A DNA stretch of 64,000 nucleotides from Acidobacteria bacterium RIFCSPLOWO2_02_FULL_65_29 (GCA_001767435.1 MEKT01000101.1:13054-77053); one strand, 5' to 3'; positions 1-64,000 are shown, numbered from the stretch's first letter. Translations and numbers: made by a program. The notes: generated by a model from the letters alone, not told the origin.

Positions 1-1484
1 GCCACGGCCAGCAGCTCCTCGTCGGGCACGCTGCTCCAGAGAAAAAACGCAAGGCGCGAGGCCAGGGCGACATCGCTCAGACGATAGGCCGTGCGCGGCG
101 CGACGCCCTGAGGATCGCGCTCGATGCGAAACAGGAATTCCGGACTCGTCAGCGTGGCCCGAAGCGCCATTTCAACGCCGGCCTCGAAGCCGCCGGAACG
201 GCGCGCGTCCGTGTAGAACCGGACGAGCGGCGCGATGTCGCCGTCGCCGACCGGACGCCTGTAGGCACGGCGCGCGAAGGCGGAAATGATCCGGCGCGCG
301 CACCGAACATCGTCACCGCCGACGGCGCGGCCGGGCGCCCCGGGGACAACGTCGGGCCTGCAGACGAAAATGCGGGCGCGACTTGGCGTCTCGCCGGGTC
401 CCTTCGGATCGAACGGACCCTCGATCGACACCGAATGCACCGCCGGCTGGACGCGCGGGTGGCGGTCCATGTTGAAGTGTGACTGGTACGGCTGACGCTC
501 GGTCTCGATGAGCGCCGAGTTGTTCCGCAGGAACGTCGCGCCGACGACGTGCGGACCCGATCCGACGCGCATACGCACGTCCAAACCTTGGTCGACGCCC
601 TCATCGGCGTAGTACGCGCCCGACCGGTTCCGATTCGGCGTGATGGTGAACACCTGCAGCCGCTGGCCGTCCAGCGTGATCTCCAGCTGGTGCGGTTCGG
701 TGAGCCCTTCCACGTTTTCATTGCGGTCCCGCGACAGCCGCACTTGAATCCGGTACTCGCCGTCGTTCGGGAATGTGTGGTCGACGGCTACGCCGCCTCG
801 CGTGCCGAGCGGCAGGCCATCGATGCGACCTTCCTGTGTCAGATCCGGCGGCAGCACCACCACGCGACCGACCGGCCGTGGCAGGGGGCTGCCCACGGCC
901 AGGCGGCTGATCTTCTGCGCGGCCGACAAGTAGCGCTCCATGAGCGTGGGCGAGAGCCCCGCCACGCTCACATTGTCGAACCCGTAGCTCGCATCGTCGC
1001 TCGGAAGCAGATCCGCGACGTCCACGTCGAGCGCCAGCAGGTCGCGAATGGCGTTCTGGTATTCGGTCCGATTCAGGCGGCGGAACGGATCGGTTCGACC
1101 GGGATCGGGATGAATGGCCGCATGCCGATCGAGGGCGGTTTCGAGAGACGTCAACAGGCCGGCGTACGCGCGCGCATCGGGCCGCGGCGAACCGGCCGGA
1201 GGCATGGCGCCCGCGCGCAGCTTGCGCACGGCCTTCTCCCACACGTCCGGGTTGTCATCGATGCGCTCGACCGAGACCGCGTCGAGCGCGAGCCCGCCGG
1301 TCTTCAACCGTGAGTTATGGCAGCCCACGCAGTACTTCTCGACGAGCGCCCGCTCGGCGGAGGCGGCAGACGCAACCGCCGCAGCGGCCGACGAGGGCTG
1401 CTGCGGATCGAACGCCGCCGGCACGGCAGCCGAAAAGGCCAGCAAGGTGCAGGCGGCGGCCGCCACCAGCCGCCGTTTCGTCAT
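1..1484 (-). CDS. DUF1587/DUF1592/DUF1595-type protein with N-terminal cytochrome c motif; 3' end lies outside the window
   Basis: Absent from the ORF track because it runs off the left edge. Own translation from the ATG at 1484: MTKRRLVAAAACTLLAFSAA (signal peptide), EKYCVGCHNSRLKTGG (CxxCH), FRRLNRTEYQNAIRDLL, SPEFLFRIERDP, LASRLAFFLWSSVPDEELL. Confidence 0.8.
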   Translation of the reverse strand, partial: MTKRRLVAAAACTLLAFSAAVPAAFDPQQPSSAAAAVASAASAERALVEKYCVGCHNSRLKTGGLALDAVSVERIDDNPDVWEKAVRKLRAGAMPPAGSPRPDARAYAGLLTSLETALDRHAAIHPDPGRTDPFRRLNRTEYQNAIRDLLALDVDVADLLPSDDASYGFDNVSVAGLSPTLMERYLSAAQKISRLAVGSPLPRPVGRVVVLPPDLTQEGRIDGLPLGTRGGVAVDHTFPNDGEYRIQVRLSRDRNENVEGLTEPHQLEITLDGQRLQVFTITPNRNRSGAYYADEGVDQGLDVRMRVGSGPHVVGATFLRNNSALIETERQPYQSHFNMDRHPRVQPAVHSVSIEGPFDPKGPGETPSRARIFVCRPDVVPGAPGRAVGGDDVRCARRIISAFARRAYRRPVGDGDIAPLVRFYTDARRSGGFEAGVEMALRATLTSPEFLFRIERDPQGVAPRTAYRLSDVALASRLAFFLWSSVPDEELLAV

Positions 1485-1561
1485 GGCGGTCTCCACTGCC
1501 CATTAAGGTAAGGCATTCGAAGGCCCTTGGCCACGGTTTTCCGCTCCGAGGGCGCTCCGAT

Positions 1562-1605
1562 GGGGTCTGACCCCACTCTGACCCCACTCTGACCCCACTC
1601 TGACC
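1562..1605 (+). repeat. 11-nt tandem array: GGGGTCTGACC followed by 3x CCACTCTGACC
   Basis: Read directly. It ends 19 nt before the ATG at 1625. The same array occurs at 48734-48766, in the same orientation relative to its downstream gene. Confidence 0.85.
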
Positions 1606-1624
1606 CGCCTATGATGGTGATCGA

Positions 1625-2284
1625 ATGGCCCTGGTCAAGCTGCTGGAAGCGCTCGGACGGCTTCCCGCCGAAATCTGGCTGCTCCCGCCCATTGTGATCC
1701 TGGCCACGGTGACGGCCATCGGCCTCATGCTGCGAAGCAGCAGGCTGCGCCGGTTTCGCGCCATCGCCGACCGTACCGGGCTCGAGGTGAAAGCGAAGAT
1801 TTTCGATGCCTCGGAAGTGCGTGGAACGTTCCGCGGCCGTGCGCTCGTGATGACGACGGCTTCCTCGCGCCGTCCGACGTGGCGGAAGACGTGGACGCTG
1901 GTGACGGTGGACGTGAAGAACCCGGAGTTCATCACCCTGCACCTGGATCACCAGGATGTCATGGACACCCTGCTTGCGTCGGTCGGGATGTCCGACATCC
2001 GGATCGGCGACGAGGCGTTCGACAGGCAGTTCGTGATCAGATCGAACGAGCCGGACCTGGTGAAGCAACTTTTTCAGAGCGCCGAGCTTCGCGAGGGACT
2101 ATTGCGCGCCGGTGTCGACCGCGTGGATCTCATCGGCTCGAAGCTGCATGCCTACTACACGCGCGAGGAACGCGATCCAGAGCACGCCGAGCTGTTCTTC
2201 ACGGCCGTGACACGTCTGGCCGAAGGCATCGACGCCCTCGAACACGACGACGTGCCTGAGATCATTCGTGTCGATCGACGATGA
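1625..2284 (+). CDS. hypothetical membrane-anchored protein
   Basis: 219-aa ORF with normal amino-acid composition and one N-terminal hydrophobic helix (IWLLPPIVILATVTAIGLML). No family recognised. Confidence 0.6.
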   Translation: MALVKLLEALGRLPAEIWLLPPIVILATVTAIGLMLRSSRLRRFRAIADRTGLEVKAKIFDASEVRGTFRGRALVMTTASSRRPTWRKTWTLVTVDVKNPEFITLHLDHQDVMDTLLASVGMSDIRIGDEAFDRQFVIRSNEPDLVKQLFQSAELREGLLRAGVDRVDLIGSKLHAYYTREERDPEHAELFFTAVTRLAEGIDALEHDDVPEIIRVDRR

Positions 2285-2377
2285 TGTGGGGGAATGCGCC
2301 GGACCGCTCACCGAGCGTCGGCGTCGAACAGGGCGTCCAGCAGTATAGAATTGTCCACTGGAACCGTGGAGGTCACC

Positions 2378-3508
2378 ATGACACAGGCACTTCTTCGAAG
2401 AACTATCGGCGTCGCGGCCCTGTCGATTGGGCTCGCCGGCTGCAACCAGGGCACGGACGCACAGGGCGGCGGCAAGCCGGTCCCGTACAAGGTTGGCACG
2501 TTCGACCAGAGCGGCCGCGCGTTTGTCGCCATCGTGCTCAACGAGACGCAGGTCGTCGACATCGGGCCGGCGAACGCGGCGTGGGAGAGTGGCAATGCCT
2601 CGGCGCCGAAGTTGGCGATGCCCGCGACGATGACCGATCTCATCACGCGGTACGAGGCCGAGCTCAAGCCGCGGCTGGCGGCCATCGCGAGCAGCGTGAC
2701 GGCTTCGTCGAGCGCGCCAGCTTACGCCTACGCAATCGACACCCTCAAGATTCTTCCGCCGGTGCGGCCGTCGGTCATCCTCAACGCGGGCGGCAACTAC
2801 GTCGAGCACACCGAGGGCATCGCGGCGCAGCAGCAGCGCGCCGGCGCCGCGCCGGCAGCCACCTCGCCGGCCGTCTCGGCGCCCGGCATCTGGGAGCGCA
2901 AAGCCGGCGACAACCGCGACAACCCCTACCTGTTCATGAAGTCGCCGACGGTCGTCATCGGGGCCAAGGATCCGATCGTGATGCCGCGCGGCCGCCAGAA
3001 CATCGATTTCGAATGCGAGTTCGACGTGGTCATCGGCAAGAGGGCCAAGTACGTGCCGATCGCCAGTGCGGCCGACCACATCTTTGGGTACACGATTCAG
3101 ATCGACGTGTCGGACCGCGGCGGACGCGGCGACAGGAAGATGGGCGGATCGGACTGGCTGGTCGGCAAGAACCACGACACGTTCGGCCCGCTCGGGCCCT
3201 TCATCGTGCCGAAAGAGTTCGTGAAGGATCCGATGAACATCCGTCACGTGTTCACGTTGAGCGGGCAGGTGATGCAGGACTCGAACACGAACCGGATGGG
3301 CCATAACATCTACGAGCTGCTCCACTACGCGTCGAACATCTTGACGCTCAACCCCGGGGACGTGGTGTCGGGCGGGAGTCCTGCCGGCACCAACATCGAG
3401 CGCGCCGAGCCGCGCTGGATGCGGGCTGGCGACACCGCCGTGTGCATGATCGAGGGCATTGGCGAGCAGACGCACTCGGTCGTCGCCGAGGCGTCGCAGA
3501 CGAACTGA
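2378..3508 (+). CDS. fumarylacetoacetate hydrolase (FAH) family protein, probable lipoprotein
   Basis: Start moved to the ATG at 2378, which has GGAGG 6 nt upstream. Signal peptide with lipobox (LSIGLAGCNQG). FAH-type C-terminal half: PYLFMKSPT, DFECEFDVVIGK, GYTIQIDVSDR, LNPGDVVSGGSPAGT. Confidence 0.85.
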   Translation: MTQALLRRTIGVAALSIGLAGCNQGTDAQGGGKPVPYKVGTFDQSGRAFVAIVLNETQVVDIGPANAAWESGNASAPKLAMPATMTDLITRYEAELKPRLAAIASSVTASSSAPAYAYAIDTLKILPPVRPSVILNAGGNYVEHTEGIAAQQQRAGAAPAATSPAVSAPGIWERKAGDNRDNPYLFMKSPTVVIGAKDPIVMPRGRQNIDFECEFDVVIGKRAKYVPIASAADHIFGYTIQIDVSDRGGRGDRKMGGSDWLVGKNHDTFGPLGPFIVPKEFVKDPMNIRHVFTLSGQVMQDSNTNRMGHNIYELLHYASNILTLNPGDVVSGGSPAGTNIERAEPRWMRAGDTAVCMIEGIGEQTHSVVAEASQTN

Positions 3509-3524
3509 CGCGGGGTCGAGTCCC

Positions 3525-4364
3525 ATGCGACTGCGGGTCGGCGCGGCGACAGACGTCGGACGTCAGCGCACGAACAACGAGGACGCGTACGCCTCGCTGC
3601 CTGACCAAGGCCTGTTCGTGCTGTGCGACGGCATGGGTGGAACCGCGGCCGGTGAAGTGGCCAGCCGCCTTGCGGTCGACACCATCGTGGGCCAGTTGAA
3701 GGCGGCCGAATCGACCGGGCGTGCCGACCCTTCGGGGGAGGGCGAAGACGGCTACCTGCTCGAGACCGCACAGCTCGCGGAAGCCGTGCGCCGGTCGAAT
3801 CGGTCGATCTACGAGCAGGCGCAACAGAACGCCGGCCAGGCCGAGATGGGGACCACGGTCGTCGGGGCCTGGATCAGGCAGAATATGGCCAGCCTCGCGC
3901 ACGTCGGCGACAGCCGGGCGTACCTCTGGCACGGCCATCGTCTCGAAGCGCTCACGAACGACCATTCACTCGTCGAGGCGCGGGTTCAAGCGGGTCTGTT
4001 GGATCGCGAGGAGAGCCTGAAGTCGGAAGACCAGAACATCCTGCTGCGGGCCCTGGGGCGCGAGCCCGACGTCGACGTCGACCTTCACGAGGTGCCTTTG
4101 CAACCGGGCGATTACCTCGTGCTGTGCAGCGACGGGCTGACCCGCATGGTTCCGGACGGGGAGATGGCCGAAGCGATTGCGCGTGTGCGTGAGCCTGAAC
4201 TGATTTGCCGCCACCTGGTCGATGCCGCCAATCGCAACGGCGGCGTCGACAACATCACGGTGATCGTGGTGGAAGTGGAAGAAGGTTGGTGGCGTCGCCT
4301 CTGGAACCGGTGGGGGCGACCGAGCGGAGGAGGACGGAATGCCACGGTTAGTCCTGCAGTTTGA
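3525..4364 (+). CDS. PP2C-family Ser/Thr protein phosphatase
   Basis: MRLRVGAATDVGRQRTNNEDAY, LFVLCDGMGG, LVLCSDGL, NGGVDNITVIVV. Start taken at the ATG at 3525. Confidence 0.85.
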   Translation: MRLRVGAATDVGRQRTNNEDAYASLPDQGLFVLCDGMGGTAAGEVASRLAVDTIVGQLKAAESTGRADPSGEGEDGYLLETAQLAEAVRRSNRSIYEQAQQNAGQAEMGTTVVGAWIRQNMASLAHVGDSRAYLWHGHRLEALTNDHSLVEARVQAGLLDREESLKSEDQNILLRALGREPDVDVDLHEVPLQPGDYLVLCSDGLTRMVPDGEMAEAIARVREPELICRHLVDAANRNGGVDNITVIVVEVEEGWWRRLWNRWGRPSGGGRNATVSPAV

Positions 4365-5160
4365 AGGCCGGACCCTGCAAGAGCAGGGGGTCGGAGCCAC
4401 CGTCACGATCGGGCGGCTCCCCGACAACGTTCTGGTGATCGAGAATCCCGCGGTGTCGGGCCGTCACGCGCGCGTGTTTCGCGAGGGCGACGACTTCGTC
4501 GTCGAGGATCTGCAGAGCACCAACGGCACCTTCGTCAACGAGAAGCGCGTGACGCGGCAGACGCTGCAGGACGGCGATGTGGTGCTCGTCGGCAAGCACA
4601 AGCTCGTGTTCGACCGGGCCGGCGGAGACGATGCGCCCGCGGAGGCCGGGCCGGCAACGCTACCCGACATGGGCGGCACGATGTATCTCGACACCAAGCA
4701 GCACCGGGCCATGCTGGGGTCGCTCAAAGCCCAGGTGGCGGCGGCGAAGGAGGCCGGAGCACCCGCGAAAGGCGCCGAGGGACCCGCGAAGGGCGCTGAG
4801 GCACCCGCGAAGGGCGTTGAGGCACCTGCGAAGGGCGCCGAGGCGCCAGCCAAAGTCGCCGCGCCGCAGAAGGTGGCCGTGCTGCGGGTCGTCTCCGGGC
4901 GCGCCGATCAGTCGGAGTACCGCCTGAGGTCCAACACAACGCTCATCGGCAAGTCGGACACGGCGGTCGTGCGCCTGAAGGGCTGGTTCAAGCCGAAGGT
5001 CGCGTTGGCTATCGCACGGACAGGCGACCGCTACGTGGCGACACCCCTTGGCGGCAAGACGCTCGTCAACGGCGAGCCGCTGCAGGGCCGCCGCGATTTG
5101 AAGGACGGCGACGTGCTGCAGGTCAGCGGATTGGTCCTGGAATTCAGCCTCCCACAGTAG
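4339..5160 (+). CDS. FHA domain-containing protein: two FHA-like modules separated by a repeat linker
   Basis: N-terminal FHA (TIGRLPDNVLVIENPAVSGRHARV, STNGTFVN) and a C-terminal FHA-like module (TLIGKSDTAVVRL, VNGEPL). Overlaps the PP2C gene by 26 nt. Confidence 0.85.
   Translation: MPRLVLQFEGRTLQEQGVGATVTIGRLPDNVLVIENPAVSGRHARVFREGDDFVVEDLQSTNGTFVNEKRVTRQTLQDGDVVLVGKHKLVFDRAGGDDAPAEAGPATLPDMGGTMYLDTKQHRAMLGSLKAQVAAAKEAGAPAKGAEGPAKGAEAPAKGVEAPAKGAEAPAKVAAPQKVAVLRVVSGRADQSEYRLRSNTTLIGKSDTAVVRLKGWFKPKVALAIARTGDRYVATPLGGKTLVNGEPLQGRRDLKDGDVLQVSGLVLEFSLPQ
4759..4853 (+). repeat. in-frame 21-nt tandem repeat, about 4.5 copies, encoding (A/G)PAKG(A/V)E
   Basis: GCACCCGCGAAGGGCGCTGAG-type units read directly inside the FHA gene linker. 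Confidence 0.8.
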
Positions 5161-5176
5161 CGCGACACCGACGCGA

Positions 5177-5427
5177 GAGCGCTTTTCGCCGGCGTGTAGT
5201 GCAGGACTTTAGTCCTGCCTGCCGCGGCACGCGTGCAGGTCTGAAGACCTGCGCTACACCATTCTGAAAACTGCTGTAGCCCGTTAGGCGGAACGAGGAC
5301 GACATTCTCGTTTCGACCAGCGTAACGGGCTGGAGCGCTTTTCATGCGCGTGTAGCGCGGGACTTCAGTCCCGCCTAGCGCCGGCCTATTGCAGGTCTAA
5401 AGACCTGCGCTACACGGAATCGAAAAC
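5177..5427 (+). repeat. two ~94-nt direct copies of a structured GTGTAG...CTACAC element flanking a ~60-nt hairpin
   Basis: Copy 1 is about 5177-5270 and copy 2 about 5333-5427. Each carries the hairpins GCAGGAC-TTTA-GTCCTGC (GCGGGAC-TTCA-GTCCCGC in copy 2) and GCAGGTCT-nn-AGACCTGC, closed by GTGTAG/CTACAC. A half copy lies inverted at 52836-52880. Confidence 0.75.
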
Positions 5428-5431
5428 GGCT

Positions 5432-6259
5432 CTAACCGAACTGAAACGCCGACACGGGTTTTCCGAGCAGCCGATCCTGATAGGTTCGTCTGCCTGGATC
5501 GTTCAGCGCGGCTCCGACGGCGACGTGCAACGGAAGCAGATGCTCCGGAGTCGGATGCGACGCCCGTGCGCCAGGTGCCCTCTGCCAGTCGGCCAGTTTC
5601 GTATCACGCGACACCGGATCGGGATCAGTCGCCGCGTCGACGAGCCACCGATCGAACTCCTCCGCCGCTCGATTGCTGTCGGGACGATCGGCAAAGAACT
5701 CGCGCAGGTTGTGGTAGCTCATTCCGCTCCCGACGATGAGCACGCCCTCGTCGCGGAGTGGCGCGAGCGCGCGGCCGAGGGCGAGATGCCGAGCGGCGTC
5801 TCGGCTGGCGTCGAGAGACAGCTGGACGAGCGGCACGTCGGCGGCCGGATACATGACCTTGAGCGGAATGAACACGCCGTGATCCAGGCCGCGGCTGCGC
5901 TCCTCGACCGAGGCGAAGCCGGCCCCAGCCAGAAGCGATCGAACGCGCGCGGCGAGCGACGGCGAACCGGCCACCGGGTAGGTGAGCCGATACGTGTGTT
6001 CGGGAAATCCCGAGTAATCGAAGAGCAGCGGCGGCCGCTCGGCGCCGTTGACAGCCAGGGGCGTCGCTTCCCAGTGTCCCGAGATCACCAGAATTGCCGA
6101 CGGCCGTTCACCGAGCGAGGCGTCGATGCCCCGAAGATACGACGCCATGCCATGCCACATGTCCGGCGGCAGGCCGGGCATCGGGTCCATGAAGAAGCAC
6201 GGTCCCCCGCCGTGCGGGATGAACAGCGTCGGCCATCGACGGGTGGACATGGTAATCAC
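5432..6259 (-). CDS. class III extradiol ring-cleavage dioxygenase (DODA/LigB-type)
   Basis: LFIPHGGGP, VISGHWE, LDHGVFIPL, VGSGMSYHN. Confidence 0.8.
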   Translation of the reverse strand: MITMSTRRWPTLFIPHGGGPCFFMDPMPGLPPDMWHGMASYLRGIDASLGERPSAILVISGHWEATPLAVNGAERPPLLFDYSGFPEHTYRLTYPVAGSPSLAARVRSLLAGAGFASVEERSRGLDHGVFIPLKVMYPAADVPLVQLSLDASRDAARHLALGRALAPLRDEGVLIVGSGMSYHNLREFFADRPDSNRAAEEFDRWLVDAATDPDPVSRDTKLADWQRAPGARASHPTPEHLLPLHVAVGAALNDPGRRTYQDRLLGKPVSAFQFG

Positions 6260-6267
6260 CGTGGTTA

Positions 6268-6307
6268 ACAGTCAACAGTCAGTCGACAGTCGACAGTCGA
6301 CAGTCAG
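6268..6307. repeat. heptamer tandem array (ACAGTCA / GTCGACA units)
   Basis: Read directly, between the dioxygenase start and the DoxX stop. Confidence 0.8.
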
Positions 6308-6353
6308 CGGAACTGTGACCTGTGAATTGTTGGCGATGTGTTCGTTCGCATCG

Positions 6354-6857
6354 TTACGCTGTCGCCGCCGGCGCCGGACGCCTGAGTGCCAGATTTGCCG
6401 CGCCACCGAGGCCACCGATTGCGAGCGCCGCCCACGAGATCGACGGCGTCCACAGAGGCGTGAGGCCGAGCACCGCGTCGAGCGAGTAGGCGCCGGGGCC
6501 GGTCAGCGCGAGCGCGGCTGCGCCGGCCGCGTACAAGAGCGGGAGCTCGATGCCGTTGCTCATGGCGAACAGCCCGTTTCGCCAGTGCACGCTCACGGCC
6601 GCCACGACCATCACGGCGAGCAGGATCGCGGGACCGACGGGGCCGAGCAGTCCAAACGTGATCAGCACGCCGCTTCCCACTTCTCCGACCGCTGCCGCGG
6701 CCGCGAACGCTCGGCCGGGCCTGAAGCCTAGTGTCTCGAACATTCCGCCCGCGCCGGCCAGCCCGTGGCCGCCGAACCACCCGAAGAGCTTCTGCGCGCC
6801 GTGGGCCGCCATAAGGGGACCCAGCACCAACCGAGCCAGCACCAATCCTGCATCCAT
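6354..6857 (-). CDS. DoxX family membrane protein
   Basis: The track ORF (266 aa) is trimmed to the ATG at 6857, which has AAGGAG 7 nt upstream. MDAGLVLARLVLGPLMAAHGAQKLFGWFGG is a typical DoxX N-terminus, and four hydrophobic segments are present. Confidence 0.85.
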   Translation of the reverse strand: MDAGLVLARLVLGPLMAAHGAQKLFGWFGGHGLAGAGGMFETLGFRPGRAFAAAAAVGEVGSGVLITFGLLGPVGPAILLAVMVVAAVSVHWRNGLFAMSNGIELPLLYAAGAAALALTGPGAYSLDAVLGLTPLWTPSISWAALAIGGLGGAANLALRRPAPAATA

Positions 6858-6908
6858 GGGCGTCGCTCCTTGATCGATCGGCCGCCGTCCGGCCGCACCG
6901 TAGGTATG

Positions 6909-6949
6909 ACTATAATTAGTATAGTTACTGTTTGTCAAGTAGCTACTTG
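6909..6949. promoter_or_regulatory. AT-rich divergent control region with two palindromes (candidate HxlR operator)
   Basis: ACTATA-ATTAG-TATAGT (6909-6925) and the perfect 14-bp palindrome CAAGTAGCTACTTG (6936-6949). This is the only AT-rich stretch between the divergent DoxX and HxlR genes. Confidence 0.4.
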
Positions 6950-6990
6950 CAATATCGATCTTCAACGCGTATCCTTGCTCGTAACGCCCA

Positions 6991-7371
6991 ATGCGAGATG
7001 CTCCCGAACCCGGGCCTGAGCTCTGTCCCCGGTTCCACAAGGCCAGCGAGCTCATCGGACGCCGGTGGACCGGCGCGATCATCTTCGTGCTGCTCCGCGC
7101 CCGGTGCCGGTTCGCCGCCTTGCGGGATGCGATCCCCGACATCACCGATCGCATGCTGTGCGACCGGCTTCAGGAGCTCGAGCACGAAGGCATCGTGGAA
7201 CGGACGGTCGTGCCGAAGACACCCGTGCGCGTGGAGTACGCGCTGACGAAGAAGGGCCGCGCCCTCGCGTCGGCCTTCGAGGCGATCTCCGACTGGGCGC
7301 ACAAGTGGGTCGTGCTGGACCAGCCGTCCGCCAAACACGAGAAGTCGGCGCGCGCCCGGCGCCGCGCCTGA
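6991..7371 (+). CDS. HxlR-family (MarR-like) transcriptional regulator
   Basis: CPRFHKASELIGRRWTGAIIFVLL, FAALRDAIPDITDRMLCDRLQELEHEGIVER, VEYALTKKG. Confidence 0.85.
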   Translation: MRDAPEPGPELCPRFHKASELIGRRWTGAIIFVLLRARCRFAALRDAIPDITDRMLCDRLQELEHEGIVERTVVPKTPVRVEYALTKKGRALASAFEAISDWAHKWVVLDQPSAKHEKSARARRRA

Positions 7372-7385
7372 AAGTCGAGGATTCC

Positions 7386-8288
7386 ATGTCTCTTCGGCCG
7401 GTCAAGCACGTCATTCAGTCGAAGCCGACGCTCGAAGGCGCCGGCGTGAAACTGCGCCGCGCCTTCGGGTTCGGCGACACCACCGACTTCGACCCGTTTC
7501 TGCTCTTCGACGATTTCAGAAACGACGCGCCCGAAAACTACCGGCGCGGGTTCCCCTGGCACCCGCATCGCGGCATCGAGACCATCACGTACGTGCTCTC
7601 CGGCAACGTCGAGCACGCCGACAGCCTCGGCAACCACGGCACGCTCGGCGACGGCGACGTGCAGTGGATGACGGCCGGCAGCGGCATCATCCATCAGGAA
7701 ATGCCCAAGGGTGATCCCCAGGGCCGGATGCACGGATTCCAGCTCTGGGCGAACCTGCCCTCCTCGTTGAAGATGACCACGCCGCGCTATCAGGACGTGT
7801 CGTCGGCCGACATCCCCGAGATCGTGGACGACGATGGCACGCGCGTGCGCGTGGTGTGCGGAACGTTTCAGGGAACGAGAGGCCCGGTGGATGGGATCGC
7901 CGCCGATCCGATCTACATCGACGTCTCGATCCCGGCGGGTCGCCAGAAGACCCTGCCCGTCGAGGTGTCACGCCATGCGTTTGCGTACGTCTTTGCCGGC
8001 TCAGGCGGCTTTCGGGATGCCTCCGACCCGCATCCGGTGAAGACCGACCCGCTCGACGGCGCCGTCAATCCAGCAGACAACGTGGGCAATCGATCGCTCA
8101 TCCTGTTCGACCGGGGCGACGAGGTGGTCGTGCGCGCCGGAGACGAGGGTGTTCGATTCCTACTCGTCTCGGGCAAACCCCTCGAGGAACCCGTCGCGTG
8201 GTACGGGCCGATTGTCATGAACACCGAGCAGGAGCTGCAACGTGCCTTCGCGGAGCTTCGCGACGGGACGTTCATCAGACATCCTTAG
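7386..8288 (+). CDS. pirin family protein
   Basis: Start at the ATG at 7386, downstream of GAGGA. FPWHPHRGIETITYVLSG, GDVQWMTAGSGIIHQEMP, GFQLWANLP, AWYGPIVMNT. Confidence 0.9.
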   Translation: MSLRPVKHVIQSKPTLEGAGVKLRRAFGFGDTTDFDPFLLFDDFRNDAPENYRRGFPWHPHRGIETITYVLSGNVEHADSLGNHGTLGDGDVQWMTAGSGIIHQEMPKGDPQGRMHGFQLWANLPSSLKMTTPRYQDVSSADIPEIVDDDGTRVRVVCGTFQGTRGPVDGIAADPIYIDVSIPAGRQKTLPVEVSRHAFAYVFAGSGGFRDASDPHPVKTDPLDGAVNPADNVGNRSLILFDRGDEVVVRAGDEGVRFLLVSGKPLEEPVAWYGPIVMNTEQELQRAFAELRDGTFIRHP

Positions 8289-8337
8289 AGAAGGCGATGG
8301 ACGCTCGCCTGGCACGTTCTATGGCACGATATGAACC

Positions 8338-8598
8338 ATGGTTACGACCATGGATCAGACTGGCCGCCTGGTCATCCCGAGTCAGATTCGGCGCGAAGCG
8401 TCGCTCCAGCCGGGCACACCCCTCGACGTTCGGTGGCGCGACGGCGTGCTTGAAATCGAGCCGCAGCCGCTTCCCGTGGTGCTCCAGCGAAAAGGCCGCC
8501 TGCTCGTCGCCACACCTACTGGCCGAGTTCCGGTCCTCCGGACCGCTACGGTTGAACGGACGCGGCGCGATCTGTCGGGCCGGCGCGGCAGGGACTGA
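8338..8598 (+). CDS. AbrB/MazE/SpoVT-type antitoxin-like DNA-binding protein
   Basis: GRLVIPSQIRREASLQPGTPLDVRWRDGVLEIEP is a swapped-hairpin AbrB-like motif. Confidence 0.7.
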   Translation: MVTTMDQTGRLVIPSQIRREASLQPGTPLDVRWRDGVLEIEPQPLPVVLQRKGRLLVATPTGRVPVLRTATVERTRRDLSGRRGRD

Positions 8599-8599
8599 C

Positions 8600-8692
8600 G
8601 TGCCCGCGTTTGCACTCGATTCGAGCTGCATGGTGGCCGCCGTGTGCTCCTGGCACGAGCACCACGGCGCCGCCGCGTCCACCCTGCCCTAG
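8600..8692 (+). pseudogene. truncated PIN (VapC-like) toxin remnant, 30 codons
   Basis: A GTG 2 nt after the antitoxin stop gives VPAFALDSSCMVAAVCSWHEHHGAAASTLP*. This resembles the first strand-helix of PIN toxins (xxLDSS..V). The rest of the domain is absent, and the stop shares a CTAG with the stop of the convergent TonB-receptor gene. Confidence 0.45.
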
Positions 8693-11600
8693 AAGCGGTA
8701 GCGGAACGTGAGCTGCCAGATCCGCATGAAGCTCGCCTGCGCCGTGATGCGGCTGAAGCTCGTCAGATCGGTCGCGTCCGTGTTCGCGCTGCCCGCGGCG
8801 AACTTCGCCGTGTTCGTGAGGTTGAGGATCTCGAAGCGGATCTCTCCCGCCTGGCTGCCCACGAAGCGGACATTTTTCGCCAGCACGACATCGAGGGTGT
8901 TGCGGAACTGCCACCGCGCGTCACCGTTGGTGCGCGGCGAGTTGCCGTACTGGCCCGCGCCGGGATTGGCGAACGCCGCGCGATTGAACCAAACCGCGCC
9001 CGGATGGTCCGCCGACGCCACGCGGTCGGCGTCGCCGCCGTCGATGTTCGGGTCGCCAGTGAGGTTCGGCCGCTGCCGGCCCCCGAGGAGCCCGAGGTTC
9101 GCGTCCGACACGCCACCGCTGATCGTCGCCTGCAACGGCGCGCCGCTCACCAGCTCGGCGATCGCCGTGAACGTCCAGTCGCCGAGCAGCATTTTGGCGG
9201 CACCGCTCGCCGGCCCCGGAATCCGGACGATCGGCGCCAGGACGATGCGATGCGGCGAGTCGAAGTTGCTCACGCCGTACTCGGCGTCCAGATCGTAGTT
9301 GTTCTGCGGCGTGGCCAAGCTCCTACTGTAAAAGCTGGTCTCGCCGAACTGGTTGTCCTTGGTGCTGCTCCAGGTGTAGTTGAAGCGACCGCCCCACCAG
9401 CTCGAGCCGGTCCGCTTGTCCAGCTTGATCGTCATCGCATGGTATTGCCGGCGCCCACCCTCGGTCACTTCGAACACGTTGATGTTTCCGAACTGCGGGA
9501 AGGGCCGAAGGAGCTGTCCACGGGCGATGGTCGCGCGTGTCCCGAACTCGCCAGCCCCGGCGACGCCGAAGAACGGGTTGGGGATCGACTGGCGGAGGGC
9601 TGCCGCGTCCCATGTCCCACCAGGCCCTGGGAACGCGGCGCGCGCCACGGCCGGGTCGATCTGGTTGATGTTGATCGCAGTGGAGTTGGTGCCGCCGAAC
9701 CCGAGGTCCCGCCCAGTGGCGCCCGTATAGCCGACGGTCACGGCCATGTTGCCGCCCAGCTCCCGCTGCACGTCGACCGAGTACTGGTGGACCTTGGACG
9801 CCCCTCGGTTCTGGTCGATGATGTTGAGGTCGCCACCGATGCCGGTCAACAGGCCGAGCGAGCTGCCGATCGGCGGGATCAAGCCGGCGGGGAACGGGTT
9901 GTCCAGGGTCGTGAGGGGCACCTCGGTCGTATCGGACGACTGGTTCAGGCTGGTCGTCCGCGTGAAGCCGATCTGGCCGTGCTCGGTCGCCGAGTACTGC
10001 CACGGCGCGGAGAAGAGCCCGTAGCCGCTGCGGACGACAGTCTTGTCGTTGAGCGTCCACGCGATTCCGGCGCGCGGTGATACCGTGACGGCCGGCAGAT
10101 TACCTTGCTCGGTCGGCGCGCCGTCAACGCCAGCGTAGAGTACGCCTCCCGTGATCGTCCGGCCCTCGAGCAGCGTCCCGGCCTTGTTGACCCGATCGTC
10201 GATCGGGTTCACAGCAGTCCGATCGAAGGCGACGGTCTGCCGGTTCTCCACCTCGCGGAGGCCGTCCTCGTGATCGAAGCGCACGCCAAAGTTCAACGTG
10301 AAGTTCGAGTTGACGCGCCAGTCGTCCTGAACGTAGGCGCCCCAGTAGCGCGCATACCACTCGAGCTCTCCGCGGTCGAAATCCACCCGTCCCGCCCTCG
10401 GCAGCCCGAGGAGGGCGCTCGCCAGCTCATGGCCGCTGTTCGCCACGCCGGTCCGGCCGGTGAAGGCGCGCGTGAAGGTGAAGTCCCCGGCGTTTTCACC
10501 AAAGGTCGTCGTCTTGATCCCCAGCCTGCGGAAGTCGGCGCCGGTTTTGAGCGTGTGGCTGCCCCACAGCTTCGACAGCGCACCGTTGATCGAATAGGGC
10601 CCCGTCCACCGCCGCCGGGACCCGGGCGATAGGCCGACGTCCCTGACCTGGTCGAAGTTGACATCCGGAAACAGATCGCGACCGTCCGGATGGATGGCGT
10701 TCACGAAGCTCGAGCTGAACCCGAGCGACGCGAGCCCGGGCTTGAAGGGCACTTTGTCGTTCTGATCCTGCCACGTCGTCCAGCCGTAGCGCAGCGTCAG
10801 GATGGTCGTGTCGTTCAGGATGTTCGTGTTATTGAGCACGAGGATGTGCGGCCGGCGCTGCAGGAGGTCGTAGGATCCGTCCATGAAGTCGTGCGACGGC
10901 GGCATCGATTCGGTGGCTGGCTCGGTCGTGGTGTTGTAGATGTAGAGGCCGCTCAGCGACCACGTGTCGGTGAACTTGTGCTCGGCCTTGAAGCTCAACA
11001 TGTCGGCTTTGTCGCGGATGCTGCCCGTCGTGCTCACGTTGTTCAGGTTGTCCTCGTTGGGGCCGATGGGATTGCCGCGGGTATCCTGGGTGGGAAACGC
11101 GTTGATCACGTTGAAGCCGACCTGACTGGCCGCCGGGTGGGTGCTCGGGATGATCGCTCCCGTGAACTCGCCGCCCGTCGCGATCGACCCCGTCCCGGTG
11201 GCAGGACACCGGGCGCTCGCGACGCCGCCCCGGCACCACGGGTTGAAGATCCGGACCGGCTGGCCGCCGATCGTCGTGGTGGAGAAATCACCGTTCCGCT
11301 GCTTCAGGCTCGGCCAGATTTCCTGGCGGTTCCGCGTCGTCGTGGAGCGATAGCCCTCGGTGGCCATCCAGAAGAACGTCCGGTTCCGCCAGATCGGGCC
11401 GCCGACCCCACCCCCATACGTGTGGAACTTGGCGTTGGCCAACCCCGTCTGCTCCTTGCTCAGACCGGCAACGGCGTTGAAATAGTTTTCCGACTGGCCC
11501 CACACCGGGCGGCCCTGGTAGAAGCCGGTGCCGTGGTATTGGTTGGTCCCCGACTTCGCCGTCGTGTTGAACACGCCGCCGCCCGTCCGCCCCATGTCCG

Positions 11601-12285
11601 CGTCGTAGGTGTGCACCTGCACCTTGACTTCGTCGATTCCTTCGATGGACGGGTTGAGCACCGCGCGGCCGGTCAGCTCGGTGATCGACACGCCGTCGAC
11701 CAGGTAGTTGTTGGCCCGGACGCCGCCGCCGCCGAGCGAGATGCGCGACGCGTTGGTCTGGTCCTGCTGCCGGTTGAACTGCGGGTCTCCCACCGGCATG
11801 ACCGTCGGGACCGTGATCGCGATGAGGAAGGCCGCGCGGCCGGGGGCCGGCAAGCTGTCGAGGATCTCACGGCCGAGCGAGTCGCCGACCGAGGCGTTCG
11901 AGGTCTCGATCAACGGCGACTGCCCGGTCACCGTGATCGACTCCTCGATCTGCCCGACTTCGAGGAGGATATCGAGCGTGATGAACGTCTGGGTCCCGAC
12001 CCGGATGCCTTTGTTCTCGTAGGTCTTGAATCCCTGGAGCACCGCCTTCACAGAATAGGTGCCCGGCGTCACGGCCGAGAAGTTGTACTGCCCTGCCTCG
12101 TTGGTCGCCGTCTCACGCGAGATGGCCGTGCCTTCGTTCGTGAGGGTCACGGTCACTCCTGGGATGACAGCGTTGGCGTCGCGCACCGCGCCTCGCAGAC
12201 CCCCGGTGAACTGCTGTGCGGCCGCGGCGGTCGCGCCTGCCATGATCAGAAGTCCGCAAAACCCAAGCGTTTGCAGCCGATGCAT
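8689..12285 (-). CDS. TonB-dependent receptor with N-terminal carboxypeptidase-regulatory-like domain
   Basis: The track ORF (1602 aa) is trimmed to the ATG at 12285, which has GAGGAGG 5 nt upstream. MHRLQTLGFCGLLIMAGATAAAAQ (signal), GVTVTLTNEGTAISRETATNEAGQYNFSAVTPGTYSV (CarboxypepD_reg), plug and barrel regions, and a C-terminal FRYRF. Confidence 0.9.
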   Translation of the reverse strand: MHRLQTLGFCGLLIMAGATAAAAQQFTGGLRGAVRDANAVIPGVTVTLTNEGTAISRETATNEAGQYNFSAVTPGTYSVKAVLQGFKTYENKGIRVGTQTFITLDILLEVGQIEESITVTGQSPLIETSNASVGDSLGREILDSLPAPGRAAFLIAITVPTVMPVGDPQFNRQQDQTNASRISLGGGGVRANNYLVDGVSITELTGRAVLNPSIEGIDEVKVQVHTYDADMGRTGGGVFNTTAKSGTNQYHGTGFYQGRPVWGQSENYFNAVAGLSKEQTGLANAKFHTYGGGVGGPIWRNRTFFWMATEGYRSTTTRNRQEIWPSLKQRNGDFSTTTIGGQPVRIFNPWCRGGVASARCPATGTGSIATGGEFTGAIIPSTHPAASQVGFNVINAFPTQDTRGNPIGPNEDNLNNVSTTGSIRDKADMLSFKAEHKFTDTWSLSGLYIYNTTTEPATESMPPSHDFMDGSYDLLQRRPHILVLNNTNILNDTTILTLRYGWTTWQDQNDKVPFKPGLASLGFSSSFVNAIHPDGRDLFPDVNFDQVRDVGLSPGSRRRWTGPYSINGALSKLWGSHTLKTGADFRRLGIKTTTFGENAGDFTFTRAFTGRTGVANSGHELASALLGLPRAGRVDFDRGELEWYARYWGAYVQDDWRVNSNFTLNFGVRFDHEDGLREVENRQTVAFDRTAVNPIDDRVNKAGTLLEGRTITGGVLYAGVDGAPTEQGNLPAVTVSPRAGIAWTLNDKTVVRSGYGLFSAPWQYSATEHGQIGFTRTTSLNQSSDTTEVPLTTLDNPFPAGLIPPIGSSLGLLTGIGGDLNIIDQNRGASKVHQYSVDVQRELGGNMAVTVGYTGATGRDLGFGGTNSTAININQIDPAVARAAFPGPGGTWDAAALRQSIPNPFFGVAGAGEFGTRATIARGQLLRPFPQFGNINVFEVTEGGRRQYHAMTIKLDKRTGSSWWGGRFNYTWSSTKDNQFGETSFYSRSLATPQNNYDLDAEYGVSNFDSPHRIVLAPIVRIPGPASGAAKMLLGDWTFTAIAELVSGAPLQATISGGVSDANLGLLGGRQRPNLTGDPNIDGGDADRVASADHPGAVWFNRAAFANPGAGQYGNSPRTNGDARWQFRNTLDVVLAKNVRFVGSQAGEIRFEILNLTNTAKFAAGSANTDATDLTSFSRITAQASFMRIWQLTFRYRF

Positions 12286-12528
12286 TGGTTCCTCCTCAGA
12301 AGTGGCGGAGCGCCAGCGCGCTCGAGCGATGTACCGTCGCCAAAACGAAAACGCCTCACGGTCGACTCGAACAACCCCATATAATGCCACTCGTCGGCCT
12401 TTCAAGCGGAAAAACATGCACGGCGGCCGAAGAAATGTGAACGGCGCAACAACTTCGTGGATCGCGGTCCGCCGGCCCGGTCGACGCTGGGGCACCGTAT
12501 GATGGCCCGCTCGCAGCCGTGTGCCGCC

Positions 12529-13701
12529 ATGACCCGCCCAGACACCGTAGACCGGCGGATGTTCCTCGCGTCGAGCGGGATAGCGGCCGCCGGCTTCGTC
12601 CTCGGCGGGTGCGCCGCGCGAGGGCGGCCTGCCGGGATTCCGCCACGCGCGCCCGTCCGGCTGGCGCCCGTCCACGCGTCCTGGGAGCGGATCATCCGCA
12701 CCACCGTGGGCCTCCGGCCCCATCGCGACGGCGGCTTCGTCCTGGCAGCCGCCAGGCTGAACGACAAGCTCATCATCCACAACTACGGCCACGGCGGCGC
12801 CGGCATGTCGATCTCGTGGGGCACGGGCGCGGCGGCCGCGGACCTGGCGCTCGCTCAACCGGTCCGCCGTGCGGCTGTGATCGGGTGCGGCGTGGTGGGC
12901 CTGACCGCCGCGCGCCAACTGCAGCGCCGGGGGTTCGACGTCACGATCTACGCGATGGCGGTGCCGCCCGACGTCACGTCCAGCATGTCGCTCGCCGGCT
13001 TCACGCCCACCTCGGGCCTCATCGAAGTCGATCGCCGCACGCCCGAGTGGGACGCGCAGTTCTCGCGCGCGGCGGCGATCGCGTACCGCCAGCTCCAGCT
13101 GCTCGTCGGCGCCGGCTACGGCGTGTCCTGGCTCCATCAGTACGCGCCAATGCAGGAGATTCGCCCGCCGCAGACCAGCTCGGATAGGCCCAACCTCGAA
13201 GCGGGCCTTCAGACCGAACGCGAGGTCCTCCAGCCCGGTGAACATCCCTTTCCCACGAAGTTCGCGATCCGGCGGACGACGCTGCGCATCGAGCCGTCGA
13301 TCTATCTGGAAGCCTTGATGCGAGACGTCAAGCTGTTTGGCGGCGCCATCGTCATCAGGAAATTCGACACGCCACGCGATCTCGCGGCCATTGCCGAGCC
13401 GGTCGTCGTGAACTGCACCGGCCTCGGCTCGCGCGAGCTCTTCGGCGACACCGAGCTCGTGCCGCTCAAGGGACAGCTCACGGTGCTCGTGCCCCAAGCC
13501 GACGTCGATTATCAGACATCCGGCGGCGTGAACCTGCCGTCAACGCCAGGCATCGGCATTCACATGATGCCGCGTGGCGACGGCATCGTTCTCGGCGGCA
13601 CGTCACAGCGCGATGTGTGGACGATGGAACCCGATGACGCCGAGCGGAAACGGGTCGTCGGGGGACACATCGAGCTGTTTTCGCGGATGAGAGCGCGATA
13701 G
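12529..13701 (+). CDS. Tat-signal FAD-dependent oxidase related to D-amino-acid oxidase, apparently circularly permuted
   Basis: MTRPDTVDRRMFLASSGIAAAGFVLGGCA (twin-arginine signal plus lipobox). IIHNYGHGGAGMSISWG lies before the Rossmann motif AVIGCGVVGLTAARQL, followed by VVNCTGLGS, PLKGQL and IVLGGT. The start is uncertain (12499, 12502 or 12529). Confidence 0.8.
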   Translation: MTRPDTVDRRMFLASSGIAAAGFVLGGCAARGRPAGIPPRAPVRLAPVHASWERIIRTTVGLRPHRDGGFVLAAARLNDKLIIHNYGHGGAGMSISWGTGAAAADLALAQPVRRAAVIGCGVVGLTAARQLQRRGFDVTIYAMAVPPDVTSSMSLAGFTPTSGLIEVDRRTPEWDAQFSRAAAIAYRQLQLLVGAGYGVSWLHQYAPMQEIRPPQTSSDRPNLEAGLQTEREVLQPGEHPFPTKFAIRRTTLRIEPSIYLEALMRDVKLFGGAIVIRKFDTPRDLAAIAEPVVVNCTGLGSRELFGDTELVPLKGQLTVLVPQADVDYQTSGGVNLPSTPGIGIHMMPRGDGIVLGGTSQRDVWTMEPDDAERKRVVGGHIELFSRMRAR

Positions 13702-13753
13702 AGAACAGGTGCTAGGGTTCTAGGGCGCAAAGGGGCTAGCGTGCTGGGGCAAT

Positions 13754-15442
13754 ATGAGACATTCCAAGCAAGCGGGCAACGTCGCGTCGATGACGAGGCG
13801 CCATTTCCTCGAGCGGTTCGGCGCCGTCGGGGGTTCCACGCTCGTCATGGGCGCCATGACATCGTGGGACTTGATGGGAGCTCAAGCGGGCCCTCGCCCG
13901 GTCTTGACGGGCAGACCCAACGGCACAAAGGTCATCGTCCTTGGCGCGGGCCTCTCGGGTCTGGTTGTCGGCTACGAGCTGGGCAAGCTTGGCTACGACT
14001 ACCGCATCCTCGAGGCCCGCGACCGGGTCGGCGGCGTCGCCTGGACCGTGCGTAAAGGGGCGGAGCACACCGAGATCGGCGGCGAACGTCAGGTGTGCAC
14101 CTTCGACGACGGGATGTACGTGAACGCGGGGCCATGGCGGATTCCGCACTTTCATACGGGCGTGCTGGGGTACTGCGAGGAGCTGAACGTACCGCTTCAG
14201 ATCTTCATCAACGAGGCCGAAGCGTCGTACTTCTATTACGAAAACAAGAATGTCGGACCGCTGGCGGGCAAGCGCGTGCGCCTGCGGGAAGTGAAGGCCG
14301 ACATGATCGGGTACACGGGCGAGCTGCTGGCCAAGGCGGTCGATCAAGGCCAGCTCGATCTGCCACTGACCGCCGAGGACAAGGAGCGGCTGCTCAACTT
14401 CCTGGCCGTCGAGGGATACCTCGACGACGGCGATCATTATGCGTACAAGAGAAACGAGATCCGTGGGCCGGGAGACCCGTACGATTTCAAAGCGCTTCTC
14501 CAATCCGGGTACGGCCTTCGCGTCCGATCGGTCATGGGCGGCACGGGGCAGGCGCCGATGTTCCAGCCGATCGGCGGCATGGACCAGCTGCCGAAGGGAT
14601 TCCAGAAACCGATCGGCAACAGGCTCACGCTCGGAGCCGAGGTCGAGTCGATTCATCAGACAGCCGACGGCGTGCGCGTGGTCTACAAGGAAACGAAGAA
14701 CGGACAGAAAAAGGAAATCACGGCGGACTACTGCGTCTCGTGCATGCCGCTGTCGGTTCTGCGCACGCTCGACGTCAACTTGTCTCCTGAAATGGCCGCG
14801 GCCGTGAAAAGCACCAGCTACAGCACCAGCGCCAAGATGGGTCTGCAGATGAAGCGCCGGTTCTGGGAAGAGGACGATCGGATTTTCGGCGGCCATTTGT
14901 ATTCAGACCTGCCGTTCGGAGAGTTCTCGTATCCCTCGAACGACTTTTTCGCGAAGAAGGGCGTGCTGCTCGGCTTCTACGGCGGGGGGCGTCAGTCCAA
15001 TCTCCACGAGGCGCCGATCAAGAGCCGGATCGAGCACGTGCTGACGCACGCCAGCAAGGTCCACCCGCAAATGCGACAGGAATTCGAGAGCGCGTACTGC
15101 GTCTGGTGGGAAAAGGTCAAATACAGCCTGGGCGCGTATGCCGGCGGCGTCGGGTTCGGCGGCGGTCCAGCCCAAGGCAACGCACAGGGCGACGCGGTCG
15201 CCCGAGGCGCAGGTGGTCGAGGCGGGGCGGGTGGCCGAGGCGGCGCGGGCCGGGGCGGCCCCGGACAGCGGGGCGGCGCGCAAGGCGGAGGGAACACCCG
15301 TATCGCGCAGCTCAACAAACCCGACGGCCGCATCTATCTCGGGTGTGCCGCGCTCAGTTCGTCACCCGCCTGGTTGGAGGGCGCCGTCGCCGCCGGGTGG
15401 AGCACGGTCAAGTCCCTGCACGAACGGGTGATGAGAGCGTAG
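13754..15442 (+). CDS. Tat-signal flavin-containing amine oxidase / L-amino-acid oxidase family protein
   Basis: TRRHFLERFGAVGG (Tat motif), KVIVLGAGLSGLVVGYELGKLGYDYRILEARDRVGG (FAD Rossmann fold), and a C-terminal RGG-rich insertion. An alternative start lies at 13790. Confidence 0.85.
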   Translation: MRHSKQAGNVASMTRRHFLERFGAVGGSTLVMGAMTSWDLMGAQAGPRPVLTGRPNGTKVIVLGAGLSGLVVGYELGKLGYDYRILEARDRVGGVAWTVRKGAEHTEIGGERQVCTFDDGMYVNAGPWRIPHFHTGVLGYCEELNVPLQIFINEAEASYFYYENKNVGPLAGKRVRLREVKADMIGYTGELLAKAVDQGQLDLPLTAEDKERLLNFLAVEGYLDDGDHYAYKRNEIRGPGDPYDFKALLQSGYGLRVRSVMGGTGQAPMFQPIGGMDQLPKGFQKPIGNRLTLGAEVESIHQTADGVRVVYKETKNGQKKEITADYCVSCMPLSVLRTLDVNLSPEMAAAVKSTSYSTSAKMGLQMKRRFWEEDDRIFGGHLYSDLPFGEFSYPSNDFFAKKGVLLGFYGGGRQSNLHEAPIKSRIEHVLTHASKVHPQMRQEFESAYCVWWEKVKYSLGAYAGGVGFGGGPAQGNAQGDAVARGAGGRGGAGGRGGAGRGGPGQRGGAQGGGNTRIAQLNKPDGRIYLGCAALSSSPAWLEGAVAAGWSTVKSLHERVMRA

Positions 15443-15481
15443 GAAGTTAGAAGTTAGAAGTTAGAAGTTAGAAGTTAGAAG
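15443..15481. repeat. heptamer array, GAAGTTA x5.5
   Basis: Starts immediately after the amine-oxidase stop codon. Confidence 0.9.
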
Positions 15482-15493
15482 GACTGCGAGGGA

Positions 15494-15521
15494 GTGACGA
15501 GCCAGTAATTCAGCTCGTCAC
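15494..15521. terminator. perfect 9-bp hairpin between convergent genes (candidate bidirectional terminator)
   Basis: GTGACGAGC-(10 nt)-GCTCGTCAC. No clear U-tract. Confidence 0.45.
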
Positions 15522-15534
15522 CCCACCTTCTGTA

Positions 15535-15596
15535 GCCGAGTCCCGAGTCCCGAGTCCCGAGTCCCTAGTCCCCAGTCCCTAGTCTCTAGTCCCTAG
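15535..15596. repeat. heptamer array (TCCCGAG / TCCCTAG / TCCCCAG, about 8 units)
   Basis: Read directly. The last unit contains the stop codon of the minus-strand receptor gene. Confidence 0.9.
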
Positions 15597-18500
15597 TAAG
15601 TCACCCGAAGCGTGATCTGCACGGACCGCATGTTGTTCGCCTGATTCCTGAGCTGGCCGAAACCCGAGTTCCCGAGCGCGGAGCTCGCGGGCGCGGCCCA
15701 CTGGACGATATTCAACGGATTCAGTAACTCGAAGCGGATCGACGCCGACGCTCGGCCCGGCAGTCCGACCTGTTTCGACGCCGACATACTGAACGCGTTG
15801 CGGAACGGCGACAGCACGCCGGGCAGCGTGCGCGGGGCGTTGCCGAAGCGGTTTCTCGCCACCGCCTGGAAGGCGGCGAGGTTGTAGTACCGGTTGTCCG
15901 TCGTGTTCTCCGTGATGCGCTCCGTGATATCGCCCGGAGTGAGGATGTCCTGACCGTCGACGAGGTTGGGCCGCACCGAACCGCCCATCAGGAATTGTCC
16001 ACCGGTGATGTTCTGGCTGACGCCCATCGGGAAGCCGCTCTGGAACTGCATCACGGCCGTGAGCGACCAGCCACCGAAGACCGCGTTGCCGACCCCGCCC
16101 TCGGACAGGAACCGCTTGCCGTCACCGAACGGGAGGAGGAGGGTCGGCGAAATCGTGACCTTGTGCGGCGAGTCGAGCAGGCTTCGACCGTACTCCGAGT
16201 CCGGATCGTAGTACTCGGACCAGGGCACCAGCACGTAACTGTTCTGGACGCCCGGGGCGCTCGAATAGTAGTTGCCCTGGCCGACCTGATTGTCCATCAG
16301 CCGACTGTAGGTGTAGCTGAAGTTCACGCCCCACAGGTTGTCTGTTCGCTTCCGCCCCTGAAAGATCAGGGCGTGATACTGCGAGCGGGCGCCGGTGGCA
16401 TCCGCCCACATCACATTGCCGAACTGCGGGAAGGGCCGCAGGAGCTGGCCGCGCTCGATGGTGGCTCGACTCGCGAACTGGCCGGCCTGGGGGATGCCGA
16501 AGAACGGGTTCGGGACCTGCGCCCGCGTGTAGCCGTCCGGCTGGCTCTGATATTTCGGATCGAGCTGGTTGATGTTGATGTCGGCCTGCCAGTCCTGGTC
16601 CGTCCCAGTCAATCCGGTATATCCAATTCCTAGCATCAGGCCGCCACCAAACTCACGCTGGAGATCGACCGAGTATTGCTGCACCTTCGGCGTCCCCTTG
16701 TTGGGAAGCCGGATGTTCGTGTCCGCGCCGACGTTGGTGAGCAATCCCAGCGAATCGCCGGTCGGCTGGACGAACCGTCCGGGGAAGGGATCGCTCAGTG
16801 ACGTGATGGGGACCGGGTTGGTCCCGGACGACTGTTGAAGCTGGGTCGTCGCCGAGTAGCCGTACTGCGACCAGCCCGTCGTGCCGCCCGCCCCATAATT
16901 CCAAGGCGCGACGTACAGGCCCCAGCCGCCGCGCAGCACGGTCTTCTCATTGAAACTGAACACCCCGCCGACGCGCGGCGACACTTGGACGTCGCGCGGC
17001 CCGCCCTGCTGTTCGGGCGCGCCGTTCTGGCCCGCGTACACGAGACCGCCGTTGATCTGCCGCCGCTGCCCGGTGATTGGATCGATGACGTTGACCAGGC
17101 TGTTCAGCGGACTGGCCGTGTCCAACGCAAAGTCGGTCGTGATGCGGTTTTCCCGCTCGCGCAGGTTGGTCTCGTGCTCGAGCCGCACGCCGTAGTTGAG
17201 CGTCAGCCGGCTGTTCACGCGCCAGTCGTCCTGCATGAACCCGGCGCTGTAGTTGATGTACCCGTCGAGGTCCGCGGAAATCGGGATGCTGCCGCTCGAC
17301 GGATAGCCGAGCAGCAGATCCGCCAGGGCGTTGCCCGTGAAGCGGCCGTCAAACGCGTACGTGCCCGTCGACGTGCCAAAGCTGGACGACCTGACGCCCA
17401 GGATGCGGTAGTCGCCGCCGTACTTCATGCTGTGGGTGCCAATCAGCTTGCTCAGCGCGGCGTTGAACCCGTACTGATAGTAGACGTTGTCCGACCGGGC
17501 GCTCCATCCCGTGCCCCGGTAACTGCCGCTTCCGGTGTATGACGTCGTGGGGAAACGATTCGAGTCCTTGAACTGGCTCGTGAAGCCAGGATTGCTCGGC
17601 CACAACGTGGCTGCATCGAACGGCACCGGCAGCTTGTTGCCGTCGGGGAATTCGTTCCAGCCACCTCGCAGCGCGAGAACGGTGGAAGAATTCATGACCC
17701 AGGTGTTGTTGACGACGATGGTGTGGTCGGCGCGCTCCAGCAGGAATTGGCTGCCGACGAACTTGTTCACCGGATTGTAGTTCGCGCTGTTCTCGGCAGT
17801 CACCTGCCGGAGATAGAACACGCTCATGGACGCCGCGTTGTTGAAGTTGTGATTGACCTTCGTCGTGAACTGGTACGCGTTGCTCGGCAGGAGGTCGGTT
17901 CGGCTGAAGTTCTGCGTGCCATCGTCGACGTCGCGGTCGGGCTCCGGCATGTAGCTCGCGATCGCGCTACCGGTGAAATTGATCCGGTTGGCCGGAATCA
18001 CGTTGCCTGGGAAACACCCCGCGCCCCCCGTCGTTGCGTTGCATGGGAGGCCGGACAGGGGATCCCTGATGTAGTACGGCCGGCCGCTGCGGGTGAGCGC
18101 CGAGAAATCGCCGCGCCGCGTGGCCATCGACGGTACCGTGAAGGCGCTCGCCTGCGGCTGATGGTTGATGTACTTCTCGCCGGCGAACCAGAAGAACGTC
18201 TTGTTCCGCAGAATCGGGCCGCCGATGCCGCCGCCGCCGTTTCGCCAGTACTCGGGCCTGAAGGTTTCGTTATTGAGCCGCGGAATCAGCAACTGATCCT
18301 GCAGGGTCTGAGGACGAAACACCGTGTAACCCGAACCTTCGAATCTATTGGCGCCCGCCTTCGCGGCCATGTTCATCACGCCGCCACCGGTGCGGCCCAT
18401 TTCGGCGTCGTAGGTGTGGATCTGGACCCTGGCGTCTTCGAGCGCCTCCATGCTCGGGTTGACCGACGACCGGTTCTGCATGTCGGTCGTCGGAAACCCG

Positions 18501-19096
18501 TCAATCAGGAAGTTGTTGGAGCGCACCGCGCCGCCGCCCATCGACAGGGAGGAGTTGCCCGACTGATCCTGCATGCGGTTCCAGTGCGCGTTGCCGCTCG
18601 CCACCACCGTCGGCTGCAGCGTCGCCATCAGGAAGACGCTGCGGCCCTCCGACGGCAGCTCCTTGAAGTCCGTGCTGGTGAGCGTGCCGCCCTGCGACGC
18701 GTTGGTCGTCTCGATGAGCGGCGCGTCGCCCGTGACGGTGATGTTCTCTTCGAGCGCTCCCACCTCCAACTGGATGTCGATGAGGAGGAACTGCTGCGTG
18801 CCGACCTGCACGTTCGGGTTTTCGTACGCCTTGAATCCCGGGACCTGCACACGCAGCGTGTAACGCGTCGGGTCGACGGCAGGAAACGAGTACTCTCCGA
18901 CCTCGTTGGTCACCGTGTCGCGGATCGCTCCGGTCGCTGGATTGATCAGTGCGACGGCCGCACCAGGAATCACCCCCTGGTTGTCCTTGACGGTGCCACG
19001 CACGCCGCCCTGGAAGGTCTGCGCACCGGCAATCGTCGGCAGGGTGACAAGTACAAACAGGCAGGTGACGGCGGACGCGAGGCATCGACGGAACAT
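15593..19096 (-). CDS. TonB-dependent receptor with N-terminal carboxypeptidase-regulatory-like domain, paralog of 8689-12285
   Basis: Start at the ATG at 19096, which has AAGGAG 7 nt upstream. MFRRCLASAVTCLFVLVTLPTIAGAQ, GAAVALINPATGAIRDTVTNEVGEYSFPAVDPTRYTL, and C-terminal ITLRVTY. Confidence 0.9.
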   Translation of the reverse strand: MFRRCLASAVTCLFVLVTLPTIAGAQTFQGGVRGTVKDNQGVIPGAAVALINPATGAIRDTVTNEVGEYSFPAVDPTRYTLRVQVPGFKAYENPNVQVGTQQFLLIDIQLEVGALEENITVTGDAPLIETTNASQGGTLTSTDFKELPSEGRSVFLMATLQPTVVASGNAHWNRMQDQSGNSSLSMGGGAVRSNNFLIDGFPTTDMQNRSSVNPSMEALEDARVQIHTYDAEMGRTGGGVMNMAAKAGANRFEGSGYTVFRPQTLQDQLLIPRLNNETFRPEYWRNGGGGIGGPILRNKTFFWFAGEKYINHQPQASAFTVPSMATRRGDFSALTRSGRPYYIRDPLSGLPCNATTGGAGCFPGNVIPANRINFTGSAIASYMPEPDRDVDDGTQNFSRTDLLPSNAYQFTTKVNHNFNNAASMSVFYLRQVTAENSANYNPVNKFVGSQFLLERADHTIVVNNTWVMNSSTVLALRGGWNEFPDGNKLPVPFDAATLWPSNPGFTSQFKDSNRFPTTSYTGSGSYRGTGWSARSDNVYYQYGFNAALSKLIGTHSMKYGGDYRILGVRSSSFGTSTGTYAFDGRFTGNALADLLLGYPSSGSIPISADLDGYINYSAGFMQDDWRVNSRLTLNYGVRLEHETNLRERENRITTDFALDTASPLNSLVNVIDPITGQRRQINGGLVYAGQNGAPEQQGGPRDVQVSPRVGGVFSFNEKTVLRGGWGLYVAPWNYGAGGTTGWSQYGYSATTQLQQSSGTNPVPITSLSDPFPGRFVQPTGDSLGLLTNVGADTNIRLPNKGTPKVQQYSVDLQREFGGGLMLGIGYTGLTGTDQDWQADININQLDPKYQSQPDGYTRAQVPNPFFGIPQAGQFASRATIERGQLLRPFPQFGNVMWADATGARSQYHALIFQGRKRTDNLWGVNFSYTYSRLMDNQVGQGNYYSSAPGVQNSYVLVPWSEYYDPDSEYGRSLLDSPHKVTISPTLLLPFGDGKRFLSEGGVGNAVFGGWSLTAVMQFQSGFPMGVSQNITGGQFLMGGSVRPNLVDGQDILTPGDITERITENTTDNRYYNLAAFQAVARNRFGNAPRTLPGVLSPFRNAFSMSASKQVGLPGRASASIRFELLNPLNIVQWAAPASSALGNSGFGQLRNQANNMRSVQITLRVTY

Positions 19097-19242
19097 GATG
19101 GTCTCCTTAACCAGAGCTTCCCACTCCGTGTCTCCGCGCTGGAGACAACGAGCCGAGCCTAAGCCCGCCACGGGTCGATGTCAATTTGAAGTGGCGGACA
19201 TGCCTCGCTCGTGACGCACCAATCTCGTTCCGCATAACGGGC

Positions 19243-19335
19243 TAGGCGCGCACGGCGCGCCTGCGAGGGAGCGGCGCGGGGCGTAGGGGTCCCCGCAAGC
19301 GACCGAGCCGGGGTGTGGGGCAGAGCCCCACGTTA
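19243..19335 (+). repeat. 93-nt double-hairpin intergenic repeat, copy A
   Basis: TAGGCGCGCACGGCGCGCCTGCGAGGGAGCGGCGCGGGGCGTAGGGGTCCCCGCAAGCGACCGAGCCGGGGTGTGGGGCAGAGCCCCACGTTA. Nearly identical to the copies at 38754 and 58258, and inverted relative to the copy at 54038. Confidence 0.85.
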
Positions 19336-19339
19336 ATTT

Positions 19340-19371
19340 GGGTGCTTGGGTGCTTCGGTGCTGGGGGTGCT
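19340..19371. repeat. octamer array, GGGTGCTT-like x4
   Basis: Read directly, abutting the stop of the TonB-C gene. Confidence 0.7.
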
Positions 19372-19374
19372 CGA

Positions 19375-20247
19375 TCATTTCAGCGTGAAGTTGACCGTGA
19401 CCGCCATGCGGACCGGCACGGCCTGGCCGTTGACGATCGTCGGCTGAAAGTGCCAGTTGCGGACCGCCTGCAACGCGGCTTCGTCGAGCATGGGAATCGA
19501 TCGCAACACCGTCGCGTCCACCACGTCGCCTGACGGATCGATGACCACTTCCGCGATGACCGTGCCTTTGACACCAGCGGCCTGCGCGTCGGGCGGATAG
19601 ATCGGCTGATCGAGGCGGGGCGGCGCGGTCAAGCCGCCCCCGACCCGGTACACGCCTTGCTCGTCGGGCCCGCCGGGAGCCGACGACGGCTGCCGTGATT
19701 GCGCGGTATCTGCCGTGTGCATCGCGGTCGCGCGCCGCGCGTAGAACTGCGCGAGCATCCTGAACACGTCGGTCTGGTCCGGATGCTGGCGTCTCGCCGC
19801 GAGCAGCGTTTCTTCAGCCGCCTCGATGAGCGCGCGATCCTCCTGGGCTTTGGCCAGTCGAAACACGGGGTCGAGCTCCGTCGGACTGAGACCGATGATC
19901 TCGCGGAGGACCGATTCGTACTGATCGTACTCGTCCAAGCCCGCGGGCGCGTAGATCCCGGCGAGGCCTTCGAGCGCGGCGAGCTGGTGCTCGGTCCGGA
20001 GTGCGAGGCCCGAGGCCCTCCGGTAGTGCCCAGCGGCTCGGTCCAGCTGTCGGCGTCGATCCCCCTCGTCTCTTGCGACTGCCGCCTGCCGCGCCTGTTC
20101 TTCGCCCTGGCACAACGCGACGACCGCGCCGCTCGGTCCACCCGCCAGCGCCTGGCTGCAGGCGGACGGGGCGAACACCGCCGACTTGGGCGGCTGGCCC
20201 TGCGGTTGGACAACGAGCGTCACCGCTGCGATCAGCTGTGCGACCAT
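19375..20247 (-). CDS. TonB C-terminal domain protein (energy transducer TonB-like)
   Basis: The track ORF (593 aa) is trimmed to the ATG at 20247, which has GGAGG 4 nt upstream. The C-terminus YPPDAQAAGVKGTVIAEVVIDPSGDVVDATVLRSIPMLDEAALQAVRNWHFQP is TonB_C-like. Confidence 0.8.
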   Translation of the reverse strand: MVAQLIAAVTLVVQPQGQPPKSAVFAPSACSQALAGGPSGAVVALCQGEEQARQAAVARDEGDRRRQLDRAAGHYRRASGLALRTEHQLAALEGLAGIYAPAGLDEYDQYESVLREIIGLSPTELDPVFRLAKAQEDRALIEAAEETLLAARRQHPDQTDVFRMLAQFYARRATAMHTADTAQSRQPSSAPGGPDEQGVYRVGGGLTAPPRLDQPIYPPDAQAAGVKGTVIAEVVIDPSGDVVDATVLRSIPMLDEAALQAVRNWHFQPTIVNGQAVPVRMAVTVNFTLK

Positions 20248-20291
20248 CAAGCCTCCGTACGGAGGATTTGACACCGATCCTCCGAGAATGG

Positions 20292-20348
20292 GCAATTGAA
20301 TCGGGTAATTGGATAATTGGATAATCGGGTAAGGGGATTGGATAATCA
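20292..20348. repeat. imperfect octamer array (ATTGGATA / ATCGGGTA)
   Basis: Read directly, between the TonB-like start and the PPK2 stop. Confidence 0.6.
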
Positions 20349-21221
20349 CTTCGCTAGCTGCCGTCCAATCTCCTTCAGCTGCCGCCGGGCGGCGGCGTCG
20401 AGCTCCGGGTACGTGAGCTTCAGCGAGGTCAGCGCGTCGATGATCGCCTGCGACACGATCAGCCGCGCGTTCTTCTTGTCGTCGGCCGGCACGGCGTACC
20501 ACGGCGCTTCGGCCGTACTGGTGGCCGACATGCAGGCCTCGTACGCGGCCATGTACTGCCGCCAGAGCCGCCGCTCCTCCAGGTCGCCCACGCTGAACTT
20601 CCAGTTCTTGTCCGAGTCCTCGATGCGCGCGAGAAGCCTCTTGCGCTGCTCCTTTTTTGACAGGTGCAGGTAGAACTTGACGATGCGCGTGCCGTTTCGG
20701 CCGAGGTGCCGCTCGAAGTCCACGATGGACTGATACCGATCCTTCCAGAAGGGACCGCGCGCGGTGGTGAAGCCGGGAATGCGCTGACCGCGGACGAGAT
20801 TGGGGTGCACGCGCACGACGAGCACCTCCTCGTAGTACGAGCGGTTGAAGATGCCGATGCGCCCGCGCTCCGGCAGGCAGGTCGTCGTGCGCCACAGGAA
20901 GTCGTGATCGAGATCGGTGGCGCTCGGGTGCTTGAAGCTGAACACCTGACAGCCTTGTGGATTGATGCCCGACATCACGTGCTTGAGGACGCCGTCCTTC
21001 CCCGCGGCGTCCATGGCCTGGAAAATGAGGAGCAGCGCGTACGAATCCGCCGCGTACAGGCGCTCCTGCAGCTCGCTCAGCTGGTCGACCTGGCGCTCCA
21101 GCAATTCCCCGTAATGGTCTTTCGAGTCGTAGACCGGCGCCACGTCGGTCGGGCACCGGGTCAGGCGGAGCCGGGATCCCTGCCGAACGCGGAAGCGGTC
21201 GGCATCGATTTTCGTTTTCAT
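20346..21221 (-). CDS. ppk2: polyphosphate kinase 2 (PPK2) family protein
   Basis: [15 protein letters not shown] (Walker A), [38 protein letters not shown]. Confidence 0.9.
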
Positions 21222-21263
21222 GCCGGAGAACTCTAGCAGGATCGGCCCGACGAGACGAGAACC

Positions 21264-21339
21264 CCCAGCCTCTAGCCTCTAGCCCCTAGCCTCTAGACTA
21301 GCCCCCCGGCCTCCAGCCTCCAGCCTCGAGCCCCTCCGG
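21264..21339. repeat. heptamer array (TCTAGCC / TCCAGCC, about 11 units)
   Basis: Read directly in the divergent intergenic region between PPK2 and PQQ dehydrogenase 1. Confidence 0.8.
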
Positions 21340-21477
21340 CGGTCGGCCCGGGGTTGGCCAACGAAGCCGCAGAAACCGCGCGCCGTCGGGTGGAACGGGT
21401 GTAGAGTGACCCCTGGAAAACTTCTTGTTCTGAGGTCCGGCCCCGCGTGCCGGACCGTCTCAAAAGCGGGGTGAAGC

Positions 21478-23682
21478 ATGGCGCGCACACTGTCTAGACA
21501 TCTTCTAAAGCCGATGTCCATGCGAACAAGGCAAGTGTTCGGCTTGCTGGTTCTGCTCGGCGGGGGAATCGCATGGCTCACGCCGCGTGCGGCGGGACAG
21601 GCGGGAAGCGCTGCCTTTCCCAGCACGGCCGCCGGCGACTGGACGCACTACACGGCCGACGCGCGGGGCAGCAAGTACTCGCCGCTCGATCAGATCAACG
21701 CGGCGAATTTCAACAAGCTCGAGGTCGCGTGGCGCTTCAAGACCGACAACCTCGGCACGCGTCCCGAGTACAAGCTCGAAGGCACGCCGCTCGCGATCAA
21801 GGGTGTGATCTACACGACGGCCGGCACACGGCGCTCGGTCGTGGCGCTCGACGCGAAGACCGGCGAGCTCATGTGGGCGTACAGCCTGCGCGAAGGCACC
21901 CGCGCCGCGATCGCGCCACGGCAGCTTTCGGGCCGGGGCGTCGCGTACTGGACCGACGGCCGGGGCGACGACCGCGTGCTGTTTGTCACGACCGGCTATC
22001 GCCTCGTCGCGTTGAACGCGAAGACCGGCCAACCCGTCGCCTCGTTCGGCAGGAACGGCATTGTGGACTTGAAGGAAGGCGCGGTCGTCGGCACGGGCCG
22101 CCAGATCGATCTCGAGACCGGTGAGATCGGCGTGCACTCGACGCCGCTGGTGGTCAAGGACACCGTCATCGTCGGATCGTCGATGAAGGAGGGCATGACG
22201 GTCGTCACGCACGACAACACGAAGGGCCTGGTGCGCGCGTTCGACGCGCGGACGGGCCGGAGGATCTGGCAGTTCAACACGATTCCGCGGCCCGGCGAAT
22301 TCGGCAACGAGACGTGGGAAGAGAACTCGTGGGCGTACAACGGGAACACCGGCGTCTGGACGCAGATGACCGCGGATGAAGACGCCGGCCTGGTGTACCT
22401 GCCGGTCGAGACGCCGACCTCGGACTTCTACGGCGGGCACCGGCCGGGCAACAACCTCTTTGCCGAGAGCCTTGTGGCCGTCGACCTGAAGACGGGCGTG
22501 CGCAAATGGCACTTCCAGTTCGTCCATCATCCGATCTGGAACTTCGACAACTCATCGGCGCCGCTCCTGGCCGATATCAATGTGAACGGCAAGGCGATCA
22601 AGGCCGTCGCCTCGCCGAGCAAGCTCGGGTGGCTCTATGTCTTCGACCGCATCACGGGCCAGCCCGTGTGGCCGATCGAGGAGCGGCCCGTGCCGCAGTC
22701 CGACGTGCCGGGAGAGAAGACGTCGCCGACGCAGCCCCACCCGACCAAGCCGCCGGCGTACGCGCGCAACTCGCTTCTGCCCGAGTACCTGATCGACTTC
22801 ACACCGGAGATGCGCGGCCAAGCGCTCGAGTTGCTGAAGCGGTATCGCTGGGAGCAATCGCCGTTTGGCCCGGCGGTCCTTGGCAGCGTCAACGGACGCC
22901 TCGGCGGCATCGGCGCGGGCACGGCCACCAACTGGCCCGGCGCCTCCTACGATCCGGAAACGCACACCGTGTATGCGCAAGCCGGCAACAACGGGTTCTC
23001 GGCGCGGTCTCTGGCGCCGATGCCGGCGGGGTTCTCCGACATCCGGTACGGGTCGGGCATGGAAGGGCGGCCGTTCCGCGAAGCACTCGGCCCCGGATTT
23101 GGCACGGCCGCCGAATCTCCGCTCGCCGGCGGCAGAGGCCGCGGAGCTGCCGCCGAACCGGCGCCTGCGCCCGCGGCGGCTCCGGCGGGCGGCGCGCCTC
23201 CAGCTGCCGCCGCAGGCGGAGGCGGCGGTCTGAACATCCAGGGCCTGCCGATCGTGAAGCCGCCGTACGGCGTGCTGTCGGCGATCAACCTCGATCGAGG
23301 CGAGTTGAGCTGGCAGGTCCCGCACGGCGATACGCCCGACGCGATTCGCAACCACCCGTTGCTGCGCGGGATGAACATCGGGAAAACCGGCCAGAGCGGC
23401 AGCGTCGGCTTGATGGTCACCAAGACGCTCGTAATCCTCGGCGACGGCCAGGTCACCTCGCCGCCGGGTCGGCCGCGCGGCGCGATGCTCCGTGCGTACG
23501 ACAAGAAGACGGGCCAACAGGTCGGTGAAGTCTGGATGCCGGCGCCGCAAAGCGGGTCGCCGATGACCTATGCGGTCGACGGCCGGCAGTACATCATCAT
23601 CGCCGTGAGCGGCGGCGCGTTTTCGGGTGAGTACATCGCGTTTGCGCTGCCACAAAACGAAGGGCGGCCGAGTCAGCAGTAG
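21478..23682 (+). CDS. soluble PQQ-dependent dehydrogenase, glucose/quinate/shikimate-like family, paralog 1
   Basis: KYSPLDQINAANFNKLEVAWRFKT, repeated xTGExxW propeller motifs, FVHHPIWNFD, and a signal peptide. An alternative start at 21520 (MRTRQVFGLLVLL) is possible. Confidence 0.9.
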   Translation: MARTLSRHLLKPMSMRTRQVFGLLVLLGGGIAWLTPRAAGQAGSAAFPSTAAGDWTHYTADARGSKYSPLDQINAANFNKLEVAWRFKTDNLGTRPEYKLEGTPLAIKGVIYTTAGTRRSVVALDAKTGELMWAYSLREGTRAAIAPRQLSGRGVAYWTDGRGDDRVLFVTTGYRLVALNAKTGQPVASFGRNGIVDLKEGAVVGTGRQIDLETGEIGVHSTPLVVKDTVIVGSSMKEGMTVVTHDNTKGLVRAFDARTGRRIWQFNTIPRPGEFGNETWEENSWAYNGNTGVWTQMTADEDAGLVYLPVETPTSDFYGGHRPGNNLFAESLVAVDLKTGVRKWHFQFVHHPIWNFDNSSAPLLADINVNGKAIKAVASPSKLGWLYVFDRITGQPVWPIEERPVPQSDVPGEKTSPTQPHPTKPPAYARNSLLPEYLIDFTPEMRGQALELLKRYRWEQSPFGPAVLGSVNGRLGGIGAGTATNWPGASYDPETHTVYAQAGNNGFSARSLAPMPAGFSDIRYGSGMEGRPFREALGPGFGTAAESPLAGGRGRGAAAEPAPAPAAAPAGGAPPAAAAGGGGGLNIQGLPIVKPPYGVLSAINLDRGELSWQVPHGDTPDAIRNHPLLRGMNIGKTGQSGSVGLMVTKTLVILGDGQVTSPPGRPRGAMLRAYDKKTGQQVGEVWMPAPQSGSPMTYAVDGRQYIIIAVSGGAFSGEYIAFALPQNEGRPSQQ
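21492..21540 (+). repeat. ~50-nt junction motif, copy i (GTCTAGACATCTTCTAAAGCCGATGTCCATGCGAACAAGGCAAGTGTTC)
   Basis: Shares about 80% identity by eye with 47530-47578 (minus strand) and 38696-43 (that is, 38696-38743, plus strand). Contains the hairpin GACATC-n10-GATGTC. Confidence 0.6.
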
Positions 23683-23684
23683 CA

Positions 23685-23755
23685 TAGTCGTGAGTCGATA
23701 GAATAGTCGTGAGTCGATAGTCGATAGTCGATGGTCGAGAATCGTGAGTCGAAAG
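23685..23755. repeat. heptamer array (TCGATAG / TCGTGAG)
   Basis: Begins 3 nt after the stop of dehydrogenase 1. Confidence 0.8.
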
Positions 23756-23786
23756 AGGTCATCTGGACGCATTGAGGAGTAGGACG

Positions 23787-25946
23787 ATGACGATGAAGAG
23801 AGCTATTCACAGTACGCTTCTGCTGGCGTTTCTCGTCGGGGCGGCCATGCTGATCATGCCGCGGGTGTCGGGCCAGACGCCCTCCGGGTTCCCGAGCACC
23901 AAGAACGGCGAGTGGTGGCACTACACGGCCGACAACACCGGGTCGCGCTTCATGCCGCTCGATCAGATCAACGGATCCAACTTCAACCAGCTCGAGGTCG
24001 CGTGGCGCTTCAAGACCGACAGCCTCGGGCCGTTTCCGGAATACAAACTCGAAGGCACGCCGCTGATGGTCAAGGGCACGATCTACACGACCGGCGGCAC
24101 GAGACGCTCGGTGGTCGCGCTCGACGCGAAAACGGGCGAGCTCCAATGGGTCTACAGTCTGCGTGAGGGCCGCCGCGCCGCGGTGGCGCCCAGGCAGCTC
24201 TCAGGCCGCGGCGTGTCGTACTGGACCGACGGCAAGGGTGACGATCGCGTCGTGTTCGTCACGACGGGCTTCCGGCTCGTCGAGCTCAACGCCCGGACCG
24301 GCCAGCCGGTACAGTCGTTCGGCAAAGCCGGAATCCTGGATCTCAAGGACGGCGTGCAGGTCGGCAACAACCAGCAGATCAACCTGGAAACGGGCGAGAT
24401 CGGCGTGCACTCGACGCCGACGATCGTGCGAGACATCGTGATTATCGGCTCGGCATTCCGCGAGGGCGCGACCGTGTCGACGCACAACAACACGAAGGGG
24501 CTCGTGCGCGGGTTCGACGTCCGAACGGGCAAGAGGCTCTGGACGTTCAACACCATTCCGCGGCCGGGGGAGTTCGGCGCCGAGACGTGGGAAGAAAACT
24601 CGTGGGCGTTCAACGGCAACGTCGGCGTGTGGACGCAGATCAGCGCCGACGCCGACGCCGGACTGGCGTACCTCCCCGTCGAGACGCCGACCTCCGACTT
24701 CTACGGCGGCCACCGGCCAGGCAACAACCTGTTCGCCGAAAGCCTGGTCGCCGTGGACATCCGCACCGGCCAGCGCAAGTGGCACTACCAGCTCGTGCAC
24801 CATCCGCTCTGGAATTTCGACAACTGCTGCGCGTCGCTGCTGGCGGACATCACCGTGGACGGCAAGGCCATCAAGGCCGTGGCGCAGCCGAGCAAGATCG
24901 GTTGGCTGTACGTGTTCGATCGGATCACGGGTCAGCCGGTGTGGCCGATTGAAGAGCGGCCGGTCCCGCAGTCCGACGTGCCCGGAGAGAAGACCTCGCC
25001 GACGCAGCCGCACGTGACGAAGCCGCCGCCGTACGCGCGCACGCACATGCGGGTACCGGACGATCTGATTGACTTCACGCCGCAGCTCCGCCAGCGGGCG
25101 CTCGAGGTCATCAAGCGCTATCGATACGAGCCGTCGCCGTTCATGCCGCCGGCGCTCGGCACCGTCGCCGGCCCGCGGTTCGGGGCGATCAACGCGTCGA
25201 CGGCCACCAACTGGCCCGGCTCCGCCTACGATCCGGAGACGCATACGGTGTTCGCGCAGGCCGGGAACACGGGAGCGTCGGCACGCTCGCTCGTCGCGCC
25301 GCCCACGGGCTTCACCGACATCCGCTACGTCTCGGGGATGGCCGGGCGTCCCTTCCGGGAGGTCTTCGGACCGGGGGATTGCTGCGCGGCAGATGCGGGA
25401 CGCCGGACGGCCGGGGATCGACAGGCCGAGCAGCCGAACGCACCGGCGGCGCCAGCGGCCCCGGTGGCCGATGCCGCTACTGTCGCCGCGGCCAACGCCG
25501 GGCTCAGCGTCGAGGGTCTCCCGATCACGAAGCCGCCCTACGGCGTGCTCTCGGCGATCAACCTCGATCGCGGCGAGCTCGTCTGGCAGGTGCCGCACGG
25601 CGACACGCCCGACAACATCCGCAACCACCCGCTGCTGCGCGGCATGAACATTCCCAAGACGGGCCAGGCCGGCACCTCGGGCGTCGGCTTGATGGTGACC
25701 CGCACGCTCGTCGTCATGGGCGATCCGCAGGTGACGACACCACCGGGACGTCCGCGCGGCGCGATGCTGCGGGCCTACGACAAGAAGACAGGCCAGGAAG
25801 TCGGCGCGCAACTGCTGCCGGCTCCGCAAAGCGGCTCGCCGATGACCTACATGGTCGACGGCCGTCAGTTCATCATCGTCGCCGTCGCGGGCGGCGCCGT
25901 GACAGGCGAGTACATCGCCTATGCGCTGCCACAGACTAGTCGTTAG
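23787..25946 (+). CDS. soluble PQQ-dependent dehydrogenase, paralog 2
   Basis: Start at the ATG at 23787, which has GAGGAG 7 nt upstream. MTMKRAIHSTLLLAFLVGAAMLIMPRVSGQ, and collinear with paralogs 1 and 3. Unique adjacent Cys-Cys (LWNFDNCCASLL, 24825-24830). Confidence 0.9.
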   Translation: MTMKRAIHSTLLLAFLVGAAMLIMPRVSGQTPSGFPSTKNGEWWHYTADNTGSRFMPLDQINGSNFNQLEVAWRFKTDSLGPFPEYKLEGTPLMVKGTIYTTGGTRRSVVALDAKTGELQWVYSLREGRRAAVAPRQLSGRGVSYWTDGKGDDRVVFVTTGFRLVELNARTGQPVQSFGKAGILDLKDGVQVGNNQQINLETGEIGVHSTPTIVRDIVIIGSAFREGATVSTHNNTKGLVRGFDVRTGKRLWTFNTIPRPGEFGAETWEENSWAFNGNVGVWTQISADADAGLAYLPVETPTSDFYGGHRPGNNLFAESLVAVDIRTGQRKWHYQLVHHPLWNFDNCCASLLADITVDGKAIKAVAQPSKIGWLYVFDRITGQPVWPIEERPVPQSDVPGEKTSPTQPHVTKPPPYARTHMRVPDDLIDFTPQLRQRALEVIKRYRYEPSPFMPPALGTVAGPRFGAINASTATNWPGSAYDPETHTVFAQAGNTGASARSLVAPPTGFTDIRYVSGMAGRPFREVFGPGDCCAADAGRRTAGDRQAEQPNAPAAPAAPVADAATVAAANAGLSVEGLPITKPPYGVLSAINLDRGELVWQVPHGDTPDNIRNHPLLRGMNIPKTGQAGTSGVGLMVTRTLVVMGDPQVTTPPGRPRGAMLRAYDKKTGQEVGAQLLPAPQSGSPMTYMVDGRQFIIVAVAGGAVTGEYIAYALPQTSR

Positions 25947-25967
25947 TCGTTAGTCGTTAGTCGTTAG
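25937..25967 (+). repeat. heptamer array, TAGTCGT x4
   Basis: The first unit encodes the last codons of dehydrogenase 2 (ACT AGT CGT). The second unit supplies its TAG stop. Confidence 0.9.
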
Positions 25968-25976
25968 AAGACCTGT

Positions 25977-26078
25977 CAGGGCAAAGAGCACAGGGCCGAG
26001 GGTTGAGGGAAGGGTCGAGGGACCGCCCTTCGCCCTTTGCCCTTTGCCCTTTGCCCTTTGCCGTCTGCCCTTGCCCCC
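25977..26078 (+). repeat. G-tract arm (six GGG runs) followed by a TTGCCCT heptamer array (about 8 units)
   Basis: GGGTTGAGGGAAGGGTCGAGGG (26000-26021) is directly followed by CCGCCCT TCGCCCT TTGCCCT x3 and further units. The two halves are partly complementary. Confidence 0.7.
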
Positions 26079-26162
26079 ACCCCCACATTGGCGCGATAAT
26101 CTTTCGCCGCACTTTTCGTGGAGCCTTTCCTCGTCACTGATCGGATCGGATGGGAGTGAGAT

Positions 26163-28355
26163 ATGAAGCGTAAAGGGTTCGCCAGTCTCGCGTTGCTCGT
26201 CGCACTTGGGGCGGCGGCCGTAGTCGTTTCGCCGCGGCTTTCGGGCCAGGCGACCGGTCAGCCGAGCACCAGGAACGGCGAGTGGCCGATGTACACGGCC
26301 GACTTGCGAGGCAGCAAATATTCGCCGCTCGATCAGATCAACGCGACGAATTTCAGCAAGCTGGAAGTCGCGTGGCGGTTCAAGACCGACAGCCTCGGCC
26401 CGCGCCCCGAGACCAAACTCGAAGGAACGCCGCTGATGGCCAAGGGCATCATCTATACGACGGCCGGCACGCGCCGGGCGGTGGTGGCGCTCGACGGGAA
26501 GACCGGCGAGATGAAGTGGATGCACAGCCAGGACGAAGGCGAGCGCGCCACGCGCTGGGCGCCGCGCCAGTTGTCGGGCCGCGGACTCTCCTACTGGACG
26601 GACGGCCGGGGCGACGAGCGGATCTTCTACGTGACGACCGGCTACCGGCTCGTGTCTCTCAACGCGAGGACGGGACAGCCGATCGCCTCGTTCGGCACGC
26701 GCGGCGTCGTCGACCTCAAGGTCGGCGTGGTGATCGGGAAAGACTCGCAAATCGATCTCGAGCGAGGCGAAATCGGCCTGCACTCGACACCGACCGTGGT
26801 CAACGACACGATCATCGTCGGGTCCTCGATGTTCGAGGGGCTCGGCTACCGCTACAGCACGAACTCCAAGGGCCTGGTTCGCGCGTTCGACGTGAAGACC
26901 GGCAAGCAGCTCTGGCGCTTCAACACGATTCCGATGCCTGGCGAGGTCGGCAACGAGACCTGGGAGAATGGCTCCTGGGAGTGGAGCGGCAACGTCGGCG
27001 TGTGGACGCAAATCACCGTCGATCCCGAGGCGAATCTGGTGTACCTGCCGGTGGAAACCCCGACCATCGACGAGTACGGCGGCAACCGGCCCGGCAACAA
27101 CCTCTTCGCCGAGAGCCTCGTCGCGGTCGATCTGAGAAATGGACAGCGCAAGTGGCACTTCCAGTTCGTGCACCATCCGCTCTGGGACCACGACCTGTCG
27201 TCGGCGGCGCTGCTCATCGACGCCACGATCGACGGCAAGCCGCGCAAGCTCGTGTCGGTCCCAACCAAGCAGGGCTGGCTCTATACGTTCGACCGGATCA
27301 CCGGCCAGCCGATCTGGCCGATGCCGGAAACACCGGTCCCGCAGTCGGATATCCCGAACGAGAAGACGGCGGCGACGCAGCCGATTCCCTCCAAGCCGCC
27401 GCCGTACTCCCGCACGTTTGTCGGCCTCGACGATCTGATCGACTTCACGCCGGCGCTCCGCGCGCAGGCGCTCGAGAACCTCAAGAAGTATCGCTGGGAG
27501 CAGGTGCCCTTTGTGCCTCCCGTGGCGCCGGGATCGAAGTACCTGGGAGCGGTCAACATCGCCAATACGGGCGGCGGCATCAACTGGCCGGGCGCATCGT
27601 TCGATCCGGAAACGGCCACCTTCTACGGTCAGGCCAGCAACTCGTCGGTCACCACGGCCAGCTTCAGCCAGGAGGAGTTCGACCAAATCCGTGTCGAGAA
27701 CCAGACCAGGCGGCTGCCTCGCTGGGAGGCCGAACCGAACTACGGACTCGGGCGCGGCCGCGGCGCGGGCGGCGGTGGCGGTCGTGGGGCGGAGCCCGGG
27801 GGTCGGGGCGTGCCAGGGGCGCCAGGGGCGCCCGGCGCCGCACCGGCGGCCGGCGGGTTTGGCGGAGGCGGCGGCAGAGGCGGCTTGACTGTGGGCCTCG
27901 ACGGCCTGTCGATCGTGAAGCCGCCCTACGGCGTGCTCTCGGCGATCGATCTCAACACGGGCACGCTGAAATTCCAGGTGCCGCACGGCGACACACCGGA
28001 TGCGGTCCGCAACCACCCGCTGCTTCGCAGCATGAACATCCCGAAGACGGGGCAGGGCGGCAGCGTGGGCCTCATGGTCACCAAGACGCTCGTCGTCGTG
28101 GGCGATCCACAGGTCACCGCGCCGCCCGGACGCGCGCGCGGCGCGATGCTGCGGGCCTACAACAAGCAGACCGGCGAGCAGGTCGGCGAAGTGTTGATGC
28201 CCGCGCAGCAAAGCGGTTCGCCGATGACGTATTCGATCGACGGGCGGCAGTACATCATCGTCGCGGTCAGCGGCGGCAACTACACGGGCGAGTACCTGGC
28301 GTTCGCGCTGCCGCAGAGCGAGATTCGTCCGACGACGGGGCAGGGACAGCAGTAG
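26163..28355 (+). CDS. soluble PQQ-dependent dehydrogenase, paralog 3
   Basis: MKRKGFASLALLVALGAAAVVVSPRLSGQ, KYSPLDQINATNFSKLEVAWRFKT, FVHHPLWDHD. Confidence 0.9.
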   Translation: MKRKGFASLALLVALGAAAVVVSPRLSGQATGQPSTRNGEWPMYTADLRGSKYSPLDQINATNFSKLEVAWRFKTDSLGPRPETKLEGTPLMAKGIIYTTAGTRRAVVALDGKTGEMKWMHSQDEGERATRWAPRQLSGRGLSYWTDGRGDERIFYVTTGYRLVSLNARTGQPIASFGTRGVVDLKVGVVIGKDSQIDLERGEIGLHSTPTVVNDTIIVGSSMFEGLGYRYSTNSKGLVRAFDVKTGKQLWRFNTIPMPGEVGNETWENGSWEWSGNVGVWTQITVDPEANLVYLPVETPTIDEYGGNRPGNNLFAESLVAVDLRNGQRKWHFQFVHHPLWDHDLSSAALLIDATIDGKPRKLVSVPTKQGWLYTFDRITGQPIWPMPETPVPQSDIPNEKTAATQPIPSKPPPYSRTFVGLDDLIDFTPALRAQALENLKKYRWEQVPFVPPVAPGSKYLGAVNIANTGGGINWPGASFDPETATFYGQASNSSVTTASFSQEEFDQIRVENQTRRLPRWEAEPNYGLGRGRGAGGGGGRGAEPGGRGVPGAPGAPGAAPAAGGFGGGGGRGGLTVGLDGLSIVKPPYGVLSAIDLNTGTLKFQVPHGDTPDAVRNHPLLRSMNIPKTGQGGSVGLMVTKTLVVVGDPQVTAPPGRARGAMLRAYNKQTGEQVGEVLMPAQQSGSPMTYSIDGRQYIIVAVSGGNYTGEYLAFALPQSEIRPTTGQGQQ

Positions 28356-28387
28356 TCGTTAGTCGTTAGTCGTTAGTCGTTAGTCGA
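28353..28387 (+). repeat. heptamer array, TAGTCGT x5
   Basis: The first three nucleotides form the TAG stop of dehydrogenase 3. Confidence 0.9.
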
Positions 28388-28389
28388 GA

Positions 28390-28420
28390 GGGCCCGCACC
28401 GCCGCGGGCCCTTTCTTTGT
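28390..28420 (+). terminator. Rho-independent terminator
   Basis: GGGCCCGC-ACCGCC-GCGGGCCC followed by TTTCTTTGT. Confidence 0.75.
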
Positions 28421-28499
28421 CCGCGGCGATCCTTGTTAAGATATAGAAGCGCTGTAGAAGCGCCGGTCCAATTTTTTGCCCTGACGTGGGCGAGGTCAC

Positions 28500-28934
28500 A
28501 TGAAGATCAAACTGGCAATCGCGATGCTCCTCGGGTTGGCGGCGGCTACGTATCAATCTGTGGCGGCCCAGGAAAAGTCGCAGTGGGACGGCGTGTACTC
28601 AGAGGACCAGGCCAAACGCGGCGAGCCGCTCTACCAGGAGCACTGCTCGAGCTGCCACGGCGCCGACATGGCCGGCGGCGAGATGGCGCCGGGCTTGACG
28701 GGCGGCGAGTTCGCCGCGAACTGGAACGAGCTCACGCTCGGCCAGCTCTTCGACCGGATGCGCACGTCGATGCCGCAGAACAACCCGGGCAGCCTGAGCC
28801 GGCAGCAGAACGCCGACGTCCTGGCATTCATGCTGTACAAGGGCACCGCGCCGGCCGGGGCAACCGAGCTGGCGACGCAGTCCGAAGTGTTGGGCACGAT
28901 CAAGTTCGTCGGAATGAAACCCGAGGGGAAATGA
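28500..28934 (+). CDS. c-type cytochrome (mono-haem), likely electron acceptor for the PQQ dehydrogenases
   Basis: Signal peptide MKIKLAIAMLLGLAAATYQSVAAQ, the haem motif CSSCHG, and a distal Met region (MPQNNPG). Confidence 0.9.
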   Translation: MKIKLAIAMLLGLAAATYQSVAAQEKSQWDGVYSEDQAKRGEPLYQEHCSSCHGADMAGGEMAPGLTGGEFAANWNELTLGQLFDRMRTSMPQNNPGSLSRQQNADVLAFMLYKGTAPAGATELATQSEVLGTIKFVGMKPEGK

Positions 28935-28936
28935 CC

Positions 28937-29000
28937 GAGGATTTGAGGATTTGGGGATTTGAGGATTTGAGGATTTGAGGATTTGAGGATTTGAGAATCT
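28937..29000. repeat. octamer array, GAGGATTT x8
   Basis: Fills the whole gap between the cytochrome c stop (28934) and the stop of the convergent gene (28999-29001). Confidence 0.9.
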
Positions 29001-30237
29001 ACGCGGCGCGCAGCTTGTGCGCGAGACGGTGCAGGAACAGCCCCACATCGGTCACGATGCCGATCGTTTGCGACGACCCGCGGTCGGCCAGCTTGGTGAC
29101 GACCGCGGGGTTGATGTCCACGCACACCATCTTCACCCACGACGGGAGCATGTTCCCAACCCCGATGCCGTGCAGCATGGTCGACAGCGACAGCACCAGC
29201 TTGACGTCGTCGAGGACAGCGGCATAGCGGTCCTGCGCGGCGCGCAGATCCATGATCGTGTCGGGCAACGGTCCATCGTCGCGGATTGAGCCCGCGAGCA
29301 CGTACTCAACCTCGTGGCGGATGCACTCGTACATCACGCCCGACTGCAGCACGCCTTGCTGTACCGCCTGCCGGAGACCACCCACGCGACAGATGGTGTT
29401 GATCGCGCGCATGTGGTGACGATGGCCGCCCTCGATGGCCATCCCCGTATCGAGATCCACGCCCAGGGAGGTCCCAAACAGCGCCTGTTCCACGTCGTGC
29501 ACGGCCAGGGCGTTGCCGGCGAGGAGGACGTCGACGTAGCCTTCGCGAATCAACTCCTGAAAGTACGGCGAGCCGCCCGTGTGGACGACCACCGGTCCGG
29601 CCACGACTGCGATGCGCCCGCCCTCGGCCTTGACGTCGCGCATCATCGCCGCAATGCGCGACACGCCAACCTCGACCCGCCGTTCGGACGAGATCTCGTT
29701 CGTCATGAAGGCGAACCCAAGCCGATCGCGGTCGCGGAACTCCGGCATCACGCGGATGCCGGCCACGCCGCACACCACCGCGTCGCCCGTACGGACGTCG
29801 CGCAGCTTGCGGCACAGTGCCTTCCCCCTGGCGACGACGACGACCGCGTCCATGCGCTGGTGCTGCACGTCGATCCACTTGCCCTTGAGCCGCACCAGCG
29901 TGCGGTGATTGGTGGTCGAGTAGAAATCGTCGGGCACGCAGCCGTCGCGCTCCGCGTCCCTGAGCAAGGCATCGTGCTGATCAGCCAGGCGGCAGCCGAG
30001 CGCGACGAGCTCTTCGAGTACTTCGCCGAGCGCTTGTTCGGTAGGAGCCGAAATCCGCATCGAAATCGCCGACGGCTCGTCGTTGCTTCGCCCGATCTTG
30101 AACTCGAGGACTTCGAACGACGCGTGGCGCCGGACAACGGTGTCGAACACGACGTTGAGGATTTGCGAGTCGATCAGGTGGCCCTCGGCCTCGACGACCT
30201 CGGAAAACGCCTGCGATGTCGAACGGGGAGACGCCAT
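28999..30237 (-). CDS. LOR/SDH-domain, TIGR00300-like protein (ornithine cyclodeaminase-type family)
   Basis: N-terminal GHLIDSQILNVVFDTVV...FEVLEFKIG, and central VVAGPVVVHTGG, LLAGNALAVHD, GGHRHHMRAIN. The family was recognised from memory and not searched. Confidence 0.65.
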   Translation of the reverse strand: MASPRSTSQAFSEVVEAEGHLIDSQILNVVFDTVVRRHASFEVLEFKIGRSNDEPSAISMRISAPTEQALGEVLEELVALGCRLADQHDALLRDAERDGCVPDDFYSTTNHRTLVRLKGKWIDVQHQRMDAVVVVARGKALCRKLRDVRTGDAVVCGVAGIRVMPEFRDRDRLGFAFMTNEISSERRVEVGVSRIAAMMRDVKAEGGRIAVVAGPVVVHTGGSPYFQELIREGYVDVLLAGNALAVHDVEQALFGTSLGVDLDTGMAIEGGHRHHMRAINTICRVGGLRQAVQQGVLQSGVMYECIRHEVEYVLAGSIRDDGPLPDTIMDLRAAQDRYAAVLDDVKLVLSLSTMLHGIGVGNMLPSWVKMVCVDINPAVVTKLADRGSSQTIGIVTDVGLFLHRLAHKLRAA

Positions 30238-30238
30238 C

Positions 30239-31501
30239 TCAGGCGAAAATCGGCAATGACAGCGGGGCCTGCACGTGGAAGTCGCTCTGGGCGACCTCGG
30301 CCAGCGCGCGATCGAGGACCGATTCGGAGCACTCTTCGAGCGTCGTCACGAACGGCAGCCGATCCTTCCGGAACTTCGGCAGCTGGAGCACGCCCTCGAT
30401 GTTGATCCCGTAGCGCGCATAGGCGGCGGTCACCTGCGCCAGGATGCCCGGCTTGTCGTTGACCGTGAAGCGGACGTAATGCGGCGCGACGAAGTCGCCG
30501 CTCACGATGTGAAATGGCGTCGGCTCGCTCGGGGGCGCCGCCTCGCCCGCCGCACGCCGAACCGACAGCACGTCGGACACGACGGCCACGGCCGTGGGCG
30601 ACCCCCCGGCGCCGTGCCCCGAGAAGGATGTCTCGCCGCCGAAGACCCCGCGCACCGTCACGAGGTTCTGGCTGCCCGCGTTCTGTCCGAAACCCGACGA
30701 GAGCGGCACGAGCGCTGGACGCACCGCCGCAAACACCGCGCCGCTGTCTTCGACTGATGCGCGCGCGATCTGCCGGATCGTACACCCCAGCTGACGCGCG
30801 TACTCGAAATCGACGGGCTCGATCGGACGAATAGACCGCGTCGCGATGTCGGTCACCCGCACCGGGCGGCGCAGGCCGACGGCGGCGATGATCGCCAGCT
30901 TGGCGGCGGCGTCCGCGCCGTCGAGGTCTTCGGTCGGATCGGCTTCGGCATAGCCCGCTTTCTGCGCCTCGGCCAGCGCGTCGCCGAACGAGACCGCGTC
31001 CGCCTGCATACGGCTCAAGATGTAGTTGCACGTGCCGTTCAGAATGCCGCGCACCTCGACCAGCCGGTCCCCGGCCAGGCCCTCCTGCAGGGCGCGCAGC
31101 ACCGGAATGCCGCCGGCCACCGACGCCTCGAACCGCACCTCGCGTCCCTGCGCGCGCGCCAGGTCGAGGAGCTCCGTGCCGTAGTGCGCCATCAGCTGCT
31201 TGTTGGCGGTCACCACCGACTTGCCCGCGAGCAGGGCGCTCCGCACCCATTCGTACGCCGGATGAAGTCCGCCGACGAGCTCGACGACGATGTCGGCGTC
31301 CGACGCAAGAATGTCTTCCACCACGTCGGTCCAGCGGACCGACGCGGGCACCCAGTCGACGCGCTTGGCGTCGACGTTGCGGTTGAAGATGTGCGTCAGC
31401 TGTACCTGTGGCACTTCGCCGCTGCACAGAATGCGCGCGACCGCCTGGCCGACAGTGCCGAACCCAAGCAGTGCCACGCGGGAGCCGGATGGCTTGGCCA
31501 T
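30239..31501 (-). CDS. hom: homoserine dehydrogenase
   Basis: RVALLGFGTVGQAVARIL, VVTANKQLMA, FEASVAGGIPV, ILNGTCNYILSRM, and a C-terminal ACT-like region. Confidence 0.9.
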   Translation of the reverse strand: MAKPSGSRVALLGFGTVGQAVARILCSGEVPQVQLTHIFNRNVDAKRVDWVPASVRWTDVVEDILASDADIVVELVGGLHPAYEWVRSALLAGKSVVTANKQLMAHYGTELLDLARAQGREVRFEASVAGGIPVLRALQEGLAGDRLVEVRGILNGTCNYILSRMQADAVSFGDALAEAQKAGYAEADPTEDLDGADAAAKLAIIAAVGLRRPVRVTDIATRSIRPIEPVDFEYARQLGCTIRQIARASVEDSGAVFAAVRPALVPLSSGFGQNAGSQNLVTVRGVFGGETSFSGHGAGGSPTAVAVVSDVLSVRRAAGEAAPPSEPTPFHIVSGDFVAPHYVRFTVNDKPGILAQVTAAYARYGINIEGVLQLPKFRKDRLPFVTTLEECSESVLDRALAEVAQSDFHVQAPLSLPIFA

Positions 31502-31503
31502 AA

Positions 31504-31582
31504 GAGTCGTTAGTCGCTAGTCGTTAGTCGCTAGTCGCTGGTCGCTGGTCGCGAGACGCTCGTCGTTGGTCGTTAGTCGTTC
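31504..31582. repeat. heptamer array (TAGTCGT / TAGTCGC / TGGTCGC, about 11 units)
   Basis: Starts 2 nt from the hom start codon. Same unit as the arrays at 25937 and 28353. Confidence 0.85.
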
Positions 31583-31656
31583 CCGCGGCAGCGGGCGGTC
31601 GCACTCGTCGACGCGGCAGCGACTATATCAGACGCCGCAGCCTTAGGACCCGTCCT

Positions 31657-31722
31657 CTGCCCTTTGCCCTTCTGCCCTTTGCCCCTTGCCCCTCTGCCCT
31701 TTGCCCCTCTGCCCTTTGCGCT
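31657..31722. repeat. heptamer/octamer array (TTGCCCT / TCTGCCCT)
   Basis: Same unit family as 26023-26078. Generates the spurious PLPLAPLPFAPLPFA N-terminal extension on the truA track ORF. Confidence 0.85.
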
Positions 31723-31735
31723 CGTAATATGTGCC

Positions 31736-32632
31736 GTGCCTCGCTTCAAGCTGACGATCGAGTACGCCGGCACGCGCTACAGCGGCTGGCAGATTCAGAA
31801 AAATGCGCGCACGGTCCAGGGCGAGATCGATCGCGCGGTCCGCGCGGTGACAGGACGCGGCGACTTCGAGCTGTACGGATCGGGTCGCACCGATGCGGGC
31901 GTGCACGCGCTGGCCCAGGTGGCGCACCTCGACGTCAGCACGAGTCTCACCGCCGAGGCGCTCGTCCCACGTCTCAACGACGAATTGCCGTCCGACATCA
32001 ATGTGCTTCGGGCAGCGGTGGTGCCCCACAGATTTCACGCCAGGCACGACGCGGTGGCACGGCGATACGTCTATCAGATCGCCAGACGCCGGACGGCCTT
32101 CGCCAAGCCGTTTGTCTGGTGGGTGCGCGAACCGCTCGATCTGACCCGGATGCGCGAGGCCGCCGCGGCGTTTGTCGGCATGAAGGATTTTCAGTCGTTT
32201 GCGGCGATGGACGACGACGAACGGGCAGGCGGGGCACCAAGCGTGGCGCGCAGGGCTGGCGGGACCGAAGGAGCGCGTACACCGGACCGAAAGTCGACGC
32301 TCGTGCTGGTCGAGCGTCTCGACGTGGTCGAGGCCGGCGATCTGGTGCTCGTCGGCATCGAGGGCTCGCACTTCCTGTGGAAGATGGTGCGGCGAGTGGT
32401 GGGGGTCCTCGTGGAAATTGGACGCGGCGGGCTGGCACCGTCGGCGGCGGCGGGCTTTCTCCTCGAGTCGTCTGGCGCACCGGCGCGTCTCACCGCACCG
32501 GCGTCTGGATTGTTTCTCGAGCGCGTGTGGCACCAAGGAGACGCCCGCGACGTGCCGCTCCGCGCTGCGACGCCGCTCTACGACGTCGGATCGAGGCGAA
32601 CGCCGAGCACGAGCCGCACGACCTCGCGGTAG
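31736..32632 (+). CDS. truA: tRNA pseudouridine(38-40) synthase TruA
   Basis: Start set at the in-frame GTG at 31736 (VPRFKLTIEYAGTRYSGWQIQ). GSGRTDAGVHALAQVAH contains the catalytic Asp. RRYVYQI is also present. Confidence 0.85.
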   Translation: MPRFKLTIEYAGTRYSGWQIQKNARTVQGEIDRAVRAVTGRGDFELYGSGRTDAGVHALAQVAHLDVSTSLTAEALVPRLNDELPSDINVLRAAVVPHRFHARHDAVARRYVYQIARRRTAFAKPFVWWVREPLDLTRMREAAAAFVGMKDFQSFAAMDDDERAGGAPSVARRAGGTEGARTPDRKSTLVLVERLDVVEAGDLVLVGIEGSHFLWKMVRRVVGVLVEIGRGGLAPSAAAGFLLESSGAPARLTAPASGLFLERVWHQGDARDVPLRAATPLYDVGSRRTPSTSRTTSR

Positions 32633-33642
32633 CTGCCGCGTCCGGCCTCGACGCGGTTCGCTTTCAGATACCGATCGTACACGTGCCAGCCGGCGTCGGC
32701 CACGATCGGACGGATGTTGCGGCGCGCGCGCTCGAACGCCGCGCGCAGGTCCGCGCGCGGACCCGCATCGAGGCGGGCGCTCACTTCCTGTCGATCAGCG
32801 TCCCTCAACCCAGCGACGACCTCCTGGTAAAGGAACATCCAGCCGCTGTATTGTGCGGCCACCGATCCTTTCGTACACGTCAGCCAGCCGACGAAGTTGG
32901 CCTCTCCTTCGTCGGCGAATCCGGCCAAGTGGCTCCATTCGTGCGCGATGACGTGAGATCGCTCGAAGGGCACGAGGTCGCTGACGACGAGCGTCTCGAG
33001 GAAGTAGGGATCGGTCATGCCCGCCACGCCGGCGGCCTTGAAGTACGAATCGAGTATCGACTGCTTCGGCCGACCCGGACGCGCCGGTCTTGCCACCCCG
33101 AGCGCGCGCTGCGCATCGGCGAACGCCCGCGCCAGAGAAGGATCGACGGGTTGGGCCATCACATCGCCTGCGTGAGCACTCGGAAAGAGTGCGTTGATCC
33201 TTTCGACGGCGCTGATCGCCAACGCGTGGGCGGCTTGGGGCGACACTCCGGCCGGATCGAAGCGGACCTTTTCGATCAGCGGAAGCCGCCGGTAGTTCAG
33301 ACCCCACGTCGCGAAGAAGGCCAGGGACAAGACCGCCAACGCCAGTGTCACTCGGACCAGCCAGTTGATGCCTGGCACTCGCAAGCCGGTTGTTCTGGCC
33401 ATGACGATCGCTCGGGCGGTCTGCCATGCGAACCACGCCGCGCCGGCGAGGAGGAACACGTCGACCAGCGCAATCGACGTACGGTTCGAGAGGCCCGTCA
33501 CGGCGCGCTGCACCAGCGGGAAGAGCGCGCTCGAATAGTACCGCTCGACCGCCGCGGAGGGCAGCGGCGCGAGTGCGGCGGCGACCGCAAGCGCGATCAC
33601 CGTGATCGAGGCCGCTCGCCAGAGCCTGGCTCCTTTAAACAT
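32578..33642 (-). CDS. DUF3810-like membrane metalloprotease-fold protein
   Basis: N-terminal TM segments, GLNYRRLP, and HEWSHLAGFADEGEANFVG (HExxH-like). Overlaps the truA 3' end by 55 nt in a convergent arrangement. Confidence 0.8.
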   Translation of the reverse strand: MFKGARLWRAASITVIALAVAAALAPLPSAAVERYYSSALFPLVQRAVTGLSNRTSIALVDVFLLAGAAWFAWQTARAIVMARTTGLRVPGINWLVRVTLALAVLSLAFFATWGLNYRRLPLIEKVRFDPAGVSPQAAHALAISAVERINALFPSAHAGDVMAQPVDPSLARAFADAQRALGVARPARPGRPKQSILDSYFKAAGVAGMTDPYFLETLVVSDLVPFERSHVIAHEWSHLAGFADEGEANFVGWLTCTKGSVAAQYSGWMFLYQEVVAGLRDADRQEVSARLDAGPRADLRAAFERARRNIRPIVADAGWHVYDRYLKANRVEAGRGSYREVVRLVLGVRLDPTS

Positions 33643-33735
33643 CGTCTAAAGCTCGTCTAAAGCCATGATCGTGACTTTCACCGACCCAGAGGCTTCGTTT
33701 CCTCGTCGGTTTGAGGCGCGAGCTTCGTTACTCGG
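33639..33735 (+). repeat. ~95-nt junction element, copy v, with an internal 11-nt duplication (TCGTCTAAAGC x2)
   Basis: ACATCGTCTAAAGC[TCGTCTAAAGC]CATGATCGTGAC...AGAGGCTTCGTTTCCTCGTCGGTTTGAGGCGCGAGCTTCG aligns with the reverse complement of 55127-55203. Confidence 0.6.
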
Positions 33736-34408
33736 CCTTCAGCTCGCGGCGGAAGAACGCCAGCGTCTTGGCCCAGGCGTCTGCCGCCGAGGCCGCGTCG
33801 TGCACCTCTGGCCGCGTGTCGTTGAAGAAGGCGTGCTGCGCGTGGGCGTAGGTGTGAAACTCATGGCGCTTGCCGAGCGCGGTCAGCTGGCGATCGAGCT
33901 CGGCCACGATCACCGGGGACACGAACGAATCCTTGCCGGCATAGATGCCAAGCACTGGCGCCTCGAGCGACGCGAGATCGGGCTTCACATTTGGATGGCC
34001 GCCATAAAACACCGCGCACGCGCCCACAGACCGGTTGGCGCATGCCGCGTACAACGATAGAGCGCCGCCCATGCAGAAGCCGATCGTTCCCACTTTCCCG
34101 CCGATCACGGTGGGGAGCGATCGGAGATGCGCGACCGCGCCAGCCAGGTCGCGAGCCGCCTCGTCTATCCGCAAGCTCATCATCAACTTGCCCGCTTCAT
34201 CGGGGGACGTTGCGCTCTTTCCGCGATAGAGATCCGGCGCCAGCGCCACGAAACCCGCATCGGCGAACCGGTCGCTCAGCCGTTCGATATGGGGCACGAG
34301 GCCCCACCACTCCTGTATGACGATCAGGCCGGGTCCCGGCGTGGCCGGCCTCGCCAGGTAGCCAGAAACCAAGTCGCCGTTGCTCTTGAATTCGACTCGT
34401 TCACCCAT
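33728..34408 (-). CDS. dienelactone hydrolase family protein
   Basis: GLIVIQEWWGL, APDLYRG, GTIGFCMGG (nucleophile elbow), YAHAQHAF. Confidence 0.9.
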   Translation of the reverse strand: MGERVEFKSNGDLVSGYLARPATPGPGLIVIQEWWGLVPHIERLSDRFADAGFVALAPDLYRGKSATSPDEAGKLMMSLRIDEAARDLAGAVAHLRSLPTVIGGKVGTIGFCMGGALSLYAACANRSVGACAVFYGGHPNVKPDLASLEAPVLGIYAGKDSFVSPVIVAELDRQLTALGKRHEFHTYAHAQHAFFNDTRPEVHDAASAADAWAKTLAFFRRELKAE

Positions 34409-34463
34409 ATCGCCTCCGTGTAGTGGTCAAGTTCTTGGCCGCCATATTTGCCTTCGGTCGAAT

Positions 34464-34492
34464 TTGACTACTGTGTCCTAAAGAGTCATAAT
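34464..34492 (+). promoter_or_regulatory. sigma70-like promoter candidate (TTGACT-17 nt-CATAAT)
   Basis: Read directly in an AT-rich gap, about 38 nt upstream of the ATG at 34530. This is the first gene of the plus-strand EPS block. Confidence 0.45.
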
Positions 34493-34529
34493 ATTTTTCT
34501 CGTCCTGGCGTTCAGATCGGCCGATAATC

Positions 34530-35090
34530 ATGGCCGTGGGGCTTAGTATGCACCGTCTCCAGGCGGTTGGAATCAGCCTGCTGGCCGCGTCGATGTCAGC
34601 GATCGTCGCGACCGGCCAAACGCCGGAGTCGTCGCCGCTTGCGACGACTCGCCTCACGCCGGCACGGGTCCCGCGCGTGCTTCCGGGCACTCGCGAGTCG
34701 GCGTTCACGACTATCCACGGCAACGCGCTCGACTTTACCAACAACGCGCTGCCCGACAACAGGGTGCGCTTGCGTGACGCTCGCTTCGGCGGCATCGTGG
34801 AGTCGCAGGTCACCGACAAAGCCGGCATGTTTTCGTTCCGCTCGCTCGACCCCGGTACCTATGTGGTGGAGCTTGTCGCCGAGGATCGCGCGGTGCTGGC
34901 GGCGAGCCAGCTGCTGAGCATTGGCGCGGGCGAAGTGCTGTTGGCCGTGGTCAAGCTGCCGCTCAGGATTCCCGCACTCGGCGGATTACTCGCTCATACC
35001 GCGCAGCAAGCCGCAGCCGTCACATCGGCCGCGGCAGCCTCCGGTGTCCTGTCGACGAGCGTGACGGGTGTCGATGCGAGCGCCCGGTAG
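34530..35090 (+). CDS. secreted carboxypeptidase-regulatory-like domain protein
   Basis: Signal peptide, then RVRLRDARFGGIVESQVTDKAGMFSFRSLDPGTYVVEL. Confidence 0.7.
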   Translation: MAVGLSMHRLQAVGISLLAASMSAIVATGQTPESSPLATTRLTPARVPRVLPGTRESAFTTIHGNALDFTNNALPDNRVRLRDARFGGIVESQVTDKAGMFSFRSLDPGTYVVELVAEDRAVLAASQLLSIGAGEVLLAVVKLPLRIPALGGLLAHTAQQAAAVTSAAAASGVLSTSVTGVDASAR

Positions 35091-35096
35091 TTTCGG

Positions 35097-37361
35097 TTGC
35101 GGCTGATGAGCGAGTCGTCACCCGCCCACCCGACGCCTGCGAGCGCACCGACCTCTTCGGGAGCGCCCCGAGCGCCCCAGCCGCTCACCTACGCCGTCGA
35201 CAAGGACGTGCACATCCTCGATCGGCTGGCGGTGGTCTACCGCTACAAGCGGATCGCGCTGTCGGTCTTCCTCCTCACCGCGCTCGCCCTGATGATTCAG
35301 GGGTACTCGGGAGAGCAGGTGTTCCAGGCCAAGGCGCAGGTGCTCATCGAAGACGAGCGCTCGACCGCCATGCCCGGGATCGCGGCGGCCGACTACTACC
35401 AGGATCCGATTCCCTACTACAACACGCAGTACCGGATTCTCCGCGGCCGCGATCTCGCGCGGCGCGTGGTCAAGCGGATCGACTTGCAGAACGTGGCCGA
35501 GTTCAACGGCACGGCCAAGCCGGCCGAGACGCCGGTCACGAAGGCGCGAGACGCCGGCGACCGGCTGCTCCGGTTCCTCGCGCGCACGCCAACGCCGATC
35601 GCGGAAGTGCCGAAACCCGACGAAACCGCCGACGAATCGGCGCTCGTGAGCAGGTTCCTCGGCCGCGTCCAGGTCGTGCCGGTCGCGGAGAGCAAGCTGG
35701 TCGACGTCTACTTCACCTCGGCCGACCCCCAGTTCGCGGCGACGGCGGCCAACGCGCTCGCCGACGAGTACGTCGCGTCCAATCTCGAAGTGAAGATGCA
35801 GGGCACGCAGAGCATGCTCGACTGGCTCGAGAAGGAAGTGGCGACCCAGCAATCGAAAGTCGAGCAGAGCGAACGCGATTTGGCCGAATATCGCGACCGC
35901 GAGAACGCGATGTCGCTCGACGAGAAGAACAACATCGTCTTGTCGCGGTTGAACGCGCTGAACGATGCGGTGCTGCGGGCCCGCACGACGCGGATAGAAA
36001 AGGAATCGGTCAACAATCAGATCAAGTCGCTGGGCACAACGCCGGTCGATTCGATTCCGGCCATCGCGCAGAACGCCCAGGTGCAGCTGCACAAAGCACA
36101 GCTCTCCGAGCTGCAGCGGCAGAAGGCGCAGCTGTCGGAGCGGTACGGCGAGAAACATCCGGACATCATCAACGTCAACGCGCGGCTGGGCGACGAACAG
36201 CGCCAGCTCGACCTGGAAACCGCCAAGGCGCTGCAGACGGTCAGGAACGAGTACGAGCGCGCGGTGCTCGAGGAGCGCACGTTCGCCGCGAACCTCGAGG
36301 AAGCGAAGAAGGACGTCCAGGATCTGGGCCGCAAGAGCGTCAGCTACAACGTCCTCGAACGCGAGGCCCGAAGCAACCGGACGGTCTACGAGTCCCTGCT
36401 CCAGCGCGAAAACGAGCTTCGGGTATCGAGCAACAGCCGCGCCAACAACGTCCGCGTCGTCGAGCGCGCCGAAGTGCCGGCGGGCCCGCTGACGCCGACC
36501 GGGCGCCGCACGTGGCTGCTGTCGTTTGCCGTCGGGCTCGTGGCGGCCATCTCGGTGGCCTACGGTCTCGACTACATGAACGACACGATCAAGACACCGG
36601 AAGACGTCACGCGAATGCTGAAAATGACGTTCCTCGGCCTGATCCCGTCGGTTCGAGGGGACAAGCACCCGGTGCTCGCCTCGTCGCACGCGCCGCACGA
36701 TTTCAGCGAGGCATTCCGCAGCTTGCGGACCTCGATTGCCTCCCGTTATCCGGGCGAAGGCGCCAAGACGATGATCGTCACGAGCGCGCAGCCGCTCGAG
36801 GGCAAGACCACGACGGCGGCCAACATCGCGATGGCCCTCGCGTACGGCGGCGCTCGCGTGCTGCTGATCGACGCCGACATGCGCCGGCCGGGCCTCCACC
36901 GGTCGCTGCGTCTGACGAACGACCGCGGGTTGTCGCAGATTCTGACCGGTCAGGCCCGCGTGCGCGACGTCATCCAGCGGACCGTCGACCCGAATCTGCT
37001 GGCCATCACAGCCGGACGAACGCCGGCCAACCCCTCGGAGCTCTTGTCGTCGGAGCGCATGAAGACGCTCATCACGAACCTGCGGCACGGGCCGTTCGAC
37101 TGGATCGTGATCGACACGCCGCCGGTACTGGCCGTGACCGACGCCGTGATCCTCGCGCCGATGGTGGCCGGCGTGACCTTCGTGATCGGCGCCGAAATGA
37201 CGAGACGGCGGCTGGCCGAGCGCGCGCTCGAAACGATCCTGGCCAGCCATCCGAAGATGGTCGGTGTCGTCCTCAACAAGGTCGACTTCGCGCGGAACAA
37301 GTACTACTATTCGCGCTACTACGGACACCAGTACAAGAGCTACTACGCGCGGGTCGGCTAG
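35097..37361 (+). CDS. polysaccharide co-polymerase / tyrosine autokinase (Wzc-type)
   Basis: A Wzz-like N-terminal region with long coiled coils, the P-loop VTSAQPLEGKTTTAANIA, VLLIDADMRRP, and a C-terminal Tyr cluster NKYYYSRYYGHQYKSYYARVG. Confidence 0.9.
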   Translation: MRLMSESSPAHPTPASAPTSSGAPRAPQPLTYAVDKDVHILDRLAVVYRYKRIALSVFLLTALALMIQGYSGEQVFQAKAQVLIEDERSTAMPGIAAADYYQDPIPYYNTQYRILRGRDLARRVVKRIDLQNVAEFNGTAKPAETPVTKARDAGDRLLRFLARTPTPIAEVPKPDETADESALVSRFLGRVQVVPVAESKLVDVYFTSADPQFAATAANALADEYVASNLEVKMQGTQSMLDWLEKEVATQQSKVEQSERDLAEYRDRENAMSLDEKNNIVLSRLNALNDAVLRARTTRIEKESVNNQIKSLGTTPVDSIPAIAQNAQVQLHKAQLSELQRQKAQLSERYGEKHPDIINVNARLGDEQRQLDLETAKALQTVRNEYERAVLEERTFAANLEEAKKDVQDLGRKSVSYNVLEREARSNRTVYESLLQRENELRVSSNSRANNVRVVERAEVPAGPLTPTGRRTWLLSFAVGLVAAISVAYGLDYMNDTIKTPEDVTRMLKMTFLGLIPSVRGDKHPVLASSHAPHDFSEAFRSLRTSIASRYPGEGAKTMIVTSAQPLEGKTTTAANIAMALAYGGARVLLIDADMRRPGLHRSLRLTNDRGLSQILTGQARVRDVIQRTVDPNLLAITAGRTPANPSELLSSERMKTLITNLRHGPFDWIVIDTPPVLAVTDAVILAPMVAGVTFVIGAEMTRRRLAERALETILASHPKMVGVVLNKVDFARNKYYYSRYYGHQYKSYYARVG

Positions 37362-38709
37362 TGGCCGCTCCGGCCACGCGGTTGCGCTGGTCGCCCTGGC
37401 CGGCTGGGCGCTCTTTGCCTTTGCCGGCGCCTATCGCTGGACCGTTGTCCCCCTCATGGCCGGCGCCGCGATTCTGGCCGCCTTCGTTCGTCCGTCACTC
37501 TTTCGCCCGCCACATCGCCTGGTCGACGCGTCGATCGTGGCGTGCCTGCTGGTCACGGGTGCGCAGCTGATTCCGCTGCCGCTCGCCGTGCGCGCAGCCA
37601 TCTCCCCCGCCGCGGCGGAGGTCGAACGCCAGCTCCTCTTCGATGCCGGCGCATCCACCCGTCCGCTGTCGCTCGACGCGGCGTCGACGCTCTGGGCGCT
37701 GGCGAGTGGGACGGCCATGGCATTGATCTTCTGGAGCGCGCGCTCTGTGTTTGCGCGCGGCGCGGGACTCCGCGTGGTGGCGCGGTGGACGGCCTGGTTC
37801 GGGCTCGCCTTGGCCGCCGTCATGTTCGTCCAGCGGGCGGCGACGCCCGGGCTGATCTACGGCTTCTGGACGCCGATGACCAGGGCATCCCATCCGACTC
37901 CGCTCGGCCCGTTCGTCAACCGAAACGACATCGCCACGTGGCTGATGCTCGCGTGTCCGCTCGTCGTTGGGTACCTCATGGCACGGTGGTCGTCTCGGGT
38001 GGCGCGGCCGGGCGGTCGCCGCAACATCGAGACGTTCGTCGATTCGCGGGCGCTCTGGCTCGGCATGTCGGCCTGTCTGATGATTGCCGCGCTTCTGGCG
38101 TCGCTGTCGCGGTCGGGCCTGTTCGGCGCCGCCGTGGCCGTCTGCGTGTTCGCCCTTCTGGCGCGCCGGCGCGTGTCGGGCCGTCGCCTCGGCTGGAGCC
38201 TGGCCGCCGTCGGCCTCGCCGTGGCGGTCGCCACGATGTACGTGAATCTCGACGCGCTCGCGCAGCGGATCAGCGACACCCTGCCGTCAAATCTCGGGGG
38301 GCGCCTCGCCGTGTGGCGCGAGACGTGGCCGATGGCGCGCGACTTCCCGCTCACGGGCATCGGTGTCGGGGCGTTCGAGCGCGGCATGCTGGTCTACCAG
38401 CAGAGTACACGGCTGATCTTCTTCAATCACGCGCACAATGAGTACCTGCAGGTGCTGGTCGAAGGCGGGTGGCTGCTCGCGGCGCCGGCCGCGATTGCGA
38501 TCGTTGTGGGCTGGTGGGGTGTGCGAGCGCGGCTTGGATCGGATCGCACGCCGATGTTCTGGGTACGGGTCGGAGCGGCGAGCGGGTTGGCGGCCGTCGC
38601 GGCGCAAAGCCTCTGGGACACGGGCCTCCGGATGCCGGCCAGCGCGGTACTGTTCGCGATCGTCGCGGCGGCCGCGCTCCACGACGATCCAGCACCAGAC
38701 ATCTTCTAA
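37264..38709 (+). CDS. O-antigen ligase / polymerase (Wzy/WaaL) family membrane protein
   Basis: Multiple TM helices, and NHAHNEYLQVLVEGG, which is typical of the Wzy_C family. The start is uncertain: GTG at 37264 overlaps Wzc by 98 nt, and the next in-frame ATG is at 37456. Confidence 0.75.
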   Translation: MSSSTRSTSRGTSTTIRATTDTSTRATTRGSASGRSGHAVALVALAGWALFAFAGAYRWTVVPLMAGAAILAAFVRPSLFRPPHRLVDASIVACLLVTGAQLIPLPLAVRAAISPAAAEVERQLLFDAGASTRPLSLDAASTLWALASGTAMALIFWSARSVFARGAGLRVVARWTAWFGLALAAVMFVQRAATPGLIYGFWTPMTRASHPTPLGPFVNRNDIATWLMLACPLVVGYLMARWSSRVARPGGRRNIETFVDSRALWLGMSACLMIAALLASLSRSGLFGAAVAVCVFALLARRRVSGRRLGWSLAAVGLAVAVATMYVNLDALAQRISDTLPSNLGGRLAVWRETWPMARDFPLTGIGVGAFERGMLVYQQSTRLIFFNHAHNEYLQVLVEGGWLLAAPAAIAIVVGWWGVRARLGSDRTPMFWVRVGAASGLAAVAAQSLWDTGLRMPASAVLFAIVAAAALHDDPAPDIF

Positions 38710-38743
38710 AGCCCCTGTCCCTACGAATGAAGCAAGTCTTGGG
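38696..38743 (+). repeat. ~50-nt junction motif, copy ii (degenerate)
   Basis: CAGACATCTTCTAAAGCCCCTGTCCCTACGAATGAAGCAAGTCTTGGG. Its TAA is the stop codon of the ligase gene. Confidence 0.55.
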
Positions 38744-38753
38744 TTTTAACAGT

Positions 38754-38846
38754 TAGGCGCGCACGGCGCGCCTGCGAGGGAGCGGCGCGGGGCGTAGGGG
38801 TCCCCGCAAGCGACCGAGCCGGGGTGTGGGGCGGAGCCCCACGTGA
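38754..38846 (+). repeat. 93-nt double-hairpin intergenic repeat, copy B
   Basis: Near-identical to the copies at 19243 and 58258. Confidence 0.85.
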
Positions 38847-38887
38847 GCTCGTTTGCGCGGCTGTAGACCGTCTGTCAGAATCGCTCG

Positions 38888-39709
38888 GTGTCGTCGAGCG
38901 CGAAGCCGTTCTCGCCTGCTGGGTCGGCCCGAGCGCTTGGGTACGCTCTGCTCTGGCACAGCGCCGACGCGCTCGCGCGCGCCGCGAACGGCTGTCTGTA
39001 TCTCGCCGCGGGTTTTCTCCGTCAGAACGAGCTTCAGGCCGCCAGCGCCCTTCGGTGGGTGAACTTCGGCGTGTCGGCCGCCGGCGACGCCGAGATCGGC
39101 CTCACACCGTCCGAGCGGCGTCTCTACCTCGAGGTGCTTCATCCAGCCGATCGCGTGCTCCTGGTCGGATGCGGCACCGGACGCGATCTGATCGGTCTTT
39201 GCGAGTTGGGTTTCGAGGTCACGGGCATCGACCAGGCGGCAGAGCTGGTCGAGATTGCGCGCCAGAACCTCGCGCGTCGCGGACTCACGGCGAGCGTGGC
39301 TCTGGAGCGGGCCGAAGACATCGAGCTACACGACCAGTACGACGCGATCGTGTTCTCCAACGGCTGCTATTCGTTCCTGCGGCCGTCGGCCTCGCGCGTC
39401 GGCATGCTCGCTCGCATGAAATCCCGCCTGTCGAACGGCGGCCATGTCGTCATCGCGTACACCGCGTTCGCGAGGCCATCGGCGCTGTCCGTGCGGTTGA
39501 CGGACATCAGCGCGCGCCTGAGCGGTGCGGACTGGCGACCTGAACGCGGCGACTGCTTTTCGCGCGATCATCTCGGCCGTCGTGTCCTCCGGTACGAGCA
39601 CGCGTTCCGCCCCGACGAGGTGGCCGCGGAATGCGCGGCCGCTGGACTCAGGGGCATCCGCGACGATCCCGGCGATCCGCCGCTTCGCTTCCTAGTGGCC
39701 GTTCCCTGA
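38888..39709 (+). CDS. class I SAM-dependent methyltransferase
   Basis: RVLLVGCGTGRDLIGLCELGFEVTGID (motif I) and AIVFSNG. The start is uncertain. Confidence 0.75.
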   Translation: MSSSAKPFSPAGSARALGYALLWHSADALARAANGCLYLAAGFLRQNELQAASALRWVNFGVSAAGDAEIGLTPSERRLYLEVLHPADRVLLVGCGTGRDLIGLCELGFEVTGIDQAAELVEIARQNLARRGLTASVALERAEDIELHDQYDAIVFSNGCYSFLRPSASRVGMLARMKSRLSNGGHVVIAYTAFARPSALSVRLTDISARLSGADWRPERGDCFSRDHLGRRVLRYEHAFRPDEVAAECAAAGLRGIRDDPGDPPLRFLVAVP

Positions 39710-40730
39710 CTGGCAGGCTCGGACGCCCTTCGAAGTCCGCGAGCAGCGTATCGCACACGTCAGACAACGCCGAAAGCCTGCGAGGGTAGATCAAGCGACG
39801 AACGGCCACGTCGTTCACCAGACGCGCAGCAAGGGCGAACTGGTTCGCGGAGCGCTCCCGATCGAGCGCAATCAGATTGAAGAGCCCTCGGATCACGCCG
39901 AGAAACGCTTCCCGGCCGAGCAGAGGTTCGACACGCGCTCGACAAGAGCGAGCGTCTCCGACGGGCCTCGACAGCACATAGATCGCCCTGAGTGGAACGG
40001 GGCGACCCAGGGCCTGACCTGTGCCGAGCGGCAAGACGAGCTTCGGCGTCTGGTGATGCATCGGAACGCCTTCCGCGCGCGATCCCAGGAGCTTGGAGGC
40101 CACCGACGGAAACAACTTGATCCGGGGAACTCCGGGCTGCACGAGCCATCGCCCGAGCCGTCGTTTCAAGGCCACGACATCATCGGTGAGGACGGGGAAT
40201 CCTCGGGAGAGGAGCGCGGCGCCAAGCGTGGATTTCCCAGCGCCGCAGTCGCCCAGGAACACAACAGCCTCGCCGTCAATCACGCTGGCGGTGCCGTGCA
40301 GGGGCTCGACGCCCAGGGCGACGAGCGAGCAAGACAGGACCTGGCCGATCAGGTAGACGTCGAACGAGCCCGCGGTGGCGTGCTCCAGGCGGCGGTAGAG
40401 GATGCGACGGCCCTCAGGGGAAACCAGGAACTCGAACAGTCCGCGCCAACGCAGGTAGACGCCGCCGCCGGCCAGCCGGCGAGCGCAAAACCAGCCTGGC
40501 TGGCGCCGATCGGCGGCGGCCTCGCGGCGCGCGATCGCAAATCGATCCGCAGGCGCGTGCATGATCCGGACGTCGGGCCGGGTCGTCGGCCCGGCGCGCC
40601 GGCAGGAGAGCGAGAGGGTACTGGCCAGGGAGAGGCCGTACACGCGATAGCTGGTGGTGGAGGCCGCGATCCTTTTACGGCGCGGCCGTCGTCCTCGTCT
40701 TGGGACTGCCACCATCAGCCCTGTTGCCAC
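39648..40730 (-). CDS. HprK-related P-loop kinase (lasso-cluster kinase type)
   Basis: YRVYGLSLASTLSL N-terminal region and VVFLGDCGAGKSTLGAALLSRGFPVLTDDVV (HPr kinase-like P-loop). The start is uncertain (GTG 40730, ATG 40715 or a later GTG). Confidence 0.8.
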   Translation of the reverse strand: MATGLMVAVPRRGRRPRRKRIAASTTSYRVYGLSLASTLSLSCRRAGPTTRPDVRIMHAPADRFAIARREAAADRRQPGWFCARRLAGGGVYLRWRGLFEFLVSPEGRRILYRRLEHATAGSFDVYLIGQVLSCSLVALGVEPLHGTASVIDGEAVVFLGDCGAGKSTLGAALLSRGFPVLTDDVVALKRRLGRWLVQPGVPRIKLFPSVASKLLGSRAEGVPMHHQTPKLVLPLGTGQALGRPVPLRAIYVLSRPVGDARSCRARVEPLLGREAFLGVIRGLFNLIALDRERSANQFALAARLVNDVAVRRLIYPRRLSALSDVCDTLLADFEGRPSLPVRERPLGSEAADRRDRRGCP

Positions 40731-40833
40731 CCTTCGTCATCGTCAGCGTCTTGAGGTCCCCGTATCGCACGAGCTTGGGCTTTCGATAGGGACGCCTCGT
40801 ACCGGCCCGCTGCGCTGCTTTTTTCTGCGCCAC
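40675..40833 (-). CDS. candidate lasso-peptide precursor (52 aa), not listed as a separate ORF in the track
   Basis: GTG at 40833 with GGAGGAG 7 nt upstream, and TAA at 40675-40677. Product: VAQKKAAQRAGTRRPYRKPKLVRYGDLKTLTMTKGGNRADGGSPKTRTTAAP. The leader fits YxxPxLx3Gx5Tx. Sits between the cyclase and kinase genes. Confidence 0.6.
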   Translation of the reverse strand: MAQKKAAQRAGTRRPYRKPKLVRYGDLKTLTMTKGGNRADGGSPKTRTTAAP

Positions 40834-42785
40834 CAGTGTTCTCCTCCAGTCGGTCTCGTTGCCGCTTCCCTGGCCTCCCCACCGCTTGCGAACAGACGCA
40901 ACCACAGCTCGAGACCAAACGCGTCGGCAAGGTCCCACGCGCCCGTACAGTCGACCGGCGTCAGGTCGGCGGACAACTGCGCGACGGCCGGGCCGAGCCG
41001 CCCGGCGTCGAAGTACCCGAGCTTCACGCCAAGCGAGTCGGCGGTCAGCGCGCGCGCGATGCAGGCGGCATCCCGGCCAACGCCGAGGTTGATGAAATCG
41101 CTGAAATCCGCCTTTCCCTGCCGGGCGTACACCAGTTCGGGCAGCACACCCCGCATGGCCTCGCGCGCGAGCGCGCGCGGCGCGCCGCCCCACGCGTGCA
41201 TCTCCCCGGGAATCGCCATCAGGAAGGCCAGCAGCTCCCGATCCAGAAACGGAAAGGCCACATCCTGACCGAACAGCGCGGCGCTCTTATTGTGCCACTC
41301 AATGCAGTGCACATGGTACTTGGAGCGGGCCTCCAGGTACACGGCCCGGGCGTGCGCCGAATGGAACCCGTGACCGATCGTGGCGGGACGGCCGGCGAAC
41401 CGAAGCGCTCGCCGGAGAAAACGGTCCGAGAACCACGGCCTCGGGCGTTCGACGCCGAGTAGCCGGCGTCTGATCCATTTCAAGGGAGGCACGAGCGAGG
41501 CCGGCACGTGGTACCGGGCCAGGTCCACGAGCAGGCGGCGCAGGAGCACACCGGCTTCGACCTCGCCGAGCCACCGCGCGTGTTCGCGCGCATGCCGATA
41601 GACGGTGCGCCAGGCGCCCCGGTGAAACAGATCGACGAGGTACGCAGGTGAAAACAGTACCTGGTCGCCCCAGTGACCCGTCAGCAGCACCCGCGCGCCG
41701 CGGGACGCCGCGACGCGGTGCAGCTCCCGGCTGAGTCCCCACATGTAGTCGATGAACGGCGCTTCAGCGGCGCGGATCTGCTCCTCTGCGCCCTGCACGA
41801 GGCCGACGAACGGCTCCACAGCGATTCGCTCGATCGGCAGGCCGTACCTGGCCTCGATGGCGTCCACGTAGCGGCCTTCGTCGATTGGCGTGCCGGCGGG
41901 GCCGACCCATGAGATGCCGATGAGCGCGCCGCAGATCGCCGGCCGCGCGCGCCTGATGGCGTCGGCCTGACACGCAATCGAAGACGAATCGAGCCCGCCG
42001 CTCAACGAGACGGCCACCGGACCAGCCGCGCGAATGCGCCGCCGAACGGCGCGCGCAAACACTTCGCGAAACGCCTCCTGATAGTCGCCGAGGGTGCGAA
42101 GCGTGAGCGTGCGCCCGGTGTCGAAGTCCCAATAGCGTCTCGTCACGGTCCGCTCCCTCGTCGTCACACAGAGGTGGGCCGGGACGAGTGCGGCGACGTG
42201 TTCGAAGCAGGTGATCTCCTGCCGATCGATGGGCCGCGAGCTGACGAGCAGATAGTCGGCGATGCCCTCCAGGTCGGGACGCGCTGGCACCTGCGGATGG
42301 GCCAGGAGGGCCTTGATCTCGGACGCGAATACAAATACTCGATCGGTTCTGGAGTAGTACAGCGGCCGAAGGCCGATCGAGTCGCGGACCAGCAGCAGAT
42401 GCTGCCTCCGCTCGTCGAACAGGGCGATCGCGAAATCGCCGTTGAGATGCTCGGCAAATCCCTCACCCCACGTTTCGTAGGCCGCGAGCGCGAGGGCGGC
42501 GTCGCTCGTCCCGGGCGGCACCCCGATCGCCGGCATGAGCTCGTCGCGGTTGTCGAGCCGCCCATCCATCATCAGGTGGACGCCGCCGTTGCCCTGCAGG
42601 GGTTGAACTTCGCCGTCCTCCTCCGGTGTGACCCGGCAGCGCTGATGCGAGAATCCCAGCGAGCCATCGACGTATCGGCCTTCGCCGTCCGGGCCACGGT
42701 GACGGAGCGTGTCGCTCATGCCGATCAACACCGCTCGATCCAGCGGCCGGCCGTCCAGGTTCCAGACGCCGACGAGTCCGCTCAT
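40743..42785 (-). CDS. asparagine-synthetase-like lasso peptide cyclase (C protein)
   Basis: Starts MSGLVGVWNL, with Ser in place of the Cys2 nucleophile. Contains an AsnB-type synthetase core (VAVSLSGGLDSSSIA PP-loop) and a conserved-looking end, LELWLRLF, followed by a ~45-aa low-complexity tail. Confidence 0.85.
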   Translation of the reverse strand: MSGLVGVWNLDGRPLDRAVLIGMSDTLRHRGPDGEGRYVDGSLGFSHQRCRVTPEEDGEVQPLQGNGGVHLMMDGRLDNRDELMPAIGVPPGTSDAALALAAYETWGEGFAEHLNGDFAIALFDERRQHLLLVRDSIGLRPLYYSRTDRVFVFASEIKALLAHPQVPARPDLEGIADYLLVSSRPIDRQEITCFEHVAALVPAHLCVTTRERTVTRRYWDFDTGRTLTLRTLGDYQEAFREVFARAVRRRIRAAGPVAVSLSGGLDSSSIACQADAIRRARPAICGALIGISWVGPAGTPIDEGRYVDAIEARYGLPIERIAVEPFVGLVQGAEEQIRAAEAPFIDYMWGLSRELHRVAASRGARVLLTGHWGDQVLFSPAYLVDLFHRGAWRTVYRHAREHARWLGEVEAGVLLRRLLVDLARYHVPASLVPPLKWIRRRLLGVERPRPWFSDRFLRRALRFAGRPATIGHGFHSAHARAVYLEARSKYHVHCIEWHNKSAALFGQDVAFPFLDRELLAFLMAIPGEMHAWGGAPRALAREAMRGVLPELVYARQGKADFSDFINLGVGRDAACIARALTADSLGVKLGYFDAGRLGPAVAQLSADLTPVDCTGAWDLADAFGLELWLRLFASGGEAREAATRPTGGEHWWRRKKQRSGPVRGVPIESPSSCDTGTSRR

Positions 42786-42863
42786 GGGAGTGGGAGTATA
42801 CTTTCGAGGTCGCCAGCGGCAAAGCTGACAGGGCCGACAAGGCCGACTCCCCCGCTATAGGGC

Positions 42864-43160
42864 ATGACTCGACGCTCCATTCCCGACTCGGCGATGCTCG
42901 AAGCCGACGGTGAGGTCCTGGCCACGCACTTCGCCGAGGAAGTCGTGGTCCTCAACCTGCGAGACGGCGTCTACTACGGCCTCGAGGACGTTGGGGCCCG
43001 CATCTGGCATCTGCTCCAGCAACCCATCTCCATTGTCGGTCTTCGCGACGCGCTCGTCGCCGATTACGACGTCGAGCCGACCCGGTGCGAACGAGACGTT
43101 CGCGTGCTCGTCGGCGAGCTCGCCGCCAAAGGTCTGATCAAAGTGCGTGAGGACGCGTGA
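42864..43160 (+). CDS. PqqD-family RRE protein (lasso B1)
   Basis: VVVLNLRDGVYYGLEDVGARIWHLLQQPISIVGLRDALVADYDVEPTRCERDVRVLVGELAAKGLI. Confidence 0.85.
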   Translation: MTRRSIPDSAMLEADGEVLATHFAEEVVVLNLRDGVYYGLEDVGARIWHLLQQPISIVGLRDALVADYDVEPTRCERDVRVLVGELAAKGLIKVREDA

Positions 43161-43618
43161 TCGCGCGCACTGCCCGATTCCGAGCGCTCGGTCGAACGGA
43201 CAGGAAGCTGGTGCTGGAAGCCGCCGGCCTGCTGACGTGCGCGTGGCTTGGCGTACGGTGCCTCCGGTATCCGACACTGTGCGCGTCGTTGGAGCGGTGG
43301 GCAGCCTCGACCCGCACGCGTCACCATCGACGAGAACGAGCTACGCCCGATGCGATCGCTCGCGTTGTGTGGGCCATGAGTGCCGTCGCACGACAGTTCC
43401 CGGCATTCCGAACCTGTCTCGTCGAGGCGTTGGCCGTGCACGCCATGCTCAGGCGTCGGGGGCTTCCCTCCGAGATGCGGCTGGGCGTTCGCACCCCGGG
43501 TTCCCAGGCAGCCTCGCTTGTGGCCCACGCCTGGGTCGAGTGCGACGGTGTCGTCGTGGTGGGCAACGATCGGGATTTGCCGCAGTACGCAGTACTGTCG
43601 GCGATAGGGCGGTCGTGA
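43157..43618 (+). CDS. lasso peptide B2 leader peptidase (transglutaminase-like cysteine protease)
   Basis: FRTCLVEALAVHAMLRRRGLPSEMRLGVR and LVAHAWVECDGVVVVG (Cys/His/Asp). Its GTG start overlaps the B1 stop as GTGA. Confidence 0.85.
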   Translation: MIARTARFRALGRTDRKLVLEAAGLLTCAWLGVRCLRYPTLCASLERWAASTRTRHHRRERATPDAIARVVWAMSAVARQFPAFRTCLVEALAVHAMLRRRGLPSEMRLGVRTPGSQAASLVAHAWVECDGVVVVGNDRDLPQYAVLSAIGRS

Positions 43619-44757
43619 CGACGGCAGGGTCATCGGCGCGTCAGACTGGCGCGCTGGCGGCGCTCCTCCGGGGTGAGGAAGTCCCCTGGCGCAAGCTGGC
43701 GAACACTGCCGACGATCTGGTGCTGGCGTGCGAGCAGGAGGACCTCACGGCGCTCGTCTACCGGACGCTTGACTCCAGCCGGACGTGCCACGATTGGCCC
43801 TCGACGGCGCGGGACGCCATCGCCAGGACCGCTCGACACGACGCAGTGCGGGAGGAGCTGCGCCGCCGAGAAATCGCGACCGTCCTGGGAACCCTTGCGC
43901 GCGATCGCATCTACCCGATCCTGTTCAAAGGCGCGGCGCTCGCCTACAGCGTGTACGAGACGCCCTCCGCAAGGCCACGCAGCGACACCGACCTGCTGGT
44001 TCGCCGCGAGGATGTGGAGGCGGTCAGGCGCGTGATGAGGGGACTGGGGTACGCCGCCACTCCGTATTGCGACGGCGAGCTGCTCTTCTGCCAGTTCGAG
44101 ATGGCGAAGACCGACAACTTCGGGGTGGACCACGCCTTCGACATCCACTGGAAGATCAGCACGCAGGCTCTCTTCGCGGACATGCTCGACTACGAGACCG
44201 TGACGAGAGAGAGCGTCCATCTGCCGGCCGTGGCACCGGAGGCCAGGGCAGCGGGTCTCGTGCACGCTCTGCTCCTGGCATGCGTGCACCCCGCCATGCA
44301 CCACCGGAACGAGGAGCGCCTCATCTGGCTGTACGACGTCCACCTGCTCGCCTCGCAGCTCTCCTCCAGCGAGCTCGAACGCTTCACCGCCCTCGCGCTC
44401 GACAAACGCGTCGCCGCTGTCTGCCGTCATCAGCTCGACCTTGCACGGTGGCGGTTCCAGACGGTCATCCCCGAGCGCGTGCTCCACGCACTCTCGACGC
44501 CGCCCTGGCTCGAACGATCGGCCGAGTACCTGCCGCGCGATCGACGGTGGCACCACGAGCTTCTGAGCTCGATGCGCGCCTTGCCGCGCTGGCGCGATCG
44601 CGCCCAGCTTGCCCGCGAAGTGCTGCTCCCCAACTCCCGCTACATGCTTGCGGCCTACGGCGTCGGCGCCGGCAGACGAAGCGTCGCCCTCCTGCCGGCG
44701 CTCTACGTGCATCGCGCGCTGTACGGTACCTGGAAGATCTTGCGCGGCTGGAAGTAG
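43615..44757 (+). CDS. uncharacterised nucleotidyltransferase family protein (PF14907-like)
   Basis: The in-frame GTG at 43615 overlaps the B2 stop as GTGA. ILFKGAALAYSVYETPSARPRSDTDLLVRREDVEAV, FDIHWKIS. Confidence 0.75.
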   Translation: MTTAGSSARQTGALAALLRGEEVPWRKLANTADDLVLACEQEDLTALVYRTLDSSRTCHDWPSTARDAIARTARHDAVREELRRREIATVLGTLARDRIYPILFKGAALAYSVYETPSARPRSDTDLLVRREDVEAVRRVMRGLGYAATPYCDGELLFCQFEMAKTDNFGVDHAFDIHWKISTQALFADMLDYETVTRESVHLPAVAPEARAAGLVHALLLACVHPAMHHRNEERLIWLYDVHLLASQLSSSELERFTALALDKRVAAVCRHQLDLARWRFQTVIPERVLHALSTPPWLERSAEYLPRDRRWHHELLSSMRALPRWRDRAQLAREVLLPNSRYMLAAYGVGAGRRSVALLPALYVHRALYGTWKILRGWK

Positions 44758-44766
44758 CAGATGCTG

Positions 44767-45933
44767 CTAAGCCAGGGCGGCCCTGAACAGCACGCGGCGG
44801 GCGGGGGGATGCTTCAGCAGGGCGACGATGAACTCGCGGTGGCGATTGAAGGTGGCGGTCCGGCGTACGATTGGCATGATGCCGTCTGTCCGTGCCAGCT
44901 CGAACAGCCGATCGATGTCGCCGTCCGAGAGGCGGCGCGCGATTCTACGCAGAATCAGCTGCCAGCGTAGTTCCGACCCGAGCCGCCCGCGCCACGCGGT
45001 CTCATAGGCCGCGAGCGCATCTCGATGCACCTGGTCGGTGGCAAGCGCCTTCACGAGCGTTTCGGCGGCGAGCTCCCCGCTCAAGAGACTGTAGTAGATG
45101 CCGCCGCCGGTCGTCGGCTTCACGAGTCCGGCCGCGTCGCCAAGCACCAGGACGCGGTCGTCGTACGTCCGCTTGATCGGCGCGAGCGGCAGGATCTTCA
45201 GGCGGGGCGAGCAGCCTTCGCCGACGCGAACCCCCCAGCGCTTGGCAATCGACCCGAGCATCAAGCGATAGTGGCGGCTGGCGTCGCCCTCGCACATCAC
45301 GCCGACGCGCACACACGTGCGATCCGGCCGCTCGACCGGCACGGCCCAGGCGAAGCCTCCCGGCGCCACGTAGGCGCCGAAATGCACTTCAACGGGACCG
45401 ATCCGCCCGGCCGGCAGCTCGGCCTGCGCCGACTGCAGCATCATCCGCGGCAGCCCGAGGCCCAGCCGCTGCTGAAGCGCGTAGTTGGCGCCGCATGCGA
45501 GCACGACGACGCGGGCCCACGTGTGGCCGTCGCCCGCCGTCAGGCGCACGCCTTCGCGCTCGACATCGATCGAGGTCACGCGGGCGTGTCGTATGCACAC
45601 CCCGGCACGCTCGGCGTCATCGGCCAGCGCGCGATCGAACAGCGTCCGATCGATCACCACCGCCTCGACCTCCGGCGTGGAGTGCTCGATGGTGTCGCCC
45701 GACGGCGAATAAAAACGAACGGTGGTGAGCTCGTTCAAGACGGTGTGGGACGACAGCCCGAACGCGTCGAAGGCATCGCGCGCGAGGACCCCGGTGCAGT
45801 GGACGGGCTCGCCGATATCGGGATGCTCCTCGAAGAGCACGACGCGCCAGCCGGCCCGTGCGATCCTGAGACCTGCAGAGAGGCCTGCAGGACCGCCGCC
45901 GATGATTGCGACGTCGCTTTGATCGTGGTTCAC
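44767..45933 (-). CDS. geranylgeranyl-reductase-family FAD-dependent oxidoreductase
   Basis: DVAIIGGGPAGLSAGLRIARAGWRVVLFE, GDAAGLVKPTTGGGIYYSL. Confidence 0.85.
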   Translation of the reverse strand: MNHDQSDVAIIGGGPAGLSAGLRIARAGWRVVLFEEHPDIGEPVHCTGVLARDAFDAFGLSSHTVLNELTTVRFYSPSGDTIEHSTPEVEAVVIDRTLFDRALADDAERAGVCIRHARVTSIDVEREGVRLTAGDGHTWARVVVLACGANYALQQRLGLGLPRMMLQSAQAELPAGRIGPVEVHFGAYVAPGGFAWAVPVERPDRTCVRVGVMCEGDASRHYRLMLGSIAKRWGVRVGEGCSPRLKILPLAPIKRTYDDRVLVLGDAAGLVKPTTGGGIYYSLLSGELAAETLVKALATDQVHRDALAAYETAWRGRLGSELRWQLILRRIARRLSDGDIDRLFELARTDGIMPIVRRTATFNRHREFIVALLKHPPARRVLFRAALA

Positions 45934-46080
45934 GTGTGATAGGTCCAGACGGTCGCCGGGTCGGCCGATTATACGAGCATTCGCGCGCGGCAGCCTACTC
46001 GATGGTCCTCGCCAGGCCGGTTCGAAAATCGGTGCGCGCGCGAAAACCGCCGCCCCGGGTCACGTGAGGCGCTCCCGATT

Positions 46081-46905
46081 TCACGATGCCTCCGTCTGCC
46101 GGTTCTCGACGGGCTTCCGCAGGACGAACCAGACCTGCGTGGCCAGATGCGGGCCAAGCCACGGCAGCGGCGAGGCCACGGTCTTCTCGAGCACGAACCG
46201 TCCGCGAAGACGCGCCCGAAGCGACATCCAGTTGAAGCCCTTGTGATCGTGAAACGGCGAGGCGCCGGCGGCGCCAGACACAGGCCGAACCAGATGCTGC
46301 CGCTCGCCCGCCCACACGCTGCGCCAGTACTCGCCTAGCGTGTAGGGGCTCGTGCCCGGATAGTCGCCAATTCCGCGCCACCCGGCCAGTCGGCGCGCGG
46401 CCTGCTTGACGAGCAGCGGCAGGCCGGTTTCGACAGGAACGCTCACCAGCAGCGTGCCGCCTGGCGCCAGGACCCGCCATAACCGATCGATCACAGCGTC
46501 GAGGACGACGACGTGCTCGAGCACCTCCATACAGACGACGCCATCGTACCGCGCTCGGTGCTCGTCATCGTCGAGTGCCGGGACCAGCGCGAAGCGGAGC
46601 CCCCGGCGCTCGCCCAGCCGTGCCTGGCAGTCGCTGACCTGAAACTGGTCGATCTCGACACCGAGGGCCTCGACAGGCGGTGACGGTCCAGCCGAGAGCA
46701 GCGCGAGGAACGTTCCGTCGCCGCATCCGTAGTCGAGAACGCTCTGCCCGGCGAACCGCGCGGCCAGGCGAAGGCCGACCTCGAAGCGGCGCCGATGGCT
46801 CCACGCGATCAGAGGATCCCTGCAGAAGATCTGCTTGGTCGCGTAGTGCCCCTCGCGGAGCGCGGGATCGACGCCCTTCAGAACTTCCGCTCCCGAGCTT
46901 CCCAC
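46081..46905 (-). CDS. class I SAM-dependent methyltransferase
   Basis: SVLDYGCGDGTFLALL, VVCMEVLEHV, LAPGGTLLVSVP. Confidence 0.8.
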   Translation of the reverse strand: MGSSGAEVLKGVDPALREGHYATKQIFCRDPLIAWSHRRRFEVGLRLAARFAGQSVLDYGCGDGTFLALLSAGPSPPVEALGVEIDQFQVSDCQARLGERRGLRFALVPALDDDEHRARYDGVVCMEVLEHVVVLDAVIDRLWRVLAPGGTLLVSVPVETGLPLLVKQAARRLAGWRGIGDYPGTSPYTLGEYWRSVWAGERQHLVRPVSGAAGASPFHDHKGFNWMSLRARLRGRFVLEKTVASPLPWLGPHLATQVWFVLRKPVENRQTEAS

Positions 46906-47486
46906 GCGCCTCGGAGGGTGATCCAGAACGACACGAGAATGAGCCTGAGATCGAGGAGCAACGATCGCCGTCGGATGTAGAGCAGATCGAAACGGAACTT
47001 CTGGCGGCGCGAGACGTCGCGAGGCGCGTAGATCTGCGCGATGCCTGTGAGGCCCGGTGGCACGGAGGTCCGCTCGGGGAAGCCGGGAATGGCGTGAAGC
47101 GGCACACGCGCGCCGTTGGCGTCCACCTCGATTTCTTCTGGCCGGAGCGCTCGCGGGCCGACAACGCTCATATCGCCGCGAAAGATGTTCCAGAGCTGCG
47201 GCAGCTCGTCCAGGGCGGTGGCCCGGAGCAGCGTACCAACGCGCGTGACGCGGGGATCGCGCTCGACAGCCTGTACGGGGCCCACACCGCGCTCGGCGTC
47301 GGGAATCATGGAACGGAACTTCAGCGCGTCGAACGCACGCCCGCCCTCGCCGACGCGGCCTTGCGCATAGAACACGGGGCCGCCATCCTCGATCTTGATC
47401 GCCAGCGCGATCGCCACCGAGAGCGGTGCGGACAGGACCAGACCGAGGCCCGATAGCACAACGTCCAGCGCGCGCTTTGTGGTCAC
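46878..47486 (-). CDS. priming polyprenyl-phosphate sugar phosphotransferase (bacterial sugar transferase family)
   Basis: KRALDVVLSGLGLVLSAPL, GGPVFYAQGRVGEGGRAFDALKFRSM, DELPQLWNIFRGDMSVVGPRA. Confidence 0.9.
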   Translation of the reverse strand: MTTKRALDVVLSGLGLVLSAPLSVAIALAIKIEDGGPVFYAQGRVGEGGRAFDALKFRSMIPDAERGVGPVQAVERDPRVTRVGTLLRATALDELPQLWNIFRGDMSVVGPRALRPEEIEVDANGARVPLHAIPGFPERTSVPPGLTGIAQIYAPRDVSRRQKFRFDLLYIRRRSLLLDLRLILVSFWITLRGAWEARERKF

Positions 47487-47529
47487 GGTAGCGAAGCTTC
47501 GCCTACATCGCCGAGTAACGGGCCCGTGA

Positions 47530-47578
47530 GAACACTTGCCTCATTCGCTTGGACATCGGCGTTGCAAGATGTCTAGAC
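47530..47578 (-). repeat. ~50-nt junction motif, copy iii
   Basis: The minus strand reads GTCTAGACATCTTGCAACGCCGATGTCCAAGCGAATGAGGCAAGTGTTC. Its TAG is the stop of the upstream glycosyltransferase, and it lies 40-90 nt upstream of the sugar-transferase start. Confidence 0.6.
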
Positions 47579-48733
47579 CTCGGCGCGCGTCGCGCGCGAA
47601 TCGGCCAGCGCTTCCGGCGCGTGAATCGCGCGCTCGACCACGTCTTTGAACGTCGCGACCATCCGGTCACGCGTGAACAGATCGGCCGCCCGCGCGGCCG
47701 CGCCGCGTCCGAGGCGCGCGCGAAGGTCGGGGTCCGCCGCCAGACGGCCGAGCGCAGCGGCCAGTCGCCCCGCATCCGCCGGCGGCACGACGAGGCCGCT
47801 CACGCCATCCTGGTTGACCCACGGCACCCCGGTCGGAAGATTCGTGCTCACCACCGGAATGCCCGCGGCCATGGCCTCGACCTGCACGACCCCAAACGCC
47901 TCGGTTTTCGCAACCGATGGCAGCACGAGCACGTCCGCCGCCTGGTAGTACGCCGGCAGGTCCTCGTCCGACACGCGGCCCAGAAACCGCACGCGGTCCT
48001 GGATCCCACGCGCGATCGCGCGCTGCCTGAGCTCGGGCTCGAGCGGACCGTCGCCAACGAGCAGCAGCGTGCCGCCCGATTGCGCCGCAGCATCGATGAG
48101 CACGTCGACGCCCTTGTAGTACACGAAGCGCCCGACAAACAGCACCCGCGGGCCGGGCACCGAGGCCTTCAGCCGGTCACGGATCGCGCGTTGGCCTTCG
48201 GTGAGATGACGAAATCGATCGATCGGTACGCCGAACGGAATGACCACCACTCGGCGGGCCTGCTGCACCAGCGGTGAATGGTCGGCGAGATGGGGACTCG
48301 AGACGATGACGCATTCGGCCCGGCGATAGAGCGCGCGCTGCACGTGCCCATAGGTGTGCGGCGCCCAGAACGGACGCACCAAATCGCTGTGATGCCAGAC
48401 GATCAGCCGTGCCGCCGGCGTACGCAGGAACAGCGCCGCGCCGGCCACGGGATTGGGCTCGTGAAGAACGACGCAGTCCGAGCGCAGACGCCAGAGATGC
48501 GCTGGATACGTCGGGCACAGCGGCACGGACGCCACCGCGCCGAATGCCGCCGCGCGCACGACATCGACCGCGCCCACGCGCTCGTGGATCGTGCGCGGGG
48601 CGTCGTTGGCCGCGACGACACGCACGTGCCACTCCTCCGCCGTGCCCCAGCACAGGTCGGCGATCACGGTTTCCATGCCGCCGCGTACCGGCGGATAGAA
48701 CTTGGCGGCGTGGACGACGGTCAGGCGTGGCAT
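47573..48733 (-). CDS. glycosyltransferase family 4
   Basis: MPRLTVVHAAKFYPPVRGGME, EAFGVVQVEAMAAGIPVVST. Confidence 0.9.
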   Translation of the reverse strand: MPRLTVVHAAKFYPPVRGGMETVIADLCWGTAEEWHVRVVAANDAPRTIHERVGAVDVVRAAAFGAVASVPLCPTYPAHLWRLRSDCVVLHEPNPVAGAALFLRTPAARLIVWHHSDLVRPFWAPHTYGHVQRALYRRAECVIVSSPHLADHSPLVQQARRVVVIPFGVPIDRFRHLTEGQRAIRDRLKASVPGPRVLFVGRFVYYKGVDVLIDAAAQSGGTLLLVGDGPLEPELRQRAIARGIQDRVRFLGRVSDEDLPAYYQAADVLVLPSVAKTEAFGVVQVEAMAAGIPVVSTNLPTGVPWVNQDGVSGLVVPPADAGRLAAALGRLAADPDLRARLGRGAAARAADLFTRDRMVATFKDVVERAIHAPEALADSRATRAEV

Positions 48734-48766
48734 GGTCAGAGTGGGGTCAGAGTGGGGTCAGACCCC
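48734..48766 (-). repeat. 11-nt tandem array: the minus strand reads GGGGTCTGACC followed by 2x CCACTCTGACC, then the ATG
   Basis: Contains the stop of the upstream glycosyltransferase and directly abuts the ATG at 48733. Confidence 0.85.
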
Positions 48767-49914
48767 GCCGCCACCGTGAGATACACGCCGGCCAGCTCGG
48801 CGGCGAAGCGCGCCCACGTGAATCGGCCCGCCCACACCACGCCTCGCGCCCGGCGCGTGGCGAAATGGTCGCGATGATCGGATCGCTCCTGGATCAGGCG
48901 TCGCGCGGCTCGTGCCCACGCCTCGCGGTCAGAAGGAACGCAGAATTCGGCGGCCGGACCACCGACCTCGCGCAGCGCCGGCAGATCACTCGCCAGCACG
49001 GGCGTGCCGCACGCCAGCGCCTCGACGATAGGCAGACCGAAGCCTTCGCGATCCGAAGGCAGCACGGCGATCGCGGCACGCCGGTAGACGGCGGCGAGAA
49101 GGCGATCGTCGATGGGCGGCAGCACCGATACCCGACCGTCGAGGCGGAGATCGCGCCTCAACCGGTCCTGTTCCGTGGTGAACGGGCCACCCACCCGTAC
49201 CAGGCGCACGCGATCGACGTGTGGCGCGAGGTCCGCGCACAGGCGAAGGACCCGATCGAGATGCTTGCGCGGCGCCGAGCTGCCGACGTGGAGGATTTCG
49301 ACGGCTCCCGCCGGCGCGGCCACGAGCTCGGCCGCACCGCGATCGGCATCCGGGTCGGCGTCGGGCCGGAACTGGGCGCCGACGCCGATGGGCGTCACAA
49401 TCACGCGATCGGCCGGCGCCAGATTCCGCGCCAGGATCTCGTCGCGCACAGCGGAGGTGTCGCACGTCACGTAGGCCGCCCGTCGCAATCCGTCGAGAAT
49501 GTGACGAGTCATCGCCCTGAACAGCGGCGACCGTGGATCCTCGGCGGGAGCCAGCACCGATCGAAACGTATCGAGATCGTGGCACGTGACGACCGCGCGC
49601 CCAGGCGGCAGCCGGCGTACGAGCTGAGAATAACTGTGATCGACGACGTGGAACACGTCGTACGAGGAGGCGAGTCCGGCGACGTGCCGCGGGTAGTCGA
49701 CCAGGCGGTTCAACCCTCGATCGACGTTGACCGCTGCCGCACCGGAAAGCCACCGCATCGCGCGTGGTGTAAACGGTGGGCACGCGGCGGACGCCTCGAT
49801 CGTCGAGGCGTGATCGGAGGCGAGCGTCGCGAGCAGCCGATCGGCGACCCGATCCATGCTCGGCCAGCCTTCTTCACGGAAGTCGGCGCAGACGGCTACA
49901 CGCACCCGCCTCAA
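48736..49914 (-). CDS. glycosyltransferase family 4
   Basis: VRVAVCADFREEGWPSMD, EGFGLPIVEALACGTPVLASD. The start is TTG at 49914 (TTGA overlap) or GTG at 49905. Confidence 0.85.
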   Translation of the reverse strand: MRRVRVAVCADFREEGWPSMDRVADRLLATLASDHASTIEASAACPPFTPRAMRWLSGAAAVNVDRGLNRLVDYPRHVAGLASSYDVFHVVDHSYSQLVRRLPPGRAVVTCHDLDTFRSVLAPAEDPRSPLFRAMTRHILDGLRRAAYVTCDTSAVRDEILARNLAPADRVIVTPIGVGAQFRPDADPDADRGAAELVAAPAGAVEILHVGSSAPRKHLDRVLRLCADLAPHVDRVRLVRVGGPFTTEQDRLRRDLRLDGRVSVLPPIDDRLLAAVYRRAAIAVLPSDREGFGLPIVEALACGTPVLASDLPALREVGGPAAEFCVPSDREAWARAARRLIQERSDHRDHFATRRARGVVWAGRFTWARFAAELAGVYLTVAAGSDPTLTPL

Positions 49915-51065
49915 GCCAGAGCCCCATCGACGAGCCGGCGGAAGAAGTCGGCGTGCTGGCGCGCGACGACCGGCCAGTCGTACCTGGACACCGCCGCCAG
50001 CCGGCCGCGCGCCGACAGATCGCGCCTGAGCGCCTCGTCACCAAGGACCTGCTGCAGCGCGCGCGTCCAGGCGGCCACGTCCCCTTCCGCCACGATGATG
50101 CCGCTGCCGCCGACGACGTGCGGAATCTCGCCGCTGTCGGAGGCCACGACGGGCACGCCGCATGCGAACGCCTCGATGAGCATGCGGCCGAACTGCTCCC
50201 GCCACTTCGGCGTCGACTGGCTGGGCGCGGCCAGAACGTCCATGGCGTTCAACCAGCGTGGGACGTCTTGGTGCCTGACCTCGGTATTGATCGCCACGCG
50301 GGCGCCGTGGCGCCGCGCCCAGGCGCGCAGGGTAGCTTCGAGGGGCCCCGCCCCAATGATGAGCGCCCGCCACGGCAAGGCGACGCGATCCAGCGTCTCG
50401 GCCAGCAGCGTGACGCCTTTTTCCGGCACCAACCGCCCAAGAAACCCCACGACCGGCACCTCGTCGCGCCACCCGAGCGACGCACGGACGGCTGCGCGCG
50501 TCTCGGGATCCGGGGCAAACCGGATCGTGTCGACCCCGGGCGGAATAGTGCGCACGCGGCTGGGCGGAACACCGCGATCGGTCAGCACATCGAAGACCGT
50601 TCGCCCGAACGCGATGAACCCGTCGGCGCGTTTGAATGTGCGCCGCTCGATCCAGTTGAACGGAGGCGGGTAGCGCTTGGCAATGTTTTGGAACGTGGCA
50701 AACACGAGCGGCACGCGCGCCGACGTCGCGAACGCAACCTCAGCGGCCGCGGCAACGTAGGGCTCCTCCCAGCAGTGGACAAGGTCCCAGGGCCGACGGA
50801 GAAGCTCGAAAAGCGGACGGCCGTACAGCATCAAGTGAACCGGCTGTGTGAAATACGCAGGCAGCCGAGCGAGCGTGCACTGCTCGCCAGGTTCGGCGGT
50901 GGTGACATGCCAGCCGAAGTCGCCGTGGAAACGCGCGGGAGCAGCCGCCGTCACGTCCCATTCCCCGGCGGCCGCCAGCTCGTGTGCGAGGCGCCGATTG
51001 ACGCCCACCGAATACGAGTGACCGATGGTCAGGAGCCGCCGGGGCCGACCTGCGCCGCCGCTCAT
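49911..51065 (-). CDS. glycosyltransferase family 4
   Basis: RLLTIGHSYSVGVNR, REQFGRMLIEAFACGVPVVASDSGEIP. Confidence 0.85.
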   Translation of the reverse strand: MSGGAGRPRRLLTIGHSYSVGVNRRLAHELAAAGEWDVTAAAPARFHGDFGWHVTTAEPGEQCTLARLPAYFTQPVHLMLYGRPLFELLRRPWDLVHCWEEPYVAAAAEVAFATSARVPLVFATFQNIAKRYPPPFNWIERRTFKRADGFIAFGRTVFDVLTDRGVPPSRVRTIPPGVDTIRFAPDPETRAAVRASLGWRDEVPVVGFLGRLVPEKGVTLLAETLDRVALPWRALIIGAGPLEATLRAWARRHGARVAINTEVRHQDVPRWLNAMDVLAAPSQSTPKWREQFGRMLIEAFACGVPVVASDSGEIPHVVGGSGIIVAEGDVAAWTRALQQVLGDEALRRDLSARGRLAAVSRYDWPVVARQHADFFRRLVDGALA

Positions 51066-51138
51066 ACCGGGACGCTGGTGGCCGGCACCGGGCGACCGGC
51101 GGCGCTGTGGATGATGTCGAGTCGGTCAGCGGTTCGCG

Positions 51139-51867
51139 TCACGTGGTGGCGTCGGTTTTCTCGAACGCGTGAACGTTTTTCTTGTACCACGGCGGCAGCG
51201 CCAGCGCCGCCAGCGCCGCCCTCAATTCGTCGTCACACGGCGACAATCGGAACCCGCGCTCTGCCAACCGCGCGATCCAATAGCTCGCCGGGCGCTCGTT
51301 GACGTGCAACGTTCCGCCTTGATTCGGATGCGCCGCTGAGAAGATCAATCGAGGTGCGCAGGTGAGGATGTCGAGAAGCTTGCCGCAGTGCCAGGAAGGC
51401 AGATGCTCGGCCACTTCGAGACAAAGAGCCAGATCAAAGGGTCCGGCTTCTCTCGAAAAGGCCAGTGCCTGCCTGCGGGTGAGCGCCACGATGTCGAGCG
51501 GACTGACCAGGAGCTGGTGTGCCTCGGTCCGAGCGATCGCCGTGGGCGAATCGTCGAATCCTCTCAGCGTCAGGCGAGGGTCGGCCGCGGACAACGCTCG
51601 GAGCGCCAATCCCTGCCCGCAGCCGATGTCGACGATCGACGAAGACGGAAAGAGCCGAAGCACGAGACGGGCGAAACCGTCCCAGTCGCCGGTGTCGTGA
51701 AAGTCCCAGAACTGCGCGTCGTAGACCTCGGACCCCGGACGCCATCGCGTTCGCAGTCGTTCGGCGTACCATCGGCCCAGTTCCAGAGTGTTTCGCGCAC
51801 GGCAGGTCGCGTTGGGAAAATAGCGTCTCAGCGCGTTTAGCCGACGGTGAGCCCAAGCGCGATTCAA
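51139..51867 (-). CDS. class I SAM-dependent methyltransferase
   Basis: SIVDIGCGQGLALRAL, LALCLEVAEHL. The start is proposed at the TTG at 51867, just after the stop of the upstream GT2 gene; the track ORF extends to 52050. Confidence 0.7.
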   Translation of the reverse strand: MNRAWAHRRLNALRRYFPNATCRARNTLELGRWYAERLRTRWRPGSEVYDAQFWDFHDTGDWDGFARLVLRLFPSSSIVDIGCGQGLALRALSAADPRLTLRGFDDSPTAIARTEAHQLLVSPLDIVALTRRQALAFSREAGPFDLALCLEVAEHLPSWHCGKLLDILTCAPRLIFSAAHPNQGGTLHVNERPASYWIARLAERGFRLSPCDDELRAALAALALPPWYKKNVHAFEKTDATT

Positions 51868-51892
51868 TGGAATCGATCCGGTGTGCCGTCGT

Positions 51893-52807
51893 TCACGGGG
51901 AGGCGGCCGGAGGAGCGACGAAGGCGGGCCACGTACGGCGGAGACGCCGCCATCGGCGGATGCTCGACCAGCGCATCGGCTGTCGATCGCGCCGGATGCC
52001 GGGCAGCGCCGCGGCCAGCTCCCCAAGAATCCATCGCAGCCCGCCCGCATCGTCGACCTTGCCGTGCCGCCGCATCGCGACGTAGCGCGCCAGTCGCAGC
52101 GGCACGGTCAGCAGCGCCATGAGCAGCGGTTCGTTGTACAACGCGCTCAAACAATCGTTCCGAACGACGTACCGCAGATACCGCGACTCGCTGCGACCGG
52201 ACGGATCCGGCACGTGCGCCACGCGCGCGTGCGGAAGGTAGACGACGTGGTAGCCGGCGTTCAGAAGTCGCAGGCAGTAGTCCTTTTCTTCCCCATAGAA
52301 ATGAAACGACTCCTGATAGCCGCCGAGCTGGAGAAACACGCTCCGCCTGAGCAGGTGCGCGAAGCCGATGTAGGCGGCCACGTAGCAGACGTACTCCACG
52401 GGCGAGGGCTGCATCGCCGCCGGCCACGGCGAGCCATCGGCTTCCGCCTGCGCGCAGGCCACTGCGCCGACATCCGGGTTCTTCTGCGCAACATCGAGGG
52501 CGTGTCGCACGGCGCGGGCGTCAATCAAGTACGCATCGTCATCGAGCAGCAGAACGTATTCGGTCGAGGCGAGGCGCATCATCGCGTTGCGGGCGACGAT
52601 GTACCCGCTGCCAGCGGGTTGCTCCATGAAGCGGATCTTGTCCGCGATCGCCTTTGGCGCTTCACCGAGCACCGGCCCGACAGGCGGGTCGCTCGCGTCG
52701 TCGACGACGATGATCTCGGTAACCATGTCGTTGATGAGCGCTATCGACGCGAGACAGCGTACGAGCGCCTTCGGGCGGTTTCGTGTCGCAATCCCCACGG
52801 TCAGCAT
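51893..52807 (-). CDS. glycosyltransferase family 2
   Basis: MLTVGIATRNRPKALVRCLASI, EIIVVDDASDP, VLLLDDDAYL. Confidence 0.9.
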   Translation of the reverse strand: MLTVGIATRNRPKALVRCLASIALINDMVTEIIVVDDASDPPVGPVLGEAPKAIADKIRFMEQPAGSGYIVARNAMMRLASTEYVLLLDDDAYLIDARAVRHALDVAQKNPDVGAVACAQAEADGSPWPAAMQPSPVEYVCYVAAYIGFAHLLRRSVFLQLGGYQESFHFYGEEKDYCLRLLNAGYHVVYLPHARVAHVPDPSGRSESRYLRYVVRNDCLSALYNEPLLMALLTVPLRLARYVAMRRHGKVDDAGGLRWILGELAAALPGIRRDRQPMRWSSIRRWRRLRRTWPAFVAPPAASP

Positions 52808-52835
52808 CTAGTGTCCCGTCCCGGTGGTTCGTCGT

Positions 52836-52880
52836 CAGGCAGGACTAAAGTCCTGCACTACACGCCGGCGCAAAGCGCTC
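52836..52880 (-). repeat. half copy of the GTGTAG...CTACAC element
   Basis: The reverse complement, GAGCGCTTTGCGCCGGCGTGTAGTGCAGGACTTTAGTCCTGCCTGAC, matches 5177-5222. Confidence 0.7.
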
Positions 52881-52887
52881 TCGGCTT

Positions 52888-54033
52888 TCAGCGGCCAGGG
52901 CGGCTGGCGGCGATCGCTTTCGTGTAGACGTCGAGGGTGCGCTCGGCGGTTCTGGTCCACGTCATACCGCGCACCTGCTCGAACGCCGTCTCTGCGCATC
53001 GGGCGGCAAGAGTCCGATCGGCCAACAGGCGATCCAAAGCCGCGGCGAGAGCGGCCGGGTCGCGTGCCGGCACGAGCAGCCCGGTGCGCTCCGGCACGAC
53101 CAGCGAGGCCGCGCACCCGACGGGCGTGGCGACGACGGGCAGCCGTTGGCTCATGGCTTCCACGACCACCATCCCGAAGCCTTCGTAGGTCGACGGCCAG
53201 GCGAGCACATCGTGCCTCCGGTAGGAAGCCATCACCTCGTCTTCGGGTACGCGATCGCGCACGGTGAGAAATGGACGGGCGTCGGAGGGAAACGCGGAGC
53301 GAATCTCGCCCTCGGGCACGGCGCCGCCGAGCACGGTCAGGTTCACGGTCCGTCCCGAGCGAATCAGCCGCGAAAACGCCTCGGCGAGATACGTCACGCC
53401 CTTGACCGGCGTCCACGTGCCACAGAAGAGGATGCCGCCGCCGCGCGGCGCGTCGGGAAGTGGCGAGCTGTCCAGAAATCTGGCCGAGACGCCGTGCGGC
53501 ACCACGTCGATTTCGGCCGCCGGCTTCCATTTCCGCTCGAGGGCGAACGCACGGTCGCCGTCGTTCGGCAGCAGGAGCCGATCGGCGGCGCGGGCGGCGG
53601 CCGACACCTGCGAGAGGCGCACGGCTGGATGGAACCAGCGGCGGGTCCACGGTTTGGCGGCGAGACCCGCCGCGGCATCGTCGAGCATCCGTCTGTAGTT
53701 CAAGTGCTCGAGGCCGTTCGAGCGCGACACGACAGCGGCGCCGCCAACGGAGCGTCGTCCGAGCGATGCAATCCAGAGCCCCTCAGCGCTCGCCACGTCG
53801 ACGACGTCGTAGGGTCCCCGCGCCTTGCACGCACGCGCCACGGCCCGCCAGGCGGCCACGGGACCGAAGGCCTGATGCAGATGGAACTGTCTCGGGGCGG
53901 CGCCTATATCATCCGACAACAGCAGATCGCAGGTGTGGCCGAGCTCCCGGAATTCCTCGTGGAGCTTGGTCAGCACTTTGGTCGATCCCAACCGCGGATC
54001 GCGAGGATAGTCGCCGACGAGGAGGATGCGCAC
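52888..54033 (-). CDS. glycosyltransferase family 4
   Basis: MRILLVGDYPRDPRLGSTKV, EGFGMVVVEAMSQRLPVVATPVG. Confidence 0.9.
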   Translation of the reverse strand: MRILLVGDYPRDPRLGSTKVLTKLHEEFRELGHTCDLLLSDDIGAAPRQFHLHQAFGPVAAWRAVARACKARGPYDVVDVASAEGLWIASLGRRSVGGAAVVSRSNGLEHLNYRRMLDDAAAGLAAKPWTRRWFHPAVRLSQVSAAARAADRLLLPNDGDRAFALERKWKPAAEIDVVPHGVSARFLDSSPLPDAPRGGGILFCGTWTPVKGVTYLAEAFSRLIRSGRTVNLTVLGGAVPEGEIRSAFPSDARPFLTVRDRVPEDEVMASYRRHDVLAWPSTYEGFGMVVVEAMSQRLPVVATPVGCAASLVVPERTGLLVPARDPAALAAALDRLLADRTLAARCAETAFEQVRGMTWTRTAERTLDVYTKAIAASRPGR

Positions 54034-54037
54034 GAAC

Positions 54038-54262
54038 TAACGTGGGGCTCCGCCCCACACCTCGGCTCGGTCGCTCGCGCCGTTCGACAGGCTCACGACG
54101 CCCTGAGCTCGTCCAAGGGCGAGGACCCCAACGCCCCGCGCCGCTCCCTCGCCCTTCGACCCTTCGACTTGGCTCAGGCTCGTCCCGAGCTCAGTCGAGG
54201 GACGACAATGCCCAGGGCGTCCCGAGCATCGTCGAGGGACGCAGGCGCGCCGTGCGCGCCTA
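54038..54262 (-). repeat. expanded (225-nt) inverted copy of the 93-nt double-hairpin repeat, copy D
   Basis: Both termini and the central GGACCCCAACGCCCCGCGCCGCTCCCTCGC match the reverse complement of the 93-nt consensus, with two internal insertions of about 47 and 85 nt. Its terminal CCTA provides the stop of gene 54260-55126. Confidence 0.8.
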
Positions 54263-55126
54263 ACTGCCAGGCTCACCGCGAGCGGCGGCGCGCAGCCGCC
54301 GGAAATGGAGGCGCGCGCGAAGCGCGCGCGCCGACTGCCGCAGAGCCTCGCTGGCCGATGGACGCCAGACGAACACCTCGTCGCGCAGCCTGGTCTCGTC
54401 GCCGACCGGGGCGCCTCGAGCGCGGAGCTGCTCGAGCCGATCCCAGTATTCGCACCAAAGCGCGAAGTACCGCGCGTCGAGCGCCGCCATGAATCCGTTG
54501 TACTTTGCGCTCGGCGCCGCGTCGTTCCACCGCGACTCGTGCCGCTCGTGAAGGATCAGCCGCTCGCGGTTGAGGATGATGCCGTCGGAATGGCACATCA
54601 TGACGGCCGTGTACACGTTGTCCCAGCAGGCGGCGCCAATCACGTACGGCCGGAAACGGCGACAGTGGCGCTGCCACCAGGGCACGGAAAAGACGAACAT
54701 GTCGACGCCCGCAGTGAGTGGCGCGTCTCGTTCCGAATCGACGTCGAACCGATCGACGTCGTGGCGCGAAATCGCATACGTCTGTCGGGCACGACGCGCG
54801 ATGGCGTCGAGCGCTCCTGGAAGCACCAGGACGTCGGAATTGATGTAGGCGAAGTATTGATGCCCGCGTGTGGCGGCGACGCACGCGAGAGCGTCGAACA
54901 GCTCACGCGTGAGCGGCTTGCGCCGCTCGCCCTGGCCGGCGACATCGTTCGAGTCCCGGGTGAGCACGTGCATGGTTTCGATACCGGGCAGCTTGGCATG
55001 CGGTTCCGTCTCAAACTGAACGTTCAAGGCTTCGATGCCGCCGAGCCGAGGCAGCGCGTCCACCGCCAGCTGCTGGCGCCGCATCGCCGCGGCGTCGCCG
55101 GCGTAGAGATGAGTGCCGATCAGCAT
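54260..55126 (-). CDS. hypothetical protein of the EPS operon (possible GT-A-like fold)
   Basis: 288-aa ORF with normal composition. YFAYINSDVLVLPG and GVDMFVFS are reminiscent of DxD-type glycosyltransferases. No family is confidently recognised. Confidence 0.55.
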   Translation of the reverse strand: MLIGTHLYAGDAAAMRRQQLAVDALPRLGGIEALNVQFETEPHAKLPGIETMHVLTRDSNDVAGQGERRKPLTRELFDALACVAATRGHQYFAYINSDVLVLPGALDAIARRARQTYAISRHDVDRFDVDSERDAPLTAGVDMFVFSVPWWQRHCRRFRPYVIGAACWDNVYTAVMMCHSDGIILNRERLILHERHESRWNDAAPSAKYNGFMAALDARYFALWCEYWDRLEQLRARGAPVGDETRLRDEVFVWRPSASEALRQSARALRARLHFRRLRAAARGEPGS

Positions 55127-55203
55127 GTCAGGTCGCGAAGCGTCGCCTCACACCGCCGAGAAAAACGAAGCCTCTGTCAGGATCATGGCCTTAGAAGATG
55201 TCT
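55127..55203 (-). repeat. ~77-nt junction element, copy iv
   Basis: The minus strand reads GACATCTTCTAAGGCCATGATCCTGACAGAGGCTTCGTTTTTCTCGGCGGTGTGAGGCGACGCTTCGCGACCTGAC, then the ATG at 55126. It forms the last 18 codons of the upstream GT4 gene. Confidence 0.55.
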
Positions 55204-56362
55204 GCAGAATCGGCTCGAGCCGATCGACGTGAGCCGCGAGCGTCATCTCGCGCGCGATCCGATGCGCTCCCGCGCGAAGCGCCGAGAGCCTTGCCGGATC
55301 GCCGAGGAGCGAAGCGAGCGCGTCGCCGAAGCGGATGTCGGTCGCCGGCGGCGCCACGGCCACGCCGTTGACGCCGTCGGTCAGCCACTGGCAGATACCG
55401 CCGACGTCCATGGCGACGGCCGGAACACCGAGCGCACCTGCTTCGAGTCCGACGAGCCCGAACGGTTCGGGCCAGAGGCTGGGCAACGCGATGAGCGACC
55501 CGTCGCGCACGAGCGTCCACCGATCGGCGCCGCTCACCCATCCGGTAAACGTGCACGGCACGCGGAGACGGCCGGCGAGCGCCTCCCAGCCCGGACGCTG
55601 CGGGCCGTCGCCGATCATCGTCAGGCGGATCGAGCGGCCAAGGCGCGAACGCGCGCGGTCGACAGCACGGATCAGCAGATCGCCGCCTTTGAGCGTGGTC
55701 ATCCGTCCAAGAAACACGACGTGCGGGTCGCCCGGAGCCGCCGACACGCCCGCATCGCCGGCGCAAGTCGGAAAGAGCGCGTTGACGTGCACGCGGGTGG
55801 CCTCGCATCCGTGGCGCACGTACTCGCGCCGCATGTGCTCGCTCGCCACGACCATGGCGGCGTAGGCGTCGAACGCTGATCGCTGGGCCCGCGCCCAGCG
55901 CCATCCGCCGACGAGCGCCAGCGGACTCAGCCGGCCGCAGCGGCGCGGCAGAAAGAGCGCCGCGCACGAGGGACCGAACGTGCGATCGCACGCCACGGGA
56001 CGCGGGAACGCGTGCATCTTGAGCCCGCTGATGCAGGTGCCGAAATAGCCGTGCATGAACTTGACGACGGGCGCGATCGCGCCGAGACCAGACTCGATCT
56101 CGAGGTCGTGCATGTTGTGCGAGTAGCACACATCGGGCGACCACCGGCGCACCTCGTCCAGAGGGGTTCCGGGATTCGAACCCGCAAGATGAAACCGAGG
56201 CAGCCGCCGAAACACGCCGCCCGCCTCGCTGGTGCCGCTGTCGGAACAATAGGCGAAGGCGAGGGCATGGCCGCGCGCCTCGAGAGCCGCGATGACCGCC
56301 TCGAGATAGGCTTGCACCCCGCCGACGTCGCTGATGCCGTCGTTGGCGATCAGGATGCGCAT
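55148..56362 (-). CDS. glycosyltransferase family 4
   Basis: MRILIANDGISDVGGVQAYLE (ATG at 56362), EPFGLVGLEAGALGVPAVAMDVGG. Confidence 0.85.
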   Translation of the reverse strand: MRILIANDGISDVGGVQAYLEAVIAALEARGHALAFAYCSDSGTSEAGGVFRRLPRFHLAGSNPGTPLDEVRRWSPDVCYSHNMHDLEIESGLGAIAPVVKFMHGYFGTCISGLKMHAFPRPVACDRTFGPSCAALFLPRRCGRLSPLALVGGWRWARAQRSAFDAYAAMVVASEHMRREYVRHGCEATRVHVNALFPTCAGDAGVSAAPGDPHVVFLGRMTTLKGGDLLIRAVDRARSRLGRSIRLTMIGDGPQRPGWEALAGRLRVPCTFTGWVSGADRWTLVRDGSLIALPSLWPEPFGLVGLEAGALGVPAVAMDVGGICQWLTDGVNGVAVAPPATDIRFGDALASLLGDPARLSALRAGAHRIAREMTLAAHVDRLEPILQTSSKAMILTEASFFSAV

Positions 56363-57384
56363 GATCGAGGCACCAGCCTGACGCACTCGCCCTCGAGCGA
56401 CCAGGGATCCTGGCCCGGCGTGAGCGGCGCGATCTGCAACGACTGCGCGTGGAGCTCCGCGAGCACGTCATCCTTCGTGACGCCGATGAGGGGCCACACC
56501 GACGGGTGCATCTCGACAAACAAGGCCAGCGTGTCCCGGCGCCGCCGTCCGATCGTCTCGCGCGCGCCGCGCAGCGCGGCGAGCTCCCACCCCTCGACGT
56601 CGATCTTGATGAAGTCGGGCTCGATCCGCTCGCGCGCGCAGAAGCGGTCGATGCTCACGACGGCGACGCCTTCCCCGGCGCCCGCGTCGGACAGCAGCCC
56701 GTGGTGAACGTCTGGCGTTGCACCGAGACGGGCGAGGCGCCCCGCCGGCAAGGCGCGACGACCGAGAATACCGGGAGTATTTGAGCGAGGAGCAACGTAG
56801 TCGGCGGGGATGCATCGCCCGTCGAATGCAGCCAGACGTTCACCACGGGCTGCTAAGGCGGTCAGGCGGCTCTCGCCGGCCGTCGGAGAGATCGTCAGGC
56901 GCGCGATGCCGTCGCGATCGGCGACGGCGGCGGCCACCGCGCACACGACGTGCTGCAGGTGATTGAGCGCGATATGACGCGTGAGGCCATCGAACACGTC
57001 AGGCGCCGGCTCGAACGCGTAGACCCGTCCGCCCACGCCGACCCACTGTCCGAGCAGCACCGAGTAGCTGCCGACGTTGGCGCCGACGTCGAGAGCGACC
57101 GTCCCTGGCCGGACCGTGGATCGGAATGCCTCGTACTCCGCCGGATTCCACGACATGAACCGGTGCGCGGGATGCACGTAGACGACTTCGCCGTGGGGCA
57201 GCGCGCTCCGTAGACCACGGCCACCCGTCTGCAGCATCAGCAGGGCGTGATAGAGGCGCTTCAACCAGGTCCGCGCGCGAGGCGCGACGCTCGACTGCCC
57301 GATCAATTCGCCGGCGGCTTCGAGGGGGCCCTTGCGCCGAAACGACGCGGACGGCGCGGTGGGCAGCGGATGGCGCTCGCTCAT
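56350..57384 (-). CDS. FkbM family methyltransferase
   Basis: The ATG at 57384 forms an ATGA overlap with the upstream stop. VALDVGANVGSYSVLL, VYAFEPAP, DFIKIDVEGWELAALRGA. Confidence 0.85.
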   Translation of the reverse strand: MSERHPLPTAPSASFRRKGPLEAAGELIGQSSVAPRARTWLKRLYHALLMLQTGGRGLRSALPHGEVVYVHPAHRFMSWNPAEYEAFRSTVRPGTVALDVGANVGSYSVLLGQWVGVGGRVYAFEPAPDVFDGLTRHIALNHLQHVVCAVAAAVADRDGIARLTISPTAGESRLTALAARGERLAAFDGRCIPADYVAPRSNTPGILGRRALPAGRLARLGATPDVHHGLLSDAGAGEGVAVVSIDRFCARERIEPDFIKIDVEGWELAALRGARETIGRRRRDTLALFVEMHPSVWPLIGVTKDDVLAELHAQSLQIAPLTPGQDPWSLEGECVRLVPRSCAS

Positions 57385-58250
57385 ATCCCCCGCTTCAGGA
57401 CCTGAGCCGCGGTCGCCACCCATCCGCTTGCGGTCGTGCGCCGCCACCAGGTCTTGCGCCTCCGCGCCGCGCTCCGGCGAATGTCCTCGTCCCAGCGCTG
57501 GTGAAACAACAGACCATTCTTCAGCACGCGCTGCTTGTCGTTGTCCGACAGCACGCCAATGGTGGTGCTGCCCAGATGCACGTAGGCGCCGGCTCGCTCG
57601 TAGCCGTAGGTCGCGACCTTCCAGCCGGCCCGCCGGATGCGATACGCCAGATCGGCTTCATCCCACTCGGTCGGCACGAACGCTTCGTCGAGGAAGCCGA
57701 CCGTGTCGAGGCACGCGCGGCGGACGATCCATGGGCGAATAACGACATCGACTTCCTGCAGACGGACCCAGTTGAGCGGCCTCGGCCCGATCGTGCTCTG
57801 GAGACGCTTCCAGTCGACCAGATCCTCCCAGCGCTCGATAGGCTCGTCGATCGGATGGCAATTCAGACCACGGCTGAGACTGACAAGGCCGAGATCGGTG
57901 TGGCGCGCGAAGGTGGACACCAGCTCGGGCACGAGCCATCCGCTGCGCAGCAGCATATCGTCCTGCCACGCCATCAGGAGCGGCGCGTGCGCTTCGCGGA
58001 AGCCCCGGTTGGTCGCGCGCAGCTCGTGGACGTTGTCTTCGTGAACGACGCGAAGACGAGCTCGACCCCACGGAGTAACCGCTCGCTCGCGCAAGGCTAC
58101 CGTTGTGCCGTCGCGGCAGCCGTCTTCCACAACGACGAGCTCGACCGCCACGTCGGCCGCGAAACGTTCCCAGCCGTCGAGACACTGAGTCAGGACCTTG
58201 ACGTTGTTGAATGTCGGGATCACGACCGAGAGCAGAGGCGTGTTCCGCAT
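57381..58250 (-). CDS. glycosyltransferase family 2
   Basis: LLSVVIPTFNNVKVLTQCL, ELVVVEDGCRDGT, MAWQDDM. Confidence 0.9.
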   Translation of the reverse strand: MRNTPLLSVVIPTFNNVKVLTQCLDGWERFAADVAVELVVVEDGCRDGTTVALRERAVTPWGRARLRVVHEDNVHELRATNRGFREAHAPLLMAWQDDMLLRSGWLVPELVSTFARHTDLGLVSLSRGLNCHPIDEPIERWEDLVDWKRLQSTIGPRPLNWVRLQEVDVVIRPWIVRRACLDTVGFLDEAFVPTEWDEADLAYRIRRAGWKVATYGYERAGAYVHLGSTTIGVLSDNDKQRVLKNGLLFHQRWDEDIRRSAARRRKTWWRRTTASGWVATAAQVLKRGI

Positions 58251-58257
58251 GACGGCC

Positions 58258-58350
58258 TAGGCGCGCACGGCGCGCCTGCGAGGGAGCGGCGCGGGGCGAA
58301 GGGGTCCCCGCAAGCGACCGAGCCGGGGTGTGGGGCGGAGCCCCACGTTA
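58258..58350 (+). repeat. 93-nt double-hairpin intergenic repeat, copy C
   Basis: Fills the gap between two co-oriented EPS genes. Its terminal GTTA supplies the TAA stop of gene 58348-59541. Confidence 0.85.
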
Positions 58351-59541
58351 GAAGATGCCTTTGAGCGCCGCGATCGTGTGGCGCAGATCGAACCGGGCGT
58401 CGTACAGCGCGGCCCCGCGTCGCGCGAGATCGGCGCGCCTCACCGGATCGTCGAGTAACGCCGCGGCCGTCGCCGCCAGCGCGTCCAGGTCGCCGGCGGG
58501 CACAAGGGCGGCGGCGGCGGCACCGCGCCAGATGGGCTCGGTCAGCGACCCCTCGGTCGTCACCACCGGCACCCCGTGCGCGAGCGCCGTCATCGCGCTC
58601 GTCCGGCGGCTGCTGATGCCGTCGGGGTACGGTTGCAGCATCAACGCGCACGCGCGAATGTGGCGCGACACGTCGTCGGCCTCGAGCGAACCGGCCGCGA
58701 CGACGCGTTCGGTGAGCTCCGGGTGCTTCGCGACGAGATCGGCGCGCGCCGCGGCGCTTCCCTGGCCCATGAGGAGCACGCGGCAGTCGGCCCGCGCCAG
58801 AAGCCCGACGACCGCGGCCTCGACGAGTGGCGCGATCAAGTCGCCGTAGGTGCCGAAATGGCCGACGAGGGGACGCCCCTGTCCGTATCGGACGGCGATT
58901 TCGTCGGCCGCCCGGCGATCGTCCACGACGGCGATCGCGGTTGGCACGGGCAGCCACGCCACAGGCGTGCCCGCACGCGTGACTGCGCCGACGCCGGCCC
59001 GCCAGGCTGGAATGGACACGAACGCGCGTTCCGCCGCGCCTCCCACGAGCCAGGCCATGACGCGATTGACGGCCGCCAGGAGGTTGCGGGCGATGCCGGC
59101 CGCTCGGTCGAACGGATACGCCACCTCGTGAAACATCACCCAGACCCGGTCGCGCCGGCGTGATCGAAGCCACAGGCAGAAAGGAAGGTTGGCGGCTTTC
59201 CAGCCGAACGCGTGGGGCACGTACTGAACGAGCACTCGGTGAGGGCGCCGCGCGCGGTCCAGCGCCTCCGACAGGCGGCGGAGCGACCGCGGGCCGTACC
59301 AGTCCGGCAGGCGTCGCAGCTCCACACGCGGATCGCCAGGAGCGCCCAACTCAGTCGCCGGCGGCGCCCAGACGACGACATGGTCCCCTGACGCGGCCAG
59401 GCCTCGAGCGACCAGCCGGGTGTAGTCGCTCACGCCACCCGGCTGCGGGGGATATTCACCGGTGAGGATGTGCCATTCGAGCACGGCAGCCGCGGGCGCG
59501 GGAACGGCTGCTGGCCGCACGATGGCGGCCTCGCCGGTCAT
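58348..59541 (-). CDS. glycosyltransferase (GT-B fold, family 1/4-like)
   Basis: The track ORF (687 aa) is trimmed to the ATG at 59541 (ATGA overlap with the flippase stop). WHILTGEYPPQPGGVSDYT, SSRRTSAMTALAHGVPVVTT. Confidence 0.8.
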   Translation of the reverse strand: MTGEAAIVRPAAVPAPAAAVLEWHILTGEYPPQPGGVSDYTRLVARGLAASGDHVVVWAPPATELGAPGDPRVELRRLPDWYGPRSLRRLSEALDRARRPHRVLVQYVPHAFGWKAANLPFCLWLRSRRRDRVWVMFHEVAYPFDRAAGIARNLLAAVNRVMAWLVGGAAERAFVSIPAWRAGVGAVTRAGTPVAWLPVPTAIAVVDDRRAADEIAVRYGQGRPLVGHFGTYGDLIAPLVEAAVVGLLARADCRVLLMGQGSAAARADLVAKHPELTERVVAAGSLEADDVSRHIRACALMLQPYPDGISSRRTSAMTALAHGVPVVTTEGSLTEPIWRGAAAAALVPAGDLDALAATAAALLDDPVRRADLARRGAALYDARFDLRHTIAALKGIF

Positions 59542-61109
59542 AGGCGATCCAGCGCCCCAGTGGCGGGCGCCCCGCCGGCGGACGATGTCGGCGGCATCAG
59601 CCCCGCCCGCACGAGCCAGAGTGCGACCCGCGCGTCGAGCGGAAGCCCGACGTAGAGTGGGCGCATGTGCCACAGGTACGCGAGCGAGATGGCCGCAGCG
59701 ATGGCCGCGGACAGCATGAGGTCGATCGTGCGATGGAATGCGCCCGCGGTCGCGGCCAACACAACGAGGAGGCCTGCGCGGGTGAGCCACGGCGTCAGCA
59801 GATCGCGCGCCAGGTGCCGCGCAGTCAACTCGGTCGCCGGCCGCAAGAGGAGCACGCCCGCGGGAATCGACGTCGCCAGACTCGCGAGCAGGCCTGCGAC
59901 AGCGATGCCGTTCAGCCCCCACCAGTTCCCGAAGACCAGCGCGAGCGCGATCTGCGCAATGCCGTTCACGAGGCCGGCGACGCCGACCCGCAGACGATTG
60001 CCCAGCACGGAGGCCGTCGTGATGAACCCGTGCGACAGCGAGTACAGCACCACGCCAACGGCCATCAGCGCGTTCAGAGAACGTCCGCCGAAGAACTCGA
60101 GGCCGACCCAGCGCGCCACGAAGGCGGGATTGAACGCGAGCAAGCCGCAGAGCGCCGCACCGCTCAGGAGCAGGTGCAGCCGCAGCATCATCAACACCAC
60201 CTCCCGCAGGCGTTCGACGCTGCGCCGTTCGCCGTAGAGCTGAGCCAGCGCCACGAGGGCGCTGTCGGGCGTCACCCACGACAGCTGCATGGTCACCTGG
60301 CTGAGTTTGGCCGTGCAGCTGTAGATCGGCACCCACTCCGGGTGGCCGAGATAGGTGATCACGATCGCGCTCGTCGCGGCAAGCATCTGCCAGCCGATCG
60401 CGGCCAGCCACGTGCCCGCTCCGTTGGTCAGGAGGTGCCTCGCCTCGGCGAGGCTAGGGCGCGACCACCCCGTCATGACATCGGGCGCGATCCTTCTGAG
60501 GCGCGCGATGCTGGCCGCAAACGTGATGAACGGCGGCAGGCCGGCCGCAACCGCGAGGGCGTACAGCCCGTACCCGTTGATGAGGAGACCGATGGTGATC
60601 GCCAGGGTCAGGATCGAGTGCGCGATCGACAGCGCGCCGTTGAAAAATGCGTCCTGCAGGCCGCCAATCGCGGCGCGGAACACACGAAAGGGGTGGCCGA
60701 TGGCGTTGACGGCCACGAGAAACGCGAACGGCGCGCCGACCAGCAGCCGATCCGCCTCGGTGAAACGCAGCACGGACGGCAGAACGCTCCACAAGAGCAG
60801 CGCCACACCTGCGTACACGGCGGCAAGGCCGCCGCCCAGCCAGACGCCGTGGCCGATCAGCCGCCGCATGGCGGCGCGGTCGTTCCGGCCGTCGGCTTCC
60901 GCGATCATCCACGGCAGCACGCCGAGCACGCCCAGGTCGGCCATCCCGGCATAGCCCAGGAGCTCTCCCGTCGCGAGCCACAGGCCCCACGATCGCGCGC
61001 CGAGGTAGTGGAGCGTCAAGGGGACGAGGACGATCCCGGTGAGAATCGCCAGGCCGAACTGCACGTAGGTGAATCCCGCGGTCACGGCGGCTTTCTGGAT
61101 GCGGCTCAC
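59538..61109 (-). CDS. polysaccharide/oligosaccharide flippase (Wzx, MOP superfamily)
   Basis: GTG at 61109 (GTGA overlap with the upstream stop). About 12 or more hydrophobic helices throughout. Confidence 0.8.
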   Translation of the reverse strand: MSRIQKAAVTAGFTYVQFGLAILTGIVLVPLTLHYLGARSWGLWLATGELLGYAGMADLGVLGVLPWMIAEADGRNDRAAMRRLIGHGVWLGGGLAAVYAGVALLLWSVLPSVLRFTEADRLLVGAPFAFLVAVNAIGHPFRVFRAAIGGLQDAFFNGALSIAHSILTLAITIGLLINGYGLYALAVAAGLPPFITFAASIARLRRIAPDVMTGWSRPSLAEARHLLTNGAGTWLAAIGWQMLAATSAIVITYLGHPEWVPIYSCTAKLSQVTMQLSWVTPDSALVALAQLYGERRSVERLREVVLMMLRLHLLLSGAALCGLLAFNPAFVARWVGLEFFGGRSLNALMAVGVVLYSLSHGFITTASVLGNRLRVGVAGLVNGIAQIALALVFGNWWGLNGIAVAGLLASLATSIPAGVLLLRPATELTARHLARDLLTPWLTRAGLLVVLAATAGAFHRTIDLMLSAAIAAAISLAYLWHMRPLYVGLPLDARVALWLVRAGLMPPTSSAGGAPATGALDRL

Positions 61110-62083
61110 CGGACGTTTCCCAGCGAGAGCGTGGCATACGCCTGGAGATTCAGCGCGAGCGGCGTGCGCACGCCTCCCGGAAGCCGGGCCACGGCGTACA
61201 CGCCGAGCCGAAACAGGTTCGACGGGGCGCGGCGCACCGCGGATCCGCCGCACGGCAGTTCGGGCGCGGCCGCGCCGACGTCGACCTTCGCAAAACCGGC
61301 ACGCTCGAGCGCCAGCGTCAGGGAGCGCGGAGTGAAATGGTTCACGTGGACGAGATTGCCGGCAAGCGAGATTTCACGAGACGGCACGAGGCGCGCGAGC
61401 AGGCGTTCCTTGTGCCACTGGCTGCGGCCGCAGGGCACCTTCACCGCAATCGACCCGCCGACAACGAGTGTCCGCGCGGCGGACGCGACGAGCGCCACCG
61501 GGTCGGGAACGTGCTCGAGAACGTCCGTCAACGCGATCGCGTGAAAACGGGCGCCGGCGCCGGCAAGCGTGTGCGCGTTGGCCTGGTGCACCGTCGCGCC
61601 GGTGCGGCTCGCGGCATAGGCCGCCGTGCGTGGATTGAGCTCGACGCCTTCGACGTCCCATCCCTCCTTCCGGGCGAGATGCAGAAATCGTCCCGCGTGC
61701 GCGCCGATGTCGAGCAGCCGCCTCGGCCGTCCAGGCACGCGCCGATCGAGCTCGCGGAGAATGGCCTGGAAGATGAAGTCCTTGTCGCCCGACTCGAACT
61801 CGCGGACGATCCAGTCGGCCGACCAGCGCTGATCGTACATCCGCTCGAAGAAGCGCGGCAGCGTGGGCAGCGCGTCGGGCTGCGCGAAACCGCACGCGCG
61901 GCAGCGCACGAGCCGTCCGGTCCGACCGGTGTAGGCATCGAGCTCAGGATCCTGCTTGGCGTACTCGTGGTAGTCGAACCGGTACTCGTGGAACGGCGTC
62001 AGGACGGTGCCGCCGCAGATCCAGCATTGGCTCACGGGCTGAAACATCGTGTCCACGTCGACGCGTGACGCGACGGACATCAT
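61106..62083 (-). CDS. class I SAM-dependent methyltransferase with N-terminal Cys4 zinc-ribbon-like motif
   Basis: ATG at 62083 (ATGA overlap). CWICGG...CRACGF, RLLDIGAHAGRFL, AIALTDVLEHV. Confidence 0.8.
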   Translation of the reverse strand: MMSVASRVDVDTMFQPVSQCWICGGTVLTPFHEYRFDYHEYAKQDPELDAYTGRTGRLVRCRACGFAQPDALPTLPRFFERMYDQRWSADWIVREFESGDKDFIFQAILRELDRRVPGRPRRLLDIGAHAGRFLHLARKEGWDVEGVELNPRTAAYAASRTGATVHQANAHTLAGAGARFHAIALTDVLEHVPDPVALVASAARTLVVGGSIAVKVPCGRSQWHKERLLARLVPSREISLAGNLVHVNHFTPRSLTLALERAGFAKVDVGAAAPELPCGGSAVRRAPSNLFRLGVYAVARLPGGVRTPLALNLQAYATLSLGNVR

Positions 62084-63219
62084 GCCGATCTTTCCACGCA
62101 GTCGACGATGTCGCGGGCCATCGTGTCCCAGGTGCGGGCGCCCAGCTCGCTCGCGACCGGGGCCACCAGCGATCGAAATCGATCGATGCCGCTCCGCCAT
62201 CGCCTCAGGCACTCCGCCAGCTCCGGCCCATCGTCGGGATTGCGAACGAGCAGATCGGCCAGGGCTGGCGGATACCGCTCGGCGACACCTGCCGAGGCGC
62301 TGACGAGCGCCGGAATGCCTCGGCACAGCGCTTCGTGCACCGACAGACCGTAGGCTTCATAGCGGGCCGGGTGCACGAGCGCGTCGAGCGCCGCCAGAAT
62401 GTCTGGCACGTCGGGGCGAAACCCGAGAAAGCGGATGCGATCGTCAAGACCCGCGGCGCGCGTGCGCGCCTGCCAGGCCGGCTGCTCCGCGCCGCTCCCG
62501 ACGACGACCAGGTCGGCGTCCCAATCGCTCCGAGCGCAAAGCGCCCGCCAGGCGGCGAACACCGTGTCGAAGGCTTTCCGGCGATCGCCAAGCGCGCCGA
62601 TGAAGCCGACGAGCGGCCGCTCGGCGCTCCGGGCGAGCGCCCGTCTCGCCGCCGCGCGCTCGGTGCCGCCGACCGGAGCAAAGCGCACGGGGTCGGTCCC
62701 GTAGTAGACGACGTGCACGCGATCGTCGGGGATGCCGAGACGATCGACGACGTCGGTTCTGGTGCGGCGGCTGTTGCAGATGATCACCCGCGCTTCACGA
62801 AGCGCCGCCTTCTCCGCGGCCAGATCGCGCCTGAGCGCGAGCGCGCCCTTCAGGCGGCGACCCGTGCCGGCCTCGACCTGGGGCGTGTACGCGGCGTGCA
62901 GGTAGTGCACCCAGTTGGCGGCCGGCAGGCGGCAGTTCCCACCATTGACGAGCGCGCGGACGCCGCGAGGCCGCAGGCGGCGGAACTGACGCCGGCCCGT
63001 GCGCGACAGGAGCGGGCCGCCAAACAGATGGCTCCCAAACGGCCGCCAGACGCGGTGTACGGTCACACCCGGCACGTCCGACAGGTCGGGCCATGCACGA
63101 TGTGTGACGAGGTGCACTTCCGATCCGCGCGCGCCGAGGTACCGAGCGAGCGCGTGGTTCGCGGCGTCCATCCCGCCGAGCGGGGTCAGATCGCCCGCCA
63201 CCAGCAGCCACGGCGTCAT
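62080..63219 (-). CDS. glycosyltransferase family 4
   Basis: ATG at 63219 (ATGA overlap). MTPWLLVAGDLTPLGGMDAANHALA, YEAYGLSVHEALCRGIPALVS. Confidence 0.85.
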   Translation of the reverse strand: MTPWLLVAGDLTPLGGMDAANHALARYLGARGSEVHLVTHRAWPDLSDVPGVTVHRVWRPFGSHLFGGPLLSRTGRRQFRRLRPRGVRALVNGGNCRLPAANWVHYLHAAYTPQVEAGTGRRLKGALALRRDLAAEKAALREARVIICNSRRTRTDVVDRLGIPDDRVHVVYYGTDPVRFAPVGGTERAAARRALARSAERPLVGFIGALGDRRKAFDTVFAAWRALCARSDWDADLVVVGSGAEQPAWQARTRAAGLDDRIRFLGFRPDVPDILAALDALVHPARYEAYGLSVHEALCRGIPALVSASAGVAERYPPALADLLVRNPDDGPELAECLRRWRSGIDRFRSLVAPVASELGARTWDTMARDIVDCVERSA

Positions 63220-64000
63220 GTGCGGCGCGGCCGCCGTGTCATGGCGCCGTGCAGCGCGCCTTCGAGGAACCAGTACTGCAGGCCCACCTGCGTGATGAAC
63301 GGCACGAAGCTGAACACGAGCGCCAGCGTGCCGATGTTCACCGCAGCGACGGTCGCAGCCCAGAAGCGATCCTCCTGGGCCGCAAGGCTCATCGCGAGCC
63401 GCCATTCGTACCACGCGGCGAAGGCCAGCGCGAGCGAGTAGAGTCCCAGCAGGACCAAGCCGCCGTCGAGCAGCCACCCCGATGGCTGCACTTCGGCCCA
63501 GATTTCCGTCGACTCGAGGTTCGATCGATCGCCGAAATAGCCGCGCATCATGCCCCAACGCGCGAGACCCGCGCCAAAGGGATACTGGCTGGCGAGCTCG
63601 GCGAAACCGGTCTCGAGCTGCTGGCCGCGACTCGCGTAATACAGGCTCCGCGGATCCTCGGCGAGGAGCGTCGAGAAGCGCTGGCGGATCGACTCACCGC
63701 CAATCACGGTCGACGCGGTGAGCCCGACGACGACGACGCCTGCGCCGAGCGAGGCGAAGGCGGTGAGCCTGGCCTTCTGGTTCTGAAACAGCAGGGCGGC
63801 CGCGTACACCGCCATCATGCCGAGCGTGACAACGAAATTGGCGCGGACGTGGCTCAAGTAAATCGCCGAGATACCCGCGAGCGAGAACATCAGCGCGATC
63901 GCGCGCTTCCACCACGCGAACTTCTCGAGCGCAAACACGAGCCCGAGCAGCGCCGCGACCGTGCCGGGCCCGCACACGGCCCCCGGTGTGTCGAACAACC
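63216..64000 (-). CDS. O-antigen polymerase (Wzy)-like membrane protein; 5' end lies outside the window
   Basis: The ORF stays open to the window edge. Multiple TM helices and the periplasmic-loop motif PFGAGLARWG. Confidence 0.7.
   Translation of the reverse strand, partial: LFDTPGAVCGPGTVAALLGLVFALEKFAWWKRAIALMFSLAGISAIYLSHVRANFVVTLGMMAVYAAALLFQNQKARLTAFASLGAGVVVVGLTASTVIGGESIRQRFSTLLAEDPRSLYYASRGQQLETGFAELASQYPFGAGLARWGMMRGYFGDRSNLESTEIWAEVQPSGWLLDGGLVLLGLYSLALAFAAWYEWRLAMSLAAQEDRFWAATVAAVNIGTLALVFSFVPFITQVGLQYWFLEGALHGAMTRRPRRT

What the first reader, a model, noticed from the sequence alone, without database searches (positions are those of the whole stretch)
39648..44757. Lasso-peptide island (split B1/B2, HprK-like kinase, PF14907-type nucleotidyltransferase) splitting an EPS locus
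The island is two divergent blocks.
- Minus strand: Asn-synthetase-like cyclase (40743-42785), then a 52-codon precursor candidate (40675-40833), then a P-loop HprK-like kinase (39648-40730, GDCGAGKSTLGAALL).
- Plus strand: PqqD-like RRE/B1 (42864-43160), a transglutaminase-like protease B2 (43157-43618; Cys in FRTCLVEAL, His/Asp in AHAWVECDG) and a PF14907-like nucleotidyltransferase (43615-44757, RPRSDTDLLV). These three are chained by GTGA start/stop overlaps.

The cyclase begins Met-Ser-Gly. It therefore lacks the Cys2 glutaminase nucleophile of genuine AsnB, as expected for lasso cyclases.

Kinase-linked lasso clusters are known (paeninodin type), where the kinase phosphorylates the C-terminal Ser of the precursor. 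Here the precursor ends ...TTAAP, so the targets of the kinase and the nucleotidyltransferase are unexplained. No ABC exporter or isopeptidase is adjacent.

The island sits between the Wzc/ligase half and the ~18-kb glycosyltransferase operon of one EPS locus, with no integrase or transposase nearby. That argues for functional coupling rather than recent insertion. From memory, HprK-related-kinase/PqqD pairs have been noted bioinformatically next to EPS loci but remain uncharacterised. The flanking geranylgeranyl-reductase-like flavoprotein (44767-45933) could be a tailoring enzyme, which is pure speculation.
Basis: partly seen in the sequence, partly recalled or inferred. Interest (0 to 1): 0.85.

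Follow-up and report, generated by a model that had tools for sequence, protein, structure and literature searches.

The report
Kinase-tailored lasso peptide cluster in EPS locus
An uncultured soil Acidobacterium carries an intact gene set for a knotted "lasso" peptide of the known kinase- and nucleotidyltransferase-decorated type, sitting inside a slime-polysaccharide locus; that neighbourhood recurs across several phyla, which hints that these peptides of unknown role act in polysaccharide biology.

Summary
All the ORFs exist at the stated coordinates, and HMMs identify a lasso cyclase-like Asn synthetase homologue, a PqqD RRE (B1), a lasso B2 protease, a PF14907 nucleotidyltransferase (N) and an HprK-like kinase (K).

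The 52-codon precursor has a GGAGGAG Shine-Dalgarno site and a perfect YxxPxLx3Gx5Tx leader. Its core is TKGGNRADGGSPKTRTTAAP, with the ring acceptor at D8.

This is a known kind. Kinase- and NTase-tailored lasso clusters have been characterised (paeninodin, pseudomycoidin, Bradymonas bsf). The window belongs to an uncharacterised subfamily from Acidobacteriota and Gemmatimonadota. It has YxxP leaders, no C-terminal Ser and no Ser3. Instead there is a conserved [ST]-[RK] about 6-7 residues after the ring acceptor, which I predict is the phosphorylation site.

A SAM methyltransferase (38888-39709) probably belongs to the cluster. The flanking geranylgeranyl-reductase homologue does not; it travels with the sugar-transferase operon.

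The most interesting result concerns the neighbourhood. Of 39 related loci, 17 have a Wzc or Wzy_C gene nearby. These show at least eight different gene orders and fall in at least nine kinase lineages. The literature notes this link only for Bacilli.

Verdict: a new member of a known kind. Interest is moderate.

The parts
38888..39709 (+). MT1: class I SAM-dependent methyltransferase (273 aa). Probably an accessory tailoring gene of the lasso cluster.
   Evidence: It matches Methyltransf_25, _31, _12 and _11. The weak best NCBIfam hits include the daptide RiPP methyltransferase. Homologues sit next to or inside lasso clusters in L001, L005-L007, L017 (between C and A), L018, L027, L036 and L037. 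It is 38% identical over residues 8-264 to the methyltransferase in the B1-B2 operon of L080, which supports the start at 38888. Its 3' end overlaps the kinase 3' end tail-to-tail by 62 nt.
39648..40715 (-). K: HprK-like peptide kinase (355 aa from ATG 40715).
   Evidence: The Hpr_kinase_C match is weak (26 bits), and PDB HprK chains match only around the P-loop. In 26 homologues, H, G, G, G, K, S, D and D are invariant or nearly invariant (H124, G139, G142, G144, K145, S146, D162, D163). Their spacing is identical to the catalytic motif of BsfK (PMC10368454). The conserved N-terminal YRxYGL forces a start upstream of 40650. Metagenome gene callers use 40715.
40675..40833 (-). A: lasso precursor, 52 aa. 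The leader is MAQKKAAQRAGTRRPYRKPKLVRYGDLKTLTM (40738-40833). The core is TKGGNRADGGSPKTRTTAAP (40678-40737).
   Evidence: It has a GTG start and passes NF033521 lasso_leader_L3 (20.5 bits, above the cut-off of 19). The leader matches YxxPxLx3Gx5Tx exactly and the acceptor Asp is at core position 8. It is the only such motif in the window. Two 75-77% identical peptides exist in metagenomes.
40841..40847 (-). Shine-Dalgarno GGAGGAG, 7 nt upstream of the precursor GTG and inside the 3' end of the cyclase ORF.
   Evidence: Read directly from the sequence.
40743..42785 (-). C: Asn-synthetase-like lasso macrolactam cyclase (680 aa).
   Evidence: The best NCBIfam hit is NF033535, lasso cyclase (363 bits). 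This compares with 222 bits for AsnB TIGR01536 and 165 bits for the XrtA amidotransferase. It begins M-S-G with no Cys2, as do 43 homologues. It has a C-terminal extension of about 30 aa relative to homologues.
42795..42822 (-). Sigma-70-like promoter candidate (TTGCCG-16-TATACT) in the 78-bp divergent intergenic region upstream of C.
   Evidence: It is the only hit in 7.6 kb, where shuffles give a mean of 0.6, so the evidence is weak.
42864..43160 (+). B1: PqqD-family RiPP recognition element (98 aa).
   Evidence: PF05402 scores 62 bits. NF033536, lasso_PqqD_Bac, scores 63.5 bits, below its cut-off of 80.
43157..43618 (+). B2: transglutaminase-like leader peptidase (153 aa).
   Evidence: NF033537 scores 91 bits (cut-off 33) and PF13471 scores 78 bits. 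Cys87 and His124 are conserved in 97-98% of 58 homologues. The GTGA overlap with B1 is confirmed.
43615..44757 (+). N: PF14907 nucleotidyltransferase-fold tailoring enzyme (380 aa).
   Evidence: PF14907 scores 106 bits. D124-T125-D126 are invariant in 25 homologues. The AlphaFold model has pLDDT 88.6. Its best PDB fold matches are MenT1, JHP933, ANT(2'')-Ia (5cfs, 4xje) and LnuA. Some homologues are B2-N fusions. The GTGA overlap with B2 is confirmed.
34482..38709 (+). Context, EPS module 1: a CarboxypepD_reg-like small protein (34482-35090), a Wzc-type co-polymerase/tyrosine autokinase (35097-37361) and a Wzy_C polymerase/ligase-family membrane protein (37264-38709).
   Evidence: This trio, or parts of it, lies next to related lasso clusters in many taxa.
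44767..58256 (-). Context, EPS module 2: a GGR-family flavoprotein (44767-45933), a methyltransferase (46081-46905), the Bac_transf initiating transferase (46878-47486), then GT4, GT2 and FkbM-type methyltransferase genes.
   Evidence: GGR stays beside Bac_transf in relatives whose lasso genes lie elsewhere.

Best explanation
This is an intact biosynthetic gene cluster for a class II, split-B lasso peptide of the kinase- and nucleotidyltransferase-tailored type.

Predicted pathway:
1. The 52-aa precursor is translated from GTG 40833.
2. B1 binds the YxxP leader.
3. The kinase, helped by B1, phosphorylates a hydroxyl residue of the still-linear core. I predict Thr14, in the conserved P-K-T-R segment. 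It cannot be a C-terminal Ser or Ser3, because both are absent.
4. N, which has a pol-beta nucleotidyltransferase fold and a DxD motif, further decorates the phosphate with a sugar or a nucleotide. This is by analogy with PsmN.
5. MT1 may add a methyl group.
6. B2 cuts after Thr(-2)-Met(-1).
7. The cyclase joins the alpha-amine of Thr1 to the side chain of Asp8. The product has an 8-residue ring and a 12-residue cationic tail.

The cluster has no exporter of its own. It is co-inherited with a Wzc/Wzy_C EPS module, so the peptide most likely acts in or with the polysaccharide and cell-surface pathway. It is probably not an accidental insertion.

Status of the steps: gene identities, motifs and synteny are shown here. 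The order of steps follows characterised homologues. The Thr14 site, the chemistry of N and MT1, and the EPS-related role are inferences.
For: Gene identities rest on HMMs.

Precursor: the start codon, Shine-Dalgarno site, leader motif and D8 are read from the sequence.

Catalytic residues are intact:
- Kinase H-G-G-G-K-S-D-D, with the same spacing as BsfK (PMC10368454).
- B2 Cys87 and His124.
- N D124-x-D126, matching the essential D134/D136 of PsmN (PMC6993621).
- N has a nucleotidyltransferase fold, and its matches include the same PDB entries used to model PsmN.
- B2-N fusion proteins exist.

The C-A-K and B1-B2-N gene set recurs in dozens of loci from several phyla.

Predicted phosphorylation site, from 44 predicted cores:
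- D or E is at position 8 or 9 in all of them.
- Only 3 end in Ser, and only 3 have Ser at position 3.
- 35 carry [ST][RK] after the acceptor. In 25 of these it lies at +6 or +7. Shuffled tails give means of 16.5 and 3.3.
- The closest precursors keep S or T at position 14 followed by R15.
- Some cores have no Ser at all beyond position 1.
- As a positive control, the Bacillota loci in the same data set all show WxxP leaders and a C-terminal Ser.

EPS link:
- Wzc or Wzy_C lies within the fetched flanks in 17 of 39 close-clade loci, and in 13 of the 23 that have at least 12 kb of flank.
- At least eight gene orders occur. They include Wzy_C-to-N and B2/Wzy_C gene junctions in L024 and L028.
- The link is scattered over the kinase tree.
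- There is no compositional or mobile-element signature.
Against: No product has been observed; everything is sequence inference from a MAG.

The cyclase and B1 score below the curated NCBIfam cut-offs (363 against 525; 63.5 against 80). The kinase matches Hpr_kinase_C only weakly.

Gene overlaps are unusual. The cyclase 3' end overlaps the precursor start, the kinase start overlaps the precursor end, and MT1 and K overlap tail-to-tail.

The core is Gly-rich with no aromatic plug residues, so a stable threaded topology is not assured.

The [ST][RK] conservation comes from related sequences. It shows constraint, not phosphorylation. Nine of 44 cores lack the motif.

The EPS association has no genome-wide background control. 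Many of the loci scored as lacking it are short contigs. Several full-length loci (L011, L012, L013, L015, L022) show no Wzc or Wzy_C within 10 kb.
Confidence: 0.7

Rival explanations
1. This is a genuine kinase/NTase-tailored lasso cluster, but the EPS neighbourhood has no mechanistic meaning. The peptide would be an ordinary secreted antimicrobial or signalling lasso peptide. It would merely share a variable cell-surface and secondary-metabolism region, or a regulon, with polysaccharide genes.
For: Many related clusters carry their own ABC exporter (L003, L008, L009, L011, L014, L016, L021, L023, L024 and the Bacillota loci). Several full-length loci have no Wzc or Wzy_C within 10 kb (L011, L012, L013, L015, L022). 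Acidobacteria carry many EPS loci, so the background adjacency is not negligible, and I could not compute it. The published view is that the roles of paeninodin-like peptides are unknown (PMC13381572).
Against: The adjacency recurs in at least eight different gene orders and at least nine kinase lineages. These span Vicinamibacterales, other Acidobacteriota, Terriglobia, Bryobacteraceae, Gemmatimonadales and Cohnella. In some loci Wzy_C and lasso genes abut or overlap on the same strand (L024, L028). The window and its seven closest EPS-embedded relatives lack any exporter. Within the fetched flanks there is one Wzc per about 31 kb. By general knowledge that is far denser than a few copies per multi-megabase genome.
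Confidence: 0.22
2. The cluster is decaying or silent in this organism. Overlapping reading frames, a read-through cyclase 3' end and a missing exporter would mean no mature peptide is made.
For: The cyclase ORF extends about 30 codons beyond its homologues and overlaps the precursor start. The kinase start overlaps the precursor end. MT1 and K overlap by 62 nt. No exporter is present. Related clusters such as bsf and pba were silent or unproductive in the laboratory (PMC10368454, PMC13381572).
Against: All seven ORFs are full length with intact catalytic residues. The precursor keeps a strong Shine-Dalgarno site, a perfect leader motif and the acceptor Asp. In two independent metagenome contigs the kinase product is identical and the called genes around it match in position and length. 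Long read-through ORFs are common in these 67% GC loci.
Confidence: 0.05
3. The genes serve the polysaccharide pathway and not a peptide. The Asn-synthetase homologue would be an EPS-associated amidotransferase, as in XrtA/PEP-CTERM systems. K and N would be a sugar kinase and a sugar nucleotidyltransferase, and the small ORF would be spurious.
For: The Asn-synthetase homologue has a sub-threshold hit to the XrtA/PEP-CTERM amidotransferase TIGR03108 (165 bits). A GHMP sugar-kinase-like gene sits in the B1-B2-MT1 operon of Vicinamibacterales relatives.
Against: The lasso cyclase model scores far higher (363 bits) and TIGR03108 needs 817 bits. The glutaminase Cys is absent in all 43 homologues. 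A dedicated lasso B2 protease passes its curated cut-off. The small ORF is conserved with a leader/core architecture in more than 40 loci, always next to C and K.
Confidence: 0.03

Closest known systems
Pseudomycoidin (psm) cluster of Bacillus pseudomycoides: psmC-A-K-B1-B2-N-D (PMC6993621)
   Same: Both have the same gene set: cyclase, precursor, HprK-like kinase, split B1/B2 and an uncharacterised PF14907-type NTP transferase with an essential DxD. The local order C-A-K is the same, and N follows B2. The N model here matches the same ANT(2'') structures (5cfs, 4xje) used to model PsmN.
   Different: PsmK targets an invariant C-terminal Ser, whereas the window precursor ends in Pro. The Bacillota leaders are WxxP and the window leader is YxxP. 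The window has no ABC exporter D. K is only about 27-32% identical to the Bacillota kinases, and N matches the Paenibacillus N proteins only weakly (25-31 bits). The window cluster is split into two divergent operons.
Paeninodin (pade) and paeninodin-like clusters, and their co-localisation with capsular polysaccharide loci in Bacilli (PMC9266682, PMC13381572)
   Same: Both are kinase-tailored lasso clusters. In the published cases phosphorylation occurs on the linear precursor before cleavage and cyclisation. Both are embedded in or next to polysaccharide loci that include a tyrosine autokinase. The biological role is unknown in both.
   Different: The phyla differ (Acidobacteriota and Gemmatimonadota against Bacillota). 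The window has no C-terminal Ser and no WxxP leader, and no SipW-type LPP companion cluster was seen. Here the linked partners are specifically a Gram-negative-type Wzc and a Wzy_C protein.
bsf cluster of Bradymonas sediminis: A, B1, B2, C, D, K, N (PMC10368454)
   Same: Both are Gram-negative kinase-plus-NTase lasso clusters with a YxxPxL leader, a Gly/Asp8-type 8-residue ring, a precursor lacking a C-terminal Ser, and a kinase motif H-G-G-G-K-S-D-D with identical spacing.
   Different: BsfK phosphorylates core Ser3. Position 3 is Gly in the window and Ser in only 3 of 44 family members. Bsf has Ile(-2) where the window has Thr(-2). Bsf has an exporter and no reported EPS context.
   Same: Both pair an HprK-like P-loop kinase with a PqqD-family protein.
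   Different: The window kinase scores 28 bits against a cut-off of 200, and B1 does not hit the HPr-rel-A PqqD model. It is not a member.

Membership tests
Lasso peptide biosynthetic gene cluster (class II, split B1/B2) | Precursor with a leader carrying YxxPxLx3Gx5Tx and Thr at -2 | tested here: met
   YRKPKLVRYGDLKTLTM matches exactly. NF033521 scores 20.5 bits, above its cut-off of 19.
Lasso peptide biosynthetic gene cluster (class II, split B1/B2) | Core with Asp or Glu at position 7-9 to accept the N-terminal amine | tested here: met
   Asp8 in the window. D or E is at position 8 or 9 in all 44 predicted cores of the family.
Lasso peptide biosynthetic gene cluster (class II, split B1/B2) | Asn-synthetase-like cyclase that lacks the glutaminase Cys and passes the lasso cyclase model | tested here: inconclusive
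   The best hit is NF033535, but 363 bits is below its curated cut-off of 525. Residue 2 is Ser here and never Cys in 43 homologues. The context supports a cyclase role.
Lasso peptide biosynthetic gene cluster (class II, split B1/B2) | PqqD-family RRE (B1) | tested here: met
   PF05402 scores 62 bits against a cut-off of 23.4. The lasso-specific NF033536 scores 63.5 bits, below its cut-off of 80.
Lasso peptide biosynthetic gene cluster (class II, split B1/B2) | Transglutaminase-like Cys protease (B2) | tested here: met
   NF033537 scores 91 bits against a cut-off of 33. Cys87 and His124 are conserved in 58 homologues.
Lasso peptide biosynthetic gene cluster (class II, split B1/B2) | Threaded lariat product | not testable with these tools
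   This needs expression, MS/MS and NMR, or carboxypeptidase and heat stability assays.
Kinase/NTase-tailored (paeninodin/pseudomycoidin-type) lasso clusters | HprK-like kinase with the catalytic His, P-loop Lys-Ser and Asp-Asp | tested here: met
   H124, G139, G142, G144, K145, S146, D162 and D163 are invariant or nearly invariant. Their spacing equals that of the BsfK motif (PMC10368454).
Kinase/NTase-tailored (paeninodin/pseudomycoidin-type) lasso clusters | PF14907 NTP-transferase gene following B2 | tested here: met
   PF14907 scores 106 bits. A GTGA overlap links it to B2. The DxD motif is invariant and the fold is a nucleotidyltransferase fold.
Kinase/NTase-tailored (paeninodin/pseudomycoidin-type) lasso clusters | Invariant C-terminal Ser of the precursor as phosphorylation site | tested here: not met
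   The precursor ends ...TTAAP. Only 3 of 44 family cores end in Ser, whereas every precursor I could identify in the Bacillota loci does.
Kinase/NTase-tailored (paeninodin/pseudomycoidin-type) lasso clusters | WxxP leader motif (paeninodin-like, per PMC13381572) | tested here: not met
   The leader is YxxP in the window and in 41 of 42 relatives.
Kinase/NTase-tailored (paeninodin/pseudomycoidin-type) lasso clusters | Dedicated ABC exporter (D) | tested here: not met
   No homologue of the L083 cluster exporter occurs in the 64-kb window. There is no ABC Pfam hit among the called genes within 10 kb.
Bsf-type Ser3-phosphorylated lasso peptides | Ser or Thr at core position 3, and Ile at -2 | tested here: not met
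   Core position 3 is Gly, and it is Ser in only 3 of 44 relatives. Position -2 is Thr.
HprK-related kinase A / HPr-rel-A system (TIGR04352) | Score at or above the curated cut-off of the equivalog model | tested here: not met
   28.2 bits against a cut-off of 200.
Genuine asparagine synthetase B, or the XrtA/PEP-CTERM EPS amidotransferase | N-terminal Cys nucleophile and a score above the TIGR01536 or TIGR03108 cut-off | tested here: not met
   The protein begins M-S-G. TIGR01536 scores 221.6 bits (cut-off 267.1) and TIGR03108 scores 164.5 bits (cut-off 816.9).

The most novel reading that the evidence does not exclude
The kinase/NTase-tailored lasso peptide is a dedicated component of the Wzx/Wzy-Wzc polysaccharide pathway and not a free secreted metabolite.

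One version: K phosphorylates the conserved tail Thr, and N activates or extends that phosphate. The peptide is then joined through a phosphodiester to a sugar of the lipid-linked repeat unit or of the polymer. The result would be a lasso-peptide-capped or lasso-peptide-decorated EPS that leaves the cell with the polysaccharide.

Alternatively, the modified peptide is a ligand that sets Wzc or Wzy activity and chain length.

Either version would explain three things. The linkage to Wzc/Wzy_C is conserved from Bacillota to Acidobacteriota. The clusters embedded in full EPS loci have lost their own ABC exporter. PsmN-dependent products carry one or two hexoses on the phosphate.
Probability: 0.15. 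Interest if true: 0.85.

Novelty: new member of a known kind. Interest (0 to 1): 0.5.

Why it matters
Kinase- and NTase-tailored lasso peptides have been produced and chemically characterised, but their biological role is still unknown (PMC13381572).

This window and its relatives show that the gene set is widespread in uncultured soil Acidobacteriota and Gemmatimonadota. They also show that the subfamily must use a different modification site from the two known ones.

The physical link to a Wzc/Wzy_C polysaccharide module survives extensive gene-order shuffling across phyla. That turns a loose remark about Bacilli into a testable hypothesis: these peptides act in capsule or EPS assembly, or in biofilm formation.

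The work also yields a concrete peptide for testing (core TKGGNRADGGSPKTRTTAAP), a predicted site (Thr14) and expected masses.

Tried and rejected
- **Window annotation look-up.** The NCBI version of the kinase (P0002) is not on record in the look-up of encoding contigs. The JGI/ENA version (P0001) worked.
- **Paeninodin paper.** The original JBC paper (PMC4919450) is not held. I used reviews and later papers instead.
- **Bacillota precursors.** My leader regex, which needs Gly at +10, finds no Bacillota precursors. Reading the small ORFs between C and K directly worked.
- **PDB sequence searches.** N has no relative. K matches HprK only around the P-loop. C matches Asn synthetases and a hydroxyamidotransferase only.
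- **PF27840.** It is precomputed on many kinase homologues but is not in the local Pfam copy, so I could not learn its name.
- **Precursor homologues.** The search found only two peptides, because small ORFs are rarely called.
- **Mobile-element and RNA signatures.** There were no Rfam families, no tRNA genes and only chance-level repeats flanking the island. No signature of mobile-element insertion was found.
- **Promoter scan.** It gave a single weak hit.
- **Rejected: GGR as a lasso tailoring enzyme.** It stays with Bac_transf and the GT genes when the lasso genes lie elsewhere.
- **Rejected: HPr-rel-A membership**.
- **Rejected: an AsnB or EPS amidotransferase reading of the cyclase**.
- **Not possible.** I could not compute a genome-wide background rate of Wzc/Wzy_C, because only about 20 kb per locus is available. 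I also could not model a kinase-peptide complex.

Full report

Yes.

HMM scans identify them as follows:
- 40743-42785(-): an Asn-synthetase homologue. Its best NCBIfam match is the lasso isopeptide cyclase NF033535 (363 bits). That is below the curated cut-off of 525, but well above AsnB TIGR01536 (222 bits) and the XrtA/PEP-CTERM amidotransferase TIGR03108 (165 bits).
- 42864-43160(+): PqqD, PF05402, 62 bits.
- 43157-43618(+): lasso B2, NF033537, 91 bits against a cut-off of 33.
- 43615-44757(+): PF14907 NTP_transf_5, 106 bits.
- 39648-40730(-): only a weak HPr-kinase match around the P-loop (26 bits).

Both GTGA start/stop overlaps are in the DNA.

The 52-codon ORF at 40675-40833(-) starts with GTG, 7 nt after GGAGGAG. 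It passes the curated cut-off of the lasso leader model NF033521 (20.5 bits against 19).

Its leader, YRKPKLVRYGDLKTLTM, fits YxxPxLx3Gx5Tx exactly. That places the cleavage site before TKGGNRADGGSPKTRTTAAP, with the acceptor Asp at core position 8. It is the only such motif in the 64-kb window.

GC content is flat across the island. There are no tRNA genes, no flanking repeats and no Rfam hits. None of the Pfam-annotated genes within 10 kb is an integrase or transposase.

The window matches a MAG named Acidobacteria bacterium RIFCSPLOWO2_02_FULL_65_29, with 100% identity for the kinase. The closest relatives are Vicinamibacterales MAGs.

**2. Details and corrections**

*Kinase.* Twenty-six homologues share invariant or near-invariant H124, G139, G142, G144, K145, S146, D162 and D163. 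These have exactly the spacing of the mutationally validated BsfK motif H148-G163-G166-G168-K169-S170-D186-D187 (PMC10368454).

The conserved N-terminal YRxYGL means the gene must start at ATG 40715 or GTG 40712. It therefore overlaps the last 13 or so precursor codons. Metagenome gene callers chose 40715.

*Cyclase.* It begins M-S-G. In 43 homologues residue 2 is Ser (38), Asn, Gly or Ala, and never Cys. Its ORF runs about 30 codons beyond where homologues end, so it overlaps the precursor start in another frame.

*B2.* Cys87 and His124 are conserved in 97-98% of 58 homologues.

*N.* D124-T125-D126 are invariant. This parallels the essential D134/D136 of PsmN (PMC6993621).

An AlphaFold model built from 25 homologues has pLDDT 88.6. 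Its best PDB fold matches are pol-beta-type nucleotidyltransferases: MenT1, JHP933, ANT(2'')-Ia and LnuA. They include 5cfs and 4xje, the very entries used to model PsmN (PMC6993621).

Some N homologues are natural B2-N fusions, as noted for Firmicutes (PMC8498205).

*Methyltransferase.* MT1 (38888-39709, +) is 38% identical to a methyltransferase that sits in the B1-B2 operon of a Vicinamibacterales relative. Homologues are adjacent to or inside lasso clusters in about ten loci, and in L017 one lies between C and A. It should be counted as a probable cluster member.

**3. Precursor family**

Using an alignment of kinase homologues I fetched 79 loci from GTDB species-representative genomes. 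I then annotated them with the window proteins.

In the clade with roughly 35-55% kinase identity, C-A-K plus B1-B2-(N) recurs. The taxa are Vicinamibacterales, other Acidobacteriota, Terriglobia, Bryobacteraceae, Gemmatimonadota, Nitrospirales, Rokubacteria/Methylomirabilota, Verrucomicrobiota, Desulfobacterales and Actinomycetota.

Forty-four predicted precursors have these features:
- A YxxP leader in 41 of the 42 taken from loci.
- Asp or Glu at core position 8 (most) or 9.
- A consensus core of x-K-G-G-x-x-x-D-G-x-G-K-P-x-T-[RK]-x5-6.

Only 3 of 44 end in Ser and only 3 of 44 have Ser at position 3. Thirteen of 42 have no Ser at all after position 1.

By contrast, 35 of 44 carry [ST][RK] after the acceptor, and in 25 it lies at +6 or +7. 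Shuffled tails give means of 16.5 and 3.3, with maxima of 27 and 9 in 2000 shuffles. Because the sequences are related, this shows conservation and not independent events.

The two closest peptides keep Ser or Thr at position 14 followed by Arg15.

As a positive control, the Paenibacillus, Cohnella and Bacillus loci in the same data set all have WxxP leaders and a C-terminal Ser. This is what the literature describes for paeninodin-like clusters (PMC9266682, PMC13381572).

**4. Neighbourhood**

In the window the order is:

CarboxypepD_reg-like, Wzc, Wzy_C, MT1 > < K, A, C | B1, B2, N > < GGR, MT, Bac_transf, many GT4/GT2/MT genes.

Beyond the CarboxypepD_reg gene the genes are housekeeping.

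Relatives keep the same partners in different orders:
- **L001 and L002:** < N | C-A-K > < B2-B1-MT1-GHMP kinase | CPDreg-Wzc-Wzy_C > < GGR-Bac_transf-GT.
- **L036 and L037:** B1-B2-C-C'-K-MT1-N-Wzc-Wzy_C > < MT-GGR-Bac_transf.
- **Gemmatimonadales L003 and L008:** Wzc > < N-B2-B1 | C-A-K-ABC-PRMT-like methyltransferase.
- **L024:** Wzc ... Wzy_C-N-K-C-A, with the Wzy_C stop abutting the N start.
- **L028:** B2 overlaps Wzy_C.
- **L041:** Wzc-B1-C-A-K.
- **L014, L016, L021, L031 and L035:** Wzy_C and/or Wzc nearby.
- **Cohnella:** a CpsD-like kinase and Bac_transf lie 4-6 kb away.

Overall, 17 of 39 close-clade loci have Wzc or Wzy_C in the fetched flanks. Among the 23 loci with at least 12 kb of flank, 13 do.

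On a neighbour-joining tree of the kinases, the EPS-adjacent loci are scattered over at least nine lineages. That tree has no support values, and many negative loci are short contigs.

I could not compute a genome-wide background. Within these flanks there is one Wzc per about 31 kb. By general knowledge that is far above a few copies per multi-megabase genome.

GGR always stays beside Bac_transf, 6-9 kb from the lasso genes in L001, L002, L005-L007, L036 and L037. It therefore belongs to the sugar operon and not to the lasso pathway.

The window and its seven relatives embedded in full EPS loci lack the ABC exporter that many other clusters carry. These eight are phylogenetically close, so this may reflect only one or two events.

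**5. How it most likely works**

Shown here: the gene identities, the intact catalytic motifs, the precursor architecture and the conserved synteny.

Inferred from characterised homologues (PMC9266682, PMC6993621, PMC10368454):
- B1 binds the leader.
- K, stimulated by B1, phosphorylates the linear precursor.
- B2 cleaves after Thr(-2)-Met(-1).
- C makes the Thr1-Asp8 isopeptide, giving an 8-residue ring and a 12-residue tail.
- N adds a further group to the phosphate. PsmN adds one or two hexoses.

My own inference is that the phosphorylation site is Thr14, in P-K-T-R. Both known sites (C-terminal Ser and Ser3) are absent, and this is the only conserved hydroxyl residue in the family.

The role of MT1 (methylation) is a guess.

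The conserved linkage argues that the product acts in or with the Wzc/Wzy polysaccharide pathway. How it does so is unknown.

**6. Comparison with what is known**

The cluster works like the psm, pade and bsf clusters and shares their gene set.

It fails two features that define the paeninodin type (C-terminal Ser and a WxxP leader). It also fails the site that defines the Bsf type (Ser3). It lacks an exporter.

It is not a member of the HPr-rel-A system: TIGR04352 scores 28 bits against a cut-off of 200. It is not a true AsnB or XrtA amidotransferase either.

Co-localisation of paeninodin-like clusters with capsular polysaccharide loci has been reported for Bacilli only, with the comment that the roles are unknown (PMC13381572). 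Searches of the held literature found no paper that links lasso peptides to Wzc or O-antigen-ligase genes. They also found none describing this Acidobacteriota/Gemmatimonadota subfamily.

**7. Verdict**

This is a real, intact lasso peptide cluster of a known, experimentally characterised kind. It is a new member, with subfamily-level differences in the predicted modification site, the leader motif and the lack of an exporter.

The part worth following up is the linkage to a Wzc/Wzy_C module. It holds across phyla and is independent of gene order, which gives a concrete handle on the unknown function of this whole class.

Interest is 0.5. The most novel reading still open is that the peptide is a covalent or regulatory component of EPS assembly. 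I put that at about 15% probability, with high interest if true.

Noticed in passing
window 44767-45933 (-), and L080 18608-19765: A geranylgeranyl-reductase-family flavoprotein is conserved immediately beside the Bac_transf initiating sugar transferase in this EPS operon and in seven relatives. It may saturate the polyprenyl lipid carrier of the EPS pathway. That is speculation.
   Followed up: partly
window 21475-28355 (+): There are three tandem paralogous PQQ-dependent dehydrogenases of about 733 aa (PF01011, 551-574 bits each). They are unrelated to the PqqD-like B1, but they could mislead annotation of B1 as a PQQ-biosynthesis gene.
   Followed up: partly
window 8689-13539 (-) and 15593-19180 (-): There are two very large outer-membrane proteins (1616 and 1195 aa) with a CarboxypepD_reg domain and an OMP_b-brl_4 barrel (about 530 bits each). 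A small CarboxypepD_reg-like protein (34482-35090) also precedes Wzc here and in relatives.
   Followed up: no
window 40675-40833 and neighbours: Three coding overlaps surround the precursor and kinase. The cyclase ORF reads about 90 nt into the precursor gene in another frame. The kinase start (40715) overlaps the precursor 3' end by about 40 nt. MT1 and the kinase overlap tail-to-tail by 62 nt (39648-39709).
   Followed up: partly
L080 12429-13364; L083 10837-13835: Accessory genes vary between relatives. A GHMP-family, sugar-kinase-like gene is translationally coupled to MT1-B1-B2 in Vicinamibacterales. An ABC exporter and a PRMT-like (PrmA/PRMT5_C) methyltransferase follow the kinase in Gemmatimonadales. 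PRMT-like homologues also occur in L022, L024, L031, L035 and L041. None of these is in the window.
   Followed up: partly
L009, L018, L027, L032, L036, L037, L051: Two tandem cyclase paralogues sit within one cluster, and several loci carry two precursor genes (L015, L016, L023, L028). This suggests two-product clusters.
   Followed up: no
L030, L058, L064, L065, L073, L076: These loci have K with B1 (plus B2 in all but L073, and N in some) but no cyclase within the fetched DNA. L030 still encodes a lasso-like precursor (SKGGTKSDGGLKPATRQTAKPA). They may be incomplete contigs, clusters with a remote cyclase, or linear phosphorylated peptide systems like the LPPs of PMC13381572.
   Followed up: no
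P0124-P0128, P0168, P0192 (homologues of window 43615-44757): These are natural fusion proteins that combine the B2 protease domain (PF13471) with the PF14907 nucleotidyltransferase. They are 55-62% identical to the window N.
   Followed up: no
window 59538-61373 (-), 54260-55147 (-), 63216-63998 (-): These ORFs in the glycosyltransferase operon have no Pfam match. The 611-aa one has about nine hydrophobic segments, and the ORF truncated by the end of the window has about six. They could be the unrecognised flippase or polymerase of the EPS pathway.
   Followed up: partly
kinase homologues P0008, P0024, P0065 and others: Many kinase homologues carry a precomputed Pfam family, PF27840. It is absent from the local Pfam copy, so its name and definition could not be checked. 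It may be a newly curated family for these kinases.
   Followed up: partly
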